This document shows positions 1 through 64,000 of a DNA stretch of 64,000 nucleotides, piece by piece. The number at the start of each line of letters is the position of its first letter. The stretch's first letter is position 1. Under the pieces are notes generated by a model that was not told the origin of the DNA, searched no databases, and saw only the letters and a program-made list of their open reading frames with translations. The stretch spans positions 125,632 through 189,631 of the forward strand of contig JBAZFG010000002.1 in NCBI GenBank assembly GCA_041653515.1, written 5' to 3'. Origin of the DNA: Candidatus Nanoarchaeia archaeon. GTDB taxonomy: Archaea > Nanobdellota > Nanobdellia > WJKC01. Position numbers and translations under genes: made by a program.

Positions 1-198
1 AAATATAACTGCGGCAAGCTAATCAGACCATTCATAAAAAAACACAAAAAGGAAGGGGTTAAAAGATTATTGTATAAAAAGTCATTTATAAGTTTTGAAT
101 CATTAAAAAAAGAACCAATTACTTATATGGGCTTTTTATTTATGAAATCTCTGGAGTTTACTGCGTGGTGCTTTGGTATCCTAAGAAGCTTTTTCTGA
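1..198 (+). CDS. 3' end of an ORF entering from upstream of the window (65 codons, no recognisable domain)
   Basis: Frame 1 is open from base 1 to TGA at 196-198. It overlaps the convergent radical SAM gene by 18 nt, as most convergent pairs here do. Confidence 0.25.
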   Translation, partial: KYNCGKLIRPFIKKHKKEGVKRLLYKKSFISFESLKKEPITYMGFLFMKSLEFTAWCFGILRSFF

Positions 199-1704
199 TT
201 TATTACCAGCAATTTTTAACTGCCTTGGTTTAAGTAAATCACTTGTTAGATAAGTTTTTAGTTTTTCAATGCTAAACTTCAAGTTATTGAAACTCATAAG
301 TTTGGGCAATATGTTACTGCAAAAGAAGATTGGATTTAATATATGTTTGATTCTTGTTTTATAAAATCTTTGTCTTGCTTCACCAACCAATTTGTTTAAT
401 TCACTTTCACTGAACTTTTTAGTTGGATAATAAGCATAAGATGTTTCTGCATCAGGAATTTCACTATTTAGCAATCCTTCTTTTTTGTATATATCATACA
501 ACTCAGTTCCTGTATAAGGTTGTGCGATATAAAATATTGCGTGGTCTATTCCAGATTCACAAGCATACTTAATCGTTTTTTCTATATCATCACGTGTTTC
601 ATAGGGGAATCCAATTATAAAATTAGCAGTAGTCCAAATACCTTTTTTGTTCATATATCTAATTAATCTTTTTGTTTTTTCAAGGTCAACAGGTTTTCCA
701 ATGAACTTTAATGTATTCTCAGAGCCGGATTCAATAGGCATACACATTCTATAAAACCCTGCTTTCTTCATTATATCTATTGTTTCTTCATCAAGAATCC
801 ATACACTTAATCCTGCAGGTGCGTTTAAAGTAATCTTCAAATTAGCTTTAATTATCAAATTGCATACTTCTTTAACTCTTTTTTTGTTAAGTATAAATGA
901 GTCGTCATAGATTACTATCTCTTTAGCGCCATATTTGTTATGTAATTCCATTATTTCTTTGAATACTCTTTTTGCAGAGTGAGGCCTCCATCTTCTTCTC
1001 CACATAGTTTTAGTGCTGCAGAAGATGCAGTTGTACGGGCAGCCTCTGCTTGTGACCATGGTACAAATCGGCTGGTTTAAAGCATAATAAAAAGTTTCTT
1101 TACCGTTTTTCATGTAAAAATCCATGTCAAGTGCATCTCTGTCCGGCAATGGAAGTGTATCAATATTATTAATTAGTGGTCTATCTTTGTTTATTATTAC
1201 TCTTCCATTACTTTTGTATGTTAATCCTAACACATTCTTTAAACTTTTCTTGTTACTAATAGCATTGAGTAGCTCTAGAGTTGTTATTTCACCTTCACCT
1301 CTTATTATGTAATCTATATAATTTAGTTTTATCAGGTTCTCATGTTCCATTGTTGGGTGAACCCCGCCGAGGATTATCTTTATAGACTTAAAATTGTCTT
1401 TCAGTACTTTGGCCAAATTAAGAGCATCATCTTTATGTATTGTAAAATTGCTTGATATGCCAATAATATCCGGTTTTATTTTATTTATTTCATTAAAAAT
1501 GTTTTTGTTGTTTATACCCACCCTGTATAAATCTTTCTTTATTCTTGTAACCTTGTTTTGATTTAAGGCTATACAGTCAATTATCTTAACTTTATGTCCG
1601 TTCTTTTTTAAAACTGCAGATATGTATGCTAAACCAAGAGGTTCAGTTATGGTTAATTTTGGGTATTTGCTTATTATTGAGGGTTGTATTAATGCTATTT
1701 TCAT
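181..1704 (-). CDS. Class B (B12-binding domain) radical SAM enzyme
   Basis: CxxxCxxC cluster motif in SRGCPYNCIFCS. The N-terminal half looks like a B12-binding Rossmann domain (LGLAYISAVLKKNGHKVKIID, IIGISS, ILGGVHPT). ATGA overlap with the upstream gene. Confidence 0.8.
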   Translation of the reverse strand: MKIALIQPSIISKYPKLTITEPLGLAYISAVLKKNGHKVKIIDCIALNQNKVTRIKKDLYRVGINNKNIFNEINKIKPDIIGISSNFTIHKDDALNLAKVLKDNFKSIKIILGGVHPTMEHENLIKLNYIDYIIRGEGEITTLELLNAISNKKSLKNVLGLTYKSNGRVIINKDRPLINNIDTLPLPDRDALDMDFYMKNGKETFYYALNQPICTMVTSRGCPYNCIFCSTKTMWRRRWRPHSAKRVFKEIMELHNKYGAKEIVIYDDSFILNKKRVKEVCNLIIKANLKITLNAPAGLSVWILDEETIDIMKKAGFYRMCMPIESGSENTLKFIGKPVDLEKTKRLIRYMNKKGIWTTANFIIGFPYETRDDIEKTIKYACESGIDHAIFYIAQPYTGTELYDIYKKEGLLNSEIPDAETSYAYYPTKKFSESELNKLVGEARQRFYKTRIKHILNPIFFCSNILPKLMSFNNLKFSIEKLKTYLTSDLLKPRQLKIAGNKSEKAS

Positions 1705-4430
1705 TTTTTCTCCTTAATAATAAGTTTTCTTATAAACTTAACCAATTGTAAAATCATTAGATAGATTACTATAATTATAAGTGATATGTTTGTAATTAAT
1801 CTTCCTAATCCTATATTATCCTGGTTCTTATGATAAATCCTGATGCTTAATTCTCCTGTTTTATTTATGTAAAAGCTATTCATGAAATAATTAGTTTTTA
1901 TTGAGTTGAATGATTCATTGCCAATAGTGGCAACCCAGTTCTTATCGAAAGTTTCTGTTAAAGTCAAGTAAAAAGGTGAATCTATTGTAATATTCAAAAT
2001 CATTTCTGACGGATTGATTCTTATGAAATTAGTGATGTCAACATTGTTATCTTTGTTTTCATAAGTAGCATTTTCATCAAACATTATTATTGTCTTATTG
2101 CTTAACTCTGAAATCATTTCTTCATAAGTTAATTCATATTCATTATAATCAACTAATTTAATATCATTAATAATATTGTTCTTACCTTGTGAATCAATAG
2201 AAATACAATTATTATTACTGCTTAAATTAATAGTGTAATTAACAATTTTAAATTCATCCTTAATACTAGAAGTTTTGACTTCTTTTATTGTGTTATTAAT
2301 GGAAATAGAAAATCCATCATAATTTGGTCCATCAACATACCTGATTAATAATTCGTATAATCCTTCTTCATTAAGACAGATGTCAAACTTGCTGTTATTT
2401 ATTGTGTAATAACCTTTTGAGTATGTTAATAAAGTAACTATATCCAAGTCATTTAGCATAAAGCGGTATATGCTATCGAAAGACATGTCTTGTATGAACT
2501 GCGGTTTATTTTCTTGAACAATTCTTAATAGATATAAAGCATCATTATTGATTATCCTGTTAATTTCATCACTAAAAGATACTCTGCTGTTTAGCAAACC
2601 GAATAGTAAGTCATTATAACTTTTATTGCAGAATATTATCTTATCCCCGTCTGAATAATTATCAAGAAATTGATTGATAACTCCGTCTTCTTGTTCTCCA
2701 AAGAATATCAAATCATTCTTATCTAAAAAATTGTGATTTAATAATTCTTGATAAGAATCCAATGAACCAATCACTAAATTTTTATGTTCATTTATCTTAA
2801 TTTGTGATACATTATCATTTATGTAAAGAGTGACATCATCACTAAAGCTTTTGTTTTCATATGATTTAAATATTGATTTGTTTATGTACTCTTTATCATC
2901 AAAGAAGTCACCAACTAACATGAAATCATTATGTAATAAAATATATTTTATTCCTAATGCACTAAATAATTTTTTTAATTCTGAAGCATCATTTGAGTTT
3001 AATATATCAAAGTATAGTGACATTATAAACTTGAAATTTAAGTCATTGTAATTATCCTGATAGATAGTATTAAAATACATTGGGAATATTGGTATTGTAT
3101 TATTAGCCCAATCAAATACTAATTGTCCATAACTGAAAGGAAGCCACAAGGCTTTTTGAGTGTCATTTTTGAAGTAATCATTAATATCATAATAACTATT
3201 GGGTATGCTAACTGCTTTAACTTCTCCTTGATTTAATTTAAAATAACCTGATAATAATGGGCAGTTTACTACAATAATTGATACTAATACTATTGATATG
3301 ATAATTTTTTTATACTTTCTTAATTTGTTATTAATCTCCAATAGTCCACTAATAAACTGTGAAAAAAGGAAGGCATAACAAAAGCTTAATACAAAGTTTA
3401 TCTTGTCTGGCTCTCGTATCAACCAAGCCCATGAACCTAATATTGGTATTTTGTTAAGATTTGAATAAATTAATCTTAAAGGCCCAAAAGTTCCTTGGGA
3501 TAATAATAATACTAAAAGTGCTAGTAAAGTGAATGATTTGATTGATTTATCCTTTTTAATTGCTATCGCGCAGAAACTTGCAAATGGCACTATAAATGAC
3601 AATAAATAAGTTATCGGATTACTGTCAGTAGCACCCTTTAAGTAGGATCCTACAAAAAAACCATACAATCTTATTGAATTAGCAATGTTTGAGTTGCTGC
3701 TTAAGAATTCTGATTGACTAAACGGCAGGTGATATATTGTTGTATTTAATCCAGGGAGTACAAAATAACTTATTAATGGAACAAAACAAACAAGAATGAT
3801 GATCATTGTTAAAATTTTGTCTTTGAATTTATGTTTATCAATTAAAATTATGGGTAGCATACACAATGAAGTGTATATTAAATTCCTTGGGTCAAATGAC
3901 ACTATTAGTAACAATAATGACACAACTGGCGAGTATCTTTTATTTTCAAAAGATTTTATCAATGTAAGACAAATTAATGGGGCAATAGAATAACCTAATA
4001 ATATTGCAAAATAACCTAATGATGTTGTATAAACCCAATGATTTAATGTGTAAACCAGGCTTCCTGATAACGCAACTATTATCTTTTGGTTTTGTTTTAA
4101 CTTACCACTTAACTTAATTAGAAGTAAATAAGAACTAAAACTTATCAAGAAATAAACAGAGATGTACAAACATTTTGTTAAGAATTCAAGTGGCAACGGA
4201 ATTGCAGCAATTACCCTCCAAATTAAACTTTGAGGCAAGTCACCACCGCTAGGATAATTGCTTATTGGGTTCCAAGAATAAAAATAATAATTGTTTATGA
4301 TATCCTTATCAAACTGGAATACTAAGTCATTGTACAATGGTAGTCCGGGGTTAAATAATACATTGTGAGTTATTAGAACTGTAAGTAATAGTGAGTAAAC
4401 TAATCCTGTGATTAATATATTATTTTTCAT
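1701..4430 (-). CDS. Large polytopic membrane protein with C-terminal extracytoplasmic domain and terminal TM anchor; GT-C/YfhO-like architecture, function unassigned
   Basis: About 400 aa of hydrophobic TM segments, then a soluble Asn-rich domain. The C-terminal block FDKNWVATIGNESF..NSFYINKTGELSIRIYHKNQ is paralogous to the same block in 4427-7279. Confidence 0.5.
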   Translation of the reverse strand: MKNNILITGLVYSLLLTVLITHNVLFNPGLPLYNDLVFQFDKDIINNYYFYSWNPISNYPSGGDLPQSLIWRVIAAIPLPLEFLTKCLYISVYFLISFSSYLLLIKLSGKLKQNQKIIVALSGSLVYTLNHWVYTTSLGYFAILLGYSIAPLICLTLIKSFENKRYSPVVSLLLLIVSFDPRNLIYTSLCMLPIILIDKHKFKDKILTMIIILVCFVPLISYFVLPGLNTTIYHLPFSQSEFLSSNSNIANSIRLYGFFVGSYLKGATDSNPITYLLSFIVPFASFCAIAIKKDKSIKSFTLLALLVLLLSQGTFGPLRLIYSNLNKIPILGSWAWLIREPDKINFVLSFCYAFLFSQFISGLLEINNKLRKYKKIIISIVLVSIIVVNCPLLSGYFKLNQGEVKAVSIPNSYYDINDYFKNDTQKALWLPFSYGQLVFDWANNTIPIFPMYFNTIYQDNYNDLNFKFIMSLYFDILNSNDASELKKLFSALGIKYILLHNDFMLVGDFFDDKEYINKSIFKSYENKSFSDDVTLYINDNVSQIKINEHKNLVIGSLDSYQELLNHNFLDKNDLIFFGEQEDGVINQFLDNYSDGDKIIFCNKSYNDLLFGLLNSRVSFSDEINRIINNDALYLLRIVQENKPQFIQDMSFDSIYRFMLNDLDIVTLLTYSKGYYTINNSKFDICLNEEGLYELLIRYVDGPNYDGFSISINNTIKEVKTSSIKDEFKIVNYTINLSSNNNCISIDSQGKNNIINDIKLVDYNEYELTYEEMISELSNKTIIMFDENATYENKDNNVDITNFIRINPSEMILNITIDSPFYLTLTETFDKNWVATIGNESFNSIKTNYFMNSFYINKTGELSIRIYHKNQDNIGLGRLITNISLIIIVIYLMILQLVKFIRKLIIKEKK

Positions 4431-7279
4431 TTATTATTACCTTTAATTTTTAGTATTACAAATAAGCATAGGGCAAAGTACCCAATAATACCAATTATGC
4501 CACCAATCAATCTGTTAAGTCTTACAATAAAACCTGAAATTATGATTATAAAAAATGATAATGCAAGTAAATTATTATCAGGTTCTTTTAAAAATAAATA
4601 AATTAAATCATTTTTGATTAATTTATTACTAAATTTTTTGAGATTAGTTTTATACACTTTGATTTTTTTTGGATAATCTTTTGCATTTTTGCCATGTTTG
4701 AATGTTAATAATATGTTAAAGCAAATTATTTTGAGAGTTGATATTGTATACACAAAAAATAATTTTATATACTTATACAAGTTTTTAGTGTGATTACTTG
4801 ACAGTATTTTTGGTAATAGGGTAATAATCAATAATATTAAAGTAACTAATGAGATACTTATCCCTGCACTGTAAGTTAATTGTTCAGACTGATACAATCT
4901 AACAGTATAACTACCCGTTTCATTAATATAAAACGCATTAGCGAACCCGTTAACTACAAAATGATTAAATTTAGTGTTATTTGATTCTGCAATCCAGTCC
5001 TCATCATAACTCTCTGAAAAGACTAAGAAGAATGGTTCACTATTGTTTACGTTGATATTGTATTCGGCAGGATTGGTTTTTATGAATGAAATGTCTGCTT
5101 CATGTACTGCATTGTTGTTTTTTTGTTCTATTGTTTCTAGATCATTACTTATTGCAATACTTGCAAGAAGGGCTTCTCCATTGCTTGTAATGTTTATCCT
5201 ATCAGTTGCGCTGCCAAAATAATGCCATGCAATATCAGTTGAATTGCTTGCTATACTATTAGCAATTATACTGCCTGTAAACTTAATGTACAACCCGCCA
5301 GAAGTGTTAATTGGTATTGTAACTATTGAATTTGGCATTAATGTGATTATTGAACTGTCAATGCCGCTGGTGTAAACAACGTTGTACCACCACCAGCCAA
5401 ATGAATAATCAAATAATCTTGCCCAGCCGTTTGAAGCATTGCTTGTTGTTATGAATTCAGAAGGCTTTAATTTAGTTGAATTGATTAACTCAGAATCAAA
5501 GGTGTTGTCATTGATTTCATCAACCAGATTGACAAGCGCGCTGTCATCTTGTTGTATTGCAAAGAAAATCGCGGGTTTTGAACAATTGTAATCAAGCAGG
5601 TTGTTAATATTAGAGTCAACTAATGAGCTGTGCTCTGCAGCGTATATTACTGGAAGACTATTATTAACCTCAAAGACTTTGATATTGTTATAACTATTCA
5701 TTGTTATTTTTGTCTCGTTTAACTGGCTCTTCAAGTAATCAGTTTTAGATAAACCAAATGATGATACAACTTCAGGGTAATTCCTCGCGTATATTGAATA
5801 ATTGCCAAATTCGGAAATAAAATCATCCCTTGATATAACATACTTAATATTTAGTAGTCTTAACAGGCTGCTTAAATTTGAGTCTGACTCACTACGTATT
5901 AAATTTGATAAAAAAGCAGTAACTCTATTGGAATCTGATTCTACACTTATAACTTGATTAAGTGATGATTTTGGTGAGTATGTAATCATAGGGTCAATGC
6001 CTGCATAATCCAATCCTGTCATGCTTATTGGCTGGTCCAAAGGGAAGTAAAGAACCCTATAATCACTAGGGTCATTAATTAATGAATTAGTTATTTCTCC
6101 ATAACCATTACTCCATTGGTAATCTTGTAACTGCCCCATAAAATTTCCTGAAAATAATGGCAGCGCAAACAATATTATTGCAATTGGAAAAAGAATCCTT
6201 TTGCTTTTTAACAGGTTATAACTTGAGCCTAATAACAGTGCATAGCAGAATGCTGGGATAAACAATAAGTGCTGTGATTCCCTAAACAAGCCAATAAGTG
6301 GTATATTCAAGAATGCTTCCCCGAATGGTGGGTTTGGGCCTTTTGATAAGAACAAACCGATTGCAGTGGTTATTATAAAAAACCATATTTGTTTATCCTT
6401 TGATTTAATGTTAGGCAACAGTAGAATTAGTATTAGTGCGCCGCCACCAATTACTGGTATTAACAGCCAGTTCCATATAGCATCAACAAAATATTTGGCA
6501 CCGATTAATAATGGCACTGCAAAAAATGGAGGGGCATTTCTTGTGATTATGTCAATGCTTGTTGAATAATTAATAGTCGAACTTGACGTGCCGAAATTTA
6601 ACAATATTGGCATTAACCAGAATGAATGGGTTAATAACAAACTTGCGGATATAACTAATGAATTAAAAAATAATTTTTTATCTCTCATGAATATAGAATA
6701 ACAAATCATCAACAAAGGCACCATTATAAAGAACTGCAATTGTGTTACAGTAAAAGTTATCAGTATTATTGAGAGAATCAAATTTGTTTTATTGTCCTTT
6801 GATTTTATGAATGACAGGAATAATAATGGTGCAAGCATGTAAGAAAACAAGTAAGTGATGTGGCCTGCGACAACCCTGTTAAAAACAATTGGGTTTAATG
6901 CATATAACAATCCAGATAATATCCCTGCTTTGTTATTCTTTAAGACATGCCTGCTTAATAAAAACATAAAATAAGCACTGCAGAATACAAATGCTACTAT
7001 TAGCATTCTAGTTAAGAAAACACCCCCCAGACCTATTGAGCTTAGTAAACCAAGGCCTGCGTAAAAAAAGAAAACGCTTTGATAGTCCCATGTTGTTCCT
7101 AAATCTCTTTCATTCCATACATAAAAAAGGTTTTCTGATCCCTTGGTTATCATCTCACCAAATTGAGGTATACTCCAGTCATGTCTGTAACCAATTGCTC
7201 CATTTGCAGCCAGAATCCTCCAGGTTACAAGAATGCTTATAATGGCGAATAAGCAGATCACTAAAAAGTTCTTTCTCAC
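4427..7279 (-). CDS. Tandem paralogue of 1701-4430: large polytopic membrane protein, GT-C/YfhO-like architecture
   Basis: Same layout as 1701-4430. C-terminal block YDEDWIAESNNTKF..NAFYINETGSYTVRLYQSEQ aligns with the neighbour. ATGA overlap at 4427-4430. Confidence 0.5.
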   Translation of the reverse strand: MRKNFLVICLFAIISILVTWRILAANGAIGYRHDWSIPQFGEMITKGSENLFYVWNERDLGTTWDYQSVFFFYAGLGLLSSIGLGGVFLTRMLIVAFVFCSAYFMFLLSRHVLKNNKAGILSGLLYALNPIVFNRVVAGHITYLFSYMLAPLLFLSFIKSKDNKTNLILSIILITFTVTQLQFFIMVPLLMICYSIFMRDKKLFFNSLVISASLLLTHSFWLMPILLNFGTSSSTINYSTSIDIITRNAPPFFAVPLLIGAKYFVDAIWNWLLIPVIGGGALILILLLPNIKSKDKQIWFFIITTAIGLFLSKGPNPPFGEAFLNIPLIGLFRESQHLLFIPAFCYALLLGSSYNLLKSKRILFPIAIILFALPLFSGNFMGQLQDYQWSNGYGEITNSLINDPSDYRVLYFPLDQPISMTGLDYAGIDPMITYSPKSSLNQVISVESDSNRVTAFLSNLIRSESDSNLSSLLRLLNIKYVISRDDFISEFGNYSIYARNYPEVVSSFGLSKTDYLKSQLNETKITMNSYNNIKVFEVNNSLPVIYAAEHSSLVDSNINNLLDYNCSKPAIFFAIQQDDSALVNLVDEINDNTFDSELINSTKLKPSEFITTSNASNGWARLFDYSFGWWWYNVVYTSGIDSSIITLMPNSIVTIPINTSGGLYIKFTGSIIANSIASNSTDIAWHYFGSATDRINITSNGEALLASIAISNDLETIEQKNNNAVHEADISFIKTNPAEYNINVNNSEPFFLVFSESYDEDWIAESNNTKFNHFVVNGFANAFYINETGSYTVRLYQSEQLTYSAGISISLVTLILLIITLLPKILSSNHTKNLYKYIKLFFVYTISTLKIICFNILLTFKHGKNAKDYPKKIKVYKTNLKKFSNKLIKNDLIYLFLKEPDNNLLALSFFIIIISGFIVRLNRLIGGIIGIIGYFALCLFVILKIKGNNK

Positions 7280-7287
7280 AACATTTT

Positions 7288-8443
7288 TTACCTTTTTTGT
7301 GTTATAAATGTTTTCTTAACGTTGTTCAGCATGTCAGTTAACTGCAGCATTACTTTTTTGGTTGAGTATTGCTTTGCGTAAGCTTTTAGTCCTGGTCGCG
7401 GTCGCTCTTTTAGTAATTTGATTATTGCGTTAGCCCAATTAATTGCTTTATAAGGCTCGACTAACTCACCGTTTTCCTTGTTTACTAACTCGTTAAGCGG
7501 CCTGACGTTGCTGGCCAGCACTGGCTTGCCAAGAGCCCATGACTCAAGCAATACTAGTCCAAACCCTTCAACAGTGCTTGGGTTAACAACGAATTTTGAT
7601 TCACTGATTATCTTTAATTTATCAGCATGGCTGACCCTGCCAGTAAACGTAATACTGTTATTAACTCCGAGCCTGCGCGCGAGTGCCATTCACTGCTTCT
7701 TCATTGGACCATCACCAACTATTACGAACTTGGCTTTAGGGTCACGGCCGAGCACTGAAAGCATAGCCCTAATTATTGTGTTAACGTTCTTGTAGAAAAC
7801 GTGCCGGCCAATAAAACAAAACTGATTCTTGAGTCCGGCTCGCAGGTTTTTGTAATCAGCCAAGTCAATCATACAAGGCATGACTTTGATTGGCCTCCTA
7901 ATACCAGCCTTAATTAAATTATCCCTGCTGACACTGCTGATAGTGTGAATTAATGCTGGCCTGAATTTGAGGATGATTTTCTCAAGCAATGGACCCATAA
8001 TTCCGAGGCCTTTGCTGACACCTATCTGCCTGCTCCACTTACTTTAGAACGGGCCACTTGAGTAAAAATCAAAGATGCTCATCAAATGAGAGATTTTAAG
8101 AAAATAAGAAACTAAATGAGCACTGACTGCCGGCGTGTAAGTATTAGAGTGAATGACGTCGGAGTCCTTAGCAATTTTCAGGCCAGCCCTGAATGACTTA
8201 ATAATAAATGAAGCATTATTCAACAAGCTCATGTTAAGGTGGCCTTTGTAATCAATTGGCCTGTCAACCAGGTAAACTTGATGCTGTCAATCTTCTCAAA
8301 AGAAGTAGTGCCCCTTAATTGCTGGGTGATAACATTGACTTCATGCTGCGCTTAACTAACTCGCGCGCGTACTGAAAGAACAAGTACTCGCCACCCCCAT
8401 AGATTGCTGGCGGGTATAAGTGAATGAATTGAGTTATTTTCAT
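7288..8443 (-). pseudogene. Decayed duplicate of the GT4 glycosyltransferase gene at 10659-11789
   Basis: Collinear with the intact paralogue from ATG (8443) to stop (7288), roughly three quarters identical by eye in the C-terminal 95 aa. In-frame TAA at 8044-8046 and TGA at 7690-7692. At least two frameshifts between ~8260 and ~8350. The ORF track splits it into three pieces (7288-7689, 7690-7998, 8044-8232). Confidence 0.85.
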
Positions 8444-8489
8444 TATGTGGAATTGATAAAGGAAACCCTAATAAAACTTACGCAAAGTA

Positions 8490-9173
8490 TTACTTTAAAT
8501 GATCCTTGAACTTGAAATAATTACTCGGGGTCCCAATGTCAATATAATAACCTTCGTATACTTCAGTCCGCATACCTTGTTTAATCAATAATGGGAATAC
8601 TTCTTTTTCAAAACTACTATTGCTAGCAGGTAATAAATCAAGCACACTTCTTTTTAGTAACAAGATGCCGGCGTTCATGAACTTATCATCCTCTGTTGGT
8701 TTCTCAGGCCGCTCTTTCAAGCCAGCAATCAGTCCAGCCTCATTAATTTTAATAATAGTCACTTGAGTAGGATTAACAGTCTTTGTTATAACCATAGTGT
8801 TCATTCCTGTTTTATTGAAGTTTTTTTTGAGTTTTTCATAGTCAAGCTCGTGATAATTATCACCATTAATGAGAATGAAGTCATCATCAATCAATTCTTC
8901 AGCATTCTTAATAGCGCCGCCAGTGCCGAGCGGCTCTGTTTCATCAGAGTACTTAATGTTCGCGCCCCACTTACTGCCGTCGCCGAAATAGTTCTTTATT
9001 ACGTCGCTTTTGTAACCTGTTAGGATTATTATTTCATCAAAGTGTTCTTTTAACTGGATTACTAAGTACTCGATTAATGGCTTGCCATTAAACTCAGCCA
9101 TTGGTTTTGGCCTGTCATTAACAATATCCTTTAGCCTCGTGCCCATGCCGCCAGCGAGGATGACTGCTTTCAT
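8490..9173 (-). CDS. Sugar-1-phosphate nucleotidyltransferase (HddC/ManC-like short form)
   Basis: N-terminal MKAVILAGGMGTRL (GxGTRL pyrophosphorylase signature); 227 aa single-domain form. Confidence 0.8.
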   Translation of the reverse strand: MKAVILAGGMGTRLKDIVNDRPKPMAEFNGKPLIEYLVIQLKEHFDEIIILTGYKSDVIKNYFGDGSKWGANIKYSDETEPLGTGGAIKNAEELIDDDFILINGDNYHELDYEKLKKNFNKTGMNTMVITKTVNPTQVTIIKINEAGLIAGLKERPEKPTEDDKFMNAGILLLKRSVLDLLPASNSSFEKEVFPLLIKQGMRTEVYEGYYIDIGTPSNYFKFKDHLK

Positions 9174-9195
9174 TGTATATTCTATTTTAGTTACC

Positions 9196-9208
9196 TTTTT
9201 AAATATTT
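9196..9208. promoter_or_regulatory. TATA-like box tttttaaatattt, candidate shared bidirectional promoter element
   Basis: Contains the palindrome aaatattt. Its centre (~9202) lies 29 nt from the ATG of the minus gene (9173) and 27 nt from the ATG of the plus gene (9229). Confidence 0.4.
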
Positions 9209-9228
9209 GATTGTAATTAGTTAATAAA

Positions 9229-10662
9229 ATGAATGATAATTACTCATCAATGTTTGGCTCTGACAATAATTTTAAGGCCTTTAGTGTGTCGCAGGACATG
9301 TTCCCCTTGACTGTAAACGAGTCAGTTATAAAAACCGCGGTTGATAAGGGTGCGAGTGAGAACAAGTGGGTTCTTGCTTTTGTTATTGGAACAAAGCCGT
9401 GCTTTTACAAGTTTTATGGCTCAATAATAGCTGCCAAGCAAATGGGTATACCTTACATTGTTATTAATGCTAATCAGCATTATGATGATAATCTTACTTA
9501 TGGTATTAAGGAGTTTGTTATTGATGTTGCCTGTAATCTTAATATTCGCGGCGGCTTGCTACAGAAATCTGTTGAGCTAATGCTGAAATTTAATTGGTTA
9601 TCAGATTATTTTAATAAAATAAACCCTAAAGCTAAAGTTGTTCCTGTTGTGCTTGGTGATACAATATTAACTAGTATTGTGCCTGCAGCCTGGATGTTTT
9701 CAAGGAATGAAAAAGCAATACAAAATGAGGCTGGTCTTAGGAGTATGGCGCCATCAGTTTTGAGAGCTAAGAATTTTGATGTTAAGGATTTTTATGAAAA
9801 ACAAGTGACTTGTGATTGGTTCCTATTGAGAAACGAGCCTTTCCCTGAGCAATGGGATACTTTTGTCTCAGCTGCTGGTTGCGAGTATCATTTTACTCCG
9901 TTGGAGCTTAACAAACAACACTTAATAAGAGAAGGTTATCCTGAGGAAAATATATTTGTTACTGGTGGCGTTGTTGTTGACGCTCTTAATTTGAAGTTAA
10001 ATGAAAAACCAACTAAAAGTGTTTTTGATATTTACCCGCAACTTAATGATGGTGACTGGATTCGTATGGATGTTCATCGCAGGGAGAATCTCACGCCATC
10101 AAGGTTTAAGGCTATTATTGGTTCAATTAAAGGTTTGTTAGATAATGGTTTTAAAGTTAATTTTGTTGAGATGAACGCGACTAAATTTGCTATTGATAAA
10201 TATAATTTTAGAAAAACAATTGATGGCCTGAAAATGAATAAGAATTTTTTAATGACTGATGTCTGGCCTGAGTACGCTAATGTTGTTGAGTTTTATAAGT
10301 CAAAGAATTGTTTGACTGCTTTTACTGATAGTGGTGGGGTTCAGGAGGAAATGAATTTATTGGGAAAGCCTTGTTTGACTTGTCGTTTTAACACTGACCG
10401 ACCTGAGACTGTTTTTGATGCCAAGACTAACTTGTTGGTGCCCCCAATTAGCAGTGATTTTATTTTTAATTCAATTAAACATCTGAATGATTCTGGCTTA
10501 TTAAGTAATCTATCAAAAGGCAAGCCAATATATGGCGCTGGTGTTGGTAATAAATTTATGAGCGTCCTTGATGATTTAATGAAGAATAATAAGCGGTTGT
10601 TTACTTGGTCTCATCAGTTCTTGGGTTTTGGTAATGATGATGATGACGCTGATTTTCTTTAA
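9229..10662 (+). CDS. UDP-N-acetylglucosamine 2-epimerase family protein (long form with N- and C-terminal extensions)
   Basis: Family motifs GTKPCFYKF (GTRPE-like), HRRENL and DSGGVQEE. Confidence 0.75.
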   Translation: MNDNYSSMFGSDNNFKAFSVSQDMFPLTVNESVIKTAVDKGASENKWVLAFVIGTKPCFYKFYGSIIAAKQMGIPYIVINANQHYDDNLTYGIKEFVIDVACNLNIRGGLLQKSVELMLKFNWLSDYFNKINPKAKVVPVVLGDTILTSIVPAAWMFSRNEKAIQNEAGLRSMAPSVLRAKNFDVKDFYEKQVTCDWFLLRNEPFPEQWDTFVSAAGCEYHFTPLELNKQHLIREGYPEENIFVTGGVVVDALNLKLNEKPTKSVFDIYPQLNDGDWIRMDVHRRENLTPSRFKAIIGSIKGLLDNGFKVNFVEMNATKFAIDKYNFRKTIDGLKMNKNFLMTDVWPEYANVVEFYKSKNCLTAFTDSGGVQEEMNLLGKPCLTCRFNTDRPETVFDAKTNLLVPPISSDFIFNSIKHLNDSGLLSNLSKGKPIYGAGVGNKFMSVLDDLMKNNKRLFTWSHQFLGFGNDDDDADFL

Positions 10663-11789
10663 ATTAAAGTTTTGAATATATTTTCTAGTAGTGGCGTGAC
10701 TTTCTTGGTTGAGTATTGTTTGGCGTATTTTTTTATTCCTTGTTTATTTTCTTTTAGCATCTTGTTGATTTTATTTGCCCAGTCGATTGATTTGTAAGGT
10801 TCGGCCAGGTCGCCGTTTTCTTTGTTGATTAATTCATTCATTGGCCTGACATTGCTGGCTATTACTGGTTTGCCTAATGCCCATGACTCGAGTATTATTA
10901 TGCCAAATCCTTCGACTGTGCTTGGGTTGACTACGAATTTTGATTCATTTATTATCCTTAATTTATGCTCGTGACTAACTCGGCCAGTGAATAATACGCT
11001 GCTGCTAACCCCTAATCGTCTGGCTAGTGCCATCCATTGTTTTTTCATTGGTCCGTCACCAACTATTATGAATTTGGTTTTCGGGTTCTTGCCAAGCACT
11101 GATGGCATTGCTTTGATGATTGTGTCAACGTTCTTGTAAAAGACATGCCTACCAACATAACAAAATTGGTTCTTCTCTTCAGTTCTTGGCGTCTTGTAAT
11201 CAGTTAAGTCTATCATGCAGGGCACAACTCTTATTGGTCGCTTAACGCCTGCTTTTATCAAGTCCTCTTTACTGGCGTTGCTGATAGTGTGAATCATTGC
11301 TGGCCTGATTTTTAGTATTATTTTTTCCATTAATGGCCCGATTATACTGAGCCCTTTGCTGACTCCGCGCTGACCACTCCAATTATTCCAGAAACTGCCT
11401 TGAGAGTAAACATCAAAGATGCTGATAACATGGGGTATTTTTAAGCAATAGGATACTGCGTGACCACTTAATGCTGGCGCGTAAGTGTTGGAGTGAATGA
11501 TATCAGAATCCTTAGCTATCTTTAATCCTTTTTTGAATGATTTAATGATGAATGAAGCATTGTTCATTAAACTCATATTCAAGTGGCCTTTGTAATCAAT
11601 TGGTTTGCCGACCCGATGGATTTTAACCCCGTTTAATTCTTCATAGCATTTAGTGCCTTTAAGTCGCTGAGTAATAACATTAACTTCATGGCCTCGTTTG
11701 GCTAATTCTTTAGCGTACTGGAAGAACAAGTACTCGCCGCCGCCGTAGATTGCTGGCGGGTATAATTGACAGAACTGGGTTATTTTCAT
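10659..11789 (-). CDS. GT4 (GT-B fold) glycosyltransferase, intact copy of the 7288-8443 pseudogene
   Basis: C-terminal EGFGIIILESWALGKPVIAS (E-x7-E region). N-terminal YPPAIYGGGEY, typical of GT4. Confidence 0.8.
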   Translation of the reverse strand: MKITQFCQLYPPAIYGGGEYLFFQYAKELAKRGHEVNVITQRLKGTKCYEELNGVKIHRVGKPIDYKGHLNMSLMNNASFIIKSFKKGLKIAKDSDIIHSNTYAPALSGHAVSYCLKIPHVISIFDVYSQGSFWNNWSGQRGVSKGLSIIGPLMEKIILKIRPAMIHTISNASKEDLIKAGVKRPIRVVPCMIDLTDYKTPRTEEKNQFCYVGRHVFYKNVDTIIKAMPSVLGKNPKTKFIIVGDGPMKKQWMALARRLGVSSSVLFTGRVSHEHKLRIINESKFVVNPSTVEGFGIIILESWALGKPVIASNVRPMNELINKENGDLAEPYKSIDWANKINKMLKENKQGIKKYAKQYSTKKVTPLLENIFKTLI

Positions 11790-11825
11790 AAGAGGAATGA
11801 AACTAAGATGGTTTAATAAAATTAA

Positions 11826-12827
11826 CTAAATATTAATTATTTCATAGCCTTTGTCATTGAATTCGAATTCAATTTCATTAGCACCTTCTTTTTTTAGCGC
11901 GTTGCTGATATTGTTTTTAGTGTCTTCTTTGCAGGCCCATATCATGCAGCCCCCTCCGCCTGCGCCGCAGAAACGAGCACCAATTGCACCGTTGTCACGC
12001 GCTATTTTGTCTAGTAATTGCATTCTTTTTGTTGTAACACTTGGATTAAGTTTAGTTTTGAACTCCCAGTCCTTGGTGATTAATTCAGCGAATTGGTTAA
12101 TATCTTCATTTATTAGTGCATCCCTTAGTTCAATAGCAATTGCTTTGGTGTCATCAAGGTTCTTGACAGCGAATTCATTATCTTGCTCATACTTGTCTGT
12201 GTGACCTTGAAGCACTTGGCTTACATGCGGCTTGCCTGTGTACGCTAGTATCATGTTGTCATTAAGGTATTTTTTGAATGATGAGCTAATATTTAGTTTA
12301 CTTACTTTAACATTAGCTCCACCAAGGAATTCTATTTGATTAAACCCACCAAAAACACTTGTGTACTGGTCTTGCCTGCCACCAATATTCTTTAAGTCTT
12401 CTCGTTCAATAAGGAAGCCCATTTCAGCTATTTCATGGTCACTTAATGTTATATTCATTAATCCTTTTAGTGCTCCTATCACGCTGGTGCTTAGTGAGGC
12501 GCTTGCGCCTAAGCCTGATTTTGGTGGTATGTCGCTTCTGACAAAAACGTCAATACCATGGTTTGGTTTTAATCGTTTGATTATTGCTTTAATTAAATCA
12601 AGCTCAGTATCATATGTTAAGTCTTCAATTGAGTTTCTTTCGACAATTGTGTTGTAATCGTTTGAGATGATTTTAATTATACTATCATTGCGCTTGCAAG
12701 CGACTGTTCTAACAAATTGGTTTATTGCTGTATTAATAACAAAACCACCATGTTCGGTTGAGTAAGGTTCAATGTCACTTCCACCCCCACCAAAATCAAT
12801 TCGTACTGGTGCTTTGCAAACAATCAT
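11826..12827 (-). CDS. GHMP-family sugar kinase (HddA / heptose- or hexose-1-kinase-like)
   Basis: GHMP motif PPKSGLGASASL and C-terminal GAGGGG. Sits among nucleotidyltransferase genes. Confidence 0.8.
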   Translation of the reverse strand: MIVCKAPVRIDFGGGGSDIEPYSTEHGGFVINTAINQFVRTVACKRNDSIIKIISNDYNTIVERNSIEDLTYDTELDLIKAIIKRLKPNHGIDVFVRSDIPPKSGLGASASLSTSVIGALKGLMNITLSDHEIAEMGFLIEREDLKNIGGRQDQYTSVFGGFNQIEFLGGANVKVSKLNISSSFKKYLNDNMILAYTGKPHVSQVLQGHTDKYEQDNEFAVKNLDDTKAIAIELRDALINEDINQFAELITKDWEFKTKLNPSVTTKRMQLLDKIARDNGAIGARFCGAGGGGCMIWACKEDTKNNISNALKKEGANEIEFEFNDKGYEIINI

Positions 12828-12862
12828 TATTATAATATTTTAAATATAAACCTTAATAAAAC

Positions 12863-14770
12863 TTGTGTAGTTTAAGTTGTTTAATGAGGCGGGAGCATTT
12901 ATTATTATTGCTAATTTTGTTGCTTGGCGCTGGCTTGCGTTTGTATTCGTTGCGCAATGAATACTTCACTGGTAATGACGCGTTCATTCATTATAGTGTT
13001 ATCAGGCAGGCCTTGGTTGATGGCAACTTAGTTACTTATGAGCTTAGTTATGGTAATCCTGTTATTCTTGAGCCGTTGGGCTTTTATTTAGTGACACTTA
13101 TCCCATCATTTGTTCTTGGGCTTGACATAGCTTTCCTGTTAATGCCTGTGTTGTCTGGCGTGCTGTGCCTGCTGGTTGCTTATTACTTGTTAAGGGATTT
13201 GTTTGGCGAGCGAGCGGCTTTGATTGCAGTGCTGTTATTATCCTTGTCAATGGCTCATATTTACCGCACGAGCGCTAACACTTATCGGGGTGATGGTTTC
13301 TTCCTGACTGCTTTCTTGTTAACGCTTTATTATTTCAATAAGTCACTTAAGGCATCAGTTAAGTATTCAGTAGTTACTGGCTTGTTAATGACTCTTTGCG
13401 CTTCCTTGTGGAATGGTTATCCATTAGGCGTGATTGTTATTATCAGTGGTTTGATAATTAATTCAACTCTTAAGTTCTTGAAGAATGATTTTGCTAAAAA
13501 GGATTTGACTAATATTTTTGCTTTATTAGTGACTTATTATTTCACTGAGTTAATTCTTATTTTGACTGGCGTTACTAAGCGTTTGTTTTTCACGAGCAAT
13601 AACGCTGTTCACGCGGTCATTACTTTTGCGCCTTTGTTTATTGGGGTGATTTATTATTTCACTAAGCGCGTTAAGAAGTCAAGTGTTCTTGGCGTGCTGG
13701 CGGTTGTTGGGGTAGTCTTGTTGTTGTTGAATATTAATACAGTTTCATCGTTAGTGGCTCAGTCATTGTTTGAGAATACTTTGTTCTATGAAGTTGGTGT
13801 TAGTGAATTATTGCCGCCAACTTTTGATTTGTTGAGCGCGATGCTATCATGGTCTCTTTTCCTGATGTGGCCTGGCTTGTTGTTATTAGTGTTGCTAATC
13901 CTGAAGAAGCGTGACGCGCGCCATATTACTTTTCTTGTTTGGTCAGTTATAACAATTTACTTGATGCTTAATTACTCGCGTTATAATTTCATTGTATCAG
14001 TCAGCGCCGCTGCCTTGTCCGCACTGTTCATTAATTATCTTTATTTAAAGGCAGAGCAGTATCGTAAGAACGCTGGTCTTGTGCTGGTCTTAGTTCTTGT
14101 CCTGCTTTATGTGTTTGTTATTCCTTTAACAGGGTCTGTCACTAATTTGTTTAATAATCTTAACAGTGTTAGTCCGCGCGTGAATGCAGAGTGGGCTGAT
14201 GCCTTGACTTGGATGAGAGATAATCTTGAGCCTGACTTAACTGTTACTTGGTGGGACCATGGCTCTTGGGTTCAGTATTTTGCTGGTTTTCCCACAATTG
14301 CTGATAGTGTTACTGGTCAGGATATTGGCCGGATTACTCGAGTGGCTCAATTCTTGATGACTGCTAAGAATGATACTTTTAGTGACCTTGGCGCTAAGTA
14401 CTTAGTCTTGGGGGCTGATGACGTTCTTTATTCTAATGCAATTGTTAGTATTGCTGATGTTAGGGGTTTTGAGATGTATGGGCTTGACAGTGGTTATTTC
14501 CAATCAAATGATGATGAGTTGTATTTTATTAGCGGCGACCTTGTGCTCGCGCCTCGTTTCGTGTTCTTTGCTAATCAGTCAATTCCGTTGATAGAGTCTA
14601 ATGGCACTGGTTGTTTGATGATTAATTATCTTGAGCCAAGGCCTTATTTATTATTCCTTAATGATTATGCTTGCAATACTAATTATGCTCAATTAATGTT
14701 TGGTCTGGGCTTGCCTGGTTTTGAATTATTGTATCAGAATGATTATGTAGTTGTTTATAGGATTGAATGA
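12863..14770 (+). CDS. Short AglB/STT3-like oligosaccharyltransferase paralogue (variant WWDHG motif)
   Basis: Thirteen or so TM segments followed by TVTWWDHGSWVQYFAG (WWDYG-type motif). First-loop acidic motif GNDAFIHY. The likely true start is the ATG at 12884. Confidence 0.65.
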   Translation: MCSLSCLMRREHLLLLLILLLGAGLRLYSLRNEYFTGNDAFIHYSVIRQALVDGNLVTYELSYGNPVILEPLGFYLVTLIPSFVLGLDIAFLLMPVLSGVLCLLVAYYLLRDLFGERAALIAVLLLSLSMAHIYRTSANTYRGDGFFLTAFLLTLYYFNKSLKASVKYSVVTGLLMTLCASLWNGYPLGVIVIISGLIINSTLKFLKNDFAKKDLTNIFALLVTYYFTELILILTGVTKRLFFTSNNAVHAVITFAPLFIGVIYYFTKRVKKSSVLGVLAVVGVVLLLLNINTVSSLVAQSLFENTLFYEVGVSELLPPTFDLLSAMLSWSLFLMWPGLLLLVLLILKKRDARHITFLVWSVITIYLMLNYSRYNFIVSVSAAALSALFINYLYLKAEQYRKNAGLVLVLVLVLLYVFVIPLTGSVTNLFNNLNSVSPRVNAEWADALTWMRDNLEPDLTVTWWDHGSWVQYFAGFPTIADSVTGQDIGRITRVAQFLMTAKNDTFSDLGAKYLVLGADDVLYSNAIVSIADVRGFEMYGLDSGYFQSNDDELYFISGDLVLAPRFVFFANQSIPLIESNGTGCLMINYLEPRPYLLFLNDYACNTNYAQLMFGLGLPGFELLYQNDYVVVYRIE

Positions 14771-16073
14771 GCTGGACGTATTCTTCTAATGCTTTGTCTG
14801 CTATTAGTCTTTCTTCTGCTTCAATGAATACTTTAACTGTGTGCCTAGTCTGGCTTGGTCTTAATAATACGCTTACTTCATCTGGCCTTGTGAATTTGAT
14901 GCCGTCCATTGTTAGTGCTTGAGTGTTTTCTTGCATTAACCGGTTGATTATTTTGGCCGCGACTTCTTCTTTCTCTTGATGAGTGCTAAACTCAACTTCT
15001 TCTTTGATGACAACTACTTTTGGTAGTTCATCTATTAACTCGCTTAGTTTTTTGCCTGTTTCTTTTATTATTCGCGCCATCATGAGAACGCTTAACGCGC
15101 CATCGCTGAAGGGGTAGTATTCATTCCAGTAGAAATGACTGCTTTCCTCGCCGCCGAATAACCCTTTTTGTTTGACTAATTCTTTTTCAATGAAAGTGTG
15201 ACCAACCTTGCACCAAACCATTGTTCCGCCCATTGGCTTGACTATTTTTGTTTCAATAACGCTTGAAACGCTTGGCGGAGCCACTATTACTCCTTTCTTT
15301 TTTTTGAGTATTTCTTTTGTGAATAACATTGTCATCATGTTACCGTCTATTACTCGGCCTTTATCATCAACGAACACGCTGCGGTCTCCATCCCCATCAA
15401 GTCCTGCGCCAAAGCTGGCGTTTTCACTCAATACTCTTTCCTGTAATTCATGTAAGTTCTTTTCTGATGGCTCTGGACTTTTCCCACCAAAGTCTGATTT
15501 TGGCTCATTGTTTAGGACTGTTGCGTCTAATAATTTATTGAACACACTATTAGTTAATGCGCCAGTACTGCCATTAAGGCAGTCAATAACGCATTTAACT
15601 TCTATTCGGCCAAACTCTTTTTCGAGGAATCGGGCGTAATCATTAGTGGCAGTAATATCTTGTTTTACTGAAGCGCTCTCTACTTTGTTGAAGTTATAAT
15701 TATTGAATAATTCCCTGACTTCTTTTAGTTCTTCTGGCGCAATGCCTGAGCCATCCCTCATTATTATTTTAAAGCCGTTATACTCTTTTGGTAAGTGTGA
15801 GGCTGTGATGAACACGCCAAAATCATAAGTATTTAGTATTTTATAATAGCACACTGGTCCAGGCATAAAACCGCCTTTTGTTACGTTAATGCCTGATGAG
15901 CGTAATCCTTCAATTAAGTGCTCGCCTAGTGCTGGGCTTGATTCCCTGCAATCCCACCCAATAAAACAAGTGCCTTTTAGTTTGGTGCCGAGCGCTCGGC
16001 CAAGAATGAACGACTGGTGCGTCGTGATGCCCCTCCCCCTGACGTCGTACGCCATAAAAATCTCCTCCTTCAA
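14679..16073 (-). CDS. Phosphomannomutase / phosphoglucomutase
   Basis: Active-site TASHLP and the metal-binding loop GLDGDGDR. The 3' end overlaps the convergent gene by 92 nt. Confidence 0.85.
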   Translation of the reverse strand: MKEEIFMAYDVRGRGITTHQSFILGRALGTKLKGTCFIGWDCRESSPALGEHLIEGLRSSGINVTKGGFMPGPVCYYKILNTYDFGVFITASHLPKEYNGFKIIMRDGSGIAPEELKEVRELFNNYNFNKVESASVKQDITATNDYARFLEKEFGRIEVKCVIDCLNGSTGALTNSVFNKLLDATVLNNEPKSDFGGKSPEPSEKNLHELQERVLSENASFGAGLDGDGDRSVFVDDKGRVIDGNMMTMLFTKEILKKKKGVIVAPPSVSSVIETKIVKPMGGTMVWCKVGHTFIEKELVKQKGLFGGEESSHFYWNEYYPFSDGALSVLMMARIIKETGKKLSELIDELPKVVVIKEEVEFSTHQEKEEVAAKIINRLMQENTQALTMDGIKFTRPDEVSVLLRPSQTRHTVKVFIEAEERLIADKALEEYVQLIQSYKQLHNHSDTIIQNQASPDQTLIEHN

Positions 16074-16078
16074 TTAGT

Positions 16079-17236
16079 TCACACCCAGTACTTACTGTTT
16101 TCCAGTTCCTCCTTGTCTTCATTGTATACAATGTTGCCGTCAATAATGCCGCTTGCTTTTAGGAATGGCCAGACTGTTGAGCCTTTAATTAAGTTTGAGT
16201 TCTCTTCTATAACGCTTTTATAACCAATCACGCAGAAGTCATTGATCTTCACGTTGTTTTTAATTACTGTTGTGCCGTCAATGATGCTGTTGTTAATTAT
16301 TGATTTCTGGCCTATGTGAGCGTTATCAAATATCACGCTTCCTTTGATGATTGAGCCCTCGCCTACTGTGACATCATGCATTAAGTGAGTGTTTGGGCCA
16401 ATAACGCAGTTCTTGCCAATAATGCACCCTTCTTCTATGATGACTTTGCCTTTGATTTCAGTGCCTTCTTTTATTACTGTGTTCTCGTGAATTATTGAGT
16501 TTTTTAGTTCGCTCATAACTTTATTGTTTAATTCAATGTAACCTCTTGGTGTTCCAATATCTGCCCAGTCACCTTTAAATTTGAAGCCGTGTAATGTGTC
16601 TTTTTCACAGAAGTACTGCCACATACTGCCAATAGTGTCAATGTTTTGGTTTTCATTAATGTATTCTGGTAATTTTTTATCAACCCATCCTTTGCTAAGA
16701 CCATATATTAGTGTGCTACCCAGTTGTGAGCGCGCTTCATCTGCTCTTGGTTTCTCTTGGAATGATGTTATAATATTGTTTTTTAGTTCTGCGACGCCAA
16801 ATAATTCAACCATGTATTTGTGGGGTAATTCGTATAATGCTATTGTTGCGCTGCTTGGTTTTATTGATTTACTAAACTCTTTTAAGTCAAGTCCATTAAT
16901 GTAATTATCCGCGCCTAGTATTATGAAATCATCACTGCCAACTTTTCCTACAGCATAATTAAGTCCTCCAACACTGCCTAGTTTGCCTTCTTCTTGGTTC
17001 TCAATTATTATGTTAACTTTCTTGTTAATTAGGAAGTCATTAATTTTTAGTTGTTTGTTATTAATGCTGACATAAATTTCATTAATTCCTGCTTCGTTTA
17101 GTTTGTTGATTAAGTGAATGATATTTGGCACGCCTGCTATTGGTAGTAAGCATTTAGGTGTTCTTAGTGTTAGTGGGTGTAATCTTGTTCCGCCGCCGCC
17201 TGCTAGTATTAGTGCTTTCACTGAACGCCACCCCAT
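16079..17236 (-). CDS. Bifunctional-type sugar-1-phosphate nucleotidyltransferase with C-terminal left-handed beta-helix domain (GlmU/archaeal ST0452-like)
   Basis: KALILAGGGGTRLHPLT at the N-terminus. The C-terminal half has hexapeptide-like repeats (IGKNCVIGPN, VGEGSIIKGSVI). The likely real start is GTG at 17221, forming a GTGA overlap with the upstream stop. Confidence 0.8.
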   Translation of the reverse strand: MGWRSVKALILAGGGGTRLHPLTLRTPKCLLPIAGVPNIIHLINKLNEAGINEIYVSINNKQLKINDFLINKKVNIIIENQEEGKLGSVGGLNYAVGKVGSDDFIILGADNYINGLDLKEFSKSIKPSSATIALYELPHKYMVELFGVAELKNNIITSFQEKPRADEARSQLGSTLIYGLSKGWVDKKLPEYINENQNIDTIGSMWQYFCEKDTLHGFKFKGDWADIGTPRGYIELNNKVMSELKNSIIHENTVIKEGTEIKGKVIIEEGCIIGKNCVIGPNTHLMHDVTVGEGSIIKGSVIFDNAHIGQKSIINNSIIDGTTVIKNNVKINDFCVIGYKSVIEENSNLIKGSTVWPFLKASGIIDGNIVYNEDKEELENSKYWV

Positions 17237-18051
17237 TCCCTGATAGCCCTCTCGTAACGCTCTGTGTTATCGGTTGGGAGCCATTGGCCTTCGAATGGGT
17301 AACCGTTTAGTTTGCCTTTTTCCTGTATTTTTGGGAAGATGTCATATTCCATTGAGGTAGGGCCTGTTTCATTAATCATGCTGATTATTGATGGGTCAAG
17401 CACGTACACGCCTGCGTTGATTAGTTTACTTACTGGTTCAGTTGGTTTCTCAATGAAATTAGTTATTACTGGGCCTTTTAGTAATGCGACGCCAAAGCTT
17501 GATGGGTCATCAACAGTTGTTAGTGCGATTGTTGCTTGACCTCCATTCTTTCGGTGGAAGTCAAATAAGCTTTCAATATCAATGTTAACTAAGTTGTCGC
17601 CGTTAAGCATTATGAATGGTTCGTTTAGCCATTCTTTGGCTAACCTGAGACAACCTGCTGTTCCTAATGGTTCATCTTCCATTATATATCTTAGTTTGAC
17701 TCCGAACTTGCTGCCGTCTCCAAAGTAATCTTTTACTTTTTCGCCAAGGTACCCGACAGATAGTGTTATGTCGCGAACTTCGTGCTTCCGGAGGAGGCTT
17801 ATTGTGTGTTCGATTAATGGTCTTCCTTGAACAGGTACCATTGGCTTGGGTATTTCGTAAGTTATTGGTCTGAGGCGTGTTCCTTTGCCGCCTGCTAGTA
17901 TTAGTGCTTTTTTAGGGCTTTTTCTGTCAAGGGCTTTTCTTAGTAAAAATTCAATAGCGTGACTGCGGTTCCTAATGCGGACGCCGTCAACAAAAGCATC
18001 AATATCATTTGTAAGTGATTGGTCGACTGTTATAGTGATTCTATCACGCAT
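17218..18051 (-). CDS. Sugar-1-phosphate nucleotidyltransferase fused to an N-terminal ribbon-helix-helix (CopG-like) domain
   Basis: Residues 1-45 (RITITVDQSLTNDIDAFVDG...RNRSHAIEFLLRKAL) have a strand-helix-helix pattern. They are followed by KALILAGGKGTRLRPIT. Confidence 0.75.
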   Translation of the reverse strand: MRDRITITVDQSLTNDIDAFVDGVRIRNRSHAIEFLLRKALDRKSPKKALILAGGKGTRLRPITYEIPKPMVPVQGRPLIEHTISLLRKHEVRDITLSVGYLGEKVKDYFGDGSKFGVKLRYIMEDEPLGTAGCLRLAKEWLNEPFIMLNGDNLVNIDIESLFDFHRKNGGQATIALTTVDDPSSFGVALLKGPVITNFIEKPTEPVSKLINAGVYVLDPSIISMINETGPTSMEYDIFPKIQEKGKLNGYPFEGQWLPTDNTERYERAIREWGGVQ

Positions 18052-18074
18052 AAAGAGTATGAAAAAGTATTACT

Positions 18075-19508
18075 TTATATACATTTTGTCTTTTTGGCAT
18101 ACAATAAGCTAATTATTTTTTTAATTAACTTAGTGATAAAACCCCTATCCTGCTTGTCAAGCACTTTATAGTAAACCATGAGCGCGTAAAAGACTGCTGC
18201 TAGGCTAAATAAAAGTATTTTCATTATTGGTCCAGTATAAACATTAACCACTATTATTAGTGGCAATGCGCTGATTAATGACTTAACATAACTAACCCAA
18301 TTATGTTTGACATACTTACGCTGTGTTACACTCATTATTATCAGTGCGCTAACCATTAAACCAGTAAATATTATTGATGCGTTAAAAGCATTAATTAAAT
18401 AACTGCTTAGTGCTATGGTGATAATTACTTTTATTATTGAAATCCATAAAACTATTCTCGGCTTGCCTGTGCCATAAGTAATTGATTCATATATCTGATA
18501 AAAAGCCATTGCTGATAAGCCAATAGCCATTACTCTAAAAACACTTATCATCCCCAAGTACTCGCTGCCTAATAATAATGTTATGATAAAATTAGATGCT
18601 GAGAAAAAAATAGTTGCTATTGGCAAAGCGTAAATGAAAACATACTTCATGAACCGGCCGGTTAATTCTTTTATTTCCTCTTTTTTCTTATTAATAATGC
18701 TTGGCAGTAACGCGCTACTGATTGCGCCTGAGATTAATAAAATAAACAATCCTGCTTTGTTTGATAAGTCAAAGAAACTAAGCTCACTTGAATTAAAACC
18801 CAAGTATAAGTTCATCAAATAATTTGATAATGTCATAAAAATTGATGTGAAAAACATTGTTGTTGAGTACTTTAATAATTCTTTTCTCTCAGTAAACTCA
18901 CTGCCTTTGCTTAACTTATTGTAAATGACTGCATAAGCAAATAATACTGTTATTAAGTAACTAATGCCATAACCAATCACTGCGCCAGTGATTCCAAGAC
19001 CAATTATTATTAAGAGTAATGACGCAAACTTTGTGGCACTAAACAATAAGTCAACGTTCATGTAATGCTTCAAATTATTAAACCCTTGAAATATGTAGTA
19101 AGAAATATTCATTAATATGAAGAATGGGATAAACAACGCTGTTAATCTTAAATAACTGCCTAGTTCAGTATTGTTGTAAAAAACACCAATATAATCTGCT
19201 GCTACAAACACTGCTATAGCTGTTATTACACCAATTATTAACCTAACACTTATAATTTTCTTAACTAAACTAGCCATTTGCTCCTTATACTTCTGCATGA
19301 AATAAGGGAGCCCATGCTCTAAACCAAGAGTTGTTAGTTGGTGTGATAATGTTAGTATTGTAATTACTAAAGCGAAAGTTCCGTAATCAGTTGGGCCAAG
19401 TAATCTGGCAAGAAAGAATATTAATACCATTGATAGCACTGTGCTAACTGACTTACCTATTAAGTGCCAAGTAGCGTTCTTACCTACTTTCTTGATTACT
19501 TCTTCCAT
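18075..19508 (-). CDS. Wzx-like oligo/polysaccharide flippase (MOP superfamily)
   Basis: 477 aa, about 12-14 TM segments. The N-terminus (LARLLGPTDYGTFAL) is typical of polysaccharide biosynthesis protein / Wzx families. Confidence 0.7.
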   Translation of the reverse strand: MEEVIKKVGKNATWHLIGKSVSTVLSMVLIFFLARLLGPTDYGTFALVITILTLSHQLTTLGLEHGLPYFMQKYKEQMASLVKKIISVRLIIGVITAIAVFVAADYIGVFYNNTELGSYLRLTALFIPFFILMNISYYIFQGFNNLKHYMNVDLLFSATKFASLLLIIIGLGITGAVIGYGISYLITVLFAYAVIYNKLSKGSEFTERKELLKYSTTMFFTSIFMTLSNYLMNLYLGFNSSELSFFDLSNKAGLFILLISGAISSALLPSIINKKKEEIKELTGRFMKYVFIYALPIATIFFSASNFIITLLLGSEYLGMISVFRVMAIGLSAMAFYQIYESITYGTGKPRIVLWISIIKVIITIALSSYLINAFNASIIFTGLMVSALIIMSVTQRKYVKHNWVSYVKSLISALPLIIVVNVYTGPIMKILLFSLAAVFYALMVYYKVLDKQDRGFITKLIKKIISLLYAKKTKCI

Positions 19509-19511
19509 TAT

Positions 19512-20279
19512 CTACTTAGGATTATTGTGTGACTTATAAATTCTTATGAAATCAATCAAGTACCTGATAGTGCTAAACCATAATTTGGCGTTGCCTTTCC
19601 AGTAGCGTGGGTGGTAATCAAATATTAATATGTATTTGATTAATTGTTTTAAGTAAACCATTATCTCTTTGTTAAACGCTTTATCCTTCTTGACACGCTC
19701 AATGTGCATCATCATGTACTTACCACCTTTATCATACTTGCCTTGCTTTGGGTAATGGAGTGTGTCGCCTTTTAGTTCCTTAATTGTTGCTTGTTTTATG
19801 ATAACTGCCCGCTCGTGGAACTTATTCACAAATTTTATCAAACCTTGTTTTGATAATTTTGGCTCACCCCGAATGAATCGTGTAGTCAGGCAGGCCTGAC
19901 TGTTATCAAATTTGAAGTAGTTCCTTCGCTTGATTAAGTAAACGTCAGCTAATTCCTCTTCTTTTATTCCTTTAATGTTCTTTATTAGTTCTTTTGACAA
20001 AAACTCATCAGTATCAAGATAAAGCACATACCAGCCTTTTTTAACTGATTTTAAACCCTTATTTCTTATTTCTGAGAAGTCCTGAGCCTTACAATTAATT
20101 ACCCTGACTTTCTTTGATGCATTCTTAGCTATTTGTATTGTGTCATCACTTGAATTATCTATCAATACTATCTCATCAGCGATTGATTCAACGTTCCTAA
20201 CCCAGTCTTTAATGTTTTCCCCTTCATTCATTGTTGGCGCCTGGACACTTATCTTCATGTTACTTTCTAATAATAGCAA
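19512..20279 (-). CDS. GT2 (GT-A fold) glycosyltransferase
   Basis: LIDNSSDDT and a DTDE (DxD) motif. The likely true start is the ATG at 20258 (MKISVQAP). Confidence 0.7.
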   Translation of the reverse strand: MLLLESNMKISVQAPTMNEGENIKDWVRNVESIADEIVLIDNSSDDTIQIAKNASKKVRVINCKAQDFSEIRNKGLKSVKKGWYVLYLDTDEFLSKELIKNIKGIKEEELADVYLIKRRNYFKFDNSQACLTTRFIRGEPKLSKQGLIKFVNKFHERAVIIKQATIKELKGDTLHYPKQGKYDKGGKYMMMHIERVKKDKAFNKEIMVYLKQLIKYILIFDYHPRYWKGNAKLWFSTIRYLIDFIRIYKSHNNPK

Positions 20280-20280
20280 C

Positions 20281-20290
20281 TTTTAAAAAA
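20281..20290. promoter_or_regulatory. TATA-like box ttttaaaaaa, candidate shared bidirectional promoter element
   Basis: The centre lies ~27.5 nt from ATG 20258 (minus gene) and ~27.5 nt from ATG 20313 (plus gene). Confidence 0.4.
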
Positions 20291-20312
20291 TGATGTCCTC
20301 TATCGTGATTTA

Positions 20313-21041
20313 ATGATTAATAAAGCTGTTATTCTTGCCGGCGGTAAGGGAACCCGCATCGCTAACCCTGACATGCCTAAAGCCATGATTAAACTTAACG
20401 GAACCCCGATACTCGAAAACACCCTGCAATTGCTCGGCGGCTGCGGCATTAACGAGGTATTCATGTTAGTCCATTACCTTAAAGAGCAGATTATTGGTTA
20501 CTTTGGCAGTGATTTTAATGGAATGAAAATTAATTATGTCAACGTTCATGAAATCTTGAAATATGACCAGCCTATTGGTATCGCTGACGTGCTCGGCGTA
20601 ATGGATGGCCGCATTAACGAGCCATTCTTAATGATTCTTGGCGATGAAGTTTACGCTGGCACTAAGCACCCTGATATGCTTAAATCATTTAATCCTGTTT
20701 ATGACGCGATGATTGGTGTCATGCGCACTACTGATGAGCGCGCAATAAAGAAGAATTATACTCTGCGGGTTGATGATGCCTTTAATGTCACTGACCTTGA
20801 AGAGAAGCCTGATGCGCCTTGGAATGACTTGCTTGGCTGCGGCACTTACATCTTTACCCCTAAGGTCTTTGATTATATCAGGCAGACACCGTTGTCTGCT
20901 AAGAGCGGCCGCCGAGAGATTACTGACACGCTTAAGGTGATTGCGGCTAATGGCTTGCTCGCTGCCTTTGACCTTGGCGGCAGTTACGTCAATATTAATT
21001 ATAAAGAAGACATTGCCCTTGCTGAAAAACTTTTTAAGTAG
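20313..21041 (+). CDS. Sugar-1-phosphate nucleotidyltransferase
   Basis: KAVILAGGKGTRI signature; 242 aa single-domain form. Confidence 0.8.
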   Translation: MINKAVILAGGKGTRIANPDMPKAMIKLNGTPILENTLQLLGGCGINEVFMLVHYLKEQIIGYFGSDFNGMKINYVNVHEILKYDQPIGIADVLGVMDGRINEPFLMILGDEVYAGTKHPDMLKSFNPVYDAMIGVMRTTDERAIKKNYTLRVDDAFNVTDLEEKPDAPWNDLLGCGTYIFTPKVFDYIRQTPLSAKSGRREITDTLKVIAANGLLAAFDLGGSYVNINYKEDIALAEKLFK

Positions 21042-21050
21042 CCCACCCGA

Positions 21051-22289
21051 TTGTTTTACTTAATGAAGGTATGCATTGTTTGTGATTACTTGCCTGAATA
21101 CCATGATACTTGGGGTGGGGGTGAGAAAGCCTCAATCAGCATTGCCCGTTTACTGGCAAGTAAAGGCGAGGCTGTGTCAGTGGTAACTAAGAAACCAAAT
21201 AAGCCTGTTAAAGAGTTGTTTAAGCATTATTCTTTAAGGACTACTGAGGACTTCCTTGGCAGTAAGGCTGGTCTTTATTTCTCGCGCTTCAAGTCAATCT
21301 GGGTTCCGTTTGATTTAATCACTTATTTCTCCGCGCTAAAACTATTCAGGCGTATCAAGCCTGACATTATTAGTCTTGGCAATTTCCGCGAGTTATCACT
21401 TTCTGTTGTCCTTGCCGCGCACAAGCTTAACATACCAGTTGTTTATTCGGTTTATGATTACTGGTTATTCTGCCCTAAGATTGATTTAGTTGATAATAAT
21501 GGTTCTTGCAGTGCCAATTGCAATAAGTGTATTTCAGGCGAGCGCTTTGGCTCATTCAAGCGCTTGTTGGTGCCTTTAAGGAATTTTATTTTTAACCGGA
21601 TTAGTTTTGACCGCGTGATTGCATTGTCAGATAACTCGCGTCAGTTAATAGCCCGGCACGGCGTTAATAAGAATAAGTTAAGGGTTGTCCCGTTGCCGTT
21701 TGGTGACTTAAAGACTGACTTGAAGTCAAGGGTTGACCCTAATCTGATATTATTCATGGGCTGGGTTCATCACCGGAAGGGCCTTAAAATCCTTGTTCAG
21801 GCGATGAACTTGCTTGCCAAGTCAAACCCTAAGGCAAGGCTCGTTGCGCTTGGAATGCCAGCTGATAAGTCTTACGAAACTGCTGTCAGGTCAATCATGG
21901 GTGGTAACGTTGAGTTAGTTATTGGCCGTAAACCGCTTGATGAGGTTAAAAAGTTAGTTGCCCGCGCAGGTATTATTGTTATCCCGGAACAATGGGCTAA
22001 CATGTCGCCGGTGCTGCTTATCGAGTCTATGTTTAATGCCAAGCCAATCATTGCGAGCAGGGTTGGGGGCATCCCGTCATTTATCAAGCATGGTGAGAGC
22101 GGCTTGCTCGCCTGCCATGACAAGCCTGATGACTTCGCGCGACAAATTAAGTTATTGCTTGACAGCCCATCACTGGCCAAGCGCTTTGGGCTTAAAGCCC
22201 GGGAGCAGGCGCTTGATAAATTTAATAAGAACAAGGTTTATTTCAAGCTAATGAGTGTTTATGGCGGTTTACTCAAGCAAAAAGCCTGA
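21051..22289 (+). CDS. GT4 glycosyltransferase
   Basis: GT-B layout with the C-terminal block IPEQWANMSPVLLIESMFNAKPIIASRVGGIP. The likely start is the ATG at 21063 (MKVCIV). Confidence 0.8.
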   Translation: MFYLMKVCIVCDYLPEYHDTWGGGEKASISIARLLASKGEAVSVVTKKPNKPVKELFKHYSLRTTEDFLGSKAGLYFSRFKSIWVPFDLITYFSALKLFRRIKPDIISLGNFRELSLSVVLAAHKLNIPVVYSVYDYWLFCPKIDLVDNNGSCSANCNKCISGERFGSFKRLLVPLRNFIFNRISFDRVIALSDNSRQLIARHGVNKNKLRVVPLPFGDLKTDLKSRVDPNLILFMGWVHHRKGLKILVQAMNLLAKSNPKARLVALGMPADKSYETAVRSIMGGNVELVIGRKPLDEVKKLVARAGIIVIPEQWANMSPVLLIESMFNAKPIIASRVGGIPSFIKHGESGLLACHDKPDDFARQIKLLLDSPSLAKRFGLKAREQALDKFNKNKVYFKLMSVYGGLLKQKA

Positions 22290-23286
22290 AGAAGTTTATG
22301 GCAAGTTATTCTCCGATGTTAAGGGCAAGCGGGTAATAATTAAGCCTAACTTAGTTACTGACTTGCCGGCTAATAGCGGCGTCACCACTGACCTGCGCTT
22401 AGTGTCAAAACTAATTAAGTTCCTTAAGGGTCGTGGCGCCAAAGTAATTGTGGCTGAATCAGGTCTTGCTCACACTGATAGTATCATTAAGAAACTTAAA
22501 CCATCATTTAAAGTGGTTAACCTTGACAACTGTGATCGCGTGCCTGTCAAGTCACTGACTGGCTTGATATTAAAGGAGTTCCGCCTGCCAAAAATCGTTG
22601 TTGAAGCGGACTTAATCATTAGTTTTGCTAAGATGAAGACTCACGCTCTCACTACTGTCACGCTGTCAATCAAGAACTTATTTGGCTTGTTATGTCAGGG
22701 CGAGCGGAAGAAATCTCACGTGCAGGGATTAAATGAGTCAATTGTTGATTTATTCTCAGCCCTGCCAAAAGTAGTTGGTTTGGTTGATGGCCTGATCGCT
22801 CTTGACGGCAAGTTCGGGCCAGTCAGCGGTTCGCCCCGCAAAGTAGGGCTGGTCATTGGCTCAACCGACCCGCTTGCTTGTGATTCTTATTGCGCTAAAT
22901 TAATGGGTGCTAACCCTAATAAAATCACTCACATGCGCTTGTGCGCTAAAAATTGTCTTGGCAGTTTTGATGATACTGATGTTAAGGGCTTGTCATTTGA
23001 CTTGCCGCCTTTCTTCATGCCATTAGCCAGCAAGTTATTGGAGCGTTATCGCCGGCGCAAGCCTTATTTGATGAGCCCTGATAATTGCGTTAAGTGCCTT
23101 GAGTGCGTTAATAATTGTCCTGTTAAGGCTATCTCAAAGTCAATTGAGTTTGATTACAATAAGTGTATTGGCTGCATGGTCTGCGTTGAGTCATGCAAGC
23201 ATAAAGCGCTTGGGTATAAACTTAGCCTGCCAACGAGGGTGATTCATTACTTGTTTAAGACTTTCTTTAAGAGACGGCGCAAGTAA
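22255..23286 (+). CDS. DUF362 protein with C-terminal 2x[4Fe-4S] ferredoxin domain
   Basis: DUF362 blocks (IIKPNLV, KMKTHALTTVTLSIKNLFG, DGLIALDG). Two ferredoxin motifs: CVKCLECVNNCP and CIGCMVCVESC. Confidence 0.7.
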   Translation: MFMAVYSSKKPEEVYGKLFSDVKGKRVIIKPNLVTDLPANSGVTTDLRLVSKLIKFLKGRGAKVIVAESGLAHTDSIIKKLKPSFKVVNLDNCDRVPVKSLTGLILKEFRLPKIVVEADLIISFAKMKTHALTTVTLSIKNLFGLLCQGERKKSHVQGLNESIVDLFSALPKVVGLVDGLIALDGKFGPVSGSPRKVGLVIGSTDPLACDSYCAKLMGANPNKITHMRLCAKNCLGSFDDTDVKGLSFDLPPFFMPLASKLLERYRRRKPYLMSPDNCVKCLECVNNCPVKAISKSIEFDYNKCIGCMVCVESCKHKALGYKLSLPTRVIHYLFKTFFKRRRK

Positions 23287-24356
23287 TACTTTATTGTGTA
23301 AGGCCTCATTGACTGGGTCATCTTGTAGATTGCTTCCTGCTGTTCTTTTGGGTAAGCATCTGATTGTGGTTTGGCGTGCTCGCCATAAAAAGTCATGTCT
23401 GCCCGGCTATCATCAGTTGGCGGGATAAAATAAGAGAAGTGGCCGTTGACGCCTTCATTTTTAACCCACTCAACGTTCGCTAGGTCACTCTTGTATGTTG
23501 AGCCCGGCAAGCCAATGATGAAATAACAATTAACACTCCTGAAGTATTTTTTCGCAATCCTGACCGCTTTCTTCACTTGTTCTGGTTTCAAGCCTTTCTT
23601 AATGTTCTTTAATACAACCAGACTTAGGCTCTCCACCCCGAAACTAACGTGATTGCAGCCGGAGCCTGAGATTGCCTTGGCTTGCTCCTTGTTGAATAAG
23701 TCAGCGCGCAAGCCGTTGGTGCAAAACCACTTTAAGTTTAATGGTTTTATCAATTCGCAAAACTCAATAACCCTCTTGTTGACTGCGTTAAAGCAGTCAT
23801 CAATTATCTGAAATGACTTAATGTCATACTCCTTTTTTGCTTTCTTTATTTCTTCATAACAATTCTTGGCGCTTCTCATCCTTAAACGCCTGTTCCTTGA
23901 CGCGCAGTAAATGCACTGGAACGGGCAGCCAAGGCTCGTCAGCACTGGGTAAGCCCACTTGCCGCTTGACCAGTTATCCCTGAACGTCTCGTATGAGTCA
24001 AATAGGGAGTAATCAGGGAATGGCAGTTTGTCATTAAAATCATTGTTAATGTTAACATTGCTCTTGAATTGGTTGAATGGGTAGCAGCACTGGACGTCAA
24101 CAACCCCTGTCACTGACTTGACTCTTGATTTTGGGTGAGCCCGCTTGTACTCAGCCTTTATCCTTTTACTTTCATTGTAAGCGGCTGAGCGGATTGAGAT
24201 TAGTGCTGTGTCATCATTAACTTTTAAGTACCTTTTTTTTGGTTTTTGCTTAGTATTAAGGTCAATTACCCGGCTTTTCTTGAGCGTGGCAATGTAAGCA
24301 AGGCTCATGTTTGGCAGGTCCCTGTTAATCCCAGAATTAGGGTTTATCAGTATCAT
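23247..24356 (-). CDS. Radical SAM enzyme with reduced B12-binding-like N-terminal domain
   Basis: CxxxCxxC in LGCPFQCIYCAS. N-terminus MILINPN...SLAYIATL resembles the start of class B enzymes. Overlaps the convergent DUF362 gene by 40 nt. Confidence 0.7.
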   Translation of the reverse strand: MILINPNSGINRDLPNMSLAYIATLKKSRVIDLNTKQKPKKRYLKVNDDTALISIRSAAYNESKRIKAEYKRAHPKSRVKSVTGVVDVQCCYPFNQFKSNVNINNDFNDKLPFPDYSLFDSYETFRDNWSSGKWAYPVLTSLGCPFQCIYCASRNRRLRMRSAKNCYEEIKKAKKEYDIKSFQIIDDCFNAVNKRVIEFCELIKPLNLKWFCTNGLRADLFNKEQAKAISGSGCNHVSFGVESLSLVVLKNIKKGLKPEQVKKAVRIAKKYFRSVNCYFIIGLPGSTYKSDLANVEWVKNEGVNGHFSYFIPPTDDSRADMTFYGEHAKPQSDAYPKEQQEAIYKMTQSMRPYTIKYYLRRLLKKVLNK

Positions 24357-25465
24357 TTTTTCCTGACCGTTTTTTTGTAGATTGAGCAGTTAGCGCATGG
24401 GGCTGGCACTTTGCCTTTCCTTAAGCCTTCCCTTAATTCTTTGTAGTCCTTCCCAAACCAAATCTCTTTTAGTGAAAGTTCCTTAATGTTGCCAAGCGAT
24501 GTTTTCTTCTGGAAATCCCTTTGATTGGCCTCGTTTCCGACGCAGCAGGGAATAACATGTCCTGTTACGAATACGAAAGGCATTATCCATTCAATGCACT
24601 TATCCATTGGTTCCTTGTCATCTGGTACGTTGGCCCCATAGTGCATTCTTATACCATAAGAATTGGCCTTAGCCTTGACTTGCCTAAAATAAGTGTTAGG
24701 CACTTTAGTTACGAGGTTCTTTATCTCCTTGAATGGGTGTAATAATAATGTGTATATGACTTTAACGTCATCATTCATCTTAATGCTGTTAACGTAGTCC
24801 ATGAATAACGGCACTTCCTTGACGTTTATTTTGTTGACAATGAAGTGAAAGTTGACTTCCGGGAATGGTTTTTTCATTTCCTTTTTTAGTTCTATTAGCT
24901 TCTTGATGTTCTTTGTTACTACGTCAAAATTTGAGCCAACCCTTATTTTCTCGTAAGTCTCCTTTGTGGCTCCGTCAATCGAAGCCAGTATCCTATCAAC
25001 TCCTAATTCAATCAGTTTTCTTGCAATCTTTTCATTGAGGAAGATAAATGAGTCATATATCTCGACGTATATCTTCTTTTTCTTGACGTACTCTATCATC
25101 TTAAGGTAATCTTTATTTAGGAACGCTTCCCCTATCCCTGTCAGACCTATCCATTTCAAGTGTGGGAACTGGTCAATTATTCTCTTAAATTCCTCAAAGT
25201 TCATGTCCCTTGCGGGTTCACTCCAGTACGTGTGCTCGCATATTTTGCATTTGAGGTTGCACTTGGTTGTGACTTCTATTTCCATGAAAGGGGGGGTTAT
25301 ATTAAAGAACCTGCCAAGTTTTATTAGTAGCAGGTTGCTCCAGAATTTTGATTGCCATAATAAGTAGAACCATGTGTAATTATATGTTGCTTTTAGTCCT
25401 TGATGCCTTAACATGTTGTAAATAAATTTTGAGTACCTCTTGACTTTCATTATTACCTGTTTCAT
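24353..25465 (-). CDS. Radical SAM enzyme with C-terminal SPASM/twitch-like Cys-rich domain
   Basis: CNLKCKICEH cluster motif. C-terminal GHVIPCCVG...LGNIKELSLKEIW...CANCSIY. Confidence 0.75.
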   Translation of the reverse strand: MKQVIMKVKRYSKFIYNMLRHQGLKATYNYTWFYLLWQSKFWSNLLLIKLGRFFNITPPFMEIEVTTKCNLKCKICEHTYWSEPARDMNFEEFKRIIDQFPHLKWIGLTGIGEAFLNKDYLKMIEYVKKKKIYVEIYDSFIFLNEKIARKLIELGVDRILASIDGATKETYEKIRVGSNFDVVTKNIKKLIELKKEMKKPFPEVNFHFIVNKINVKEVPLFMDYVNSIKMNDDVKVIYTLLLHPFKEIKNLVTKVPNTYFRQVKAKANSYGIRMHYGANVPDDKEPMDKCIEWIMPFVFVTGHVIPCCVGNEANQRDFQKKTSLGNIKELSLKEIWFGKDYKELREGLRKGKVPAPCANCSIYKKTVRKK

Positions 25466-25490
25466 TATGATCTTTTATGATTATTTTCTT

Positions 25491-26573
25491 TTAAATCTTT
25501 TTATTGGCTTTGAATTCCTTTGAGTACTTTCTGGTTAGTTTAATGTATTCATTTCCGTACTCGTGGCTTGGCTCTATCTCGGTTCCCTCGTGCCACTCGT
25601 TGAAGCTAGTGATTGACACTACTTGAGGGTTCTTCTTTATAGCTGCTTCCCAGCAGCGTTTGTAAACACTGCCTTTTTCCCTTGACACGACTGCGTAATG
25701 CTTGATGCCGAGTGTTATTAATATCCACTTGAAGTCGCCCCTGGCTAATCGCTTGAGTAATTTGACAAATAAAGTCCACACCCGTTTGATTGAGAAATTG
25801 CTTTTTAACCCTTCAGCTAACTCGCCGATGAATTCTTTTGGTATCTCTTTGACCCCTGAGTCATCATAGCCTGGCATGACTGTCAGCACGCAAATCTTCT
25901 TGTGCTTGTCGCACATGCCTTTTATTTTTGAGTACTCAGTGAACATGTTTTTCTTGTTGAATAAAGCGTCAAGGTAAGTGTACCTGAAAGCGCCGTCAAA
26001 ATTACTAACCCATTCTTCATACTTGGAGTCAACTATTAAGTAAGCGCCGGTCGCTTTCTTAACTAAATCCCTGACTACCAGCCACTTGTTGAGTCCTAAT
26101 TGCATTAGCACTCTTGCGTATAATATGATGAACGGCTTGCCGTTAACCCTGAAAAATGATTTGTGCTTGCCATACTTGTTAATCAGTCCAATTAAGTGTT
26201 TGGCCACTTTCTCCGGCTCAAAACTATTGGGCAGGTCCTCGTAATAGAATGTTAGTTTAACGCCGGGCGTCTTGTCAGCGATGCTTAGCATTTTTTCGAA
26301 GTTTTTGTGCGTGTGAGTCATCTTCTGCTCCCAGATTGAGACGAGTAACGCGTTAATGCCTGCTTCTTTTGCCATCCTTAAGTGCTCTTTTATCACTGCT
26401 GGGTCGCTTGAGTCATAAGCGCCGAGTAACGGGTGGTCGGCTGACGCAATATCAGGCAAGCCCTTTATTTTCCTGTCAGGGTCATGGCCGCCTTGTTTCC
26501 ATTTAAGCCATTGCTTTGAGTGTTTTGGGCTGCCAAACCATGGGTAATAAAAAGCGAGCACTTTCTTGTTCAT
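25491..26573 (-). CDS. GH99-like glycoside hydrolase domain protein (endo-alpha-mannosidase-like fold), no signal peptide seen
   Basis: N-terminal AFYYPWFGSP, PLLGAYDSSDP, and C-terminal ITSFNEWHEGTEIEPS resemble GH99 family blocks. Assigned from memory of the family only. Confidence 0.5.
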   Translation of the reverse strand: MNKKVLAFYYPWFGSPKHSKQWLKWKQGGHDPDRKIKGLPDIASADHPLLGAYDSSDPAVIKEHLRMAKEAGINALLVSIWEQKMTHTHKNFEKMLSIADKTPGVKLTFYYEDLPNSFEPEKVAKHLIGLINKYGKHKSFFRVNGKPFIILYARVLMQLGLNKWLVVRDLVKKATGAYLIVDSKYEEWVSNFDGAFRYTYLDALFNKKNMFTEYSKIKGMCDKHKKICVLTVMPGYDDSGVKEIPKEFIGELAEGLKSNFSIKRVWTLFVKLLKRLARGDFKWILITLGIKHYAVVSREKGSVYKRCWEAAIKKNPQVVSITSFNEWHEGTEIEPSHEYGNEYIKLTRKYSKEFKANKKI

Positions 26574-27634
26574 AGAACTTTTTTGAAATTGCTTCCATTT
26601 ATAATTATTCTGTTTAATCCTTTCATGTGCGCTTTGACCCCAAATCTTTCTGCGTTTTTTTTGCAGTCGCTTGCCTTGAATTTATTATGCCAGTTCTGCA
26701 ATACCCTGATTAAGTTCTCCTCGTATGGCTCGTTTATTAGCACGCCTGTTTTGTTAGTGATTGTTTCCTTGAACCCTCCGTCATTGACTGCGATGACTGG
26801 TTTGCCTGACGCATTAGCTTCAACTGGCACTAAGCCAAAGTCCTCGCCTTTGTTTAATTGGATGACTGCCTTGCACTCTGAGTAATATTTTCTTAATTCA
26901 GTCTCACTTAACCGGCCGAGTAACTTAATGTTTTTGTTAGCCATTGCTTTTAGTTCTTCCATCATCATGCCAGTGCCTGCTATCATTAATTCTTGTCCTG
27001 TCTTATTGAACACTTTGATTAGTGTGTCAATGCGCTTGACTGGCTCGAGTCTTGATACGCAAAAGAAGTAATCTTTTGACTTGGCTTGTTTGTAGTCTTT
27101 TAGTTCGGTTGGCGGGTAAATCACTATTATTTTTTTGTCTGGGTAAATCTTTTGCATAATATTTTTCATGTAATAACTGTTAGCGATTACAACATCAATT
27201 TTCTTGACTGCTTTTTGGTCTGCTCTTATTGTTAATTTACTTACTAAGTTGACTAACCAATTCTTTTTTTCCAATCCATAACTGACTTTGTTTGGGTGTT
27301 CTGAGTACCAGATTGTTTTTTTACCTGACTTGCTTGCAACAACGTGACTGTTAGGTGTTTCAGCAAGCACTAAATCATATTGCTTTAGGAACGAGCCTTT
27401 TTTCAGGCACCAGAATAAGTTTACTATTGTCCTAAACATTGGCAGTTTTCGTGCCCAAGGCATTAATTCTATTATTCTTGCTTCCTTGAAGTATTCTGGA
27501 TAAACTTTTGAGTCATAGACGCTGGTATAAATTGTCACGTCATGTTTTTTTGATAATTCCTGATAGTGAATACCTGTTACTTTTTCTGCCCCGCCAATAT
27601 TTGTTAGGAATGGCACGATTATTGCTATTTTCAC
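26570..27634 (-). CDS. GT4 glycosyltransferase
   Basis: EDFGLVPVEANASGKPVIAV block and GT-B layout. GTG start gives MKIAIIVP. Confidence 0.8.
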   Translation of the reverse strand: MKIAIIVPFLTNIGGAEKVTGIHYQELSKKHDVTIYTSVYDSKVYPEYFKEARIIELMPWARKLPMFRTIVNLFWCLKKGSFLKQYDLVLAETPNSHVVASKSGKKTIWYSEHPNKVSYGLEKKNWLVNLVSKLTIRADQKAVKKIDVVIANSYYMKNIMQKIYPDKKIIVIYPPTELKDYKQAKSKDYFFCVSRLEPVKRIDTLIKVFNKTGQELMIAGTGMMMEELKAMANKNIKLLGRLSETELRKYYSECKAVIQLNKGEDFGLVPVEANASGKPVIAVNDGGFKETITNKTGVLINEPYEENLIRVLQNWHNKFKASDCKKNAERFGVKAHMKGLNRIIINGSNFKKVL

Positions 27635-27656
27635 GTTATTTATAATTAATGCAAAC

Positions 27657-27666
27657 TTTTTAAATA
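27657..27666. promoter_or_regulatory. TATA-like box tttttaaata between divergent GT4 genes
   Basis: The centre lies ~27.5 nt from the minus-gene start (27634), and 22.5 or 28.5 nt from the plus-gene ATGs at 27684 and 27690. Confidence 0.35.
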
Positions 27667-27683
27667 CTTTTTATTCATTAATA

Positions 27684-28736
27684 ATGAGTATGCGTATTGC
27701 TTTCGTTATTATTGGTTACCACCCAACTATTGGAGGTTATGGCAGGCATGTTAAACTGGTTTCTGATGAGCTTCGCAGGCGGGGCCACGAAGTCACTATT
27801 TTGACTACTAATTTTAGCCCTGGGCTTGTTGAAGCTGAGTCAGGCGTTATTAGGTTTAAACATGACCCTTTGTTTAAGATTACGCCGTCGCTTTTCTCGC
27901 ACTTGCTTCATAATGATTATGACCTTGTTCACGTTTTTGGTTATCAGAGTTTCCAGCCGTCAATTACTGCTTTGGCTAAGTGTTTTAAGAAATTCCCGTT
28001 AGTGTTTACTCCTCATTATCACCCATTCGGCCATAAGCCAATGTCATTGAGGAAATTGTTTGATGTCACGTTTGGTAATTACTCGCTTAGTCATGCTGAT
28101 TACGTTGTTACTACTACAGATTATGAGATGCGATTGCTTCGCCATCGCGCTAATCATATTAAAGTGATTCCTAATCCTTTAGAGGTTGATAAGCTCAAGA
28201 AGTTGAAAGGTTTTAAGCGCAAGTATGGCCTGAAGGGTGATTTTGTCTTGTTTGTTGGCCGGATTGAGCAGGATAAGGGTTTGCAGTACTTGATTCCGGC
28301 TGTTAAGGGCCTTGATACTACTTTGGTCGTGATTGGCAATGACGCTGGCTTTAAAGCTGAGTTACCAGTTCAGGGTAATGTCTTGTTTACTGGGCCTTTA
28401 TCGCAGGATGATTTGATGCGGGCTTATAATGAGTGCGCGTTTTTAGTGTTGCCGAGCCGTTATGAATCATTTGGGTTAGTGTTAATTGAAGCTATGCATT
28501 ATTCTAAGCCAGTGATTGCTTCGCGTGTTGGTCCTGTTCCATCGATTGTTAAGGATACTGGTTTAGTCGTGCCTTATGGCGATGTTAATGGGTTGCGTTT
28601 AGCTGTTACTAAATTATTGTCTGATAAGAAGTTGCGCCAATCAATGGGCCGTTATGCTTACCGTAACTCACTTGTTTATGGGGTTGATAATGTTGTTGAT
28701 AAATTATTAATGATTTATAATAAGGTGATTGAGTGA
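27684..28736 (+). CDS. GT4 glycosyltransferase
   Basis: ESFGLVLIEAMHYSKPVIASRVGPVP block; N-terminal GGYGRHV. Confidence 0.8.
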   Translation: MSMRIAFVIIGYHPTIGGYGRHVKLVSDELRRRGHEVTILTTNFSPGLVEAESGVIRFKHDPLFKITPSLFSHLLHNDYDLVHVFGYQSFQPSITALAKCFKKFPLVFTPHYHPFGHKPMSLRKLFDVTFGNYSLSHADYVVTTTDYEMRLLRHRANHIKVIPNPLEVDKLKKLKGFKRKYGLKGDFVLFVGRIEQDKGLQYLIPAVKGLDTTLVVIGNDAGFKAELPVQGNVLFTGPLSQDDLMRAYNECAFLVLPSRYESFGLVLIEAMHYSKPVIASRVGPVPSIVKDTGLVVPYGDVNGLRLAVTKLLSDKKLRQSMGRYAYRNSLVYGVDNVVDKLLMIYNKVIE

Positions 28737-29581
28737 AATACACTATTGGTGTCCCTGCCTATAAGGAGATTAGTATTACTAAGTGCTTGCAATCACTCTT
28801 AGCTGAGCAGTTGCCGTCGTCTGAGATAATTGTTGTCTGCCCTGATGATGAGACTGCTTTGCTTGTTAAGTCATTTAAGGGTGTTAAATTAATTAAAGAG
28901 AAGAGTAAGCAGGGCAAGCCCGCGGCTGTTAATAAGATTCTGAAGGCAGCTAAGGGTGATGTTATTATCCTGACTGACGCTGACATGTTCATTAATAATG
29001 GTAGTCTGCGCAAGTTAGTTTCTCATTTTAAGGATAAGAGTGTTGGTGTTGTCTGCGGTCACCCGGTCGTTATTCCGCAGAAGGGCATGCTTGGTTATTG
29101 GGGCAGTGTGTTGTATGACTTGGCTCATCAGTCGCGTTTGGCTGGCGCTAATCACTTATCAACTAATTTGTGTGCTTTTCGCAGGGGTTTAGTTAAGTCT
29201 ATTCCGCTTGAGTCATTGGTTGATGATTATGTTATTGGGCTTGAAGCATCAAAGAAGCATTCTTTTATTTATGAGCCAAGAGCAATTGTTAATGTTAGGT
29301 TCCCGTCCACTACTCGTGATTTTCTTAAGCAGCGGGTTAGGACTTTTGCTGGTTACATGCAAGTCAAGGATTGGTATGGTAGTAGTGAGCGCTCGTTTGG
29401 CAGTGAGGCGCGCGCAGCTAACAGTGTTTTATCCTATGTTAAATCGCCTAAAAACTTGTTTTGGGTTGTTTGTTTGGCTTTTTATCGCTTGCGCGCTTGG
29501 CTGGGCGCTTACTGGGTTTATCGTGTGAAGAAGAAAAGCCTGAAGGATGTTTGGGTTCCTGCTTTGAGCACTAAAAAGTAA
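28733..29581 (+). CDS. GT2 glycosyltransferase
   Basis: IGVPAYKE..., an ILTDADMF (DxD) motif, and a GTGA overlap with the upstream GT4. Confidence 0.7.
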   Translation: MKYTIGVPAYKEISITKCLQSLLAEQLPSSEIIVVCPDDETALLVKSFKGVKLIKEKSKQGKPAAVNKILKAAKGDVIILTDADMFINNGSLRKLVSHFKDKSVGVVCGHPVVIPQKGMLGYWGSVLYDLAHQSRLAGANHLSTNLCAFRRGLVKSIPLESLVDDYVIGLEASKKHSFIYEPRAIVNVRFPSTTRDFLKQRVRTFAGYMQVKDWYGSSERSFGSEARAANSVLSYVKSPKNLFWVVCLAFYRLRAWLGAYWVYRVKKKSLKDVWVPALSTKK

Positions 29582-29614
29582 TCTTTTTAAGTTATTAATT
29601 GTGAGTAATATCTT

Positions 29615-31162
29615 ATGTATTTTAAGGAGCATCAATTGTTTTACTTGTTTCTCGCTGTGTTCACTCTTTTTTCTTTGTTTAATATTGATTTTACTCACTT
29701 GAATTCTGATGAGGGTTCTTATGCTTTGACTGCTGTGTTCTTTAATCGGTTGGTTGGTGATTGGCTGGCTAATCCTACAATTGACCCGTCTGCGTTGTTC
29801 TCTTACGCTAAAGCTTACTACGTGTTCTACCCTAAGTTCATGTTCCTTAATGGCCCGTTGCTTAATTTGATTAACGCGCCAATCTCTTTCTCGCCGCTAC
29901 TGATGAAGTTGGTCACGCTTGCGTTCTCTATTGGCACTATCATTGTTTTGTATCATTTTGTGTTATTATTCTTTAAGAAGGAGCCTGACGCACCACAACT
30001 TGCTTTATTGTCTGCTGTCCTGACTGCTACTTCCAGCGTCTTTTTTTATTCATCTATCACTATCATGCTTGACGTGCCGAGTATTTTCTTTTTTGTGCTC
30101 GCTTTGTTCTTGTTTTTTAAGAATAAGCCTTTGTTGACTGGTTTGTGTCTTGGCTTGAGTGTTTTGATGAAGGATGTTGCCCTGCCTTACGTGGCTATTT
30201 TCTGCTTGCTTATTATTAGGGATTTCCGCAAGCAGTGGAAGTTATTCCTCATGCTTGGCTTGTCATTGTTGCCTTATATTATTTTGATTGCTGCTTCTGG
30301 CGGGCTTGACATTTTTGCCCAATACCCTGCAAAACAATTATGGTATGTTGAGCGTCAGGGCGACCCTCAGTGGTATGATTTGTCCGGCTGGCTTTATTAC
30401 TGGCAGACTATTGTGGCTAATTATTCATTAGTGGTCCTGCCGTTCCTGTTCTTTGGTATGTATTACGCTTACAAGAGTGGCCATGGTTTCATAGTCTTAT
30501 TCATCTTATTATCATTCTTAGTTGTTACTCTTATGAGTGATAAGGCTGAGCGCCGAGTGCTTAACTCAGTGATGTTCTTGTCGCCGTTGATTGCTTTGGG
30601 CGCGGCCCGTTTTTATAATCATATTAAGTCACCTAATAGTCGTTTCTTATTATTGTTCATAATCACTTTGATGTTAGTGGTTCAACTGCCGTTGTTTAAT
30701 CAGCATCTTAGCGTGCCAATGGCTGAGGTGGCTATTGATTTGGTTAATGATTGTCCTGACTGCACTGTGTTAATTGCAAGCGAGACTGGTAATGCTTACT
30801 CTAGTTTCTTAATGTATGAGTCATTAATCCGTGATGAGAACGTGTCTTTGCGTTTCATCAGGCCGGCTGTGTTTGAGTCAATGAGCGCGCTTGAAGTGAT
30901 TAATTCTGAGCGCGTTAATCGCGTTGTAGTGATTGGTGATTTTGATTACTTATGGGCTAATTATGATTACCCTGTTTACTTGCCTCAGATTAATTTCATT
31001 GTTAACCGCTATCAGTTAATCAAGGCTTATGAGTCTGATGTTGTGGGCCACATCTTTGTTTTTGATACTGGTATCACTGACCATAAGGCTTTGCCGTTGT
31101 GCGTCTCGTCGCCGTCACTGGGTTCATCGTTTTGCACTGATGCTAAGCCTTCTTTTGCATAA
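29615..31162 (+). CDS. GT-C fold membrane glycosyltransferase-like protein (ArnT/PMT-like)
   Basis: Polytopic membrane protein with a first-loop acidic motif LNSDEGSYAL, followed by a C-terminal soluble domain. Confidence 0.55.
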   Translation: MYFKEHQLFYLFLAVFTLFSLFNIDFTHLNSDEGSYALTAVFFNRLVGDWLANPTIDPSALFSYAKAYYVFYPKFMFLNGPLLNLINAPISFSPLLMKLVTLAFSIGTIIVLYHFVLLFFKKEPDAPQLALLSAVLTATSSVFFYSSITIMLDVPSIFFFVLALFLFFKNKPLLTGLCLGLSVLMKDVALPYVAIFCLLIIRDFRKQWKLFLMLGLSLLPYIILIAASGGLDIFAQYPAKQLWYVERQGDPQWYDLSGWLYYWQTIVANYSLVVLPFLFFGMYYAYKSGHGFIVLFILLSFLVVTLMSDKAERRVLNSVMFLSPLIALGAARFYNHIKSPNSRFLLLFIITLMLVVQLPLFNQHLSVPMAEVAIDLVNDCPDCTVLIASETGNAYSSFLMYESLIRDENVSLRFIRPAVFESMSALEVINSERVNRVVVIGDFDYLWANYDYPVYLPQINFIVNRYQLIKAYESDVVGHIFVFDTGITDHKALPLCVSSPSLGSSFCTDAKPSFA

Positions 31163-31183
31163 TATTTAAAAGATAGTTATTAT

Positions 31184-32422
31184 TTGAATTTTTTCGTGAA
31201 GATTGTTATTCTGGGCGCTGGGTTGACTGGCTTAGCTGCTAGTCAGTTATTATCTCATGAGCATGACGTGCTCGTTCTTGAGAAGGGTGACCAGCCCGGT
31301 GGGTTAGCTGCTAGTTTTCGCCAGGATGGTTTTGACATCCCGTTCTTTTATCATCACGTGTTCAAGCAGGAGCTTGTTACGCAGGATTACTTAGCTAAGG
31401 CAGGTATTATTATTAATAATTGGTCTAAGGTTCGGATGGGCATTAATGTTGGTGAGGGCACTGTTAATTTCTCTAACCCGCTTGAATTAATTAAATGGCC
31501 TTATTTATCATTTGGTGGCCGCATTCGTTTTGGCTTGTTTGGCGCTCAATTCTTCATGCCGCAGAACTGGTCTCGGTTGAGGGGTGTTAATGCTGAGGCT
31601 TGGCTTTTAAAAGCAGCTGGTAATGAAGTGACTAGTAAGATTTTTGCGCCGTTAATGTTTAACAAGTTTGGCATGCCTCTTAGTAAGATTAGTGCTGAGT
31701 GGTTAGCAACTCGGTTGGCTGCTCGTGAGGCTCAGAGTTTCTTTGGTTACCCTAAGGGTGGTGTGGCTCGTTTGGTTGATTACTTGGTTAAGGATAATAA
31801 CTCGCAGATTATCCTGAAGGCGCGTTTATCTGGTGTTGACTTGAAAGCTAAGACTGTATCCTATAATGGTAAGAAAGTCAAGTATGATGTGTTAATTAAT
31901 ACTATTCCGATGCCTGTGTTCTTGCCGTTAGTTAGTGGTTTGCCTGATAAGTTGCGCAAGCAGTGGTCGCGCGTTAAGTTCATTAAGCATTTGAGTTTGG
32001 TCGTGGCTCATGATAAGTTGTTGGAGGATTTTTATTGGATTAATGTTTTTGGCAAGGATTTTGGTGGCATTATCCAGCATTCTTATTTGAATGATGCTTA
32101 CCCGTTCAAGTTATCGTTCGTGTTTAGTTACGCGCCTAGTGACGCTATTTGGGGTTTGTCTGATAAAGCGGTTCAGTCTTTGTTCCTGAAGCGACTTAAG
32201 GAGTTATACCCTCACGTCAAGCCTAAGTGGTCTAGGGTTACTCGCGCAATCTATGCTGACCCTTTCTGTGATGAAGCGTATAAGTCTTATCGGCCTGATT
32301 ACGAGACTGGCGTTAAGGGTTTTTATAATGCTGGCATCCAAGTCACTAGTCCTGATTACATGCGAAGCATGAATAATTCACTGCTAAGCGGTCAGACGAT
32401 TGCAAAGAAAGTGTTAGGGTAG
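31184..32422 (+). CDS. FAD/NAD(P)-binding oxidoreductase (amine oxidase / phytoene desaturase-like family)
   Basis: KIVILGAGLTGLAAS...VLEKGDQPGGLA dinucleotide-binding motif. The likely start is GTG at 31196. Confidence 0.65.
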   Translation: MNFFVKIVILGAGLTGLAASQLLSHEHDVLVLEKGDQPGGLAASFRQDGFDIPFFYHHVFKQELVTQDYLAKAGIIINNWSKVRMGINVGEGTVNFSNPLELIKWPYLSFGGRIRFGLFGAQFFMPQNWSRLRGVNAEAWLLKAAGNEVTSKIFAPLMFNKFGMPLSKISAEWLATRLAAREAQSFFGYPKGGVARLVDYLVKDNNSQIILKARLSGVDLKAKTVSYNGKKVKYDVLINTIPMPVFLPLVSGLPDKLRKQWSRVKFIKHLSLVVAHDKLLEDFYWINVFGKDFGGIIQHSYLNDAYPFKLSFVFSYAPSDAIWGLSDKAVQSLFLKRLKELYPHVKPKWSRVTRAIYADPFCDEAYKSYRPDYETGVKGFYNAGIQVTSPDYMRSMNNSLLSGQTIAKKVLG

Positions 32423-32457
32423 TAAATCTTTTATTAGCTTGCTTCCTTTATTCTATT

Positions 32458-32775
32458 ATGCGTTACTTGCCCTTGCTTGGTTTGTTGTTGATTCTTGGTT
32501 GCACTAGTGTTGATGAGTGTAACTCAGGCGATGCTTGCACTGATTTTGAGTGTCAGGTGACTAATTGTTGGTGCGCTCATGAAGGGGTTTTATATGAGTC
32601 AGGGGTTATGGTGGTTAGTAATGTTACTGCGGCGAGCGTTGTTAGTGATTACCTTGGCGTTAGTGTTGACCGCGCGGTCAGTATTAGTGATGACTTCTAT
32701 AACGTGTTCGTTGAAGATGAAGCTTATACAGTGTATAAGGATGGAACAATAATAATGACTCAATGCGGCGTTTAA
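32458..32775 (+). CDS. Small Cys-rich secreted lipoprotein-like protein
   Basis: Signal/lipobox-like LLGLLLILGCTS, seven Cys in 105 aa, and one NVT sequon. Confidence 0.45.
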   Translation: MRYLPLLGLLLILGCTSVDECNSGDACTDFECQVTNCWCAHEGVLYESGVMVVSNVTAASVVSDYLGVSVDRAVSISDDFYNVFVEDEAYTVYKDGTIIMTQCGV

Positions 32776-32780
32776 ACTTT

Positions 32781-32820
32781 AAGACCGCCTCTTCTGTTGC
32801 TTTAGCGAAGGCGTGGTCTT
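32781..32820. terminator. Imperfect GC-containing hairpin between convergent genes
   Basis: aagaccgcct (32781-32790) pairs with aggcgtggtctt (32809-32820), leaving a 2-nt bulge. This is the only convergent junction in the window with a real spacer. Confidence 0.3.
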
Positions 32821-33880
32821 ATACTTTTAACCCACCACGTCTGCATAATGGCCTGTATAGTGTTTTTAGCCAGCTGTTCTGGCAGACGTTCTTGGCGTAT
32901 TTCTTGCCGTGCAGGTTGTACCAGATGATTGTGTTATAGATCGTGGCGCCCCAGGCTGGTATCTTGAATATTGGTGTGTCAAAGATTAACCATTTGAGGC
33001 CTGGCACTTTCCTCAAGCTCATCTCTAGTAAAAATATTGGTTGTGAGTTGGCTTTAGGAGGCTTGAATGGGTCAGTGTAGAATTTATCCCCGATAATCTC
33101 GTATTTCATCTCACCCACACCCATCTCTTGAGCATTAATGAGCATTTTATTATCATCTGTTGGTAAGCCCATGAAATTACTGCCTGCAGTGTCAATTGAT
33201 ACTCGGTCGTGGCTAGCCATTATTAAGTCGCATTGTTTTGGCACGCCTGTGCGTGGCGCGTTGCCTTCCATGACCATTGTAACATCCATGACTGCGAACT
33301 GGATTTTCTTTAAGTAAGCGTTAATGTCAGCAATACACTGATTAGCCCTAGTGTGGTATTGGTGTCTGACTCGTGGCACAATGCCCCACTGGTTCTTTAA
33401 GCCGCCGGTTAATCGGGTTAAGCAGTGAGTTTTTAGTATTGGCAGTGTGATTATGACATCAGCGTCAACAACTGTTTTAGGTAAGTCCAGTTCCTTGAAT
33501 ACTTTGCCACCAACCTTGACTTTAACCATCTTATCCTTGCTAAGGTTGATGAATGGCGCGTTGTATTTCTCGCCTAATTGTTTGAAACCCCATGCTTGGA
33601 TTGCTTCATCCAAGTGCTCTGATGCTGCTAGGTCAGCGTCGCCCATAGTGATTTGGGCTTTAGGCAATTCTTTTCTTATCTTCATTAAGACTGCCTCAAC
33701 CACCCAAGGACTGGTGCACTGGCCAGGCACTACTTGGTTGCTCATAGCATTAACTTTAAGGAATATCTTATTGCCTTTAACGTATTTTTTCCAGTCAGCT
33801 AATTCCATTGCGCGCCAAACTGTCTCGAACACGCCTGTACGGCTTCTCTTCTTGATTTTACAGAAAGCTACTTTACTCAT
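32819..33880 (-). CDS. DUF362 protein (no ferredoxin domain), paralogue of 22255-23286
   Basis: FLKVNAM, LPILKTHCLTRLTGGLKNQWG and VMEGNAPRTG blocks, typical of DUF362. Confidence 0.7.
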   Translation of the reverse strand: MSKVAFCKIKKRSRTGVFETVWRAMELADWKKYVKGNKIFLKVNAMSNQVVPGQCTSPWVVEAVLMKIRKELPKAQITMGDADLAASEHLDEAIQAWGFKQLGEKYNAPFINLSKDKMVKVKVGGKVFKELDLPKTVVDADVIITLPILKTHCLTRLTGGLKNQWGIVPRVRHQYHTRANQCIADINAYLKKIQFAVMDVTMVMEGNAPRTGVPKQCDLIMASHDRVSIDTAGSNFMGLPTDDNKMLINAQEMGVGEMKYEIIGDKFYTDPFKPPKANSQPIFLLEMSLRKVPGLKWLIFDTPIFKIPAWGATIYNTIIWYNLHGKKYAKNVCQNSWLKTLYRPLCRRGGLKV

Positions 33881-33958
33881 TATTAAGAAACCTTCACTGG
33901 CGAACTGTTTATTAATTTTTCTATACTATACGCTTTTAAATTAATCTTTCATTAGTTT

Positions 33959-35506
33959 TTGTTAATGCTAGATAAGTTATGGCAGTACGTAGTTGATAAT
34001 AAAGCGTTCTTCATAGTTATTCCATTAATATTGTTATGGACTCGTTTTGATTACGAGTCTTTTGCGATGAGCGTGACCCCGTTTGGCGTGCCGTTAGATG
34101 ATGCTTATATTGGTTATCAGTTCGCGCGCAACTTTGCTCAGGGCAGAGTATTAGAATATAATGTTGGCGAGCAGACTACTGGCGCGTCAACCTTGTTATG
34201 GCCTTTGGTGATGGCATTGATTTACTTATTGACTGGTTACTTATACCCTAATTACGTGATTGCTTTTCTAGTCATATCAAAAGTCACTGCCACAATCCTT
34301 TACTTCTTGTCAATCACTGGCATTTATTATTTGAGCCAGAAGTATTATTTCAAGAATAAGTTTGCTAGCGTGATGCTCTGCTCGTTCCTTGCTTTAGAGT
34401 TGCACATGCTTTGGGGCACGCTGAGTGGGATGGAGATGTCATTGTTTGCTTTCCTAATAACGTTCATGCTGATTGCTTTGCGTGAGAATAAGATTAAGCT
34501 TGGCGCAGTGCTTGGTGGTTTGATTGGTTTAACAAGACCTGAGGGCATGGTTTTGTACCCTGGGTTAATTCTCTTATTATTCTTCTTTAAGTTAGTTAAG
34601 ACTAAGAAAATAGTTTTTAGGGAAGTTAAAGAATTATTATTGCAATTAATTATTTTTGTTGTGATAATGATCCCTTGGCCAATCCTTAATTACATGATTT
34701 CAGGCAAGCCTTTGCCAGCGACTTTTTACATGAAAGGCGGCGTGGTTAGTCTTGCTAATTTGTTGGGTGGTTTCACGTTCGTGTTTGACGTGCTTAATTT
34801 GTTTGGCAGTGATTACGCTTTGTCATTATTATTCGTGGCTGGCGTGATTATTTATTTTGCGCTGAAGAAAGAGTTCAGTCCTGAGGCCTTACTTGCTATA
34901 ATCTTCATGGTTCTTTACGGCACAGCAATCCCTAACCTGACTGGTTTTGGTCGTTATTACATGCCTGTTTTCCCAATAATCGCTTTGGTTGCTTTCTACT
35001 CATTCAAGTTAATTGAGGGTGTTTTACCTTCTAAGTTTAAGAAGTTTGGTTCAGCGTTATTAATGCTCGTGCCAATGATAATAATCACTGTTGTGGCTTC
35101 ACCAATGGCTAATTATCAATTAAGTAATTATGATGTTTGGAAACAAGTTTATGGACATAACGTTTATAGTATTAATCATTTTGAGGTGGCAATGGCTTAC
35201 TGGTTGATTGATAATTCACAAATAACTGATGTTGTTGGCACTTGTGATATTGGTGCGCCTAGTTTTATTGCTAACCGCTACTTGGTTGATGTGTTTGGTT
35301 TGATTGGGCCTGAGGTCAGGTCTTGGAATGGAACTTATGATAGTTACTTGCGTTATCGCAACGTTACTTATTATATTGATTACCCTGCTAACGCTAATGA
35401 TAAAGTTAAGGCTAATTGCACTATTGTTTACAATACTACTTACTTGTCAATGATTACTATTACTGCCGGTTACCAGATGGCTATCTATAAATGCGAGTGG
35501 CTTTAA
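33959..35506 (+). CDS. Polytopic membrane protein, GT-C-like
   Basis: First-loop motif VPLDDAYIGYQFARNFAQG, about 12 TM segments and a C-terminal soluble domain. The likely start is the ATG at 33965. Confidence 0.5.
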   Translation: MLMLDKLWQYVVDNKAFFIVIPLILLWTRFDYESFAMSVTPFGVPLDDAYIGYQFARNFAQGRVLEYNVGEQTTGASTLLWPLVMALIYLLTGYLYPNYVIAFLVISKVTATILYFLSITGIYYLSQKYYFKNKFASVMLCSFLALELHMLWGTLSGMEMSLFAFLITFMLIALRENKIKLGAVLGGLIGLTRPEGMVLYPGLILLLFFFKLVKTKKIVFREVKELLLQLIIFVVIMIPWPILNYMISGKPLPATFYMKGGVVSLANLLGGFTFVFDVLNLFGSDYALSLLFVAGVIIYFALKKEFSPEALLAIIFMVLYGTAIPNLTGFGRYYMPVFPIIALVAFYSFKLIEGVLPSKFKKFGSALLMLVPMIIITVVASPMANYQLSNYDVWKQVYGHNVYSINHFEVAMAYWLIDNSQITDVVGTCDIGAPSFIANRYLVDVFGLIGPEVRSWNGTYDSYLRYRNVTYYIDYPANANDKVKANCTIVYNTTYLSMITITAGYQMAIYKCEWL

Positions 35507-36897
35507 GCAGAGTTATTAATGTAGAATACTATTAGTTGCGCTTGAGCTGCTGATGGGTATGCTTTGATTGGCATGATGAACGAGTAGTTAAGAGTGTAAG
35601 CATAAGCAGGGTATTGTTCGTAAGCGCTGATAACTAGGAATGAGTAATTACTTACTTGTTGGAGGAATAATTCTTCAGTGGCTGGGAACGCGTCAACTGT
35701 TTTCTCGCTGTAATAAGTTAGTTGTGGCACGCTGTTAGCCATGACGTTGCCTTCGTAAGGCAGTAAGAACTCGCCTGCTTGCTTGACATATAAGTATGAA
35801 TCCTTAGCATTATTAATGCTTGTTAACCCTGTTGGCAGGTTCTCAATAATAATGATTATTGTTATTATCGCTAACGCGTAATTAATGATTTGCTTGTTTT
35901 TACTCACGTAACTAATAATGAAGCTTGCGCCAAGAATAGCTGATAAGCAAGCAAAAGGCAGTAAGTGTATTAGGAACCTAACTTCTTTGACGCTGGTTAA
36001 CAATGAGTAGAACGCTAAGTAAATGAATAAATTAAGTGCTATGAACTGCACTTTCTTATTCTTTAATTTGAAGATGATTGGTATGATGCCAATGAACACT
36101 AGTAAACCCATTAATATACCATAATTAAACAGCATGCTAGTTATGTAATAGAACATGTCACCTGCTTGCGCTCCACCAGTCGCGTTAACATTAAATGATA
36201 GGAATGATAGTGGCGTGTATACTGGGTTGTTGAATACTATGATGTCATAAATCATTAGTGGCGCGTAACCGATTAACGCGCCAAACAACCAATAATAATC
36301 CTTTAATTTTTTCTCTTTATTAATTAATGAGTAAGCAAGGTATACTACGCTCCCAATTATTGCCGTGAACTTAATACTAGCTGCTAAACCCAATAATAAA
36401 CCACTAGGCAACCGCTTGCCTTTAATGAATAATAACGCGCTTAGCACTAATAGGAACGCGCTTGGCACATCAATAGTGAACCGTAGTGACCAGTAAAGGA
36501 AGACCCATTGAAAACACATTATTAACCCTGTAATAATCCCATACTTCTCGCCTAATAATTCCTTACCTAAGTAATAAGACGCGATTGTTAAGCCCAACCC
36601 GAATAAGATGTTAATGAACCTGATTACTAATTCATTATAACCAAAAGGCAATGATAACCCATATAATATTGCTGGGTAAACGATTGACCTGCCATCCCAC
36701 CAACCAGTTGTTGGCGTGCCAATAAACAAGCTTTTAGTCATCACTAAGTATTGAGCCTCATCCCACCAGACAGTGCTATAAGCACTAATTAATGGCAGTC
36801 TTGTTATCAGGAAGACCGCACTGATTAAACCAACCCAGAAGTACTTATTATTCACTAAATCCTTTAAGTTAATCTCGTCATTATCATTCATATTCAA
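35503..36897 (-). CDS. GT-C fold membrane glycosyltransferase (ArnT/PMT, GT39/GT83-like)
   Basis: First-loop motif VWWDEAQYLVMTKSL; polytopic. The likely start is the ATG at 36891 (MNDNDEINL). Confidence 0.6.
   Translation of the reverse strand: MNMNDNDEINLKDLVNNKYFWVGLISAVFLITRLPLISAYSTVWWDEAQYLVMTKSLFIGTPTTGWWDGRSIVYPAILYGLSLPFGYNELVIRFINILFGLGLTIASYYLGKELLGEKYGIITGLIMCFQWVFLYWSLRFTIDVPSAFLLVLSALLFIKGKRLPSGLLLGLAASIKFTAIIGSVVYLAYSLINKEKKLKDYYWLFGALIGYAPLMIYDIIVFNNPVYTPLSFLSFNVNATGGAQAGDMFYYITSMLFNYGILMGLLVFIGIIPIIFKLKNKKVQFIALNLFIYLAFYSLLTSVKEVRFLIHLLPFACLSAILGASFIISYVSKNKQIINYALAIITIIIIIENLPTGLTSINNAKDSYLYVKQAGEFLLPYEGNVMANSVPQLTYYSEKTVDAFPATEELFLQQVSNYSFLVISAYEQYPAYAYTLNYSFIMPIKAYPSAAQAQLIVFYINNSA
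36822..36894. repeat. Direct repeat copy 1 (5' end of the GT-C gene); partner at 39059-39128
   Basis: The first 33 nt (tgattaaaccaacccagaagtacttattattca) are identical in both copies. The remainder has ~10 substitutions and one 3-nt indel. Confidence 0.85.
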
Positions 36898-36945
36898 TCA
36901 CTTCTTTATTATTAATAGTCATTCTTAGTTAATAGTTTTAACCTT

Positions 36946-38328
36946 TTAGTTTAAGAGAATCTTTGAAGGTTTAAAGAAATTATTCAGAATGTTCCTAATA
37001 GGTGCTTCCCTGTGTGAGATATTATTGAATATATAAGCTAGTTTGGTAAAGTCTATTAACTCATCGAATGGAATCTTTTCTTTCAGCAGGTAAGTGCCTT
37101 TCCTAATCATGTTGTCATAATCAAGCCATTCCATTGGTTTGATAACACCTTTCTTCTTGAGTAATTCATAATAATCTGCGCCAGGGTCAGGGGTAAATAC
37201 GTAGAAATGAGCAAAGTTAGTTTTATTCTTAATGGCAAAATTAATTGTTTTAATTATAGAATCCCTTGTTTCACCTGGTGCCCCAATGATGTGGCTTGCA
37301 CTAATTTCTATACCAAAAGCCTTTAATTTTTCAATACCTTGGCTTATCTGCCTGATTGTTAAGCATTTGTTCATTGACTTAAGTATTTCATCATCCCCTG
37401 ATTCAACCCCAACAAAAGCTCTCTTGTAACCTGTTTTATGCATTATATTGAGCAAGTCATTATTTATTGTGTCAAGCCGAGTGTTACTGCCCCATGTGAT
37501 GTCAAGTTTTTCTTTTTTAATTAGACTTGTGAATTCAGTGATAAACTTATGATTAGCTGTCATTGTATCATCATAAAACATAATCTTATTGGATTTAGTG
37601 ACGTCAATAACCTGTTTTATTTCATTGATAACACTTGATGGGCTTCTAAAATTAACCTTTTTTCCAAACATTTTTTTAGAAGCACAAAACTTGCAACCAA
37701 AAGGGCATCCTCTTGAAGCTATTAATACATTATAAGTATCTTCTGCCCCAAGTTTTCTATGATTACTTGGTTTGTATTTATCTAATGGGAATAAATCTCT
37801 GGCTGGGAAAGGCAGGTCATTCAGGTCAGTACTGGTTGGTTTTGTGGGGTTTAGGATGATCTTCTTGCCTTTTTTGAATACAATACCATTAACCTCTTCT
37901 AACCTTTGGTTAGCCAGTATCTTAACAATGGTTTCTTCTCCTTCACCTAGCACGCCTATATCAAAACAGTTTAATGAAATGGTTTCTAAAGGTTCTGATG
38001 TGATGTGAATGCCGCCTAGAATTATCTTTGCATTAGTTTTTGATTTTATTTCACTGGCTATCTTAATCGTATTCTTCATAAGAGGGGTTGTTGATGTAAG
38101 ACCTATAAACTTAATGTCCTTTGAGTTAATCCTTTTTATTACATCCTCAATAGTGAATTCTTCAACATTTAAGTCAAGGCATTCAACCCTATAACCTGCT
38201 TTTCTTACGCTTGCGGCAATGTATGCTAGTCCAAGGGGTAAGCTTACTGTTTGGTTTTCCTGTCTTGAGATGTTGAAATGTTTTTTTTCAAAAAAATCTT
38301 TTTGCGGGGGATTAATGAGCAATAACAT
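36946..38328 (-). CDS. Class B (B12-binding domain) radical SAM enzyme
   Basis: SRGCPFGCKFCAS cluster motif. N-terminal LPLGLAYIAASVRKAGYRVECLD, FIGLTS and ILGGIHIT form the B12-binding-type domain. Markedly AT-rich. Confidence 0.8.
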   Translation of the reverse strand: MLLLINPPQKDFFEKKHFNISRQENQTVSLPLGLAYIAASVRKAGYRVECLDLNVEEFTIEDVIKRINSKDIKFIGLTSTTPLMKNTIKIASEIKSKTNAKIILGGIHITSEPLETISLNCFDIGVLGEGEETIVKILANQRLEEVNGIVFKKGKKIILNPTKPTSTDLNDLPFPARDLFPLDKYKPSNHRKLGAEDTYNVLIASRGCPFGCKFCASKKMFGKKVNFRSPSSVINEIKQVIDVTKSNKIMFYDDTMTANHKFITEFTSLIKKEKLDITWGSNTRLDTINNDLLNIMHKTGYKRAFVGVESGDDEILKSMNKCLTIRQISQGIEKLKAFGIEISASHIIGAPGETRDSIIKTINFAIKNKTNFAHFYVFTPDPGADYYELLKKKGVIKPMEWLDYDNMIRKGTYLLKEKIPFDELIDFTKLAYIFNNISHREAPIRNILNNFFKPSKILLN

Positions 38329-38417
38329 ACTAGAAATTAGTTTAATTAGTATTATAAGACTTTTTTAAAATTTTTTTAGAATCATAAAATTTATTTTATA
38401 AAAACTCTAAAGATGAA

Positions 38418-38573
38418 ATGCGTAAGTACAAGCCAAAGTATTTGTACTTAATTAAACAATTAAAAGATAGAGGTGTTGTGCATACTAAAATAAGGAGTGA
38501 TAAACAGTTATGCATTAAGTTAACACCTACTGGTCATTTTCTGTTAAAAATTTTGAACAAAGCGGGTAATTAA
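38418..38573 (+). CDS. Small ORF (51 aa), possibly a winged-helix-like DNA-binding protein; below the ORF-track cutoff
   Basis: Translates to MRKYKPKYLYLIKQLKDRGVVHTKIRSDKQLCIKLTPTGHFLLKILNKAGN. Its TAA shares a TTAA with the convergent NUDIX stop, a pattern seen at three other convergent pairs. Confidence 0.3.
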   Translation: MRKYKPKYLYLIKQLKDRGVVHTKIRSDKQLCIKLTPTGHFLLKILNKAGN

Positions 38574-38986
38574 TTCCGTATTAAATTGATGAAATCAATT
38601 ATACCTGGTAATAACTCGTCTTCCTTTAATTTATTAATTTCAATCCATTTTAGGTCCTTTGTTTTATGGTCATCAAGGTTTGGTTGCCCGCTGATTAATT
38701 GTGATTCATAGCATAGTACAATAACGTGTTTTCTATGGTCAGGGTAATCCCATATATTTGTATGAACATATGGAATCATTTGTTTTGGTTTAACAATATA
38801 ACCTGTTTCTTCTAATACTTCTCTGGCCACAGCATCTTCAGGTTTCTCGCCAAAATCAATTTTTCCACCTGGTAATTCCCATTTTAAATGCGCGCCCGGC
38901 ATAATTTCTTCATCCCTTAGTAAAAGTAGTATTTCATTACCTCTTTTAATTAGGGCTGTCGCGACAATAATTATTTGGTCATTCAT
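38570..38986 (-). CDS. NUDIX hydrolase
   Basis: Nudix box GGKIDFGEKPEDAVAREVLEETG. Confidence 0.85.
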   Translation of the reverse strand: MNDQIIIVATALIKRGNEILLLLRDEEIMPGAHLKWELPGGKIDFGEKPEDAVAREVLEETGYIVKPKQMIPYVHTNIWDYPDHRKHVIVLCYESQLISGQPNLDDHKTKDLKWIEINKLKEDELLPGIIDFINLIRN

Positions 38987-39035
38987 GAATTAAAAATTAC
39001 CAGATAATCCATTAAGTATTTTGTGATTACCTTTT

Positions 39036-39125
39036 TTAAATTTGATGTTGGTCAGTGATGATTAAACCAACCCAGAAGTACTTATTATTCATTAGGTCTT
39101 TTAGGTTTATTTCATCTTCATTCAT
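39036..39125 (-). pseudogene. Orphan 5' fragment (29 codons) duplicated from the GT-C gene 35503-36897
   Basis: Translates to MNEDEINLKDLMNNKYFWVGLII..., against MNDNDEINLKDLVNNKYFWVGLIS in the intact gene. Its ATG overlaps the stop of the upstream gene as ATGA. It terminates after 29 codons. Confidence 0.7.
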
Positions 39126-40141
39126 ATTGTCATCCTCGCTATGATGAATGCTGCCACGCAGAATAATGATTCAATCATCATTAAGAATGGAGTGATGTAT
39201 TCTTCTCGTTTTACTAATCTCATAGCTAAGTGTGTTAGTGAGTAAGTCTTCTTGTACTTAGGTTTTAGTGTGCCATCTTTCTGTAGTTCACCAAGACTGC
39301 TGGCCTTGAATTTCTTACGAGCTTTTAATGCAAACTCAATGAACCAAGGCGCGAACGCTATTAGCGCGAACTTCTCAATATTACCAATAATGATTGACGC
39401 GCCAAACACTGTGCCAACTAAGTATGGCAGTGTGTCGCCTGGCAGGAAACTCGCTGGGTACTTGTTGAATTTAAGGAAGCCTGCAAGACAAGCAGCTGTT
39501 GTTAAAGCAAGTATTGCGCCTTCAATCGTGCCGTAAAAATATGAGTATAAGCCAGTGCCAGTGAGTAATACTAAGCCTAAGCCTGTTTCTAAACCATTCA
39601 TGCCCGCGAGCATATTAGTCGCGTTGCCGCTGAAAATAATGATTAATGGCACAATGATTAGTGGGTAAATAATACCAATATTAACTGGCCCAACAAATGG
39701 AATGCTCACTAAGCTTTGGCCAGCGTTAATAGCCATTAATGGCACAGCAGCTATTAGTGAGATAATCACTTTATGCCATTGTTTTAATCCGATCCGCGTG
39801 TCAATCTCATCCTTATTAGTTCGTTGTTCTGGTTGAATGTTAATATCATCAAGGGTTATTAGTAAGGTTATTGTTAACACGCTTGTTAGGCCGGCGAATA
39901 ATAATGTTAAATTAGTTCCTGCGTTAGTGACAAAGACTGTGATGAAAATATAAGCCATTAAAGCTGTTAGTAAACCAATTGCTATTGGTATGCCACCACT
40001 GGTCGCCATCTTAGGCTTATTTTTCTTCTGGATATCCATTGCCTTCATACCTATTTTCTCAAGGAATCGCTTCAAGTAAGGGGCTATTATTATTGTGGCC
40101 ACAAAACCAGTTATTATTGTTATGATTAATGATTCATCCAT
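39122..40141 (-). CDS. UDP-GlcNAc:dolichyl-phosphate GlcNAc-1-phosphate transferase family (MraY/WecA/AglH-type)
   Basis: NATNMLAGMNGLETG motif; about 10 TM segments; directly downstream of aglB. Confidence 0.8.
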   Translation of the reverse strand: MDESLIITIITGFVATIIIAPYLKRFLEKIGMKAMDIQKKNKPKMATSGGIPIAIGLLTALMAYIFITVFVTNAGTNLTLLFAGLTSVLTITLLITLDDINIQPEQRTNKDEIDTRIGLKQWHKVIISLIAAVPLMAINAGQSLVSIPFVGPVNIGIIYPLIIVPLIIIFSGNATNMLAGMNGLETGLGLVLLTGTGLYSYFYGTIEGAILALTTAACLAGFLKFNKYPASFLPGDTLPYLVGTVFGASIIIGNIEKFALIAFAPWFIEFALKARKKFKASSLGELQKDGTLKPKYKKTYSLTHLAMRLVKREEYITPFLMMIESLFCVAAFIIARMTI

Positions 40142-40177
40142 TAAGGAAATGTTAGGGTGATTAGTTTTTTAATTGTT

Positions 40178-40339
40178 TGCCCCCGCAGTTTGGAATAAAC
40201 TTTTTTCAATAAGCAGGGGGATCAGGAAATGCCTAAAACTGAGGGGGATGTGCCCCCGCGGTTTGGAATAAACTTTTTTCAATAAGCAGGGGGATCAGGA
40301 AATGCCTAAAACTGAGGGGGATGTGCCCCCGCGGTTTGG
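40178..40339 (-). repeat. Tandem repeat, 73-bp unit x 2.2, each unit carrying one GC-hairpin element of the dispersed family
   Basis: Units start at 40178, 40251 and 40324 (tgcccccgc[a/g]gtttgg...) and are nearly identical. The array fills the aglB-to-GPT intergenic region, starting right after the aglB stop. Confidence 0.9.
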
Positions 40340-42958
40340 TTACCAGGCAGGACTGCCGTTATCAACCCATGGCATCATTGCAGTATAATTAATGTGATAA
40401 ATATTAATGTTGGTTGGGTCGTATTGTGATATTAATCCTCTTATGTTTAGTGAGTTACTTGAGTAGACTAATTCAAAACCAGGTATTGTTTCGTTCAATA
40501 AGTATAAGTGAGTCATGAAACGATCATTTAAGTCTGATGGGATGTGAATTAAGCCTCCTTCAATGAATTCAATACAAGAGTCAATGCCGTTAGTCTCATT
40601 AAAGTAAGTGCAGCCATTACCATAATCACAAACGCAATTGTATGGGTGAAGCGTGTTACTGCCCGTAGCTAAGTTATAAACTACTGCTTGTGGCTGACCA
40701 AAAGATTGGTCTTCAGCCATTGGTATTAAAACGTTTACTATGTAACTCTCGCCTTTAGGGAATAATACACCATCAATGATTGTGTCAGCGCCAACATAAC
40801 CTGGTGAGGCTAAGTAATTGAAAACTAGTAGTGTGCTGAATTGTTCAGGATTATACAAGTTATTATCCACTTGCTGGCTGTAAGTGTAAGGTGCGTAATA
40901 ACCTGGCCTGCCACCAATATTAGCCATCTGAACATATTTTAGTATATCATCATCCATGACTAATAAATAATTAGGCCTATTGCCTGTTTCATTATTCTTG
41001 AAGTAATCAAGTGAGTCATAAACCTCTGTCATGTTAAAGCCGCTAAACATTTGGCCGCCAATAACTTCATCCCATACTACTTGGAAGTTACCCCCATCAA
41101 CTGTTGTTGCCCGCTCGCCCATGGTTTGAACCCAGTAACCATAATCCCACCAATGAGTGAATACAGCGTTAGTGTCAGTGTTATTCCTAACCCAACTCAT
41201 TGATTCGCCCCAATCATTAGTGAAGCTTGGAATCATTGTTGAAGCATCTTCAACAATAACATAGTAACTCCATATTACTAATAGTATTGCGACTGCGTAA
41301 ATAGCTGTTGAGTAAACTTTATCACTTGTTATTTTGCTGATTAAATTATTTATCCGCTCAATAGCGTAAGCAGCTAATAACACGAATATTGGGGTGCTAG
41401 CAAAGACAATTCTTATTGCGCCCCTAGTTGCAATAACACTTAAAGCAAACCATAAGATGATTATTAGTTTACTTGGCGTTAACTCACCCCACTTACTGCT
41501 CTTATGGAATTTAATGTAAAATAATATTACTGTTAAAGCCAATAATGGCAGTGTTAGTAAGTAAGTGTTCTCAAAGAATAAATTAATTGCTTCATAACCG
41601 TTTAAGTTAACGAATTTGCTAAACATGAAGAATAAGATGAACACAGTAAACATTATCACTACTGATGTGGCTTTCTTGCCAAACTTACCTAATACTTCTT
41701 GAACTAATAATGCTCCACCAATAACAAATAATGGCACAAACCATTGAAGCCTATGCCACCAGTCAACCCCGTTAGGGTCATAGAACCATGGGGCTTGGTT
41801 TTCAGTAACTGAGACGCAGAAAGCACAAGTGCCAAAAGGGTTTAGTATTGTATCAAGAGCGCCTTGTAGTTTGGCGCCAACATCAAATAATCCAGTTAAT
41901 TGCATTACTGGCAGACCAACCATTATTAATACTGCCATCATTATTACGAAATAAAAATTATCAGGCCACTTCTTGTTCTTGATTAAGTTACTGATGAATA
42001 AATCATAAACAATTTTTAATCCAAGCACTAACGCTGTGATAGTTGGTATTAAGAACATATCAATCATGATTAAACCAAAACCATTATAGCGCAGGGTCAT
42101 TGTAGCGTTCATTAATATTATTGGGATGAACCACGCAAAGTAAGTGATTACGTTTTTATTGCTTAATTTACCCATTAAAGCAAGGAATAGGAATGCTAAG
42201 CCAATGCTGAAGAATAAGAAGTTAGCCCCACCCCAAGTCAGGCTTGATAAGCCAGCTAATACGCCTGATATTAACCCGTAAATTAATGCTTGTTTAGTCT
42301 TATTTGCCCTAATTGATTTGACTAATGCATAAATCATGCTAAACCAAAAGACTGTTGCAAGCGCTTCCTTATCACTAAACCCTGCCATGGTCCTGAATAA
42401 ATATGATGGGATTAATGATAAAAACGCTGTGGCAATTAACGCTGTTTTCTTGTTGAATATTTCTTTAGTCATTAAGAAAAAGAATATCATGCTTATTACA
42501 AACGCAACAACTGGGTAAATCATTGAATAACTCATTAGTTCGCCGCCAAATAATGGGTGAAATATTGTGTATAATCCTGCAACAAAGTAAGACACTAATT
42601 GGTGCTCCTTGAAAGTGCTAAAACCTTCTGGAAAATAACGAAATGAATCCATTTCAGGCAGGGTGCCCTGCTCCACTAGTGTTTCAGTGTAGCGGTAAAA
42701 AACATACGGGTCAAGACCAAGCAATAAACCATTGTATAATGGTATGCTTAGCATCCTAACCCAAGCCCCAACTAATATAATACTAATTAATGCTGCGTAT
42801 AATATTATCTTCTTATTTTCTTTGAGGAATTTTACTGCTTCGCCAAAATTAAGTTCATCCTCATCAGTGGTTGCTGGTTTTTTCTCTTTCTTATCACTGC
42901 TAAACCAGCCTTTAATCTTTCGCCCTATCTCCCCGAAATCAATTTCTTCATCACTCAA
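40340..42958 (-). CDS. aglB: Archaeal oligosaccharyltransferase AglB (STT3 family), long form
   Basis: Canonical HWWDYGYWVQ motif, first-loop GLDPYVFYRY, about 13 TM segments and a large C-terminal domain. Confidence 0.9.
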   Translation of the reverse strand: MSDEEIDFGEIGRKIKGWFSSDKKEKKPATTDEDELNFGEAVKFLKENKKIILYAALISIILVGAWVRMLSIPLYNGLLLGLDPYVFYRYTETLVEQGTLPEMDSFRYFPEGFSTFKEHQLVSYFVAGLYTIFHPLFGGELMSYSMIYPVVAFVISMIFFFLMTKEIFNKKTALIATAFLSLIPSYLFRTMAGFSDKEALATVFWFSMIYALVKSIRANKTKQALIYGLISGVLAGLSSLTWGGANFLFFSIGLAFLFLALMGKLSNKNVITYFAWFIPIILMNATMTLRYNGFGLIMIDMFLIPTITALVLGLKIVYDLFISNLIKNKKWPDNFYFVIMMAVLIMVGLPVMQLTGLFDVGAKLQGALDTILNPFGTCAFCVSVTENQAPWFYDPNGVDWWHRLQWFVPLFVIGGALLVQEVLGKFGKKATSVVIMFTVFILFFMFSKFVNLNGYEAINLFFENTYLLTLPLLALTVILFYIKFHKSSKWGELTPSKLIIILWFALSVIATRGAIRIVFASTPIFVLLAAYAIERINNLISKITSDKVYSTAIYAVAILLVIWSYYVIVEDASTMIPSFTNDWGESMSWVRNNTDTNAVFTHWWDYGYWVQTMGERATTVDGGNFQVVWDEVIGGQMFSGFNMTEVYDSLDYFKNNETGNRPNYLLVMDDDILKYVQMANIGGRPGYYAPYTYSQQVDNNLYNPEQFSTLLVFNYLASPGYVGADTIIDGVLFPKGESYIVNVLIPMAEDQSFGQPQAVVYNLATGSNTLHPYNCVCDYGNGCTYFNETNGIDSCIEFIEGGLIHIPSDLNDRFMTHLYLLNETIPGFELVYSSNSLNIRGLISQYDPTNINIYHINYTAMMPWVDNGSPAW

Positions 42959-42965
42959 TTTAACA

Positions 42966-43784
42966 TCATACTCCTAATGAAATGTAAACCTCTAATAATC
43001 CCCCGATTATTAATACAATGCTTGCAAGCACTATTAAATCAATGGAATCAAGTAATACCTCTTTAAATTTATTACTCTTAGGGTCATGCCTTATTACTGC
43101 TGCACTAATAATGCCTCCTGCAATGCCTGCGAGGAAGTAAGCAATTAATTCTGGCAGACCATGAACTAAGTAACGACCAAACCCTAGTGGCACTGCCTGA
43201 AAATAAGAAGACCAATTACTAATATTGGTTTTAATTGCGTTGCCAATAGCGACGCCGAGCACGCTTGAGTTCCACGTGATAATAAATATTGCGCCCGCCC
43301 CGTATAATAAGCTAAATATTAAGCAGAAGAGTAATACTTTGAAGTTATTGGCTAATATTATTTTTAATAAATCTGTTTGCACTGCATTGCCTTGAATGGC
43401 TGATGAGTTAATGCTTCTGATAGTGTTTATTTGCTCTGAGAATATTTTTGCGTTAAGGCTGTCAGGCATTATGACATACCATGTGGTGAATGTTATTAAT
43501 AATCCCATTGACATGAAGAATATTACGCCGAGCACATCTTTATGATTGCCAATTAAGGGGTATTGTTTTTTGGTGAAATCCTCTGATTCCTCTCGTTTTA
43601 GCACGTTAACTAGTAATGGCACGCCAGCCATTGTTGTAAGAAAAACCATACTTAATGACGGGTCTGATGGGAATAACCACATGCTGACTACTAAGCCAAG
43701 GCTCGCGTATATCACGCCTAATATTGTCATTTTCCAAGGCTTGGCTCTAACTTCTTTACTGCTTAATATTGACTCAAAAACCAT
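42966..43784 (-). CDS. Integral membrane protein, SpoIIM/DUF95-like
   Basis: Six or so TM segments. GLPELIAYFLAGIAGG resembles SpoIIM-family blocks. Assigned from memory only. Confidence 0.4.
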   Translation of the reverse strand: MVFESILSSKEVRAKPWKMTILGVIYASLGLVVSMWLFPSDPSLSMVFLTTMAGVPLLVNVLKREESEDFTKKQYPLIGNHKDVLGVIFFMSMGLLITFTTWYVIMPDSLNAKIFSEQINTIRSINSSAIQGNAVQTDLLKIILANNFKVLLFCLIFSLLYGAGAIFIITWNSSVLGVAIGNAIKTNISNWSSYFQAVPLGFGRYLVHGLPELIAYFLAGIAGGIISAAVIRHDPKSNKFKEVLLDSIDLIVLASIVLIIGGLLEVYISLGV

Positions 43785-44838
43785 TAATCACCTCTAATTT
43801 TCGGCTCCTGCCTTGGAATCCTTCGCCAGTATCAGTTGCTTTGATTAGTCCTTGTTTTCTTAATCGGTTAATGTAGCGCCTAAAACTCCTAATGCTTAAT
43901 TCGCCATGTATCTCGCGGTAATTCTTGTAAGCATCGCCGCTAATAATATTAGGGTTCTCTTTTATGATGTTAATTATTTTTTCTTCATGGTCGCTTAATT
44001 CCTGAGGTAAGTTAATAGTTATTGTCTTAATTGCTTCTTCAACGTGCTTGACTGTTATTTTCCTGCTAGCATCCCGCTCAGCCCTGCGTCCAGCTTCTAA
44101 TAATAAGTTGATTGCTTTCCTAACATCTGTGCCTGAATTAATACTTACTTCATGGACTACTCCTTCGCTTACAACACTTGGGTGGAACGCTTGTTTGGCC
44201 CTGCGTTCAATAATGTTTTTCATCTCGCGCGTAGTGTATGGCTTGAACTCCATGTTATTAAGGTTTAATCGCGACATTAATCGTGGTTCAATATAATTCT
44301 TGTACTTAGGGTTGTTAGTGACCATTAAGATGCATACCCGTTCTAAGTTTAGTAATGAGTATATTATGTCAAGGTCTTTTATTTTATCCACTTCATCAAG
44401 GCAGACTACTGCTCCTTTTTCCCTTAGTTTTCTCATCGCGTTATTAAGTATTTCTTCGGTCGGCACACCTTTAGGGGGATAGAGCATGCCTAATCGTCGC
44501 GCTATCTCTAAAGCTATTGTGTGAGTGGTCTGGCTTTCCCAGCAATTAATGAATACTGGTACAATATCGCTGGTCTCTTTTAATTCGTTAAAAATATATT
44601 TGATGCTCGCTGTCTTGCCAAGCCCAGGCATGCCGTGGATGAATACATTACTCCCTAAGCGATTTTGTAATAATGGTTTGATGAAACTAGCTATTTCTTT
44701 AATCTCATTGTCCCGTTCAGGCATTTCTTCTGGTTGGAATTTATAATCGAGAATAGTTTCATCCTTGAACAAAGTCTCGTTGTCCATCAGGATATCTTTG
44801 AATAAGCCCCCCATAATAGTAAGGGACACGCTAATCAT
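43774..44838 (-). CDS. cdc6: Orc1/Cdc6 replication initiator
   Basis: Walker A GMPGLGKT, Walker B VVCLDEVD and a C-terminal winged-helix region (RSFRRYINRLRKQGLI). Confidence 0.9.
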   Translation of the reverse strand: MISVSLTIMGGLFKDILMDNETLFKDETILDYKFQPEEMPERDNEIKEIASFIKPLLQNRLGSNVFIHGMPGLGKTASIKYIFNELKETSDIVPVFINCWESQTTHTIALEIARRLGMLYPPKGVPTEEILNNAMRKLREKGAVVCLDEVDKIKDLDIIYSLLNLERVCILMVTNNPKYKNYIEPRLMSRLNLNNMEFKPYTTREMKNIIERRAKQAFHPSVVSEGVVHEVSINSGTDVRKAINLLLEAGRRAERDASRKITVKHVEEAIKTITINLPQELSDHEEKIINIIKENPNIISGDAYKNYREIHGELSIRSFRRYINRLRKQGLIKATDTGEGFQGRSRKLEVINGF

Positions 44839-44860
44839 TATTAAAGGTTCCGATAATAAG

Positions 44861-44870
44861 TCTTAAATAA
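44861..44870. promoter_or_regulatory. TATA-like box tcttaaataa shared by cdc6 and the divergent ORF
   Basis: The centre (~44866) is 28 nt from ATG 44838 and 27 nt from ATG 44893. Confidence 0.4.
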
Positions 44871-44892
44871 TTGTTAAGCACAATAATTAATC

Positions 44893-45384
44893 ATGGCAAA
44901 GGAGTTTTCAGATAATTTAGGTGATAAAGCTAATGAGGATTATCAGCAAACACTTGAGATTATTTTTAGCTCAATTCTTGACCCATTGTTTGAGTTACAA
45001 AACGATGTTTTTGAGTTAAAGGGTTATGTGACTAATGTGCTGCCTGATTATATTAAAAAGTTAGTTACAACTGGTGTTGAAGAATTATACGTTAAAATAA
45101 TTGCATTCTTTAATGAGCGTGACCGAAAAATAAATGATTATTTTGACCAACAAAGAGGTCAGATTAATCAGCCAACTAATATTCCTGTTAATAGTTATGT
45201 TGTAGGTAACACTGCTATTGGTTTTAAGACGCTTGATGATTTAACCCCGCCACCGCCGCCTAAGAAGCTTGATCAATCATTTGAGAGTTCTATGTGTGAA
45301 GTAAAAAATAAACAGGATACTGTTCGTAAAAATATTATTGATGAATTAAAAGAATTGTTTACTAAGCGCGGCCCAATTGATTAA
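44893..45384 (+). CDS. Hypothetical protein (helical, with a PPPPP tract)
   Basis: Intact ORF with a TATA-like box at the expected distance. No recognisable domain. Confidence 0.4.
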   Translation: MAKEFSDNLGDKANEDYQQTLEIIFSSILDPLFELQNDVFELKGYVTNVLPDYIKKLVTTGVEELYVKIIAFFNERDRKINDYFDQQRGQINQPTNIPVNSYVVGNTAIGFKTLDDLTPPPPPKKLDQSFESSMCEVKNKQDTVRKNIIDELKELFTKRGPID

Positions 45385-45848
45385 TTTCTTAGTATATTAA
45401 CTGCTTTGATTGCTTTAATGAGCATTTTCTTGTTGACTGGTTTATTGCTTTTTAATGCGTTTTGTTGTTGTTTCCTATGCAATTCATTTATTGAGTAGCT
45501 TAGTATTACTTCAACACTTTTATCATAGTAACCGCTGGTTTTTAAGTAATAAGTGCCGTTTCCGAAATAAGTTATTCTAATATTATACTCATCGGTTTTA
45601 CTAAGCCCTACTGCTGTGAATGAATTCTTTGCTGGTGTCTTAATTGATTGATTAATCATCTGTTCTAACTGGCTGATTGATAACTCTTTTTGGTTAAGTG
45701 TTTTAAGGCTTTTTTCTTTAGCACTGATTAATTCAAGTGTTAACCCGCTTAGCCAGCCAATTGCAACGTATGTTTTTCCTGTTATTGCTTTGCTCATTTC
45801 TTGAGCAACGAATAACTCATCATCAAATTTTAGTGATGTGTACATCAT
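45381..45848 (-). CDS. Hypothetical protein
   Basis: Intact AT-rich ORF. Its stop shares a TTAA with the convergent gene. No recognisable domain. Confidence 0.4.
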   Translation of the reverse strand: MMYTSLKFDDELFVAQEMSKAITGKTYVAIGWLSGLTLELISAKEKSLKTLNQKELSISQLEQMINQSIKTPAKNSFTAVGLSKTDEYNIRITYFGNGTYYLKTSGYYDKSVEVILSYSINELHRKQQQNALKSNKPVNKKMLIKAIKAVNILRN

Positions 45849-45877
45849 TAATTGTTTCTTTTTATTATCTTATATAC

Positions 45878-46393
45878 TTAATTGGTTGATTCAAATAAGT
45901 TGTTGAGTGTTTTGTAATCAATTATTAGGCTTTTTTTTAGCTGAAATTTTGTTGTGTTAATTAATTGTTCTTGGTTTAAGTCTTTGATTTTGTTTACTTT
46001 GATGATTACATCATCCTCGTTCTTGATTATTACTGAGTCAATAGTATTGTATTGGGTAAACGTATTAGTTCTTAACTCAAATTGTTTGTTCTTCTTAACT
46101 ATTTTAAGGAAACTAAAATAACCTTCATCAAATAAAGGTTCTTTCATTGAATCATTAATTATGTTGTTAAACTCATTTTTGTTAATAAATTTATATGGGT
46201 TAATTATTATTAATCTAACCTCATCTAATCTTAACATACCTATTAATTGCTCTCTTCTTCTTCCCATTAATGCTGCTAAATTGATTGGTCCATGGTTGAA
46301 ATCATACCAGTAGTTAGTAATTAATTTATGGTCATTGCTCTCTCTAATCTTATGATTAACATCTGGTTTTGGTTTGTATTGGCCATTATTCAT
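45878..46393 (-). CDS. Hypothetical protein
   Basis: Intact AT-rich ORF. No recognisable domain. Confidence 0.4.
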   Translation of the reverse strand: MNNGQYKPKPDVNHKIRESNDHKLITNYWYDFNHGPINLAALMGRRREQLIGMLRLDEVRLIIINPYKFINKNEFNNIINDSMKEPLFDEGYFSFLKIVKKNKQFELRTNTFTQYNTIDSVIIKNEDDVIIKVNKIKDLNQEQLINTTKFQLKKSLIIDYKTLNNLFESTN

Positions 46394-46444
46394 ATTCTTT
46401 ATTACCCATAATCTTTTTTATAACAATTACTGTCCTACAATCCC

Positions 46445-47440
46445 ATGGGTGTTAATATTCGCGATTTAGTTACGCCAGTTAGGACAGACCTTAAGTCTTT
46501 ATCTGGCTGTAAGATTGGGGTTGACGCTTTTAACTGGTTATACCAGTTTATCTCAACTATCCGCCAGCCTGACGGCACGCCGTTAATGGATTCTAAAGGC
46601 AGGGTGACTAGTCATTTAACTGGCTTATTTTATCGGGTGTTTAAGTTGCTTGAGTATGGGATTAAGCCTTGTTTTGTTTTTGACGGCAAAGCGCCTGATT
46701 TTAAGTTAGTGACTGCTGAGCGTGTTAAGCGTAAGGTTGAGGCTAAGCGTAAGTATGCGCAAGCGTTGGCTGAGGAGGATTTTGTTCGCGCCCGCAGTCT
46801 GGCAGGTCAGACGAGCCGATTAACTGGTGAAATGGTATCTCAGGCTAAGGAGTTAATCATTGCTATGGGCTTGCCTGTTATTCAGGCGCCAAGCGAGGGC
46901 GAGGCCCAGATTGCTTATATGACTAGTCAGGGTGATTTTTGGGCTAGTGCTAGTCAGGATTATGATACTTTGTTGTTTGGTAGTCCGCGGTTGGTTAAGA
47001 ATATTAATATTGTTGGCAAGAAGCGCTTGCCTCGTGGTGGTTTTGTTGAGGTTGTGCCTGAAGTGATTGAATTAAAATCATTACTTGAATCACTTGGCTT
47101 GTCCCGAGAGCAATTAATTCAGCTTGGCGTATTAGTTGGTACTGATTTTAATCCTGGCGGGGTTAAGGGTGTTGGGCCTAAGACTGCGCTTAAATTAGTC
47201 CGCGCTCATACTAATCCTTTTACGCAAGTTGATTGGGTATCCAGTATTAAACCTGAGTTTATTATTGATTTTTTCCTTCATCCACCAGTGATTAAGGATT
47301 ACAAACTGGTTTGGTCTGCGCCTGATTTTGATAAAGTTAAGTCAATCTTAACTTCATTTGAGTTTAGTGAGACAAGGATTGAGAATGTTTTTAAGAAATT
47401 CCGTGAGTCAGGTCAATCACAATTAAATAAGTGGTTTTAG
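46445..47440 (+). CDS. fen: Flap endonuclease 1
   Basis: MGVNIRDLV...IGVDAFNWLYQF...TSHLTGLFYR...KPCFVFDGKAP, which are XPG N/I domain blocks. Confidence 0.9.
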   Translation: MGVNIRDLVTPVRTDLKSLSGCKIGVDAFNWLYQFISTIRQPDGTPLMDSKGRVTSHLTGLFYRVFKLLEYGIKPCFVFDGKAPDFKLVTAERVKRKVEAKRKYAQALAEEDFVRARSLAGQTSRLTGEMVSQAKELIIAMGLPVIQAPSEGEAQIAYMTSQGDFWASASQDYDTLLFGSPRLVKNINIVGKKRLPRGGFVEVVPEVIELKSLLESLGLSREQLIQLGVLVGTDFNPGGVKGVGPKTALKLVRAHTNPFTQVDWVSSIKPEFIIDFFLHPPVIKDYKLVWSAPDFDKVKSILTSFEFSETRIENVFKKFRESGQSQLNKWF

Positions 47441-48211
47441 TTATTTTCTTTTTTTCTTGAAAAAACTCTTAGCAGGTCCTTCCTTGATCGCCCAGCCAAA
47501 ACCAATGCCAATAGCAAGGCTAATACCAAGACTAACCCCTAATACAATATACTTAAAAGTGTCTTCGAGTAAGCTTGTGTTAGTTAGGCCGAATTTTGGT
47601 AAAGCCATTACCACTGCAAAGAATAATATAATGCCATAAACAATTTCTGCTATTGTCTCGTTGAATGGTATTGCGTTGCTCTTGATTTTCTTGCGCACGA
47701 AGTCAGCAAATACCATTGCAATAATTATTATTCCTGCCCCAACGCTTACTTCTGGTATTGCTCTTATTATGCCGTCAAATAATTCTGCCAAGAAAGTTAG
47801 GCTGGTCCTGACAGCTGCTTCTTTGAGGAATATAATGATAATGTAATACTTAACTATTAAGCTGACCGCATTAGTTACTGATATATTATAGAGTGATTCT
47901 TTTAGTTTCATTTTTTTTAGCCATTCATCAATTTGTGAGGCAGTCATTAATTTCTTGATTATTACTTCACTTATTTTTGCCACAACCCAACCGAGTAGTA
48001 ATATTAGTAATGCAGTGATTATTTTTGGCAAAGCTAGTATTAATGCTGTGGCTGATTCTTGTAATGCTTGAGCTGGTAATTCAACAATATTTAGTAAAGT
48101 ATCATTAACCATTATTCTTGTCTTAATGACCGTTAATTTTAAAACGTTTACTAATACTATTATTATTTGTATGGAGCTTGATTCACAGTTAGAAAAAGAG
48201 TACGCGCGCAC
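47441..48211 (-). CDS. Membrane protein (conserved TM-helix-repeat type)
   Basis: Four or five TM segments. The likely start is the ATG at 48112 (MVNDTLLNIV), which removes the overlap with the divergent gene. Confidence 0.5.
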   Translation of the reverse strand: MRAYSFSNCESSSIQIIIVLVNVLKLTVIKTRIMVNDTLLNIVELPAQALQESATALILALPKIITALLILLLGWVVAKISEVIIKKLMTASQIDEWLKKMKLKESLYNISVTNAVSLIVKYYIIIIFLKEAAVRTSLTFLAELFDGIIRAIPEVSVGAGIIIIAMVFADFVRKKIKSNAIPFNETIAEIVYGIILFFAVVMALPKFGLTNTSLLEDTFKYIVLGVSLGISLAIGIGFGWAIKEGPAKSFFKKKRK

Positions 48212-48443
48212 TGTTTTCGCGTTTAAAGAGTTATCAGTGACTGACTCACAGCAAGCGCGTGAATTATATGAGCTGGTTAAATCTTATTATGATGACGCGC
48301 TTCACTTTTACAATAAGGGCTTGAAATTAGAATCTTTTGAGTTATTCGCTTATGTTTGGGGTTTGCTTGACGCTGGCGCCAGGCTTGGTTTGTTTGACCC
48401 TGGTGCTGCGCGCCAGCACTATAAGATAGAGCAACATATTTAA
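48126..48443 (+). CDS. DUF357-like small archaeal protein
   Basis: SYYDDALHFYNKG...AYVWGLLDAGARLGL resembles DUF357. The likely start is the ATG at 48171. Confidence 0.45.
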   Translation: MTVNFKTFTNTIIICMELDSQLEKEYARTVFAFKELSVTDSQQARELYELVKSYYDDALHFYNKGLKLESFELFAYVWGLLDAGARLGLFDPGAARQHYKIEQHI

Positions 48444-48469
48444 ACCATTAATCTTTCTTTTTTCTTTTA

Positions 48470-48634
48470 ATGGTAAAGCATTGTGTTTCTTGTGGTAAGG
48501 ATGTTAGCACTATCAATAATAGTGTTGTTTTTGATTGCCCTAAGTGCGGTAAGGGTAAGATTGTTCGTTGTGGTAAGTGTCGCAGGTTAGGGATTAGTTA
48601 CTCGTGTGTTGAATGCGGGTTTAAGGGGTTGTGA
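48470..48634 (+). CDS. Zn-ribbon protein (COG2888-type, translation-associated), 54 aa, missed by the ORF track
   Basis: Translates to MVKHCVSCGKDVSTINNSVVFDCPKCGKGKIVRCGKCRRLGISYSCVECGFKGL, containing four CxxC pairs. It lies immediately upstream of aEF-1beta, which is the conserved neighbourhood of this family. Confidence 0.6.
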   Translation: MVKHCVSCGKDVSTINNSVVFDCPKCGKGKIVRCGKCRRLGISYSCVECGFKGL

Positions 48635-48910
48635 TTGTTTATGCCAAATAAAGTTATTATGACTGTTAGAGTAATGCCTGAGGGGCTTGAAGTTAATCTT
48701 GATGAATTAAAACAAGCTATTACTAATGCTTTAAAGGGCGTGGCTGAACCTGGTATTACAATTAAGAAGGAGCCGATTGCTTTTGGTCTTAATGCGCTTG
48801 ATGTTACGTTCGTGACTGATGAGGTTACTGGTTCTAGTATTATTGATGATAAATTAGCTGTTTTGTCAGGGGTTCAAACTGCTAGTTTATCCAGTGTTAG
48901 TTTGTTTTAG
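48635..48910 (+). CDS. ef1b: Translation elongation factor aEF-1beta
   Basis: VIMTVRVMPEG...IKKEPIAFGLNALDV pattern and about 89 aa. The likely start is the ATG at 48641. Confidence 0.8.
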   Translation: MFMPNKVIMTVRVMPEGLEVNLDELKQAITNALKGVAEPGITIKKEPIAFGLNALDVTFVTDEVTGSSIIDDKLAVLSGVQTASLSSVSLF

Positions 48911-49274
48911 TTAGCATTACTGCTCGCGCGTCATTAAATACTCCGTCAATAATTGATTGTTTTTTGAAGCCAGCTGACTCAAGTATTTTTATTCGCCCTT
49001 CATTGCTTTCTTGTTCTGCTGCTGCTATTGGGCCATTAATTTTTCTAGTTATTGCTTTTAGTAATAATGAGTGCTCTGGGTTCAAGTGCCAAGCGCTTAA
49101 CTCGTTTAGTGCGCCTAGTTTTTTTATTAACGCAAACCCTTTGATGCCATCATCTTCTATTACTATTTTGTTGATTGCATTATTGAATAAATTAGTTATT
49201 ATGTCTGTGTTAGTGTTGGTTAAATCTTTAATATATTTAATATCATCTCGTGTCATTTCCCGTAATCTTATCAT
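48897..49274 (-). CDS. Small GNAT-like acetyltransferase (tentative)
   Basis: MIRLREMTRDDIKYI... and C-terminal LESAGFKK resemble GNAT ends. No clear acetyl-CoA motif seen. Confidence 0.3.
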   Translation of the reverse strand: MIRLREMTRDDIKYIKDLTNTNTDIITNLFNNAINKIVIEDDGIKGFALIKKLGALNELSAWHLNPEHSLLLKAITRKINGPIAAAEQESNEGRIKILESAGFKKQSIIDGVFNDARAVMLTKTN

Positions 49275-49294
49275 AATCCTTATATGCGCATCCT

Positions 49295-50197
49295 GTGTAT
49301 AAAAGACTTATGTTGTCGCGGGTCGCATCTGATATTAAGGCGTTGCGCATTCAGGGTGCGACTAATATTGCTTATGCCAGTCTTAGTGCTTTGCGCTACG
49401 TGATGAGTAAATCTGTTAAGTCATCCAAATCTTTATTCGTTAAAGAATTATTGTCTGCGCGTAAATTATTGTTTAATGCCCGGCCTAATGAGCCAATGAT
49501 GTTTAACGCGCTTAATCACGTTATTAATAGTATTAATGATTATAGTGGTCTTGACTTCAAGGTTTATGGCTTGAGTGTTCTTGACTCGTTGAAGTCAAGG
49601 GTTGATTTAGCTAAAACTGCGATGACTAAGGTTGGGGCTGGTTTGTTAAAGAAGAATAGTGTGTTATTCACTCATTGCCACTCGAGCAGTGTGATGAGTA
49701 TTATTAAGTCAGCTAAGCCAAGAGAAGTGTATTGCACTGAGAGCAGGCCTCGTTATCAGGGTCGCATTACTGCCACTGAATTAATTAAGGCAGGGCTGAA
49801 GGTTAATATGATTGTTGATTCAGCGGTTGCTGATTATGTTAAGAAAGCTGATTGCTTCCTGATTGGTTGTGATGTTATCACGTCAACTAATATTATTAAT
49901 AAGGTTGGCTCGCGAATGATTTCTATTCTCTGCGATAAGTATGATATCCCATTGTACGTCTGCTCGTTGAGTTATAAGTTCGAGCCTGGCTCGATTGATG
50001 GTTTTATTAGCGCTGTTGAGGAGCGTAACACTAAGGAGGTCTGGGATAAACCACCGCGTGGACTGCAGATTCATAACCCTGCATTTGACGTGGTTGACTT
50101 TGAGGCTATATCTGGTTTCATCACTGACTTAGGGGTTTTGCCGCCTAATTCTTTTATTAATGCGATGCGACAAAAGAAAGGTAAGTTGTTTGATTAA
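49295..50197 (+). CDS. e2b2: Ribose-1,5-bisphosphate isomerase (eIF-2B alpha/beta/delta family)
   Basis: IQGATNIA, CTESRPRYQGRITATEL and IGCDVITS blocks. Adjacent to AMP phosphorylase. The likely start is the ATG at 49310. Confidence 0.8.
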   Translation: MYKRLMLSRVASDIKALRIQGATNIAYASLSALRYVMSKSVKSSKSLFVKELLSARKLLFNARPNEPMMFNALNHVINSINDYSGLDFKVYGLSVLDSLKSRVDLAKTAMTKVGAGLLKKNSVLFTHCHSSSVMSIIKSAKPREVYCTESRPRYQGRITATELIKAGLKVNMIVDSAVADYVKKADCFLIGCDVITSTNIINKVGSRMISILCDKYDIPLYVCSLSYKFEPGSIDGFISAVEERNTKEVWDKPPRGLQIHNPAFDVVDFEAISGFITDLGVLPPNSFINAMRQKKGKLFD

Positions 50198-50204
50198 TAA
50201 TTCA

Positions 50205-50217
50205 TTTTTTTTTTTTT
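50205..50217 (+). terminator. T13 run, archaeal oligo-T terminator candidate
   Basis: Thirteen consecutive T residues, starting 8 nt after the stop of the R15P isomerase gene. Confidence 0.5.
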
Positions 50218-50260
50218 ATAAGGGTAATATCTTTAAATCCTGATATGTTAAGAAACATTA

Positions 50261-51748
50261 ATGAGGTTTAAGGTTAAGGATTTGAATATTTCTGGTGGCA
50301 GTCATTATGTTGTGGTGATGAGTGAGGAGACTGCTGCGCTTGAAGGAGTTCATGTTAGTAGTCGTGTTAGGTTAGCTGACCATACTAAGAATATTATTGC
50401 AGTGGTTGATATTGCTGAGAAGGGCGTGCTCGACCGTTATGAATTAGGCTTGTTTAATGAGGTTGCTGAAGTCTTGCGTGTTAAGAATGGTGATTATGTT
50501 GAGGCTGTGCCTGTATCCCAGCCTAAGAGCATTGAGTATATTAAGAAGAAATTAGATGGCTTGGAGTTAACTGCGCTTGAGATTGAAGCAATTGTTAGTG
50601 ATATAATTAAGAATCGCTTGAGTCAGGTTGAGATGAGTGCTTTCGTGACTGCTTGTTATACACGTGAGTTAACAATGAATGAGACTTATTATTTGACTCG
50701 GAGCGTGGTTGATACTGGTTGTGTTATTAATTTTGGCAAAGGGGTTATTGCTGATAAGCATTGTGTTGGTGGCATTAGTGGTAATCGGACTACGATGGTG
50801 TTAGTGCCTATTATTGCCAGTCTTGGTCTTACTATTCCTAAGACTAGTAGTCGGAGTATTACTAGCCCGTCAGGTACAGCTGATACAATGGAAGTGTTTG
50901 CGCCTGTTGAATTAACTTTAAAGCGGATTAAGAGTGTTGTTAAGAAAGCAGGTGGTTGTATTGTCTGGGGTGGCAACATGAACTTGGCTGCGGCTGATGA
51001 TAAATTAATTAGTATTCGCCATCCATTATCGCTTGACCCGTTGGGTTTGATGCTGGCTAGTATTATGGCTAAGAAGAAAGCGGTTGGTAGCACTCATGTG
51101 ATTATTGATATTCCTTTGGGTGTTGGGGCTAAAACTAAGAGTATTGGTGAAGCCAAGTACCTTGGCGGTCAGTTTGAGGAGTTAGGTAAGCGTTTGGGTA
51201 TTAATGTTAAAGTGTTAATTACTGAGGGCAATAAGCCTATTGGTCGTGGTATCGGGCCCTCGCTTGAGGCCCGTGACGTTGCTTGGGTGTTAGAAGGTGA
51301 CCCTCAGGGTCCAATTGATTTGCGGGATAAGAGTCTTTATTTAGCAGGGGAATTACTTGAGTTGTGCGGTAAAGCTAGTCCTGGCGAGGGCTTATTAATG
51401 GCTCGTGAAGCGTTGGATAGTGGTCGTGCATTAGCTAAGTTTAAGGAGATTGTTAAGTTGCAGGGCGGTAAGTACAAGTCTGGGGCATCATTAAAGCCTG
51501 GTAAGTTTTCTCAGGAAGTTAAGTCAACCCGTAAGGGTATGATTATGTCAATTAATGATGACTTAATCTCTATTGTCGCGCGAATGGCAGGCGCGCCGTT
51601 GGATAAAGGGGCAGGAGTTTACTTGCATAAGACTGTTGATGAGTACGTGCTTAAGGGTCAGTTATTAATGACTGTTTACGCTGATAACGAGCGATTACTC
51701 AAGGAAGCGGTTAATAAGGTTAGTAAGGGCTTGTTTGTGATTAAGTAA
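50261..51748 (+). CDS. deoA: AMP phosphorylase (thymidine phosphorylase family)
   Basis: ADKHCVGGISGNRTT...IPKTSSRSITSPSGTADTMEVF, plus the AMPpase-type N-terminal domain (MRFKVKDLNISGG...). Confidence 0.85.
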   Translation: MRFKVKDLNISGGSHYVVVMSEETAALEGVHVSSRVRLADHTKNIIAVVDIAEKGVLDRYELGLFNEVAEVLRVKNGDYVEAVPVSQPKSIEYIKKKLDGLELTALEIEAIVSDIIKNRLSQVEMSAFVTACYTRELTMNETYYLTRSVVDTGCVINFGKGVIADKHCVGGISGNRTTMVLVPIIASLGLTIPKTSSRSITSPSGTADTMEVFAPVELTLKRIKSVVKKAGGCIVWGGNMNLAAADDKLISIRHPLSLDPLGLMLASIMAKKKAVGSTHVIIDIPLGVGAKTKSIGEAKYLGGQFEELGKRLGINVKVLITEGNKPIGRGIGPSLEARDVAWVLEGDPQGPIDLRDKSLYLAGELLELCGKASPGEGLLMAREALDSGRALAKFKEIVKLQGGKYKSGASLKPGKFSQEVKSTRKGMIMSINDDLISIVARMAGAPLDKGAGVYLHKTVDEYVLKGQLLMTVYADNERLLKEAVNKVSKGLFVIK

Positions 51749-51782
51749 AGTTTTTAAACCAATCATTGTTTTCTTTTCTTTC

Positions 51783-52025
51783 ATGGGTCGAATAAGAACT
51801 AATGAGATAAAGACAATAACTAAACTTGTTGTTGATAAATATGGATTAGATTCATTCTCTGATGATTTTGATAAGAATAAAGAATCCTTGAAGTCATTGG
51901 CAGAGGAGTTCCCGAGCCATCAAGTATTGAATAAAGTGGCTGGTTGCATAGTTAATTTAGTTAAGGATGCTAGGATTGAAGCCAAAGCCCTTGCAGCGCC
52001 CTCAGTGGTTAATGAGGATGAGTGA
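51783..52025 (+). CDS. rps17e: Ribosomal protein eS17
   Basis: MGRIRTNEIKTITKLVVDKY N-terminus; 80 aa. Confidence 0.85.
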   Translation: MGRIRTNEIKTITKLVVDKYGLDSFSDDFDKNKESLKSLAEEFPSHQVLNKVAGCIVNLVKDARIEAKALAAPSVVNEDE

Positions 52026-52132
52026 TTACTAAAATTTATAAATAATAAAGTCTATTATTATTTTTTATGAAAACTAAATGTGATTGTCTCTGGCAATGAT
52101 TTAGTTAGTCTTACTCTTAGTGGTGTTTTCTT

Positions 52133-52462
52133 ATGATTGACTTGCGCGAGTTTTATGGTGTTTTTAGCGAGCAAGTAGTGCGCGCGTATGATTGTGCTCC
52201 TGATAAGTATGTGACTAAGTCAATTAATGATGGTTTGATTGTTTATGACTTTGTTAGTTTTGATTCAATTGACTTAAAAATATTGGCTGGTACTAAGCGC
52301 TCAATGAAGGAGTTAATTAACCCAATTAGTTGTTGTAATTTATTCATTAAAGTTCCTGCAAGTCTTGATGGTTATATTAGTGATTTGGAGTCAATTGGTT
52401 TTAAGGTTCAAGCTGGCAAAGACTTATTATTACTCAGGCGCTTAGGTGATAGTAATGGCTGA
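52133..52462 (+). CDS. Hypothetical protein
   Basis: Intact ORF overlapping the trpS start by 17 nt. No recognisable domain. Confidence 0.35.
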   Translation: MIDLREFYGVFSEQVVRAYDCAPDKYVTKSINDGLIVYDFVSFDSIDLKILAGTKRSMKELINPISCCNLFIKVPASLDGYISDLESIGFKVQAGKDLLLLRRLGDSNG

Positions 52463-53534
52463 TAATGTTGTTAGTGCTTTTGGTACTAGTGAGATAAGAG
52501 ATTATGATAAATTGTTGCGCGAGTTCGGGGTTGAATCATTTAGTAAAGTTAAGTTGTCTGAGCCATTAATTATTATGCGCCGAGCCAAGGTCTTTGGTCA
52601 GCGCGACTTAAAGTCAGTTATTAATGCAATGAAGAATGGCAAGCGCTTCGCAGTTGTTAGTGGTATTAAGCCAAGCAGTCAATTGCATATTGGTTCTAAA
52701 TTAATTGTTGACCAGATTGTTTACTTTCAGAATCATGGCGGACTGGTTTATTACCCGATTGCTGATTTAGAATCATTGGTTGATAATGGTCTTGAATTAG
52801 ACAAAGCGCGTTTGCTGGCTCGTGATAATTTATTGGACTTAGCTGCATTAGGTATTGATTTTAAGAAAGCGCGGATTTACTTCCAGTCAGAGGAAGTGAA
52901 GGTTCAGCGATTAGCTTATGTTTACTCGCGTAACGTGACTAATAATATGCTTAAAGCAATTTATGGCGAGCATCCAATTGGGATGTATATGGCTGCTTTA
53001 ATTCAAGTGGCTGATATTTTATTGCCACAAATCGAGCATGGGCCAATGCCTGTGGTCGTGCCAGTTGGTTTTGACCAGGACCCTCATATTCGTTTGACGC
53101 GTGATATAGCAGTTAAGCATGGCTTGGTGCCTCCGTCATCAACTTATGTTAAGTTCATTAGTTCTTTATTGGGTGTTGAGCGTAAGATGAGTAAGCGCGA
53201 GCCTCAGGGCATGATTATGCTTAGTGAGTCACCTAAGGATGCTCGTAAGAAAATAATGAAGTACGCTTTTAGTGGCGGTCAGGCAACGGTTGAGGCTCAC
53301 CGCAAGAAGGGTGGTGACCCTGATGTTGACGTTGCTTATCAGTACTTAACTTATTTTGAGTCTGATGATAAGAAGTTAAAGAAAGTTTTTGATGATTATA
53401 AGGCAGGCCGATTATTGAGCGGTGAATTAAAAGTTATTCTTGCTGATAAAATAGAGTCTTTCTTAATTGAGCATCAAGCTAAGCGTAAGAAAGCTGAAGT
53501 AATGGTTGATAAATTCTTGAAGAAAACTTTATAA
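52446..53534 (+). CDS. trpS: Tryptophanyl-tRNA synthetase (archaeal/eukaryotic type)
   Basis: HIGH-type SQLHIGS, the GFDQDPHIRLTRDIA block and KMSKR (KMSKS-type). Confidence 0.85.
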   Translation: MIVMADNVVSAFGTSEIRDYDKLLREFGVESFSKVKLSEPLIIMRRAKVFGQRDLKSVINAMKNGKRFAVVSGIKPSSQLHIGSKLIVDQIVYFQNHGGLVYYPIADLESLVDNGLELDKARLLARDNLLDLAALGIDFKKARIYFQSEEVKVQRLAYVYSRNVTNNMLKAIYGEHPIGMYMAALIQVADILLPQIEHGPMPVVVPVGFDQDPHIRLTRDIAVKHGLVPPSSTYVKFISSLLGVERKMSKREPQGMIMLSESPKDARKKIMKYAFSGGQATVEAHRKKGGDPDVDVAYQYLTYFESDDKKLKKVFDDYKAGRLLSGELKVILADKIESFLIEHQAKRKKAEVMVDKFLKKTL

Positions 53535-53556
53535 ACTCCTTAAATAAATTCTTATT

Positions 53557-54126
53557 TTGATGAAAAAAGTTGCTTTGGTTGACTGGGGTAAGGGTGTTAC
53601 TGGTTTAGATGGGTTGCCTGCGTTCCTGGCTGATATTTTTCCAGTTAAAGCTTGCGATGACGTTCTTAAAGTCAGGCAATTATTAACAAAGCCTTTTAAT
53701 CACTGGCTTAAATCGCTTGACTCTAAGATTTGCCGTGAGTACAGCGACGTTATTGGTGTGGCGTTAATGCCTTACGTACCTAGCACAAAGGCGTTGTATG
53801 GCAATAATTTTGATAACGCTTCATTAATCCTTAATATTGCTGTTAATTCACATAATTATAATGGTTCGTTAATCTCAATTGACGTTAATACTATTGGGCC
53901 TGACCGCGCCAAAACGATTAGTATTCATGAGTTATTTGAGGTCTTTCATGGCCGGCATGAGACTCATGATGGCCGGGGCCAGCCTTGCGCTAATAATGGT
54001 GACTTGAGTAAATTAAGTTTTTGCTGCAGTCTTGAGAACACGCTTAATTATATTGATTCATTAAGCCCTTTCTTGTGCGGTCATTGTGATTATAAAGTTA
54101 AAAAGTCACGATTAATTGATTATTAA
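53557..54126 (+). CDS. Divergent archaemetzincin-like putative Zn protein (tentative)
   Basis: HELFEVFHGRHETH...C...CC...CGHC resembles the archaemetzincin HExxHxxGxxH + Cys4 layout, but the second His position is Glu. Confidence 0.3.
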   Translation: MMKKVALVDWGKGVTGLDGLPAFLADIFPVKACDDVLKVRQLLTKPFNHWLKSLDSKICREYSDVIGVALMPYVPSTKALYGNNFDNASLILNIAVNSHNYNGSLISIDVNTIGPDRAKTISIHELFEVFHGRHETHDGRGQPCANNGDLSKLSFCCSLENTLNYIDSLSPFLCGHCDYKVKKSRLIDY

Positions 54127-55597
54127 TCACTGCGTATAATTCTTTAGCATTATTATGTAATTGTTTTATTATTGCTGATACGTAATCAATACTGCTTATT
54201 ACTTCTTTTTTGTTTATTTCAAGTACTCGCATTTCCTCTGCGTTCCTGAAACCAAATCCCCTTCCTTCGCGGAATATTGGTGCAATGAATACTTCGTTTT
54301 CATTAAGGCCTGGGAGTACTTTGTTTGTTATTCCAATTGTTGTTCCAAGGTATTTTCTTGCAAATTCTTCGTTAATTAATACTGATGTTGTTTGATTAAT
54401 TCTCTCGCTTATTTCATTTAGGCTTTTGTTTCTAAGAACCATTTCACTTTTGAATTTTTGAGGCAGGCCAATCACAAAAGTACCTTTTGTTGCGATTGGT
54501 ATTTTTTCAATTCCAGTGCATTTATTATTCTTGAAAAATAGTCGTAGTAATCCCTTGCTGCTATTGAATGCAAGGACGTTTTTATCTGACCTTTTTTTTA
54601 TGTAATTGGGTTTACTGCTTAAGTAATCCTTGAATAATTCATTTATTTTTTTATCTGTCATTGGGTAAAAATTTATTCTTTCATATTCATCCGGATTAAT
54701 GCCACTTTCATTAATAGTTATTCTTTTATAATCACTTATGATTATTTTTTTTGCTTTCATTATTTCTTTGATGAATTCTACTTTCAATAAGTTCTCATCT
54801 AATTTGTTTGTGTAAGCTTCAAGCCATGCCGGCCTGAAGTCAATACTTAATGGTTTGCTGTCAGTGACTTGTATTACTATGTCCTGGCTTTTGTAATTGA
54901 ACATGAACAAGTTTTTCCATTCGCGCCAGCCAGTCTTGATTAGTAATTCGCTGATAGATTGGCCTGGGCTGAGTTCGTAAGAATAAGGGTTTATTCGCCT
55001 GACTGTTGCTGGTTTAGTGGTTGATTCTGTCATCACTGTTTTAGTTTCTTGTTTTGGCAGTTTCTGCGGGTATAATCCTACTTGCGCTACTGCCGCGCCC
55101 GCTTCATTATCCTGGTTTAATAATTTGTTAAGCACTAATTTTAGGAAACCATAAGCTTTTGTTTCTGTTATTTTTTCTTTGAATAATTGTTTCACTTCAT
55201 TGTTAATGCCTGTTTTCTTGAATGTGTTTTTTAATTCATTAATAAGTGTTTTTGAGTAATGCTCAAACATGAATTCATTGTAGTATTTGCTGAAGAAAAT
55301 ATTATCCTGGTTTAAGTCCTTAAGTGAGTTAATTGCTTTTAGTGTTTTGAAGTCATTGGTGTTAAAAATCTTCTTGCGTCTCATTGAGTGAAGTATTTTT
55401 TCTTCAACAATTTTTTGCTTAGCAGGGTTCATAACAGTGTTGGCTATCCTGATAAGCCATTTGAATAAGTTGTAATTAATTGAGTTGTTTGAAAGGTTTT
55501 TTAATTGCTCGGCTGACGCATTAATGATGGTGATTAATTCTTCATTACTTAAATTAAGACTGCTCTTCCTGCTGTTAAACCTGAAGTTAACTATCAT
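54098..55597 (-). CDS. Hypothetical protein (499 aa, AT-rich)
   Basis: Long intact ORF. No recognisable domain. Confidence 0.5.
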   Translation of the reverse strand: MIVNFRFNSRKSSLNLSNEELITIINASAEQLKNLSNNSINYNLFKWLIRIANTVMNPAKQKIVEEKILHSMRRKKIFNTNDFKTLKAINSLKDLNQDNIFFSKYYNEFMFEHYSKTLINELKNTFKKTGINNEVKQLFKEKITETKAYGFLKLVLNKLLNQDNEAGAAVAQVGLYPQKLPKQETKTVMTESTTKPATVRRINPYSYELSPGQSISELLIKTGWREWKNLFMFNYKSQDIVIQVTDSKPLSIDFRPAWLEAYTNKLDENLLKVEFIKEIMKAKKIIISDYKRITINESGINPDEYERINFYPMTDKKINELFKDYLSSKPNYIKKRSDKNVLAFNSSKGLLRLFFKNNKCTGIEKIPIATKGTFVIGLPQKFKSEMVLRNKSLNEISERINQTTSVLINEEFARKYLGTTIGITNKVLPGLNENEVFIAPIFREGRGFGFRNAEEMRVLEINKKEVISSIDYVSAIIKQLHNNAKELYAVINNQLIVTF

Positions 55598-55621
55598 ATA
55601 ATTGATTTAGCATTTTTTTGT

Positions 55622-56797
55622 TTAAGTAATTAGTCTTTCCCTGATTTTAGTGACTTCGTTTCTTAGTTTTTCTTCATTAATGCCCAATAAGTTCTTGCCA
55701 TCACGAACAATTTCTTTTCCTTTTAAGTAAACGCTTTTGATTGCGTTCTTATTCATTATTTTAGCTACAAATTCACTAACTGTCTTAAATGGTTTTAATT
55801 GGCTCATATCAATTAGTGAGAAACTAGCTTCGCTTTCTGGCCCGAATGGCTCATGAGTCATAGTGTATGCTTGATTAATTGTTACGCCAGTGAGCTCGTA
55901 GGACTCCCATGCTTCATTTAATATTGATGATGATGGGTTCCAAGCGTAACTGTCAGTGCCTAGTAACATTTTAACATTATTATTAAGCATTACTTTGTTT
56001 GGCGGCGCGTTATCACTAATCGCTTTATTGCTCGTCGGGCAGTGCATTACTTGAACGTTATTTTCAGCTAACATTAATATGTCCTTGCTGTCAGCGTAAG
56101 TGCAATGAGCTAACCTTAAGTCATGCTCAAGCATTCCAAGACTATTCAAGTAATCAATTGTTCTCATGCCAGTTAATTTCTTTATATGCTTAACATCCTC
56201 AAGTGTCTCGCATGCGTGCATGTGAATTGGCAGGTCATTTTCCTGTGCAAACAATAATCCTTCTTTTATTAATTGTGGTGTGCATTCATACTCGTTAGCT
56301 AAGCCTAACATTATTTTATTGCCGTACTTCTTTTTTAATTCAAGCGTTTGGTTGAATTGTTTGCTAATACTGCTTTTCTCTTTATGAGCATCCTTGACTG
56401 CAAGGCAAGCAGTGTAACCTAACTTGCATTTATTAATTGCTTTAATTACTGGCTCAGGGTTCATGTCCATGGTGTCAACATGAGTCACGCCTTCCTTGAT
56501 TGATTCAAGGCAGGCTAACAGTGATGCTTTGTAAACATCAATTGTTTTGCGCCTGTCATGAACCTTAAAACCAATATTATCAAAATACTCATATTTTTTC
56601 AAGCCAAGCGCAGCCCCACTCACTGCTCGACTACCAAGGTGAACGTGAGCGTTAGTTAATCCTGGCAGTAAGAATAAGCCAGTGCAATCAACGCCTTTAC
56701 TCAGGTTGTTCTTAATGTAATGAACTGATTGGTCAAAGAATATGTCTGTCTTGATTAACCGACCACCTTTCAGAATAGTGATATTATTGAGTATCAT
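55622..56797 (-). CDS. Amidohydrolase-superfamily deaminase (MTA/SAH deaminase or guanine/cytosine deaminase-like)
   Basis: PGLTNAHVHLGS, HMHACET and LGTDS metal-ligand blocks. Confidence 0.8.
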   Translation of the reverse strand: MILNNITILKGGRLIKTDIFFDQSVHYIKNNLSKGVDCTGLFLLPGLTNAHVHLGSRAVSGAALGLKKYEYFDNIGFKVHDRRKTIDVYKASLLACLESIKEGVTHVDTMDMNPEPVIKAINKCKLGYTACLAVKDAHKEKSSISKQFNQTLELKKKYGNKIMLGLANEYECTPQLIKEGLLFAQENDLPIHMHACETLEDVKHIKKLTGMRTIDYLNSLGMLEHDLRLAHCTYADSKDILMLAENNVQVMHCPTSNKAISDNAPPNKVMLNNNVKMLLGTDSYAWNPSSSILNEAWESYELTGVTINQAYTMTHEPFGPESEASFSLIDMSQLKPFKTVSEFVAKIMNKNAIKSVYLKGKEIVRDGKNLLGINEEKLRNEVTKIRERLIT

Positions 56798-56823
56798 TGA
56801 TTAATCTTTAAGTATTTTAATGC

Positions 56824-57300
56824 TTAAATAATATATTTCTCAAACAAGTTGCCTGGTCCTTTACTTGTTTTATAAAGCGTGTGTTTTTTTAGCCAATTAA
56901 TTAAGTTCATAGTTTTCTTATTATTAGTTAAGTGCAAGCCCCATGTTGATGGGTCACAAATGTATTCTTCTTCTTGATAAGTAAATTTATTCCAAACGTG
57001 ACTTAATGGTTCATTAAAGAACTCATTTGTAAGTAAGTAATTTCTGCCTTCAATGATTTTATTGTAAGCTTTACCCATTATCATAATTGTTTTAAATTGT
57101 TTATTCTCTGATAAGACGTTGTTTAGGAATTGTGCGAAGTGATTGCATAAACCTCCTTTATTTATGAATTCATTAGTGGTGGTTTCCCAATTATTTGGCG
57201 CGCAATAAGGGATATTAGCAATCGTTTCTTCAAGAAATAATTCTAATTCCTTTATGTTATTTATTTTTTTATGATAAGTGTTGTCAATTATATCATTCAT
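56824..57300 (-). CDS. Small transglutaminase-like (Cys-His-Asp) fold protein (tentative)
   Basis: GGLCNHFAQFLNNVL ... SHVWNKF ... ICDPS matches the order and spacing of the C/H/D triad of transglutaminase-like peptidases. Confidence 0.4.
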   Translation of the reverse strand: MNDIIDNTYHKKINNIKELELFLEETIANIPYCAPNNWETTTNEFINKGGLCNHFAQFLNNVLSENKQFKTIMIMGKAYNKIIEGRNYLLTNEFFNEPLSHVWNKFTYQEEEYICDPSTWGLHLTNNKKTMNLINWLKKHTLYKTSKGPGNLFEKYII

Positions 57301-57336
57301 GTTAAATTAACTTTTTTTTAGTATTTTTAAAGTTTT

Positions 57337-57488
57337 TTAGAAATCACTGAGTTTTTTCTGCTTAGTCCCTAACCGCAGGGAGGGGTGACCCCTCCCTTCA
57401 GTTTTAGGGTAATCCTGATTCCCACCCCCCTACGATTGTAATTATGCCAGAGACATGTTAGAAATCACTGAGTTTTTTCTGCTTAGTC
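57337..57488 (+). repeat. GC-hairpin element copy A (57368-57457), bracketed by 31-bp direct repeats (57337-57367 and 57458-57488)
   Basis: ttagaaatcactgagttttttctgcttagtc occurs twice, identically. The right copy is the last 31 nt (stop codon included) of nucS. The core aaccgcagggaggggtgacccctcccttcagttttagggtaatcctgattccc lies at 57371-57423. Confidence 0.85.
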
Positions 57489-58210
57489 TTATCAACTATG
57501 TTCCTGTTTGGTGGTTCTACTTGGCAGAACTTAAAGCTCCAGTCATGGAGCATTTGTTCAGCGTTCTTAGTGATGCCTGGCGCTGCGATGTAACCAATGA
57601 CTTTGTCAATTCCTTTAGCTGCCTTGATTCTCTCAACGTAGCGCCTTAGTTGTTGGACCGCGCTAAGCCCGGCAGTCACTCGCTTACACTCAATAATTAT
57701 TAATGCTCCTTCACCATCATGGCCCATCACGTCAATAAAACCATATTTTGTTTGTTCTTCAAGGCTGACTGGCCTAAAGTCAATGCTAATAATATGTGGG
57801 TGCTCATAAATCATGCGCGCCATGTCAGCTTCACTGCCCATAATCATTACTTCTTCATCATCGCTTAGTTGGCCTGAGATTAGTAAGTCAATGCTGGTTA
57901 TTTTAATGACCATTTGTTCTCTTGGGTTGATTGATTCAGCAGTGATGAATAATGAGTCGCCAGCTTCAACCCTGATGCTCGCGCCTTCTTTTATCCAGTT
58001 AACTGGGTTCCTGCCTGTTGGTTTGTGAACTAATAGTGTTTTGTCTGTTTTGATGGTGACTGCCCTGCCGCCCCGCTCGAGCTTTGAGTAAGCCCTGCCT
58101 TCATACTTAACCTCGCACTCGCAGTAAAGTGTGATTAACTCGTTTCGCTTGAGTGCTTGGTCTAATACGTTCTTGGTTGTATCAAAATCAGGTTTAACAT
58201 AATTGCTCAT
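57458..58210 (-). CDS. nucS: NucS/EndoMS mismatch-specific endonuclease
   Basis: C-terminal RecB-like nuclease block IDVMGHDGEGALIIIECKR...AVQQLRRYV; 250 aa. Confidence 0.85.
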   Translation of the reverse strand: MSNYVKPDFDTTKNVLDQALKRNELITLYCECEVKYEGRAYSKLERGGRAVTIKTDKTLLVHKPTGRNPVNWIKEGASIRVEAGDSLFITAESINPREQMVIKITSIDLLISGQLSDDEEVMIMGSEADMARMIYEHPHIISIDFRPVSLEEQTKYGFIDVMGHDGEGALIIIECKRVTAGLSAVQQLRRYVERIKAAKGIDKVIGYIAAPGITKNAEQMLHDWSFKFCQVEPPNRNIVDKTKQKKLSDF

Positions 58211-58239
58211 CTAATTCTTTATCTCGATACACATATAAA

Positions 58240-58647
58240 TTGATTTTGTTATCTTTATTATTCATGGAAGTTATTGTTGACATTTTTGATCCTAGCAAAC
58301 AGGAGTTCATTATTGGTGACCGTAGATTACCAAGCTACTTTGTTGGTAATGTAATTGGTCATTTAAAGGGTTATAAATTGTTAGGGGATGATAGTGTCCA
58401 GCAGATGCTTCCGTTACTTAATGAAATTGAATTAAATATGTATAAAACGCTTGATGATAAAACTACTCAATTAAGATTCTTGGCTTCTAAGCTGGTTGAG
58501 AAATTAACTTTTTTTGGCTCATATGACGAGCGAGTTATTATCTTAGAGGATTTCATTAACTCTGAATGTGATATGTATGTTAAGAAATTAAGGATTGATG
58601 ACCAGACTAAGAAAGAGTTAAAGCGCTTAATGGCTCTTACTCGATAA
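58240..58647 (+). CDS. Hypothetical protein
   Basis: Intact ORF. The likely start is the ATG at 58264, which places a TATA-like box (58233-58240) ~27 nt from both divergent starts. Confidence 0.4.
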   Translation: MILLSLLFMEVIVDIFDPSKQEFIIGDRRLPSYFVGNVIGHLKGYKLLGDDSVQQMLPLLNEIELNMYKTLDDKTTQLRFLASKLVEKLTFFGSYDERVIILEDFINSECDMYVKKLRIDDQTKKELKRLMALTR

Positions 58648-61456
58648 GTATTCCTGGTTTGCATGGCATTGCTTTCGGGTTATCTGCTTTGACTACATCA
58701 ACTTCTGTGTTATACTCTTGTTCAAGGAATTTGATTGCTTCGTTTAGTGATTGGTACTCACCATTCCTGTCTGGCGCGCTTAATGGCACGCGGCTTGGGT
58801 TCCTGATTAATGACTGGATGATGCCTGTCGCGTCCTTGGCGTGAGCTTTGACTGAAGCGTTCTTTAAGGCATTAGTAATTAATTCTTTTAAGTCATGCTT
58901 GTTCTTTGACTTAACCACTGATTTGTATAAGTCATACTTCCATTGGTCAGCGATGAATAATGTTATCTTTTTTGGTTTTGTTTTTATTATGCTTAATAAA
59001 CCATTAATGTCCTTGATTGTGTTCATTATTATTGATTCGTTCTGCTCAATTGATTGGTTAATCATTGATTCATTGATTTTTGGGAATCGGGCTAGTGAGA
59101 CAAACCCTTTGTTAATTTTGCTCCAAGCCTCCTCGCAGATGTGGGGTATTAATGGCTCGAGTGCTATCAGCCAGTCAGCTAGGAAAGTCCTGATTACACT
59201 ATTAAATTGTTGCGCGCTCACTCTTTTCTTGTAGTAGTTAAGCTCGTTCATGAACTCAAAGAAAATGTTAATTGCGTAAGGCCTAATCATGATATTACAT
59301 CCCTGCTCGTAAGCTTCTTTTATTCTTGAGTAAAAACGGCTGGTAATCCACTTGTCGATGCTGGTTAATTTCTTGGCTGGCAGCGCTTTACTTGCTGTCA
59401 GCACTAGATTAGCAAAATTAGTTATTTTTGTTTTGACGCTGGCAACCTCGTTCTCGCGCCAGTCAACTACTGAGTCAATGTCGCTTGAGCTTAATAAGAA
59501 CATTCTTAGTAAGTCAGCGCTGTACTTTTCAGCTACTTCAGCTAATGGTATAACGTTGCCTTTGCTCTTACTCATCTTAACCCCTTCGCGGATGACCATT
59601 TCGTTGAAACTTATTTCTTTTGGCCAGTACTTTTTGGGGAATATCTTGGTGTGGTGGAATAAGAAGAATGTTAGGTGGTTGCTGATGTGTGCTGGCGCAG
59701 TGTGGCGGTGGTCAAGTGGGTACCAATAAGTGAAATCTTCACGCATCTCACGCGCCCATTTAACTTTAAACTCACCTTTACCTAGGAATACATAATCAAA
59801 TAATTCAGGGGTTAATTGTTCTGGTTTTATTTTCTCGCGGTGAATAATGTTAATGATTGTGTAAAATGCCATGTAAATCGTTGAGTCGCTTAAGCTTTCA
59901 ATAACCCACTTGTCATCATAAGGCAGTTTTGTGCCTAAGCCTCTTTTGCGCGCGCAAGGTCTTTTCTCAAGCCAGTCAACCGTGTCAATGAATGACTTGC
60001 GGTACTTGTCAGGTATTATTGTCATATCATTAATTAATCTTCTAGTCTTGTCTTTCCATTCTTTGCTTGTGTAATCAAGGAACCATTGATCGTTAAGCAC
60101 TGCCACTATTACCTTGCCAGTGCAACGGCACTCAGCTTTGCGGCTGGTCTCGTAGAATGTGAAAGCGTCGCCTTGGCTTATTAGTTTGTTCCTGACACGG
60201 TCTTTAATTTCATTTATCTTGAGTCCTTTGAATTCAGCGCACTTTTCATTAAGCACTCCTTTGTAGAATTCATCTTTGTAAACCCTCTTGGTTGCTTGTT
60301 CTATTAGTTCCTTGTTGCGTTGGTTTTTAACGCCTAATTTGTTAATCATTTCAACTGCAGGTTCATTGCTGTAACCCTCAATGTTAATGATTGTTATTGG
60401 CTTAATTGACTTGATTTCCTTACTGTCAAGCCCGTAATCAGTTATGCCCTTGCTATCATTTTGCAAGTCTCTTAATGCTGCGTAATCAAACGGTGCGTGG
60501 GCTGGCACTGAGTAAACAATGCCTGTGGCCACGTCTGGGTCAACGAACTGACCTGGAAGTATTGGTACTTCAGTTCCTAATGGGGTGGTGACGTGTTTGC
60601 CTATTAGCTCTGTGCCAGCTAGTTCCCTTGTTTTCTTTAATCCTGTTTGCTGGTATTTTAATTTGTTGAATGCTTCAACGCTTATGATTAAGTTATTATT
60701 AGTCTCAACGTACAATGATTCAGGGTTAACCCATAAGTTAGTAATGCCATAAATTGTTTCAGGCCTTAGTGTACCTGCTACTAATTGTTTGCTGCCTAAA
60801 TCGAATTTGATTGCAGTGAACTCATTAATGCTTACTTTATCAGCGTCACCATCCTTAATATCATCCTCGCCAACAGCGTTGTCACAGTTAACACAGAAAT
60901 TAATTGGGTAACTACCCTGGGTTAATGCTTTGCCTTGTTTTAGTTTTTTAAACTGCCATTCAATAAATTTATTGTACTCTTTGTCGCCAGTGGTGAATTG
61001 TCTTGTCCAATCAACGCTGACCCCAATACTCTCAAAGTCTTGTCTGATAACGCTGGCGAAGTGCTTGGCAACGTTCATTGGTTCCTTGAATGACTCAATT
61101 ATCTTCTTGACTTTACTTTCATCTTTTTCTCTTAAGCGGACGTAATTAGTGAATAACTCGATGTAATTCTTATCACCTTTCCTTATGCGGTCGCTGATAG
61201 CTAATATTGGCGTGCCTGAGATGTGATAAGCCATGGGCCATAAGACATTATAACCTTGCTTTCGCTTGAAGCGCGCAATGAAGTCGCCGATACTGTAAGT
61301 CCTGCCGTGGCCAATATGGTAAGGGCCACTGGTATATGGGTATGGTACTGTGAAGAAATACTTCTTGCCTGTTTTTTTGGGCTCAAAGATTTTATCCTTA
61401 ACCCATTGCTTCTGCCACTTACGCTCTATTTTAGATAAATCCATCTTGTTAATCAC
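58637..61456 (-). CDS. leuS: Leucyl-tRNA synthetase (archaeal type)
   Basis: HIGH motif PYHIGHGRTY, KMSKSKGN, and a CP1 editing-domain insertion. The likely start is the ATG at 61444 (MDLSKIERKWQ). Confidence 0.95.
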   Translation of the reverse strand: MINKMDLSKIERKWQKQWVKDKIFEPKKTGKKYFFTVPYPYTSGPYHIGHGRTYSIGDFIARFKRKQGYNVLWPMAYHISGTPILAISDRIRKGDKNYIELFTNYVRLREKDESKVKKIIESFKEPMNVAKHFASVIRQDFESIGVSVDWTRQFTTGDKEYNKFIEWQFKKLKQGKALTQGSYPINFCVNCDNAVGEDDIKDGDADKVSINEFTAIKFDLGSKQLVAGTLRPETIYGITNLWVNPESLYVETNNNLIISVEAFNKLKYQQTGLKKTRELAGTELIGKHVTTPLGTEVPILPGQFVDPDVATGIVYSVPAHAPFDYAALRDLQNDSKGITDYGLDSKEIKSIKPITIINIEGYSNEPAVEMINKLGVKNQRNKELIEQATKRVYKDEFYKGVLNEKCAEFKGLKINEIKDRVRNKLISQGDAFTFYETSRKAECRCTGKVIVAVLNDQWFLDYTSKEWKDKTRRLINDMTIIPDKYRKSFIDTVDWLEKRPCARKRGLGTKLPYDDKWVIESLSDSTIYMAFYTIINIIHREKIKPEQLTPELFDYVFLGKGEFKVKWAREMREDFTYWYPLDHRHTAPAHISNHLTFFLFHHTKIFPKKYWPKEISFNEMVIREGVKMSKSKGNVIPLAEVAEKYSADLLRMFLLSSSDIDSVVDWRENEVASVKTKITNFANLVLTASKALPAKKLTSIDKWITSRFYSRIKEAYEQGCNIMIRPYAINIFFEFMNELNYYKKRVSAQQFNSVIRTFLADWLIALEPLIPHICEEAWSKINKGFVSLARFPKINESMINQSIEQNESIIMNTIKDINGLLSIIKTKPKKITLFIADQWKYDLYKSVVKSKNKHDLKELITNALKNASVKAHAKDATGIIQSLIRNPSRVPLSAPDRNGEYQSLNEAIKFLEQEYNTEVDVVKADNPKAMPCKPGILIE

Positions 61457-61545
61457 TTATTAACTCCTCTTTTTTTAACGTTGCGTAATTATTATCGCAT
61501 TATTTTTTTAAGATTTTTCCCAAGAAGACTTTAAATAATCCTAAT

Positions 61546-62748
61546 GTGTGTTCATTATTCATGCGCAATAATCTTAATAATTTCTTTGTTGAGCGCGTGA
61601 AGCACTTTAAGCACATGGCTTCATTATCCAATACTTTTTTCTTTTACTTGTTCGCCTGGGGTCTAGTCACGCCAATATTTAATATTCATATTAATGAAGT
61701 GACTAATTCACTTTTCTTGTCCGGCATTATCTTTTCTGTGTTTGGTTTTGCTAGAATATTTTTTGACCCGTCAATCGGTTTGTTATGCGACCGCGTTAAC
61801 CCTAAGAGATTATTGCAGGGTAGTCTATTGTCTTATACATTAATATTTTTCTTATACACGATTGCTAATAATTTTTATTTATTATTAATCGTGCGAGTAT
61901 TGCACGCAATTGCTTGTGCCATGCTCTGGATTTCTGGTTGGACTTTAGTTAGATTAAAGAGTAAAGGTAATTCTGCTCAGGAAGAGATTAGTGTTTGGTA
62001 CTCAGTTCAGTACATTGCTTATGTTATTGCTCCTTTAATTGGTGGCTCGTTGATAACAATGTTTTCGTGGCAACCTGTTTATTACTTAGCGTCAATAACT
62101 GCTTTTATTGCTTTTGTTTACGCTTCAATTAATGTTAAGAGTGTTCATACAAGTAATAATAGTAAGAAGCGGTTTAGGGATTTATGGCACCAGTTCTTCA
62201 TAAATAAATCATCATCAATTAGGCTAGTATTATTAACATTCCTTGAAATATTAATCGTGATTGGTTTCTATGAGTTCATGCCATTATTATTAGATCAGGC
62301 TGGGCTTAATATTGAGGAGATTAGCGTTGTGTTTGCTTTGGCTTATACTACCCCATTTATTTTATTCCCAGTAATTATTGGAGTTATTAGTGATAAGTAT
62401 GGTCGCAAAATACCAACTGCTATTGGTTTGATAATCATTAGCTTTGGGTTATTATTGTTCTGCAACGCCAGTACTTTTACTCAATTCCTGTTTTATACTT
62501 TCATTATTGTTACTGGTGATGCGTTTGTTAACTTAAGTTTTAACGCAGAGCTTAATGATATGACACCAAAAAACAGTGCTGGTGGTTTTACTGGTATTTT
62601 TGAGATGATTAAGGATTTGGCTGTGGCCATCGGCCCGTTGTTAGTTGGTGTTTTAAGTGCTGTAACTAATATTTCATTTGCTTTTATAATAATGAGTGTG
62701 ATGTCATTAGGCACTATATTAGTGCTTAAAGGGTTTAAGAATTTCTAA
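61546..62748 (+). CDS. MFS transporter
   Basis: Twelve TM segments. Motif A-like GLLCDRVNPKR and GVISDKYGRK in the two halves. The likely start is the ATG at 61561. Confidence 0.8.
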   Translation: MCSLFMRNNLNNFFVERVKHFKHMASLSNTFFFYLFAWGLVTPIFNIHINEVTNSLFLSGIIFSVFGFARIFFDPSIGLLCDRVNPKRLLQGSLLSYTLIFFLYTIANNFYLLLIVRVLHAIACAMLWISGWTLVRLKSKGNSAQEEISVWYSVQYIAYVIAPLIGGSLITMFSWQPVYYLASITAFIAFVYASINVKSVHTSNNSKKRFRDLWHQFFINKSSSIRLVLLTFLEILIVIGFYEFMPLLLDQAGLNIEEISVVFALAYTTPFILFPVIIGVISDKYGRKIPTAIGLIIISFGLLLFCNASTFTQFLFYTFIIVTGDAFVNLSFNAELNDMTPKNSAGGFTGIFEMIKDLAVAIGPLLVGVLSAVTNISFAFIIMSVMSLGTILVLKGFKNF

Positions 62749-62791
62749 AAGCAAGCCTTAAAAAGTAATTAATTCTTTTCTAAATATTAGT

Positions 62792-62935
62792 GGGCCCGTA
62801 GCGCAGTTTGGATAGCGCGACAGGCTTCTACACTCGACGCTTCGCGTCTCGTTCCGTCCTTCGGACGGCCGCTCGCTTAAAACGAGCGGGGGTGAGGATA
62901 CCTGTAGGTCGTGGGTTCAAATCCCTCCGGGCTCG
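62792..62935 (+). tRNA. tRNA-Arg (anticodon UCU) with a 69-nt intron at the canonical 37/38 position
   Basis: Acceptor GGGCCCG/CGGGCTC, D arm GCGC-agtttggata-GCGC, anticodon stem ACAGG/CCTGT with loop ct-TCT-a, T arm GTGGG-ttcaaat-CCCTC. Exon 1 is 62792-62830, the intron 62831-62899 and exon 2 62900-62935. No encoded CCA. Confidence 0.85.
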
Positions 62936-63077
62936 CACGAAAACCGCAGGGAGGGGAGACCCCTCCCTTCAGTTCATCTCCTGATTCCCACCTCCTTGAC
63001 AATTTGCGCCAGGGGTGCTGAAATATTAATCTGCACGAAGTTTTGGATGATTAGTCCAATTTACTCCGGGCTCACAC
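62925..63077 (+). repeat. GC-hairpin element copy B, bracketed by the tRNA 3' end and a 13/14-nt copy of it
   Basis: ctccgggctcgcac (62925-62938) is repeated as ctccgggctcacac (63064-63077). The core aaccgcagggaggggagacccctcccttcagttcatctcctgattccc lies at 62942-62989. Confidence 0.8.
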
Positions 63078-63179
63078 TCAAACTCGGCTACGCCTCGTTT
63101 TCGTTCTGTTTCGCTAGAAGGCTTGTTGTTTTTTAGAGCTACAAACTTATAATTATTAATTGCATTGTTTTTTAACTGG

Positions 63180-64000
63180 ATGAAAGTTGTTGAGCAGTTT
63201 CTTGGTAGTAAGAAAGGTGACTTATCTGTTTGTGAGGATAATTTAATATTATCTAATCGTTATATTGGCGTTGTTGATGGTGGGACTGATAAGTCTGGGC
63301 TTGATTGGGGTGGTCAGCTTGGCGGTAAATTATTATCTGATTTAGTGAAGCGCGTTTTTGAGACTAATGACTTGCCTGTTGATAAGATTGAAGCTTTAAT
63401 TAGAACTGAGTTCGGGCGCTTGGCTCGTGGGTTTGGCATTGATTTGGGCAATAAGTTTAACTTACCTGATGCTGCGTTGGTTGTTTATGATAGTGTTAAG
63501 CAGTTGGTTTATTATGTTGGTGATTGCAAGCTGCGTTTTGTTTATGATGATGGTTCATTAAGCGAGCAATTAATCCCTGAGTTAAAGATTGATTTGATTA
63601 ATGCTTCCTTGCGCAAAGCAGTTATTGACTCATTTAAGCAGTTAGGCTTTGACCCGTTTAAGGGTGGTTTTGATTATGGTCGCGAGTTCATTAAGCCATT
63701 ATTATTAAAGCAGTCATTGCTAGCTAACTCTAAGCAGGTTGGTGAGTGGTTTATGGGTATTCCTTACGAGTTAGTTAAGTTTAGTATTATCAATGGTGTT
63801 GATAAGATAGTTTTTAATGAGTTAAGAGTGCCTAAGAATGTTAGTCAGTTAATAATGGGTTCTGATGGTTTTATTGAATTGAAGCGGACGTTAAAGCAGA
63901 GTCTTAATCATTTGAAAAAGACAATAAGTATTGACCCTCATCGGTGCGGCAAGTACCCGTCAACCAAAGGGGTTAGTCAGGGGATGGCTTATCCTGATGA
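63180..64000 (+). CDS. 5'-partial view of an ORF running off the window end; weak PP2C/SpoIIE-like hints
   Basis: Open frame from ATG 63180 to the window end (273 codons, translated by hand). GVVDGGTDKSG and LIMGSDGF resemble PP2C-type metal-binding blocks. Absent from the ORF track because it has no stop. Confidence 0.5.
   Translation, partial: MKVVEQFLGSKKGDLSVCEDNLILSNRYIGVVDGGTDKSGLDWGGQLGGKLLSDLVKRVFETNDLPVDKIEALIRTEFGRLARGFGIDLGNKFNLPDAALVVYDSVKQLVYYVGDCKLRFVYDDGSLSEQLIPELKIDLINASLRKAVIDSFKQLGFDPFKGGFDYGREFIKPLLLKQSLLANSKQVGEWFMGIPYELVKFSIINGVDKIVFNELRVPKNVSQLIMGSDGFIELKRTLKQSLNHLKKTISIDPHRCGKYPSTKGVSQGMAYPD

What the first reader, a model, noticed from the sequence alone, without database searches (positions are those of the whole stretch)
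17218..18051. Ribbon-helix-helix domain fused to a sugar-1-phosphate nucleotidyltransferase
The first ~45 residues (MRDRITITVDQSLTNDIDAFVDGVRIRNRSHAIEFLLRKAL) have the strand-helix-helix pattern and length of CopG/Arc/MetJ-type RHH domains. They are joined directly to a complete GxGTRL nucleotidyltransferase. Such a fusion could couple NDP-sugar synthesis or sensing to DNA binding, that is, autoregulation of the glycan cluster. The gene is translationally coupled (GTGA) to a second, GlmU-like nucleotidyltransferase.
Basis: inference. Interest (0 to 1): 0.55.

Follow-up and report, generated by a model that had tools for sequence, protein, structure and literature searches.

The report
NikR-like DNA-binding domain fused to sugar nucleotidyltransferase
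The gene really does join a small NikR-like DNA-binding domain to a sugar-activating enzyme, and it belongs to a large, apparently undescribed family in ultrasmall archaea and bacteria whose genes are preceded by repeats of the DNA word that NikR recognises, so it most likely switches off its own sugar-nucleotide operon.

Summary
ORF 17218-18051 (minus strand, 277 aa) has a 45-residue ribbon-helix-helix (RHH) domain joined to a complete sugar-1-phosphate nucleotidyltransferase (NTase). It overlaps the next NTase gene by GTGA.

The fusion is widespread:
- 418 species genomes of DPANN archaea and Patescibacteria carry it.
- About 980 clusters at 50% identity match the RHH profile.
- Databases label these proteins as plain nucleotidyltransferases.

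New evidence for DNA binding comes from the 150 nt upstream of 78 such genes. The top enriched hexamer is GTATGA/TCATAC, which is the E. coli NikR half-site. There are 72 sites against 6.4±2.5 in shuffles, usually in 10-nt phased tandems.

In the window, TAATAC-N4-TCATAC lies between a TATA-like box and the ATG. This arrangement is conserved in close relatives. It heads a conserved trio: RHH-NTase, NTase-LbH, phosphoglucomutase/phosphomannomutase.

Across the family the DNA-reading residues are nearly invariant, while the catalytic Arg survives in only 22 of 78. Most members therefore look like sensors. The window protein keeps every catalytic residue.

Best reading: an autorepressor of a sugar-nucleotide supply operon, probably also an enzyme. 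Ligand and binding are untested. It is a new variant of a known kind.

The parts
17218..18051 (-). RHH-NTase gene, 277 aa
   Evidence: ORF listing; 100% identical protein in public data, labelled only 'sugar phosphate nucleotidyltransferase', Candidatus Nanoarchaeia MAG.
17917..18051 (-). Ribbon-helix-helix domain, residues 1-45. Strand R4-I-T6-I-T8, helix A 11-19, turn DG...NRS, helix B 29-42.
17254..17910 (-). Sugar-1-phosphate nucleotidyltransferase domain, residues 48-266. Short form without a C-terminal beta-helix.
   Evidence: PF00483 E 3.4e-46. PDB profile hits: tlr0611 8x7s, GMPPB 7d72, VTC1 7x8j at E 1e-58 to 1e-62. Foldseek TM 0.72-0.79.
17866..17892 (-). Nucleotide-binding signature loop G54-G-K-G-T-R59-L-R-P62, intact here
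   Evidence: Invariant in the window's clade. Lost or altered in most other family members: R59 kept in 22 of 78.
18074..18081 (-). TATA-like box TATATAAA at -30..-23 from the ATG; it overlaps the stop codon of the upstream flippase-like gene
   Evidence: Read from the sequence. Conserved in 8 related loci while the sequence further upstream is not. The promoter function itself is inferred.
18067..18072 (-). Predicted operator repeat 1, TAATAC (1 mismatch to TCATAC). The overlapping GTAATA can also be read as an inverted half-site 11 nt from repeat 2.
18057..18062 (-). Predicted operator repeat 2, TCATAC (= GTATGA on the + strand), at -11..-6 from the ATG and 10 nt from repeat 1
   Evidence: The only exact hexamer lying in a promoter position of this cluster. 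The only paired site with at most 1 mismatch within 80 nt upstream of any of 51 genes in the window. Conserved in L002, L004, L005, L084, L085 and L087; L086 has TCTTAC at this position.
16079..17221 (-). Second gene of the operon: NTase plus left-handed beta-helix (GlmU/GMPP-like). The GTG start lies inside the GTGA overlap.
   Evidence: Pfam NTP_transferase, Hexapep, GMPPB_C. An NTase gene directly follows the RHH-NTase gene in L002 and L084-L087, with the hexapeptide domain in four of the five (not L085); start overlaps of 1-8 nt or a small gap.
14679..16073 (-). Third gene of the operon: phosphoglucomutase/phosphomannomutase, 5 nt after gene 2
   Evidence: PGM_PMM_I-III. The most frequent conserved neighbour across the family: 14 loci, mostly downstream on the same strand.

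Best explanation
The protein is a one-component transcription regulator built from a NikR-type ribbon-helix-helix domain and a sugar-1-phosphate nucleotidyltransferase domain.

Proposed mechanism:
- RHH dimers read TCATAC/GTATGA hexamers through the strand residues R4, T6 and T8.
- In this window two hexamers 10 nt apart (18072-18057) lie between a TATA-like box and the start codon.
- Bound protein should therefore block transcription initiation of its own gene and of the two genes attached to it: NTase-LbH and phosphoglucomutase/phosphomannomutase. Together these form a sugar-nucleotide supply module.
- The NTase domain supplies the signal. I propose that occupancy by the NDP-sugar product (or by substrates) changes how the RHH dimers are presented, giving feedback control.
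- Because every catalytic residue is kept in this clade, the window protein probably still makes an NDP-sugar. That would make it a bifunctional enzyme and repressor in the manner of PutA or BirA. Most relatives in Micrarchaeota and Patescibacteria have lost the catalytic loop and would act as sensors only.

Shown here: the fusion, the fold, the NikR-like reading residues, the family, the enriched phased motif, the promoter conservation and the decay of the catalytic loop.

Inferred: actual DNA binding, repression rather than activation, the ligand and the direction of its effect, and enzyme activity.
For: - Fusion and conservation.
- RHH fold and NikR similarity.
- Architecture: every one of the 78 full-length proteins found in GTDB genomes through the RHH word [IV]RNRSHAIE carries the NTase-like domain. 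Nearly all representatives longer than 200 aa do too; 978 clusters match at E<=1e-3.
- Motif found without prior assumption: GTATGA/TCATAC is the top hexamer upstream, present in 41 of 78 regions against 6.3% of control windows.
- Counts against shuffles: 72 sites against 6.4±2.5 in 500 dinucleotide shuffles (maximum 15). 25 loci have two or more sites against 0.3 expected. Neighbouring sites are mostly 10 nt apart.
- Density: 6.43 sites per kb in the gene's own upstream intergenic DNA, 1.22 in other intergenic DNA, 0.50 in coding DNA.
- Both domains of life: archaea 43 sites against 3.3; bacteria 29 against 3.2.
- The hexamer is the E. coli NikR half-site GTATGA-N16-TCATAC (PMC7055735). The family profile aligns R-x-T-x-T with NikR R3-T5-T7.
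- R4, T6 and T8 are kept in 77, 71 (+7 Ser) and 78 of 78 proteins. The catalytic R59 is kept in 22 of 78.
- Window promoter: TATA box plus phased repeats, conserved in eight loci. It is the only such paired site at a gene start in the window.
- The trio RHH-NTase, NTase, PGM/PMM is conserved while the upstream gene varies.
- Extra tandem sites precede neighbouring NDP-sugar epimerase genes.
- Precedent for a non-catalytic NTase paralogue that senses an NDP-sugar: GMPPA (PMC11228364).
Against: - No experiment; DNA binding is inferred from comparative genomics only.
- About half of the 78 upstream regions have no exact hexamer within 150 nt, including most Gottesmanbacteria-type loci.
- The Asgard relative L003 has a K-x-S-x-T strand and no visible motif.
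- In bacteria GTATGAT overlaps a -10-like TATGAT, so some bacterial occurrences could be promoter elements.
- The window has only one exact and one near-exact repeat, and it lacks the third repeat seen in relatives.
- The window sequence on its own is below the Pfam RHH_1 gathering score.
- The ligand, the sign of regulation and the oligomeric state are guesses.
- The claim that NikR R3, T5 and T7 contact the bases comes from my memory of the NikR-operator structure, not from a paper read here.
Confidence: 0.72

Rival explanations
1. Pure regulator. Also in the window protein the NTase domain serves only as a ligand sensor and contributes no meaningful NDP-sugar synthesis. The RHH still binds the TCATAC repeats.
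For: Most family members have lost the GxGTR loop. The cluster holds three other NTase genes, at 8490-9173, 16079-17221 and 20313-21041, so the enzyme would be redundant. GMPPA is a precedent.
Against: In the window's clade G54, G55, G57, R59, P62, K69, D152, E201, K202 and P203 are invariant across 41 sequences that share 53-79% identity with the window protein. That pattern is expected for an active enzyme. The domain is 33-38% identical to characterised GDP-mannose and UDP-glucose pyrophosphorylases.
Confidence: 0.17
2. Plain enzyme. The N-terminal RHH is only an oligomerisation or stabilising appendage and does not bind specific DNA. The upstream hexamers belong to something else.
For: Databases annotate the protein as an enzyme only. 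The window sequence is below the RHH_1 threshold. No other paired sites occur in the window.
Against: The base-reading positions R4, T6 and T8 are the most conserved residues of the family, more so than the catalytic loop. The half-site of the closest characterised RHH (NikR) is the top enriched word in front of these genes in two domains of life. An appendage would not explain members whose enzyme loop is destroyed while the RHH is intact.
Confidence: 0.06
3. The GTATGA/TCATAC repeats are a core promoter feature or the site of a different factor (for example a true NikR). The RHH-NTase would bind other DNA.
For: GTATGAT contains a -10-like TATGAT. Triple GTATGA arrays are common elsewhere as 10-nt satellites, and none of 80 sampled arrays lay near an RHH-NTase gene.
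Against: The enrichment is equally strong in archaea, which have no -10 box. Sites occur in both orientations, in 2-5 copies and at variable distance from the start. Other intergenic regions of the same loci, which also hold promoters, have about five-fold lower density. The motif follows the gene across phyla, whereas a separate factor would have to co-occur everywhere.
Confidence: 0.05

Closest known systems
NikR (nickel-responsive repressor; PDB 1q5v, 2hzv)
   Same: N-terminal RHH with the same R-x-T-x-T strand and NRS(E/H)AI helix start. It is the best sequence and fold match. The hexamer enriched upstream of the family's genes is identical to the NikR half-site GTATGA. Both have an RHH at the N-terminus of a larger ligand-binding domain.
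   Different: The C-terminal domain is a GT-A-fold sugar nucleotidyltransferase, not the ACT-like nickel-binding tetramerisation domain. Sites are mostly direct repeats 10 nt apart, not an inverted pair separated by 16 nt. The genomic context is glycan synthesis, not nickel uptake.
PutA (RHH fused to proline dehydrogenase/P5C dehydrogenase), BirA and NadR (DNA-binding domain fused to an enzyme; NadR carries an NMN adenylyltransferase)
   Different: The enzyme class is different (sugar-1-phosphate nucleotidyltransferase). BirA and NadR use helix-turn-helix domains. In this family the enzyme function has been lost in most lineages.
GDP-mannose and UDP-glucose pyrophosphorylases (VTC1 7x8k, GMPPB 7d72, tlr0611 8x7s, RmlA)
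   Same: The catalytic domain fold and all signature residues.
   Different: None of these has an RHH. The window protein lacks the C-terminal beta-helix of GMPP-type enzymes. It falls below every NCBIfam equivalog cutoff, so the substrate is not assigned.
GMPPA (non-catalytic paralogue of GMPPB that binds GDP-mannose and feeds back on synthesis)
   Same: An NTase-fold protein with a degraded catalytic loop, used as an NDP-sugar sensor (PMC11228364). This parallels the Micrarchaeota and Patescibacteria members.
   Different: GMPPA acts on an enzyme partner by protein contact. Here the proposed output is DNA binding through a fused RHH.

Membership tests
Ribbon-helix-helix superfamily (Pfam RHH_1 PF01402, CopG/Arc/MetJ type) | About 45-residue beta-strand, helix, helix unit | tested here: met
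Ribbon-helix-helix superfamily (Pfam RHH_1 PF01402, CopG/Arc/MetJ type) | Score above the Pfam gathering threshold | tested here: inconclusive
   The window domain scores 17.6 bits against 20.5 (E 0.004) with a full-length match. 29 of 34 relatives match at E<=0.1, best 1.1e-6. The profile hits NikR at E 1.2e-6.
Ribbon-helix-helix superfamily (Pfam RHH_1 PF01402, CopG/Arc/MetJ type) | Dimer with a two-stranded antiparallel sheet inserted in the DNA major groove; sequence-specific binding | not testable with these tools
   Indirect support only: conserved R-x-T-x-T and phased GTATGA repeats upstream.
NikR | N-terminal RHH recognising GTATGA half-sites | tested here: met
   Best sequence and fold match. 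The hexamer is enriched upstream. Binding itself is not shown.
NikR | C-terminal ACT-like nickel-binding tetramerisation domain | tested here: not met
   Residues 48-266 are an NTP_transferase domain. NikR models match residues 3-44 only and score far below their cutoffs: 26.8 against 175. The protein is not a NikR.
Sugar-1-phosphate nucleotidyltransferase (Pfam NTP_transferase PF00483) | Domain score above the gathering threshold | tested here: met
   158.3 bits against 21.2.
Sugar-1-phosphate nucleotidyltransferase (Pfam NTP_transferase PF00483) | Signature G-x-G-T-R-x(n)-K loop, metal-binding Asp (GD) and E-K-P sugar-phosphate motif | tested here: met
   GGKGTRLRP...PK69, D152 and E201-K202-P203 are present and invariant in the clade.
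Sugar-1-phosphate nucleotidyltransferase (Pfam NTP_transferase PF00483) | Catalytic activity and substrate identity | not testable with these tools
   All NCBIfam equivalog and exception models are below cutoff: man1P_GTase 186 against 440, rmlA_long 171 against 320, Arch_glmU 171 against 292.
Bifunctional enzyme/repressors (PutA-like logic) | The same polypeptide both catalyses a pathway step and represses the pathway genes | not testable with these tools
   The architecture, an operator-like site at the gene's own operon and intact catalytic residues all fit. Neither activity has been measured.

The most novel reading that the evidence does not exclude
RHH-NTase proteins are a previously unrecognised family shared between DPANN archaea and Patescibacteria. 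They would be NDP-sugar-responsive transcription regulators that use a NikR-type reading head on 10-nt phased GTATGA repeats. The family would also capture an enzyme turning into a sensor: members like the one in this window are still working pyrophosphorylases that repress their own supply operon, while most lineages have become pseudoenzyme sensors. That would give one of the first sequence-defined regulator and operator pairs for these poorly understood, regulator-poor ultrasmall organisms.
Probability: 0.4. Interest if true: 0.72.

Novelty: new variant of a known kind. Interest (0 to 1): 0.62.

Why it matters
DPANN archaea and Patescibacteria have tiny genomes, few recognisable regulators and almost no experimentally defined regulator-operator pairs. 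Their surface glycans are thought to be central to attachment to hosts.

This family offers a concrete, testable regulator: a known reading head, a predicted operator word and predicted target genes (PGM/PMM, NTases, NDP-sugar epimerases). It also offers a natural series from active enzyme to pseudoenzyme sensor.

It further shows that many proteins annotated simply as 'sugar phosphate nucleotidyltransferase' are probably transcription factors. About 980 clusters at 50% identity match the RHH profile, and a large share of them have lost the catalytic loop, which matters for metabolic reconstructions of these organisms.

Tried and rejected
- The afdb50 fold library was not available.
- The search for related loci with the broad RHH alignment A2 failed for lack of a conserved stretch. 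It was repeated with a narrower alignment, A3. As a result the 80 loci were selected through the word [IV]RNRSHAIE, so the invariance of N28-E34 is an artefact of that selection. R4, T6, T8, D18 and D22 were not part of the word.
- A regulon search in the window found little. The hexamer count over the whole window equals chance, 27 against 28.3. Paired sites number 2 against 5.3 expected. Only the gene's own promoter has a pair with at most 1 mismatch at a gene start. The idea that the protein controls the whole glycan cluster is therefore not supported.
None of the 80 loci held an RHH-NTase. This is uninformative about the family, but it shows the array is not exclusive to it.
- The Asgard relative (L003) has a different strand (K-x-S-x-T) and no visible motif.
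- The conserved 303-aa divergent neighbour in Micrarchaeota gave no Pfam hit even at E 0.1.
- Six literature searches found no description of this fusion. One of them, aimed at finding NikR contact residues, returned only irrelevant papers.
- Toxin-antitoxin reading (RHH antitoxin plus 'nucleotidyltransferase' toxin): rejected. The C-terminal domain is a GT-A-fold sugar pyrophosphorylase, not a Pol-beta-type NTase.
- Downstream start codon: rejected because the N-terminal domain is conserved at the protein level across two domains of life.
Full report
**Observation**

The ORF at 17218-18051 lies on the minus strand and encodes 277 aa. Residues 48-266 are a full NTP_transferase domain (E 3.4e-46) with an intact GGKGTRLRP...PK signature. 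The stop TGA (17220-17218) overlaps a GTG (17221-17219) that opens the next gene, an NTase with a hexapeptide beta-helix. Starting at that GTG gives 380 aa, which matches the orthologue in L002. An identical protein exists in a Candidatus Nanoarchaeia MAG, where it is annotated only as a sugar phosphate nucleotidyltransferase.

**The N-terminal domain is a NikR-type RHH**

- On its own the 45-residue segment matches Pfam RHH_1 end to end but just under threshold (17.6 against 20.5 bits). It matches NCBIfam NikR models at E 5e-6.
- A profile of 34 orthologous N-termini hits the E. coli NikR DNA-binding domain at E 1.2e-6 over 43 residues. It aligns the family's R-x-T-x-T strand with NikR R3-T5-T7 and NRSHAIE with NRSEAIR. 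29 of 34 members hit RHH_1.
- AlphaFold models of the whole protein (pLDDT 91) and of the domain alone (pLDDT 87) give an extended segment followed by helices 11-19 and 29-42. This is what an RHH monomer looks like before the strand pairs in a dimer.
- The domain is translated. It is conserved as protein in more than 120 full-length homologues and in about 980 clusters at 50% identity.

**The C-terminal domain**

Sequence and fold place it with GDP-mannose and UDP-glucose pyrophosphorylases: tlr0611 8x7s, VTC1 7x8k and GMPPB 7d72 (33-38% identity, TM 0.72-0.79). It has no C-terminal beta-helix. No solved structure covers both domains. All NCBIfam equivalog models are below cutoff, so the sugar and nucleotide are not assigned.

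**How widespread the fusion is**

- A scan of one genome per GTDB species for the RHH word [IV]RNRSHAIE found 418 confirmed loci.
- The 80 loci kept come from Nano-, Micr-, Parv-, Undin-, Aenigm-, Iain- and Altiarchaeota, and from many Patescibacteria lineages such as Roizman-, Gottesman-, Uhr-, Saccharibacteria and others.
- Every full-length protein among them (78 of 78) is RHH plus an NTase-like domain of about 230 aa, 256-291 aa in total.
- A word-index-free profile search with the RHH alone found 978 representatives at E<=1e-3. Nearly all of those longer than 200 aa carry the NTase-like domain. The short ones look like contig-end fragments.

This RHH subtype is therefore essentially dedicated to this fusion. 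Six literature searches found no description of it.

**A conserved operator-like motif**

I took 150 nt upstream of 78 non-redundant genes and ranked all hexamers without any prior assumption.

- The top word is GTATGA/TCATAC. It is present in 41 of 78 regions against 6.3% of control windows. The 8-mer TATCATAC is 28-fold enriched.
- There are 72 exact sites against 6.4±2.5 in 500 dinucleotide-preserving shuffles (maximum 15). 25 loci have at least two sites against 0.3 expected.
- Neighbouring sites are 10 nt apart as direct repeats in 16 of 31 cases. Inverted pairs are 11 or 21 nt apart.
- Density is 6.43 per kb in the gene's own upstream intergenic DNA, 1.22 in other intergenic DNA of the same loci and 0.50 in coding DNA.
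- The signal holds separately for archaeal loci (43 against 3.3) and bacterial loci (29 against 3.2).
- Examples: L009 has TCATAC at 10-nt steps three times, followed by two degenerate copies. L060 and L066 have GTATGA three times at 11-nt steps. L076 has the palindrome GTATGATAGTATCATAC.

The hexamer is exactly the half-site of the E. coli NikR operator, GTATGA-N16-TCATAC (PMC7055735). The closest characterised reading head and the word found upstream therefore agree. The statement that NikR R3, T5 and T7 contact the bases rests on my memory of the NikR-operator structure, not on a paper read here.

**The window promoter**

On the gene strand the sequence reads ATG-TATATAAA-G-TAATAC-TTTT-TCATAC-TCTTT-ATG.

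- A TATA-like box lies at -30..-23 (18081-18074) and overlaps the stop codon of the upstream flippase-like gene.
- Two repeats follow, 10 nt apart, at -21..-6 (18072-18067 and 18062-18057).
- The spacing puts the likely transcription start at or next to the ATG, so the mRNA would be leaderless. A protein bound to the repeats would then occupy the initiation region.
- In eight related loci the TATA box and the repeats are conserved, while the sequence further upstream is not. L084-L087 carry a third repeat, TCATAT, overlapping the ATG.
- The gene upstream varies (a flippase-like gene, or a glycosyltransferase in L085). The trio RHH-NTase, NTase and PGM/PMM is constant, with start overlaps of 1-8 nt or gaps of a few nt between genes, and the second gene carries the beta-helix in all but L085. 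The trio therefore behaves as a unit with its own promoter.
- Within the window this is the only paired site with at most 1 mismatch in the 80 nt before any of 51 genes. The hexamer is not enriched over the window as a whole. I therefore find no support for control of the entire glycan cluster.

**Enzyme or sensor**

Counts over the 78 full-length proteins:

| Residue | Role | Kept |
|---|---|---|
| R4 | RHH reading strand | 77 of 78 |
| T6 | RHH reading strand | 71 of 78, plus 7 Ser |
| T8 | RHH reading strand | 78 of 78 |
| T58 | catalytic loop | 19 of 78 |
| R59 | catalytic loop | 22 of 78 |
| D152 | NTase domain | 78 of 78 |
| W257 | NTase domain | 78 of 78 |
| K202 | E-K-P motif | 67 of 78 |

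- Micrarchaeota have replaced the whole loop (for example GGTIIKGPNG). Most Patescibacteria read GGxG(L/V)(N/K)xRP. Most representatives show the same pattern.
- In the window's own clade all catalytic residues are invariant.
- My reading is that the family is first of all a regulator whose NTase domain binds a sugar-nucleotide-related ligand. The window member is probably still an enzyme as well.
- GMPPA, the non-catalytic paralogue that binds GDP-mannose and controls GMPPB, is a precedent for an NTase-fold sensor (PMC11228364).

**Context and likely targets**

The window gene sits in a glycan cluster of about 25 kb. The cluster holds an AglB/STT3-like transferase, a flippase-like protein, many GT1, GT2 and GT4 glycosyltransferases, a UDP-GlcNAc 2-epimerase and four NTases.

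Across the family the commonest neighbours are:
- PGM/PMM: 14 loci, mostly downstream on the same strand.
- A canonical NTase: 11 loci.
- An NDP-sugar epimerase: 9 loci.
- In Patescibacteria, undecaprenyl-diphosphate synthase and mevalonate-pathway genes.

Additional tandem sites lie in front of the epimerase genes in L031 and L043. In L049 and L055 they lie inside a TTGACA...TATGAT promoter just downstream of the regulator gene.

**Mechanism proposed**

RHH dimers bind successive TCATAC repeats on one face of the DNA. The NTase domains hold the dimers together, and ligand occupancy sets the geometry or affinity. At the window promoter, binding blocks initiation of the three-gene sugar-nucleotide supply operon.

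I favour product (NDP-sugar) as co-repressor because it gives simple feedback, but the sign of regulation and the ligand are guesses.

Confidence:
- About 0.8 that the protein is a sequence-specific DNA-binding autoregulator.
- About 0.72 for the whole statement, leaving the ligand open.

**Limits**

- Nothing has been measured.
- About half of the loci have no exact hexamer within 150 nt.
- Some bacterial occurrences may double as -10 boxes.
- The loci were selected through a conserved RHH word.
- The reverse search from the DNA motif was swamped by satellites.

**Verdict**

The kind of system is known: an RHH regulator with a ligand-binding or enzymatic domain, as in NikR and PutA. The partner domain, the family, its operator word and its spread through DPANN archaea and Patescibacteria appear to be undescribed. 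I rate it a new variant of a known kind, interest 0.62.

Noticed in passing
window 52186-52212: GTATGA-N15-GTATGT lies in a stretch of about 700 nt (51749-52445) that has no ORF of 110 aa or more and no tRNA. It is the only other paired site in the window. It may be chance.
   Followed up: partly
window 25466-25481, in the 25-nt gap just upstream of gene 24353-25465 (-): TCATAA-N4-TCATAA sits in the last ~16 nt before the ATG of a radical-SAM/SPASM gene. That is the same position as the operator of the RHH-NTase gene, but with 2 mismatches.
   Followed up: no
window 8490-9173, 16079-17221, 17218-18051, 20313-21041: There are four NTP_transferase genes within 13 kb of one glycan cluster.
   Followed up: partly
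window 14679-14770: The PGM/PMM ORF (464 aa) is about 24 aa longer at its C-terminus than its orthologues (439-441 aa). It overlaps the 3' end of the convergent AglB/STT3-like ORF by 92 nt.
   Followed up: no
L041:2995-3624, L058:2995-3633; P0249, P0254-P0256, P0264, P0267: A subclass of about 210 aa has the same RHH but keeps only the C-terminal part of the NTase-like domain (profile positions from ~32 or ~82 to ~207).
   Followed up: no
L079:3956-4867 and nine related loci: Micrarchaeota loci share a 303-aa protein with no Pfam hit, in 10 loci. It is usually transcribed divergently from the regulator gene across the repeat-bearing intergenic region, often next to a canonical NTase.
   Followed up: partly
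L024, L030, L037, L040, L048, L050, L062, L071, L081, L083: MAGs labelled 'uncultured Gammaproteobacteria' or 'Saccharimonadales' carry Patescibacteria-type or Micrarchaeota-type members of the family. The taxonomic labels or the binning look unreliable.
   Followed up: no
L081:3469-3783 and ten other Patescibacteria loci: One to three T4SS-pilin-like genes (PF18895) lie directly downstream of the regulator gene on the opposite strand.
   Followed up: no
L118:5252-5277, L158:1840-1865: TCATAC triplets at 10-nt steps with non-identical spacers occur in contigs of 55-56% G+C that have no RHH-NTase gene. They could be operators of other NikR-like RHH proteins.
   Followed up: no

What the first reader, a model, noticed from the sequence alone, without database searches (positions are those of the whole stretch)
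22255..26573. Radical SAM + radical SAM/SPASM + DUF362-ferredoxin + GH99-like module embedded among glycosyltransferases
There are four consecutive genes. The first is a DUF362 protein with a C-terminal 2x[4Fe-4S] ferredoxin domain. The second is a radical SAM enzyme with a vestigial B12-like N-terminus. It is translationally coupled (ATGA) to the third, a radical SAM enzyme with a SPASM/twitch-type C-terminal Cys cluster. The fourth is a cytoplasmic GH99-like protein. SPASM enzymes are best known from peptide and cofactor maturation, not glycan assembly. DUF362 has no established function, and a second DUF362 paralogue (32819-33880) lies 6 kb away in the same cluster. The combination of a ferredoxin-type electron donor with two radical enzymes looks like a self-contained redox module. 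It could act on a sugar, lipid carrier or glycan intermediate. I know of no characterised pathway with this composition.
Basis: inference. Interest (0 to 1): 0.6.

Follow-up and report, generated by a model that had tools for sequence, protein, structure and literature searches.

The report
Radical-SAM sugar-tailoring cassette in archaeal glycan island
Two adjacent radical-SAM enzymes in a DPANN archaeon's N-glycosylation island belong to an uncharacterised gene cassette, shared by many anaerobic bacteria and archaea, that most likely makes an unusual activated sugar and attaches it to a surface glycan.

Summary
The four genes and their domains are real, but DUF362-ferredoxin is on the + strand and converges on a minus-strand operon (GT4 > GH99-like > twitch rSAM > short rSAM).

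- **Conserved core.** In 79 species-representative genomes anchored on the "SPASM" enzyme, the recurrent partners were:
  - a sugar-1-phosphate nucleotidyltransferase (51/79; window 20313-21041);
  - a GT4 with an invariant Cys4 motif (30 loci including the window; 21051-22289), or an alternative GT4;
  - either the short rSAM (21 loci) or a CDP-tyvelose-2-epimerase-like SDR (24 loci), never both.
- **Accessory genes.** DUF362-Fd (1/79) and GH99 (2/79) are not core. The DUF362-Fd subclade is still specifically linked: 7/8 contigs carry the rSAM, against 0/35 for background DUF362. Two sister Nanoarchaeia contigs keep the whole gene set.
- **Closest solved relatives.**
  - "SPASM" enzyme: a one-cluster twitch type nearest BtrN and DesII.
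  - Short rSAM: a B12-less class-B type nearest AprD4.
  - DUF362: a LarA fold.
- **Function.** No curated family cut-off is reached and I found no paper on the cassette.

Best reading: an anaerobic NDP-hexose tailoring and transfer module feeding AglB N-glycosylation. The chemistry (epimerisation, oxidation or dehydration) is inferred. I rate it a new variant of a known kind.

The parts
20313..21041 (+). Sugar-1-phosphate nucleotidyltransferase (242 aa). It is the most frequent partner of the twitch rSAM.
   Evidence: PF00483 at 69 bits. The best NCBIfam hit is AglF UTP-glucose-1-P uridylyltransferase, 130 bits, below the 400 cut-off. PDB hits are RmlA, GalU and ManC types. Homologs lie within 10 kb of the twitch rSAM in 51/79 genome loci.
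21051..22289 (+). GT4 glycosyltransferase ('GT4x', 412 aa) with an invariant Cys4 motif (C141, C153, C157, C160). It is the dedicated transferase of the cassette.
   Evidence: PF00534, PF13439. The ortholog cluster occurs in 30 loci including the window, typically between the short rSAM and the nucleotidyltransferase. The four Cys are invariant in 30/30 members. It never co-occurs with the alternative GT4 'c6'.
22261..23286 (+). DUF362 (LarA-like fold) fused to a C-terminal 2x[4Fe-4S] ferredoxin domain. It is an accessory redox partner. The ORF extends to GTG 22255.
   Evidence: PF04015 at 135 bits plus Fer4 families. Eight ferredoxin Cys are invariant. The AlphaFold model has pLDDT 90, and the top 18 PDB fold matches are all LarA-family racemases. 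Subclade members sit beside the twitch rSAM cassette in 7/8 contigs, against 0/35 background loci and 0/2 outgroup loci.
23247..24356 (-). Short radical SAM enzyme (369 aa). It has a class-B (B12-rSAM) type core with a truncated, probably cobalamin-free N-domain.
   Evidence: PF04055 only. hhalign to full B12-rSAMs gives probability 100 with about 70 aa deleted in the B12 domain. Nearest PDB entries are AprD4 6fd2 (E 2e-9) and MgmA 9ccb. The family shows 48-57% identity across phyla. Orthologs lie directly downstream of the twitch rSAM. They are mutually exclusive with the TyvE-like SDR.
24353..25465 (-). Radical SAM enzyme (370 aa) with an N-terminal 3-helix extension and a C-terminal single-cluster twitch domain (Pfam calls it SPASM). 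This was the anchor for the neighbourhood analysis.
   Evidence: PF04055 and PF13186. Invariant residues are C69/C73/C76 plus C290, C307, C308, C357, C360. The only PDB sequence hits are BtrN (E 2e-14) and DesII. The model has pLDDT 89, with fold hits to viperin, DesII, BlsE and BtrN. There are 849 homologs at 48-58% identity across bacteria and archaea. It overlaps the downstream rSAM by ATGA.
25491..26573 (-). Cytoplasmic GH99-like protein (360 aa). It is a lineage-specific accessory of the operon.
   Evidence: PF16317 at 141 bits. BtGH99 4acy matches at E 4e-31, with the catalytic EWHE segment conserved and a 54-aa insertion at 243-296. It is present (duplicated) in sister contigs L080 and L084, but in only 2/79 other loci.
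26570..27634 (-). GT4 glycosyltransferase. It is the first gene of the minus-strand operon and overlaps the GH99-like gene by 4 bp.
   Evidence: PF00534, PF13439. A 59% identical ortholog is present in L080.
36946..38328 (-). Full-length B12-binding radical SAM enzyme (460 aa). It is a probable accessory: B12-rSAMs flank the cassette in many genomes.
   Evidence: PF02310 and PF04055. Best NCBIfam hits are HpnJ, BchE and PhpK, all below cut-off. One or two 28-31% identical B12-rSAMs lie immediately upstream of the twitch rSAM in many loci.
181..1704 (-). Second full-length B12-binding radical SAM enzyme (507 aa) at the edge of the glycosylation island. Its membership is uncertain.
   Evidence: PF02310 and PF04055.
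32819..33880 (-). DUF362 paralogue without a ferredoxin domain. A link to the cassette is not shown.
   Evidence: PF04015 at 150 bits. It is only 25% identical to DUF362-Fd and groups with generic DUF362.

Best explanation
This is a nucleotide-sugar tailoring and transfer cassette inside an AglB-type N-glycosylation island of a Nanoarchaeia (DPANN) archaeon.

**Proposed route**
1. The nucleotidyltransferase (20313-21041) activates a hexose-1-phosphate to an NDP-hexose.
2. The twitch radical-SAM enzyme (24353-25465) abstracts a hydrogen from a sugar carbon with a 5'-deoxyadenosyl radical. It then does one of two things:
   - it returns a hydrogen from the spare invariant Cys308 to the opposite face, which is epimerisation at an unactivated carbon (my preferred guess); or
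   - it passes the electron through its auxiliary [4Fe-4S] cluster, which is BtrN/DesII-like oxidation to a keto-sugar.
3. The short, B12-less radical-SAM enzyme (23247-24356) does a second radical step. In other genomes that step is carried out by an NAD-dependent CDP-tyvelose-2-epimerase-like enzyme.
4. The DUF362-ferredoxin fusion (22261-23286) exchanges electrons with the twitch enzyme's clusters, or adds a hydride-transfer step.
5. The Cys4-containing GT4 (21051-22289) transfers the resulting rare sugar onto the lipid-linked glycan.
6. The GH99-like protein is a lineage-specific mannoside-processing add-on.

**Shown versus inferred**
- Shown: domain identities, gene linkage, family relationships and the displacement pattern.
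- Inferred: the substrate, the reaction type, the electron path and the order of steps.
For: **Context**
- The window from before 1 kb to about 43 kb is a glycosylation island. It holds two STT3/AglB genes, a Wzx flippase, a GT family-4 (PF00953) initiating transferase, PMM/PGM, a GHMP kinase and several nucleotidyltransferases and GTs.

**Linkage to the twitch rSAM in 79 species-level loci**
- Nucleotidyltransferase in 51/79.
- GT4x in 30 loci including the window, the alternative GT4 in 18, and a nucleotidyltransferase-GT4 fusion in 13.
- Short rSAM orthologs (45-56% identical) lie 8-66 bp downstream on the same strand in 14 of the 20 loci that carry one.

**Displacement**
- The short rSAM occurs in 21 loci and the SDR in 24, never both (Fisher p = 1.8e-4). 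Adding L080-L087 gives 23 and 28 loci, still with none in common.
- The SDR's best solved relatives are CDP-tyvelose 2-epimerases (9rl0 at E 6e-51, 1orr at 2e-46).

**Sugar-acting relatives**
- The twitch family's only PDB sequence hits are BtrN and DesII.
- Its Cys307, 357 and 360 align with BtrN ligands C188, C232 and C235. Cys308 is extra and invariant.
- Fold matches include the nucleotide- or sugar-acting enzymes viperin, DesII and BlsE.
- The short rSAM is nearest AprD4, a cobalamin-free diol dehydratase acting on an aminoglycoside sugar.

**DUF362-Fd**
- 7/8 subclade contigs carry the twitch rSAM. The gene is directly upstream of it in L083, L085 (11-bp overlap) and L087.
- Background DUF362 loci give 0/35 and outgroup loci 0/2.

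**No room for a peptide substrate**
- The operon is tight, with 4-bp, 25-bp and 4-bp junctions.
Against: - No biochemical datum exists for any family member, and the nature of the sugar and the reaction are guesses.
- The resemblance to BtrN, DesII and AprD4 is distant (13-18% identity in fold matches). All rSAM enzymes share the core fold, so the fold hits discriminate weakly; SkfB and SuiB, which are peptide maturases, score similarly.
- Mutual exclusivity could reflect two different sugars rather than functional equivalence. The loci are also not phylogenetically independent (several are Brocadiaceae).
- DUF362-Fd is absent from about 98% of cassettes seen from the rSAM side, so it is not needed for the core chemistry.
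- No reductase or aminotransferase is consistently linked. This argues against a keto-sugar end product but does not prove epimerisation.
- The N-terminal helical extension of the twitch enzyme could mean a membrane- or lipid-linked substrate rather than a soluble NDP-sugar.
Confidence: 0.5

Rival explanations
1. The rSAM enzymes act after transfer, on the lipid-linked or protein-linked glycan or on the dolichol or polyprenol carrier, rather than on a soluble NDP-sugar. Possible reactions are C-methylation, cross-linking or deoxygenation of an assembled glycan. The GT4 and nucleotidyltransferase would simply install the sugar that is later modified.
For: The twitch family has a conserved 50-residue, three-helix N-terminal extension rich in aromatic and hydrophobic residues, which could dock on a membrane or carrier. 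B12-rSAMs, which are typical C-methylases, frequently flank the cassette, and there are two in this island. The lipid-acting rSAM GDGT-MAS appears among the fold hits. The tightest partner is a GT (61/80 loci carry one of three partner GT4 types).
Against: The strong conservation across domains (48-58% identity) fits a small invariant substrate better than lineage-specific glycans. The partner that is displaced by the short rSAM is an NDP-sugar epimerase, which places at least that step at the nucleotide-sugar level. There are no predicted transmembrane segments.
Confidence: 0.25
2. The twitch/SPASM enzyme is a protein or peptide maturase (RiPP-type, anSME-like or metalloenzyme maturase), and its position in glycan islands is incidental.
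For: Pfam SPASM hit. The best NCBIfam hits are maturase families: TIGR04317 tungsten-enzyme maturase at 155 bits and TIGR04311 at 115 bits. SkfB and SuiB rank high in the fold search. One related contig (L081) has a sulfatase 9 kb away.
Against: All NCBIfam scores are far below cut-offs (155 against 380). Only one auxiliary cluster is possible (five Cys). There is no RRE domain or precursor ORF, and the operon junctions of 4 to 25 bp leave no room for one. The neighbours are consistently nucleotide-sugar and GT genes in dozens of phyla.
Confidence: 0.05
3. The four genes named by the first reader (DUF362-Fd, two rSAMs and GH99) form one self-contained, obligatory redox module, with DUF362-Fd as the dedicated electron donor.
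For: The set is kept in three Nanoarchaeia contigs despite rearrangement. The DUF362-Fd subclade is specific for the cassette. The ferredoxin domain is intact.
Against: DUF362-Fd is in 1/79 and GH99 in 2/79 rSAM-anchored loci, so neither is obligatory. DUF362 has an enzyme-like LarA fold with its own invariant K/T/H/K/N/H residues. A ferredoxin-less DUF362 paralogue sits in the same island. GH99 keeps a glycosidase catalytic motif unrelated to redox chemistry.
Confidence: 0.15

Closest known systems
BtrN (2-deoxy-scyllo-inosamine dehydrogenase, butirosin pathway; PDB 4M7T)
   Same: It is a radical SAM enzyme with a single auxiliary [4Fe-4S] cluster in a C-terminal twitch domain. The ligand cysteines align (C307, C357, C360 with BtrN C188, C232, C235). 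It acts on a carbohydrate-like secondary alcohol. It is the best PDB sequence hit of the family profile (E 2e-14).
   Different: Identity is only about 17%. The family here is about 100 residues longer, with a three-helix N-terminal extension. It has an extra invariant Cys308 and a 7-residue GNEAxxR insertion next to the cluster ligand. It is encoded in surface-glycan loci with a nucleotidyltransferase and a GT4, not in an aminoglycoside cluster. Its substrate is unknown.
DesII (TDP-4-amino-4,6-dideoxy-D-glucose deaminase/dehydrogenase; PDB 8HZV)
   Same: It is a radical SAM enzyme that works directly on an NDP-hexose. It is the second PDB sequence hit (E 5e-4) and a top fold hit with the highest TM-score normalised to the query, 0.63.
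   Different: Identity is 15-17%, and the domain architecture differs (DesII chains are 458-510 residues against 370 here). No aminotransferase or 4,6-dehydratase is consistently linked here.
AprD4/AprD3 (radical SAM diol dehydratase plus reductase, apramycin C3' deoxygenation; PDB 6FD2)
   Same: The short rSAM shares the class-B rSAM core. Like AprD4 (from my knowledge of the published work), it lacks a functional cobalamin domain. AprD4 is its best solved relative (E 2e-9) and appears among its NCBIfam hits.
   Different: The NF033070 score is 44 against a cut-off of 500, so it is not a member. The N-domain is truncated by about 70 residues. No AprD3-like reductase is linked. It is paired with a twitch rSAM instead.
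CDP-tyvelose 2-epimerase (TyvE) and TyvE-like NDP-glucose/mannose C2-epimerases (PDB 1ORR, 9RL0)
   Same: A TyvE-like SDR occupies the slot of the short rSAM in 28 cassettes, and the two are never found together. This suggests the same or an equivalent pathway step on an NDP-hexose.
   Different: The protein fold and cofactor are unrelated (NAD against SAM and Fe-S). The window has no TyvE-like gene at all. Equivalence is inferred from the distribution only.
LarA lactate racemase superfamily (nickel-pincer nucleotide enzymes; PDB 5HUQ, 2YJG)
   Same: The DUF362 domain has the same fold: all 18 top PDB fold hits are LarA homologs, E down to 3e-6. It belongs to the same Pfam clan, CL0471 (PMC11770544).
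   Different: There is no detectable sequence similarity, and TM-scores are only about 0.4. It is fused to a 2x[4Fe-4S] ferredoxin. The cofactor is unknown, and I did not look for Lar cofactor-synthesis genes.
GH99 endo-alpha-1,2-mannosidases/mannanases (Bacteroides BT3990, PDB 4ACY)
   Same: The Pfam GH99 hit is above threshold, the match to 4ACY is E 4e-31, and the catalytic EWHE segment is conserved.
   Different: It has no signal peptide and a 54-residue insertion. It is encoded inside a glycan biosynthesis operon, so it may process or transfer rather than degrade. It also resembles the WbsX glycosyltransferase-like family.

Membership tests
Radical SAM superfamily (both rSAM genes) | CX3CX2C motif for the SAM-binding [4Fe-4S] cluster, and a PF04055 match above threshold | tested here: met
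   PF04055 scores 70.3 and 60.0 bits against a cut-off of 29.5. The motifs are C144-x3-C148-x2-C151 (GCPFQCIYC) and C69-x3-C73-x2-C76; the latter is invariant in 26 homologs.
SPASM subfamily (two auxiliary clusters) | Seven-cysteine C-terminal motif able to bind two auxiliary [4Fe-4S] clusters | tested here: not met
   PF13186 matches at 49 bits, but only five C-terminal Cys are conserved: C290, C307, C308, C357, C360. That is enough for one cluster only.
Twitch subfamily (BtrN/MoaA type, one auxiliary cluster) | Four Cys in the abbreviated C-terminal domain that align with the known auxiliary-cluster ligands | tested here: met
   The profile alignment to BtrN places C307, C357 and C360 on BtrN C188, C232 and C235. 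C290 lies 17 residues upstream, where BtrN has C169 (BtrN ligand numbers are from memory of the published structure). NF033640 twitch rSAM scores 86 bits, below the 170 cut-off. Cluster binding itself cannot be tested here.
Tungsten-cofactor oxidoreductase rSAM maturase (TIGR04317) | Score above the curated equivalog cut-off | tested here: not met
   155 bits against a cut-off of 380. No aldehyde:ferredoxin oxidoreductase is in the neighbourhood.
Class B (cobalamin-dependent) radical SAM enzymes, for the short rSAM | N-terminal B12-binding Rossmann domain (PF02310) preceding the rSAM core | tested here: not met
   There is no PF02310 hit. hhalign shows homology to the B12 domain, but about 70 residues are missing. 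It is homologous to class B yet probably cobalamin-free. Cofactor binding cannot be tested here.
AprD4 family radical SAM diol dehydratase (NF033070) | Score above the curated equivalog cut-off | tested here: not met
   43.9 bits against a cut-off of 500. It is the nearest solved structure only.
DUF362 (PF04015) | Pfam match above the gathering score, with the conserved KPN, KTH and KN motifs | tested here: met
   135.3 bits against a cut-off of 24. K28, N30, K126, T127, H128, K138, N139 and H153 are invariant in 41 sequences.
LarA superfamily (nickel-pincer nucleotide racemases/epimerases) | LarA fold | tested here: met
   The top 18 Foldseek PDB hits are all LarA homologs (E 3e-6 to 2e-3, about 250 aligned columns, TM about 0.4). 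DUF362 and DUF2088 share a Pfam clan (PMC11770544).
LarA superfamily (nickel-pincer nucleotide racemases/epimerases) | Cofactor-tethering Lys, Ni-binding His and catalytic His residues | tested here: inconclusive
   A profile search of the PDB did not retrieve LarA, so no residue-level alignment was obtained. The spacing H128-x10-K138-x15-H153 resembles what I recall of LarA H174, K184 and H200, but that is memory and not a test.
2x[4Fe-4S] bacterial-type ferredoxin domain | Two CxxCxxCxxxC(P) motifs | tested here: met
   C276, C279, C282 and C286-P287, plus C302, C305, C308 and C312, are invariant in the subclade. The Fer4, Fer4_7 and Fer4_6 Pfam hits are above their cut-offs.
Glycoside hydrolase family 99 | Pfam GH99 match and the catalytic Glu-Trp-His-Glu segment | tested here: met
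   PF16317 scores 141 bits against a cut-off of 33. ITSFNEWHEGTEIEP aligns with ITSFNEWHEGTQIEP of BtGH99 (the catalytic role of the two Glu is from the literature as I recall it). Activity cannot be tested here.
RiPP maturase system | Adjacent precursor peptide gene and/or an RRE recognition domain | tested here: not met
   Operon junctions are 4 bp, 25 bp and 4 bp. No RRE-type Pfam hit was found. The neighbours are sugar-activation and GT genes in 79 loci.

The most novel reading that the evidence does not exclude
The cassette encodes a previously unknown radical route to a rare hexose for surface glycans of strict anaerobes. In it:
- a twitch radical-SAM enzyme epimerises or oxidises an NDP-hexose at an unactivated carbon;
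- a cobalamin-free class-B radical-SAM enzyme is a radical functional replacement for the NAD-dependent TyvE C2-epimerase;
- a LarA-fold DUF362-ferredoxin fusion is its dedicated redox partner, which would give DUF362 its first function;
- a Cys4 metal-binding GT4 transfers the product.
Probability: 0.15. Interest if true: 0.85.

Novelty: new variant of a known kind. Interest (0 to 1): 0.62.

Why it matters
- **Where radical SAM sugar chemistry is found.** As far as I know, radical SAM tailoring of sugars is known almost only from antibiotic pathways (DesII, BtrN, AprD4, GenK, NeoN). Here two very conserved and unnamed rSAM families sit in primary surface-glycan loci. Each shows about 50% identity across CPR bacteria, Omnitrophota, anammox planctomycetes, magnetotactic Nitrospirae, Elusimicrobia, methanogens, Bathyarchaeota, a Heimdallarchaeota MAG and DPANN. 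They lie next to a nucleotidyltransferase and a dedicated GT.
- **Consequences if the inference holds.** Many uncultured anaerobes would decorate their envelopes or N-glycans with a sugar made by oxygen-sensitive radical chemistry.
- **DUF362.** It would also give DUF362, a large family of unknown function, a concrete and testable partner.
- **Enzyme displacement.** The never-together distribution of the short rSAM and the TyvE-like epimerase would be a natural experiment in non-orthologous enzyme displacement.
- **A way in for experiments.** A cultured carrier exists: Methanospirillum stamsii Pt1.

Tried and rejected
- **Curated family assignment of both rSAMs.** All NCBIfam hits were far below their cut-offs.
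- **Sequence-level link between DUF362 and LarA.** Profile searches of the PDB returned only ferredoxin-domain hits, or nothing relevant once the ferredoxin domain was removed. Only the fold search showed the relationship.
- **Literature.** Five term combinations found no paper on this cassette:
  - radical SAM + SPASM + nucleotide sugar + glycosyltransferase;
  - Kuenenia S-layer glycosylation + radical SAM;
  - tyvelose 2-epimerase + radical SAM;
  - radical SAM + twitch + sugar + epimerase + polysaccharide;
  - a min-terms search around BtrN, NDP-sugar and deoxysugar.
  
  The DUF362 search gave only the Pfam-clan statement and CBM9 fusions.
- **Metagenome scan aimed at the DUF362-Fd subclade.** It used generic DUF362 motifs and returned mostly distant DUF362 genes. 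I reused it as a background control.
- **tRNA detection.** ARAGORN found no tRNA, although Rfam finds a 144-nt, probably intron-containing tRNA.
- **Hypotheses considered and rejected.**
  - RiPP or anSME maturase: there is no precursor and only one auxiliary cluster.
  - Hopanoid HpnJ-like role: 93 bits against a cut-off of 577, and no hopanoid genes.
  - P-methyltransferase (PhpK-like): there is no B12 domain and no phosphonate genes.
  - DesII-type deamination of a 4-amino-4,6-dideoxy sugar: GDP-mannose dehydratase and DegT aminotransferase genes recur in only about 15 and 11 of 80 loci and are not adjacent.
- **9CCB.** The second-best solved relative of the short rSAM turned out to be MgmA, an MCR glutamine methylase, which is not informative.

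Full report
**1. What is in the sequence**

The ORF list gives these genes:

| Coordinates | Strand | Length |
|---|---|---|
| 22255-23286 | + | 343 aa |
| 23247-24356 | - | 369 aa |
| 24353-25465 | - | 370 aa |
| 25491-26573 | - | 360 aa |

- DUF362 (PF04015, 135 bits) with C-terminal 4Fe-4S ferredoxin motifs.
- Radical_SAM alone on the 369-aa protein.
- Radical_SAM plus SPASM on the 370-aa protein.
- GH99 (141 bits) on the 360-aa protein.
- A second DUF362 at 32819-33880 (150 bits) without a ferredoxin domain.

The two rSAM genes overlap by ATGA.

Three corrections to the description are needed.
- The DUF362-ferredoxin gene is on the + strand. It converges on the minus-strand genes, with a 40-bp 3' overlap with the short rSAM.
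- The minus-strand unit is GT4 (26570-27634) > GH99-like > twitch/SPASM rSAM > short rSAM. Its junctions are 4 bp, 25 bp and 4 bp.
- The database protein for DUF362-Fd starts at ATG 22261.

**2. Organism and surroundings**

The twitch rSAM is 100% identical to a protein of a "Candidatus Nanoarchaeia archaeon" MAG, on a 191,793-bp contig. Rfam finds a 144-nt tRNA at 62792-62935, which probably contains an intron.

Most of the window, from before 1 kb to about 43 kb, is a glycosylation island. It contains:
- two STT3/AglB homologs (12863-14770 and 40340-42958);
- a Wzx-type flippase;
- a GT family-4 (PF00953) initiating transferase;
- a GT22/PMT-like enzyme;
- PMM/PGM, a GHMP kinase and four further nucleotidyltransferases (besides 20313-21041);
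- many GT2 and GT4 genes;
- two further full-length B12-binding rSAM genes (36946-38328 and 181-1704).

Housekeeping genes follow: Cdc6/Orc1, FEN1 and LeuRS.

**3. Is the combination conserved?**

The twitch rSAM has 849 detectable homologs. The top 120 are 47-58% identical. The sources that name an organism place them in many bacterial and archaeal phyla.

I aligned 26 of these homologs (A1) and fetched 79 species-representative genome loci with 10-kb flanks. tblastn with the window's proteins, plus an unbiased ORF clustering, gave the following.

| Partner | Loci (of 79, unless noted) |
|---|---|
| Nucleotidyltransferase of the 20313-21041 type | 51 |
| GT4 of the 21051-22289 type ("GT4x") | 30 (including the window) |
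| Alternative GT4 ("c6") | 18 |
| Nucleotidyltransferase-GT4 fusion (DPANN) | 13 |
| Short rSAM orthologs (45-56% identical) | 20, plus the window |
| DUF362-Fd | 1 |
| GH99 | 2 |

In 14 of the 20 genome loci with a short rSAM ortholog, that gene lies 8-66 bp downstream of the twitch gene on the same strand.

Three gene orders recur:
- [B12-rSAM][B12-rSAM] twitch > short rSAM > GT4x > nucleotidyltransferase.
- twitch > c6-GT4 > SDR > nucleotidyltransferase.
- SDR > nucleotidyltransferase > GT4x > twitch.

In the window the first order is split into two convergent units:
- nucleotidyltransferase > GT4x > DUF362-Fd on the + strand;
- GT4 > GH99 > twitch > short rSAM on the - strand.

**4. A displacement pattern**

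The SDR that alternates with the short rSAM is most similar to CDP-tyvelose 2-epimerase. PDB entries 9rl0 and 1orr match at E 6e-51 and 2e-46, and the next SDR class at 9e-36.

- Short rSAM orthologs occur in 21 loci and the TyvE-like SDR in 24, never together (Fisher p = 1.8e-4).
- Adding the loci found later gives 23 and 28, still with none in common. The window itself has no TyvE-like gene.
- GT4x and c6 are likewise mutually exclusive (30 against 18, none in common).

The counts are not corrected for phylogeny.

**5. DUF362-Fd and GH99 seen from their own side**

DUF362-Fd has a small subclade of close relatives: four at 57-61% identity and thirteen at 36-42%. I looked up eight of them.

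- Seven contigs carry a twitch-family rSAM (37-53% identical to the window's) within 9 kb, together with the nucleotidyltransferase, a GT4 and either the short rSAM or the TyvE-like SDR.
- In L083, L085 and L087 the DUF362 gene is directly upstream of the twitch rSAM. In L085 the two genes overlap by 11 bp.
- The eighth contig (L088) places it beside an SDR, a nucleotidyltransferase and a UDP-glucose dehydrogenase.

Three controls were run.
- Two more distant DUF362-Fd proteins sit in unrelated contexts.
- Among 80 generic DUF362 metagenome loci, none of the 35 that are at least 5 kb long has the twitch family.
- 7/8 against 0/35 gives p = 2.5e-7.

L080 and L084 are sister Nanoarchaeia contigs. 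They keep the whole set:

| Gene | Identity to the window |
|---|---|
| Nucleotidyltransferase | 64-66% |
| GT4x | 61% |
| Short rSAM | 68-70% |
| DUF362-Fd | 55-57% |
| GH99-like (two copies) | 55-70% and 34-37% |

In L080 the DUF362 gene has moved to the other end of the operon. GH99 is therefore a lineage-specific addition. DUF362-Fd is a facultative but specific accessory.

**6. What the proteins resemble**

*Twitch rSAM.*
- All NCBIfam hits are below their cut-offs; the best is TIGR04317 at 155 against 380.
- The family profile hits only BtrN (E 2e-14) and DesII (E 5e-4) in the PDB.
- Only five C-terminal Cys are invariant. C307, C357 and C360 align with BtrN's auxiliary-cluster ligands. 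C308 and a GNEAxxR insertion are family-specific.
- It is therefore a one-cluster twitch enzyme, not a two-cluster SPASM enzyme.
- The AlphaFold model (pLDDT 89) has a confident three-helix N-terminal extension.
- Fold hits include viperin, DesII, BlsE and BtrN, but also SkfB and SuiB. This adds little discrimination.

*Short rSAM.*
- It has only PF04055.
- It is homologous over residues 1-314 to full B12-rSAMs, with about 70 residues deleted from the B12 domain.
- Its nearest solved relatives are AprD4 and MgmA.
- The family is as conserved as the twitch family (48-57% identity, 355-406 aa).

*DUF362-Fd.*
- The model has pLDDT 90.
- The top 18 PDB fold matches are all LarA-family racemases. 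This fits the shared Pfam clan noted in PMC11770544.
- No sequence-level match to LarA could be obtained.

*GH99-like protein.*
- It keeps the catalytic EWHE segment, has a 54-residue insertion and lacks a signal peptide.

**7. Interpretation**

The most consistent partners are an enzyme that makes NDP-sugars, an enzyme that uses them, and in half of the cassettes an NDP-sugar C2-epimerase. The closest solved relatives of both rSAMs act on sugars. The operon leaves no room for a peptide substrate.

I therefore read the locus as an NDP-hexose tailoring and transfer cassette feeding the AglB pathway.

The chemistry is inferred. I favour radical epimerisation by the twitch enzyme, with the spare invariant Cys308 as hydrogen donor, by analogy with rSAM epimerases as I recall them. 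BtrN/DesII-like oxidation is the alternative. The short rSAM would carry out the step that the TyvE-like enzyme performs elsewhere.

DUF362-Fd either shuttles electrons to or from the twitch enzyme's clusters or contributes a hydride-transfer step. Its LarA-like fold, its own invariant residues and the ferredoxin-less paralogue argue that it is more than a passive donor.

The main rival is action on the assembled or lipid-linked glycan.

**8. Novelty**

None of the families reaches a curated functional model. Source annotations are generic ("radical SAM protein", "MoaA/NifB/PqqE/SkfB family", "YgiQ"). Five literature queries found nothing on this cassette.

Radical SAM sugar tailoring is a known kind of chemistry, so this is a new variant and not a new category. 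What is new is its setting in primary glycan loci across many anaerobic phyla, the TyvE/rSAM alternation, the Cys4 GT4 and the DUF362-ferredoxin partner.

Noticed in passing
window 21051-22289: The GT4 that travels with the rSAM cassette has four invariant cysteines (C141, C153, C157, C160; motif DYWxFCP...C-x3-8-C-x2-C) in an insertion of its N-terminal domain. They are conserved in 30/30 family members from bacteria and archaea. This is a likely Zn or Fe-S site, which to my knowledge is unusual for GT4 enzymes.
   Followed up: partly
window 24353-25465, compared with L080 6714-7913 and L084 12141-13343: The window's twitch rSAM is only 40% identical to the one in the two sister Nanoarchaeia contigs, whereas the adjacent short rSAM is 68-70% identical. 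The window's copy groups with Patescibacteria, Mariniphaga and Gammaproteobacteria versions. This looks like in-place replacement of one gene of the operon by a xenolog of the same family.
   Followed up: partly
L001-L088 (for example L043 and L051 against L001 and L029): The short rSAM and a CDP-tyvelose-2-epimerase-like SDR never co-occur next to the twitch rSAM (23 against 28 loci, none in common). The two partner GT4 families GT4x and c6 are also mutually exclusive.
   Followed up: yes
L052-L074 (DPANN loci, for example L065 6138-8018 and L074 12947-13657): In many DPANN genomes the twitch rSAM sits beside a 626-aa fusion of a nucleotidyltransferase with a GT4. Nearby genes include 512-aa B12-rSAMs, a second rSAM/SPASM gene, a QueC-like ATPase, a nucleoside 2-deoxyribosyltransferase-like protein and a GT9. 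This is a distinct and richer variant of the cassette.
   Followed up: no
window 181-1704 and 36946-38328: There are two further full-length B12-binding radical SAM genes in the same glycosylation island, making four rSAM genes in 43 kb. The first lies next to two very large proteins in a low-GC stretch (0.27-0.30 over 1-6 kb). One is 909 aa with no Pfam hit, and the other is 950 aa with a weak match to the AftD-like GT-C domain.
   Followed up: no
window 12863-14770 and 40340-42958: There are two divergent STT3/AglB oligosaccharyltransferase paralogues in one island (635 and 872 aa).
   Followed up: no
window 62792-62935: Rfam detects a 144-nt tRNA (49.7 bits) that ARAGORN misses. Its length suggests an intron-containing archaeal tRNA.
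   Followed up: no
window 25491-26573 (residues 243-296): The GH99-like protein carries a 54-residue insertion relative to Bacteroides GH99, just before the catalytic EWHE segment. The sister genomes have two tandem GH99-like paralogues instead of one.
   Followed up: no
A2 alignment members P0155 and P0187 (not in the window): Some generic DUF362 proteins start with twin-arginine (RRDFL) signal peptides. Others are reported fused to CBM9 or dockerin modules (PMC5742341). This hints that DUF362 is a cofactor-containing, carbohydrate-related enzyme family.
   Followed up: no
window 23247-24356 (residues about 86-93): The short rSAM family has a conserved D-x-Q-C-C-Y-P-F motif inside the truncated N-domain, in the consensus of 21 orthologs. 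Its role is unknown.
   Followed up: no

What the first reader, a model, noticed from the sequence alone, without database searches (positions are those of the whole stretch)
36822..39128. 2.2-kb cassette (B12-radical SAM, tiny ORF, NUDIX) bracketed by ~70-nt direct repeats from a GT-C gene 5' end
36822-36894 covers the first ~23 codons plus the start region of GT-C gene 35503-36897. It is repeated at 39059-39128: the first 33 nt are identical, followed by ~10 substitutions and one codon indel. The upstream copy forms an orphan 29-codon ORF (MNEDEINLKDLMNNKYFWVGLII...). Its ATG overlaps the stop of the GlcNAc-1-P transferase gene as ATGA. This suggests the GT-C gene once followed that gene directly. 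In that case the intervening ~2.16 kb was inserted with duplication of the target. The inserted radical SAM gene is much more AT-rich than the flanking genes: the hand-counted line 37501-37560 has 16/60 GC, against 28/60 for 30301-30360.
Basis: partly seen in the sequence, partly recalled or inferred. Interest (0 to 1): 0.6.

Follow-up and report, generated by a model that had tools for sequence, protein, structure and literature searches.

The report
Gene cassette inserted into archaeal glycosylation operon
In a DPANN archaeon, a small gene module (NUDIX hydrolase, a dead regulator, a B12 radical SAM enzyme) was inserted between two normally overlapping glycosylation genes, leaving a duplicated gene start as a scar; this is real but ordinary recombination-driven gene gain.

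Summary
A 33-nt block (36822-36854 = 39059-39091) is identical in both copies. It is followed by 34-37 nt with 9 substitutions and one codon indel. The upstream copy is a 29-codon orphan ORF whose ATG overlaps the GPT stop as ATGA. Six independent relatives have AglB-GPT-GT-C with that same 4-nt overlap and no cassette, so the insertion reading holds. A closer relative (L097) also carries the cassette. It shows that the insert once held a third gene, a CARF plus winged-helix regulator. The window's 'tiny ORF' is the C-terminal remnant of that gene after a ~600-nt deletion. L097 also shows that the orphan once reached at least GT-C codon 36. The two repeat copies do not look like a simple target duplication followed by decay: 7 of the 9 differences are synonymous (simulated P about 0.0003-0.004). 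Between the window and L097, the cassette is about half as diverged as the flanking GPT end. The best reading is transfer of the cassette between diverged lineages by homologous recombination, with the orphan being the recipient's own former GT-C start. No transposase, integrase or terminal inverted repeats are present. The GC drop is mild (32.3%, 8th percentile). The cassette's function is unknown. Interest is low to moderate.

The parts
39122..40141 (-). GPT gene (GlcNAc-1-P transferase type, AglH/WecA/MraY superfamily). Its stop overlaps the orphan ATG as ATGA.
   Evidence: Pfam Glycos_transf_4, E=2.8e-24. It is syntenic with the GPT of six relatives.
39036..39125 (-). Orphan 29-codon ORF. 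It is the former 5' end of the GT-C gene, still at the ancestral position and still overlapping the GPT stop.
   Evidence: In relatives the GT-C ATG sits at exactly this position.
39092..39125 (-). A1, the diverged 5' part of the upstream repeat copy (11 codons plus 1 nt).
   Evidence: It differs from A2 by 9 substitutions and one codon indel. Seven of the 9 substitutions are synonymous.
39059..39091 (-). R, upstream copy of the 33-nt identical block. Homology with the resident GT-C ends at its 3' edge in this genome.
   Evidence: Logan k=31 contigs L001 and L002 break here.
38570..38986 (-). NUDIX hydrolase (MutT-like, 138 aa) with an intact Nudix box, GGKIDFGEKPEDAVAREVLEETGY.
   Evidence: Pfam NUDIX, E=2.9e-20. 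MutT-type matches fall below the NCBIfam cut-offs and also appear in the PDB search. It is 88% identical to P0133 in L097, with dN/dS about 0.13.
38418..38573 (+). The 51-codon 'tiny ORF'. It is the C-terminal winged-helix remnant of a CARF-like (HFX_2341_N) plus wHTH regulator gene.
   Evidence: It has no Pfam hit of its own. It matches residues 187-231 of the 232-aa protein P0145, which has HFX_2341_N and DUF6293_C (wHTH) domains. In L097 the same place holds a stop-riddled full-length copy collinear with the intact 192-aa protein of L014/L015 (tblastn 3e-25).
38389..38405 (.). Deletion scar. About 600 nt present in L097 (positions 824-1421, most of the regulator gene) are missing here.
   Evidence: The blastn alignments of L097 to the window cover 39223-38406 and 38388-38079.
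36946..38328 (-). B12-binding radical SAM enzyme (460 aa, CPFGCKFC cluster motif), substrate unknown.
   Evidence: Pfam B12-binding E=1.5e-21 and Radical_SAM E=1.3e-26. No NCBIfam equivalog cut-off is reached; the best hits are HpnJ, BchE and PhpK. The nearest homologs outside L097 are about 50% identical. The N-terminal 83 codons are 89% identical to L097, with dN/dS about 0.10.
36892..36925 (-). Probable vestige of a GPT 3' end, now the AT-enriched spacer upstream of the resident GT-C start. It may serve as a promoter (inference).
   Evidence: Anchored alignment to the GPT 3' end, P about 0.003-0.02. In the best-aligned ~20-nt stretch the mismatches are G/C in GPT against A in this copy.
36855..36891 (-). 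A2, the diverged 5' part of the downstream copy. It holds the first 12 codons of the functional GT-C gene.
36822..36854 (-). R, downstream copy of the 33-nt identical block, inside the functional GT-C gene.
35503..36891 (-). Resident GT-C-fold glycosyltransferase gene (462 aa), displaced 2,234 nt from its ancestral start position.
   Evidence: Pfam Glyco_transf_22 and PMT_2. P0001 is 100% identical over 462 aa. Orthologs of 57-59% identity follow GPT directly in relatives.

Best explanation
The window comes from a DPANN ('Candidatus Nanoarchaeia') genome. In this clade the ancestral order is Cdc6-SpoIIM-AglB-GPT-GT-C, with the GPT stop and the GT-C start overlapping by 4 nt.

A three-gene module was inserted into the first ~110 nt of the GT-C gene. 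The module is a MutT-like NUDIX hydrolase, a divergently oriented CARF plus winged-helix regulator, and a B12-binding radical SAM enzyme. The GPT/GT-C junction segment ended up on both sides of the insert. The left copy stayed coupled to GPT and became an orphan stub. The right copy heads the still-functional GT-C gene.

No transposase or integrase is involved. The most likely route into this genome is homologous recombination with DNA from a diverged relative that already carried the module. In that reading the orphan (A1+R) is the recipient's own former GT-C start, which was functional until the event. A2 is the donor lineage's GT-C start. The 33-nt identical block R marks the crossover or a later conversion tract.

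Since then the regulator has decayed, by deletion here and by stop codons in L097. NUDIX and the rSAM remain under purifying selection.

Shown: ancestral adjacency, the insertion, the duplicated junction, the regulator remnant, selection on the cassette genes, and the mosaic divergence pattern. Inferred: the recombination route, which allele came from which lineage, and any function of the module.
For: 1. Six independent relatives show GPT then GT-C with a 4-nt overlap and no cassette.

2. L097 comes from an independent sample and assembly. It shows a GPT 3' end, an eroded GT-C stub, NUDIX, a regulator pseudogene and the rSAM start. This confirms the left junction and shows the insert is shared. 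Its stub includes 26 nt that are 25/26 identical to window GT-C 36813-36788, beyond the window's own repeat boundary.

3. A1 and A2 differ at 9 nt, of which 7 are synonymous. The null model is in-situ duplication with a neutrally evolving orphan. Under it, 2 or fewer nonsynonymous differences among 9 occur with P=0.0003-0.0035.

4. All 9 differences lie outside the 33-nt block R. The probability of this is 0.0017, and the probability of an identical run of 33 nt or more anywhere is 0.017.

5. Between the window and L097, third codon positions differ at 15/33 in the GPT end and at 46/222 in the cassette genes (Fisher P=0.004). Over all sites the counts are 22/99 and 89/930 (P=0.0005). The cassette was therefore shared more recently than the backbone. 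The A1/A2 divergence of 25% matches the backbone's 22%.

6. Genes of this cluster have discordant identities among relatives. L055 has GPT at 76% but GT-C at 46%; L093 has GT-C at 58% but GPT at 38%. Recombination is therefore common in this cluster.

7. The module recurs elsewhere. rSAM orthologs of 44-50% identity lie next to NUDIX in L011/L012. In L013-L015 they lie near NUDIX and an intact CARF-wHTH gene.

8. The cassette holds no transposase or integrase ORF, and no terminal inverted repeats lie at its ends.
Against: - The selection and mosaic tests rest on 12 codons and 69 nt.
- The flank/cassette contrast rests on only 99 nt of GPT in L097.
- The right junction of L097 is not available, so the divergence of its resident GT-C start is unknown.
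- R is partly deleted in L097's stub. A donor with an intact R-like stub is therefore hypothetical.
- The recombination model needs the donor's stub R, the donor's resident R and the recipient's R all to be identical, or else a later conversion event.
- The cassette's GC and GC3 are only mildly atypical.
- The 46%-identical NUDIX homolog P0134 has no rSAM neighbour, and the L008-L010 rSAM ortholog has no NUDIX neighbour. The module is therefore not universally linked.
Confidence: 0.6

Rival explanations
1. A single in-situ insertion in an ancestor of this genome duplicated about 100-140 nt of the target. The orphan then decayed neutrally. A recent short gene-conversion tract from the resident GT-C homogenised the 33-nt block.
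For: - The insertion and the flanking duplication are real.
- L097 shares the insertion, and its stub is visibly decaying through deletions and loss of the ATGA coupling.
- Gene conversion between direct repeats 2.2 kb apart is a well-established process (general knowledge).
Against: - Seven of the 9 differences in the first 12 codons are synonymous (P=0.0003-0.0035 under this model).
- The window's stub is intact and in frame, whereas L097's is wrecked.
- The flanking GPT end is about twice as diverged from L097 as the cassette is. Pure vertical descent does not predict this.
Confidence: 0.25
2. There was no insertion into a gene. An ancestor held two copies of the GPT-GT-C pair, for example after integration of a foreign glycosylation segment, with the NUDIX/regulator/rSAM genes between them. 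Two later deletions trimmed the first GT-C to a stub and the second GPT to a ~30-nt vestige.
For: - This would explain the synonymous divergence between A1 and A2.
- It would also explain the possible GPT 3' vestige upstream of the resident GT-C.
- Genes in this cluster show discordant histories.
Against: - It needs one acquisition plus two precisely placed deletions.
- No relative shows a duplicated GPT-GT-C pair.
- It does not explain the 33-nt identical block without a further conversion event.
- The GPT vestige has only weak statistical support.
Confidence: 0.08
3. This is an assembly artefact. Two strain variants were joined through the 33-nt shared block, or the true state is GPT-GT-C intact plus a separate 2,237-bp circle or tandem unit.
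For: In the Logan k=31 assembly of SRR18595300 the contigs end at the 33-nt block on both sides. At k=31 the graph allows either pairing of the in-edges and out-edges.
Against: - A 33-nt repeat is spanned by ordinary 100-150-nt reads and by k of 55 or more. That the 191,793-nt source contig was built this way is my inference from usual assembly practice; it was not checked.
- L097 comes from another sample and independently shows the GPT end joined to a GT-C stub and then NUDIX.
- L002 shows the rSAM joined to A2.
Confidence: 0.03
4. The cassette is a transposon, an integron-like cassette or an integrase-mobilised element, and the flanking repeat is its target-site duplication or att site.
For: Direct repeats flank a compact block of genes that is absent from relatives.
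Against: - The cassette has no transposase, integrase or other recombinase ORF. The only sizeable ORFs are NUDIX, the rSAM and the regulator remnant.
- No terminal inverted repeats lie at the ends.
- A duplication of about 100 nt or more is far longer than transposase target-site duplications (general knowledge).
- Neither the rSAM nor the repeat was found in the viral contig collection.
Confidence: 0.03

Closest known systems
Gene-island gain by homologous recombination in flanking genes, or Campbell-type single-crossover integration that leaves a duplicated homology segment. This is well known for capsule, O-antigen and glycosylation loci.
   Same: A block of accessory genes sits inside a conserved surface-glycan locus. 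It is flanked by direct repeats derived from a host gene, and no recombinase of its own is present. Divergence is mosaic across the junctions.
   Different: The host is a DPANN archaeon. The homology segment is tiny (about 70-140 nt) and straddles a translationally coupled gene junction. The displaced gene survives only because its start was duplicated. The recombination route is inferred, not observed.
Class B (cobalamin-dependent) radical SAM enzymes, such as HpnJ, BchE, PhpK, Fom3, GenK, OxsB and Mmp10
   Same: An N-terminal B12-binding domain is followed by a radical SAM core with a CxxxCxxC motif.
   Different: It reaches no NCBIfam equivalog cut-off; the best hit is HpnJ at 177 bits against a cut-off of 578. 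The nearest homologs are uncharacterised DPANN and Patescibacteria proteins of 44-51% identity. Its substrate and chemistry are unknown.
MutT-type NUDIX hydrolases
   Same: It has a canonical Nudix box and the same length. The best matches are MutT, 8-oxo-dGTPase and pyrimidine dNTP pyrophosphatase models.
   Different: It falls below every equivalog cut-off. Its substrate is unknown. It recurs next to a B12 radical SAM gene in some other genomes.
CARF plus winged-helix transcription regulators (Csa3-like, PADLOC class CARF3, Pfam HFX_2341_N with DUF6293_C)
   Same: The intact homologs (the L014 192-aa protein and P0145) have these domains. The window's remnant aligns to their C-terminal wHTH.
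   Different: Only 51 codons remain here. The copy in L097 is broken by several stop codons. No CRISPR-Cas genes were seen nearby, but that was not systematically searched.

Membership tests
Transposon / insertion sequence with target-site duplication | Encodes a transposase | tested here: not met
   The cassette ORFs are NUDIX, the rSAM and a wHTH remnant. No transposase domain appears in Pfam or NCBIfam.
Transposon / insertion sequence with target-site duplication | Terminal inverted repeats at the element ends | tested here: not met
   The repeat finder reports no inverted pair joining the ~36.9-kb and ~39.05-kb boundaries.
Transposon / insertion sequence with target-site duplication | Short (2-15 nt), initially identical target-site duplication | tested here: not met
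   The repeat is about 70 nt here and at least 107 nt in L097. It is mosaic, with 33 nt identical and the rest 25% diverged.
Integrase-mobilised integrative element | Tyrosine or serine recombinase gene next to an att repeat | tested here: not met
   No recombinase is present in the cassette or in the adjacent genes.
Insertion by homologous recombination (Campbell-type, or flanking-homology transfer) | The insert is flanked by direct repeats that are copies of a host segment, at a site that is empty in relatives | tested here: met
Insertion by homologous recombination (Campbell-type, or flanking-homology transfer) | The repeat copies are alleles from different lineages (hybrid junctions), and the insert and flank have different ages | tested here: inconclusive
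   The synonymous bias (P<0.004) and the flank/cassette contrast (P=0.004 and 0.0005) support this. They rest on 36 nt and 99 nt, and no donor is known.
Insertion by homologous recombination (Campbell-type, or flanking-homology transfer) | Empty-site and occupied haplotypes, or an excised circle, exist in the population | not testable with these tools
   This needs read-level data. The Logan k=31 graph is compatible with both states but uninformative.
Class B (B12-dependent) radical SAM enzymes | N-terminal cobalamin-binding domain plus a radical SAM core with a CxxxCxxC motif | tested here: met
   Pfam PF02310 covers residues 31-137 and PF04055 covers 203-365. The CPFGCKFC motif is in the translation.
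Class B (B12-dependent) radical SAM enzymes | Membership of a characterised subfamily (HpnJ, BchE, PhpK, MCR methylases and others) | tested here: not met
   All NCBIfam scores fall far below the curated cut-offs. PDB sequence matches are weak: AprD4 at 1e-15 and OxsB at 3e-4.
NUDIX hydrolases (MutT type) | Nudix box GX5EX7REUXEEXGU within a fold of about 130-140 aa | tested here: met
   GGKIDFGEKPEDAVAREVLEETGY is present. Pfam NUDIX E=2.9e-20.
NUDIX hydrolases (MutT type) | Equivalog-level assignment to 8-oxo-dGTPase or another defined substrate class | tested here: not met
   The TIGR00586 MutT model scores 51.7 bits against a cut-off of 97.9.
CARF plus wHTH regulators | An intact CARF/Rossmann-like N-terminal domain followed by a winged helix | tested here: not met
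   Only the last ~50 codons remain in the window. L097's copy has several in-frame stops. The intact homologs (L014, P0145) do have both domains.
Archaeal N-glycosylation operon (AglB with GPT and a GT-C glycosyltransferase) | An STT3/AglB oligosaccharyltransferase with the WWDYG motif adjacent to a GlcNAc-1-P-transferase-family gene | tested here: met
   Pfam STT3 for 40340-42958, and WWDYGYW is in the translation. Glycos_transf_4 for 39122-40141. Synteny is conserved in relatives.

The most novel reading that the evidence does not exclude
The 33-nt identical block makes the insertion reversible. Recombination between the two R copies would excise a 2,237-bp circle. It would also restore an intact GT-C gene, translationally coupled to GPT and starting with the orphan's still-coding first 11 codons. 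If cassette-bearing and cassette-free haplotypes interconvert in the population, A1 would spend time as a functional gene start. That would explain why it looks selected. The locus would then be a recombination-driven on/off polymorphism of a NUDIX plus B12 radical SAM module inside an N-glycosylation operon. Separately, the recurring NUDIX / CARF-wHTH / B12-rSAM trio could be an undescribed ligand-regulated nucleotide-modifying or defence-type system, shared between DPANN archaea and Patescibacteria.
Probability: 0.1. Interest if true: 0.55.

Novelty: new member of a known kind. Interest (0 to 1): 0.3.

Why it matters
This is a clean, datable example of how a streamlined DPANN genome gains accessory genes inside an essential-looking operon without breaking it. 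The start of the interrupted gene is duplicated, so both the upstream coupling scar and a working downstream gene survive.

It also flags a recurrent NUDIX / CARF-wHTH / B12 radical SAM gene neighbourhood of unknown function in DPANN archaea, with the rSAM-NUDIX pair also seen in Patescibacteria. That neighbourhood may deserve its own study.

As genome evolution it is ordinary. Glycan loci are known recombination hot spots, and no new mobility mechanism needs to be invoked.

Tried and rejected
- Composition as evidence of foreign origin. Cassette GC (32.3%) and GC3 (0.32 and 0.25) are low but within the window's spread, so this was kept only as weak support.
- Extending the stub homology beyond GT-C codon 36 up to the NUDIX start. 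This was not significant (shuffle P about 0.26-0.30).
- Polarising the A1/A2 substitutions with outgroup GT-C starts. The relatives are too diverged (57-59% aa identity) for this to be reliable.
- Viral or mobile origin. Neither an rSAM relative nor the repeat was found in the viral contig collection.
- P0134, a 46%-identical NUDIX homolog on a large contig. It has no rSAM or regulator nearby, so the module is not obligatory.
- PADLOC. The rSAM and NUDIX match only generic candidate models (PDC-M51A and PDC-S07). I treat these as family-level similarity, not evidence of a defence role.
- Rfam and ARAGORN found nothing in or around the cassette.
- Two literature searches found nothing specific on a B12-rSAM/NUDIX pairing or on DPANN glycosylation-cluster insertions.
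- The coincidence of an 8,492-nt 'longest contig' for a GT-C homolog and an rSAM homolog was checked. It proved irrelevant: L093 has no rSAM.
- The sigma-70 promoter scanner was not used, because the host is an archaeon.

Full report
**Organism and locus**

The window is archaeal. It holds a Cdc6/Orc1 gene (43774-44838), a SpoIIM-like gene, an STT3/AglB oligosaccharyltransferase (40340-42958, WWDYGYW motif), a GlcNAc-1-P-transferase-family gene (GPT, 39122-40141) and a GT-C-fold glycosyltransferase (35503-36891). All lie on the minus strand. The GT-C and rSAM proteins are identical to database entries named 'MAG: Candidatus Nanoarchaeia archaeon', on a 191,793-nt contig. Overall GC is 37.4%.

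**Checking the observation**

The repeat finder pairs 36822-36884 with 39059-39121 at 84% identity. The first 33 nt on the + strand are identical. A 31-mer from this block occurs exactly twice in the window, against 0 expected from shuffles.

Read in gene orientation, each copy begins with an ATG, at 39125 and at 36891. The following 34/37 nt differ by 9 substitutions and one codon indel. The 33-nt identical block R comes next, and homology then stops.

The upstream copy is a 29-codon ORF whose ATG overlaps the GPT stop as ATGA.

**Ancestral state**

I fetched the loci that encode GT-C and GPT homologs. Six independent lineages show AglB-GPT-GT-C with a 4-nt stop/start overlap and nothing between GPT and GT-C. 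They are L003-5/L054, L006-7, L016, L055, L093-4 and L095-6. GPT is 63-76% identical to the window's in five of these six lineages; the exception, L093, is 38%.

Cdc6 and SpoIIM lie upstream in the relatives with long enough contigs. DUF362 lies downstream in one lineage (L003/L004/L054), and a homolog of the 515-aa convergent gene lies downstream in L055. The orphan's ATG therefore sits exactly where the GT-C gene starts in relatives. The 2.2 kb is an insertion relative to the ancestral order.

**A closer relative that carries the insert**

The NUDIX protein has an 88%-identical homolog, P0133, on the 1,731-nt JGI contig L097. L097 aligns to window 39223-38406 at 82% nt identity and to 38388-38079 at 92%. 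It contains:
- the last 33 codons of GPT, ending in TAA with no ATGA coupling;
- an eroded GT-C stub;
- an intact NUDIX gene;
- about 600 nt that are absent from the window;
- the first 83 codons of the rSAM.

The stub in L097 lacks most of the first 12 codons. It extends further into GT-C than the window's stub does: L097 150-175 matches window 36813-36788 at 25 of 26 positions. The duplicated GT-C segment was therefore once at least 107 nt long, and the two lineages have eroded it differently. Beyond that point I found no significant similarity to GT-C.

**The 'tiny ORF'**

The ~600 nt extra in L097 carry, on the opposite strand, a gene with an HFX_2341_N (CARF-like) domain. It is collinear over its whole length with an intact 192-aa CARF plus winged-helix protein in L014/L015, but it is interrupted by several stop codons (tblastn 3e-25).

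The window's 51-codon ORF (38418-38573, +) aligns to the C-terminal winged helix of that protein. It also aligns to residues 187-231 of the 232-aa CARF-wHTH protein P0145. It is therefore a pseudogene remnant left by a ~600-nt deletion whose scar lies at 38389-38405. The original insert was a three-gene module of about 2.8 kb.

**Are the cassette genes alive?**

Between the window and L097, NUDIX has dN=0.06 and dS=0.47. The rSAM N-terminus has dN=0.037 and dS=0.35. Both are under purifying selection.

The rSAM has the B12-binding and radical SAM domains and a CPFGCKFC motif. It reaches no characterised NCBIfam subfamily. NUDIX has a canonical Nudix box and is MutT-like, but it falls below all equivalog cut-offs.

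rSAM orthologs of 44-50% identity occur in other DPANN archaea and in a Patescibacteria bacterium. They lie directly next to a NUDIX gene in L011/L012. In L013-L015 they lie near a NUDIX gene and an intact CARF-wHTH gene. They are not near either in L008-L010. The trio is thus a recurrent, though not obligatory, neighbourhood.

Neighbouring genes in those loci include NDK, a dNK/AAA_18-like kinase, an ATP-cone protein, a HAD hydrolase and an inositol monophosphatase. This hints at nucleotide-related chemistry, but that is inference only.

**How the repeat arose**

Under one-step target duplication the stub should decay neutrally. Three results argue against that.

First, 7 of the 9 differences in the first 12 codons are synonymous. 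I simulated a neutrally evolving stub paired with a resident copy that accepts only synonymous changes. Two or fewer nonsynonymous differences among nine arose with P=0.0003-0.0035 across a range of mutation biases.

Second, all 9 differences lie outside the 33-nt block (P=0.0017). An identical run of 33 nt or more anywhere has P=0.017.

Third, the window and L097 differ much more in the flanking GPT end than in the cassette. Third codon positions differ at 15/33 in GPT and at 46/222 in the cassette genes (P=0.004). Over all sites the counts are 22/99 and 89/930 (P=0.0005). The A1/A2 divergence of 25% equals this backbone divergence of 22%.

In addition, about 30 nt upstream of the resident GT-C ATG weakly resemble the GPT 3' end (P about 0.003-0.02). 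In the best-aligned ~20-nt stretch the mismatches are G/C in GPT against A in the resident copy. This is what a released coding fragment in an AT-rich genome would show. It also creates a TATA-like run (TTAATAATAAA) centred about 24 nt upstream of the ATG (inference).

The reading that fits best is that the cassette moved between diverged lineages by homologous recombination at this locus. The stub (A1+R) would be the recipient's own GT-C start, and A2 the donor's. R would be the crossover or conversion tract.

Gene-by-gene identity discordance among relatives shows that this cluster recombines. L055 has GPT at 76% but GT-C at 46%. L093 has GT-C at 58% but GPT at 38%.

I give this full reading a confidence of about 0.6. 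The tests use very short sequences and no donor is known.

**Rivals**

- In-situ duplication followed by neutral decay and a late 33-nt conversion remains possible (0.25).
- An ancestral double GPT-GT-C pair trimmed by two deletions is less parsimonious (0.08).
There is no recombinase, there are no terminal inverted repeats, and the repeat is far too long.
- Misassembly is unlikely. The Logan k=31 contigs L001 and L002 do break exactly at R. However, L097 independently confirms the GPT-stub-NUDIX join, L002 confirms the rSAM-A2 join, and a 33-nt repeat is spanned by ordinary reads.

**Composition**

The cassette is 32.3% GC, the 8th percentile of equal-sized windows. The cassette genes' GC3 values lie 0.8 and 1.7 sd below the window mean. 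This is compatible with foreign origin but not diagnostic. Other parts of the window are more AT-rich.

**Verdict**

The event is an accessory-gene insertion into a conserved archaeal N-glycosylation operon, with duplication of the interrupted gene's start. It is shared with at least one related lineage, it is partly decayed, and its divergence pattern points to recombinational exchange rather than a dedicated mobility system. It is a new example of a known kind of genome change. The only open and potentially interesting question is what the NUDIX / CARF-wHTH / B12 radical SAM module does.

Noticed in passing
window 40178-40339: A 73-nt unit is repeated 2.2 times in tandem (99% identical) in the AglB-GPT spacer. 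The spacer is 198 nt here but only about 35 nt in relatives L003 and L006. The unit occurs nowhere else in the window, and its predicted RNA fold is no better than shuffles (z=-0.26).
   Followed up: partly
window 181-7279: A second B12-binding radical SAM gene (181-1704, 33% identical to the cassette rSAM) overlaps by 4 nt the end of two very large membrane-protein genes. One of these has a weak AftD-type GT-C match. The block has only 26-32% GC, the most AT-rich part of the window. B12 radical SAM genes therefore sit next to GT-C-type genes twice in this window.
   Followed up: partly
window 38406-38569 compared with L097 662-823: The regulator pseudogene remnant is only 8% diverged between the window and L097. 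That is less than the third codon positions of the neighbouring live genes (about 21%). L097 also has a 2-nt gap here that breaks the 51-codon frame. The stretch may hold a conserved non-coding element, such as the hairpin AAGTACAA...TTGTACTT, or it may have a different history.
   Followed up: no
L055 788-2221; L093 2788-3813: Gene identities are discordant within the AglB-GPT-GT-C cluster among relatives. L055 has the closest GPT (76%) but a GT-C only 46% identical. L093 has a typical GT-C (58%) but a GPT only 38% identical. This suggests repeated gene replacement in the cluster.
   Followed up: partly
window 62792-62935: Rfam finds a tRNA spanning 144 nt (model positions 1-71), while ARAGORN found none. 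It is probably an intron-containing archaeal tRNA.
   Followed up: no
L026/L063 4-468; L074 9336-10553; L075 7611-8828; L077 12582-12944: More distant B12 radical SAM homologs (29-36% identity) lie within about 6 kb of the GPT gene in three other DPANN lineages.
   Followed up: no
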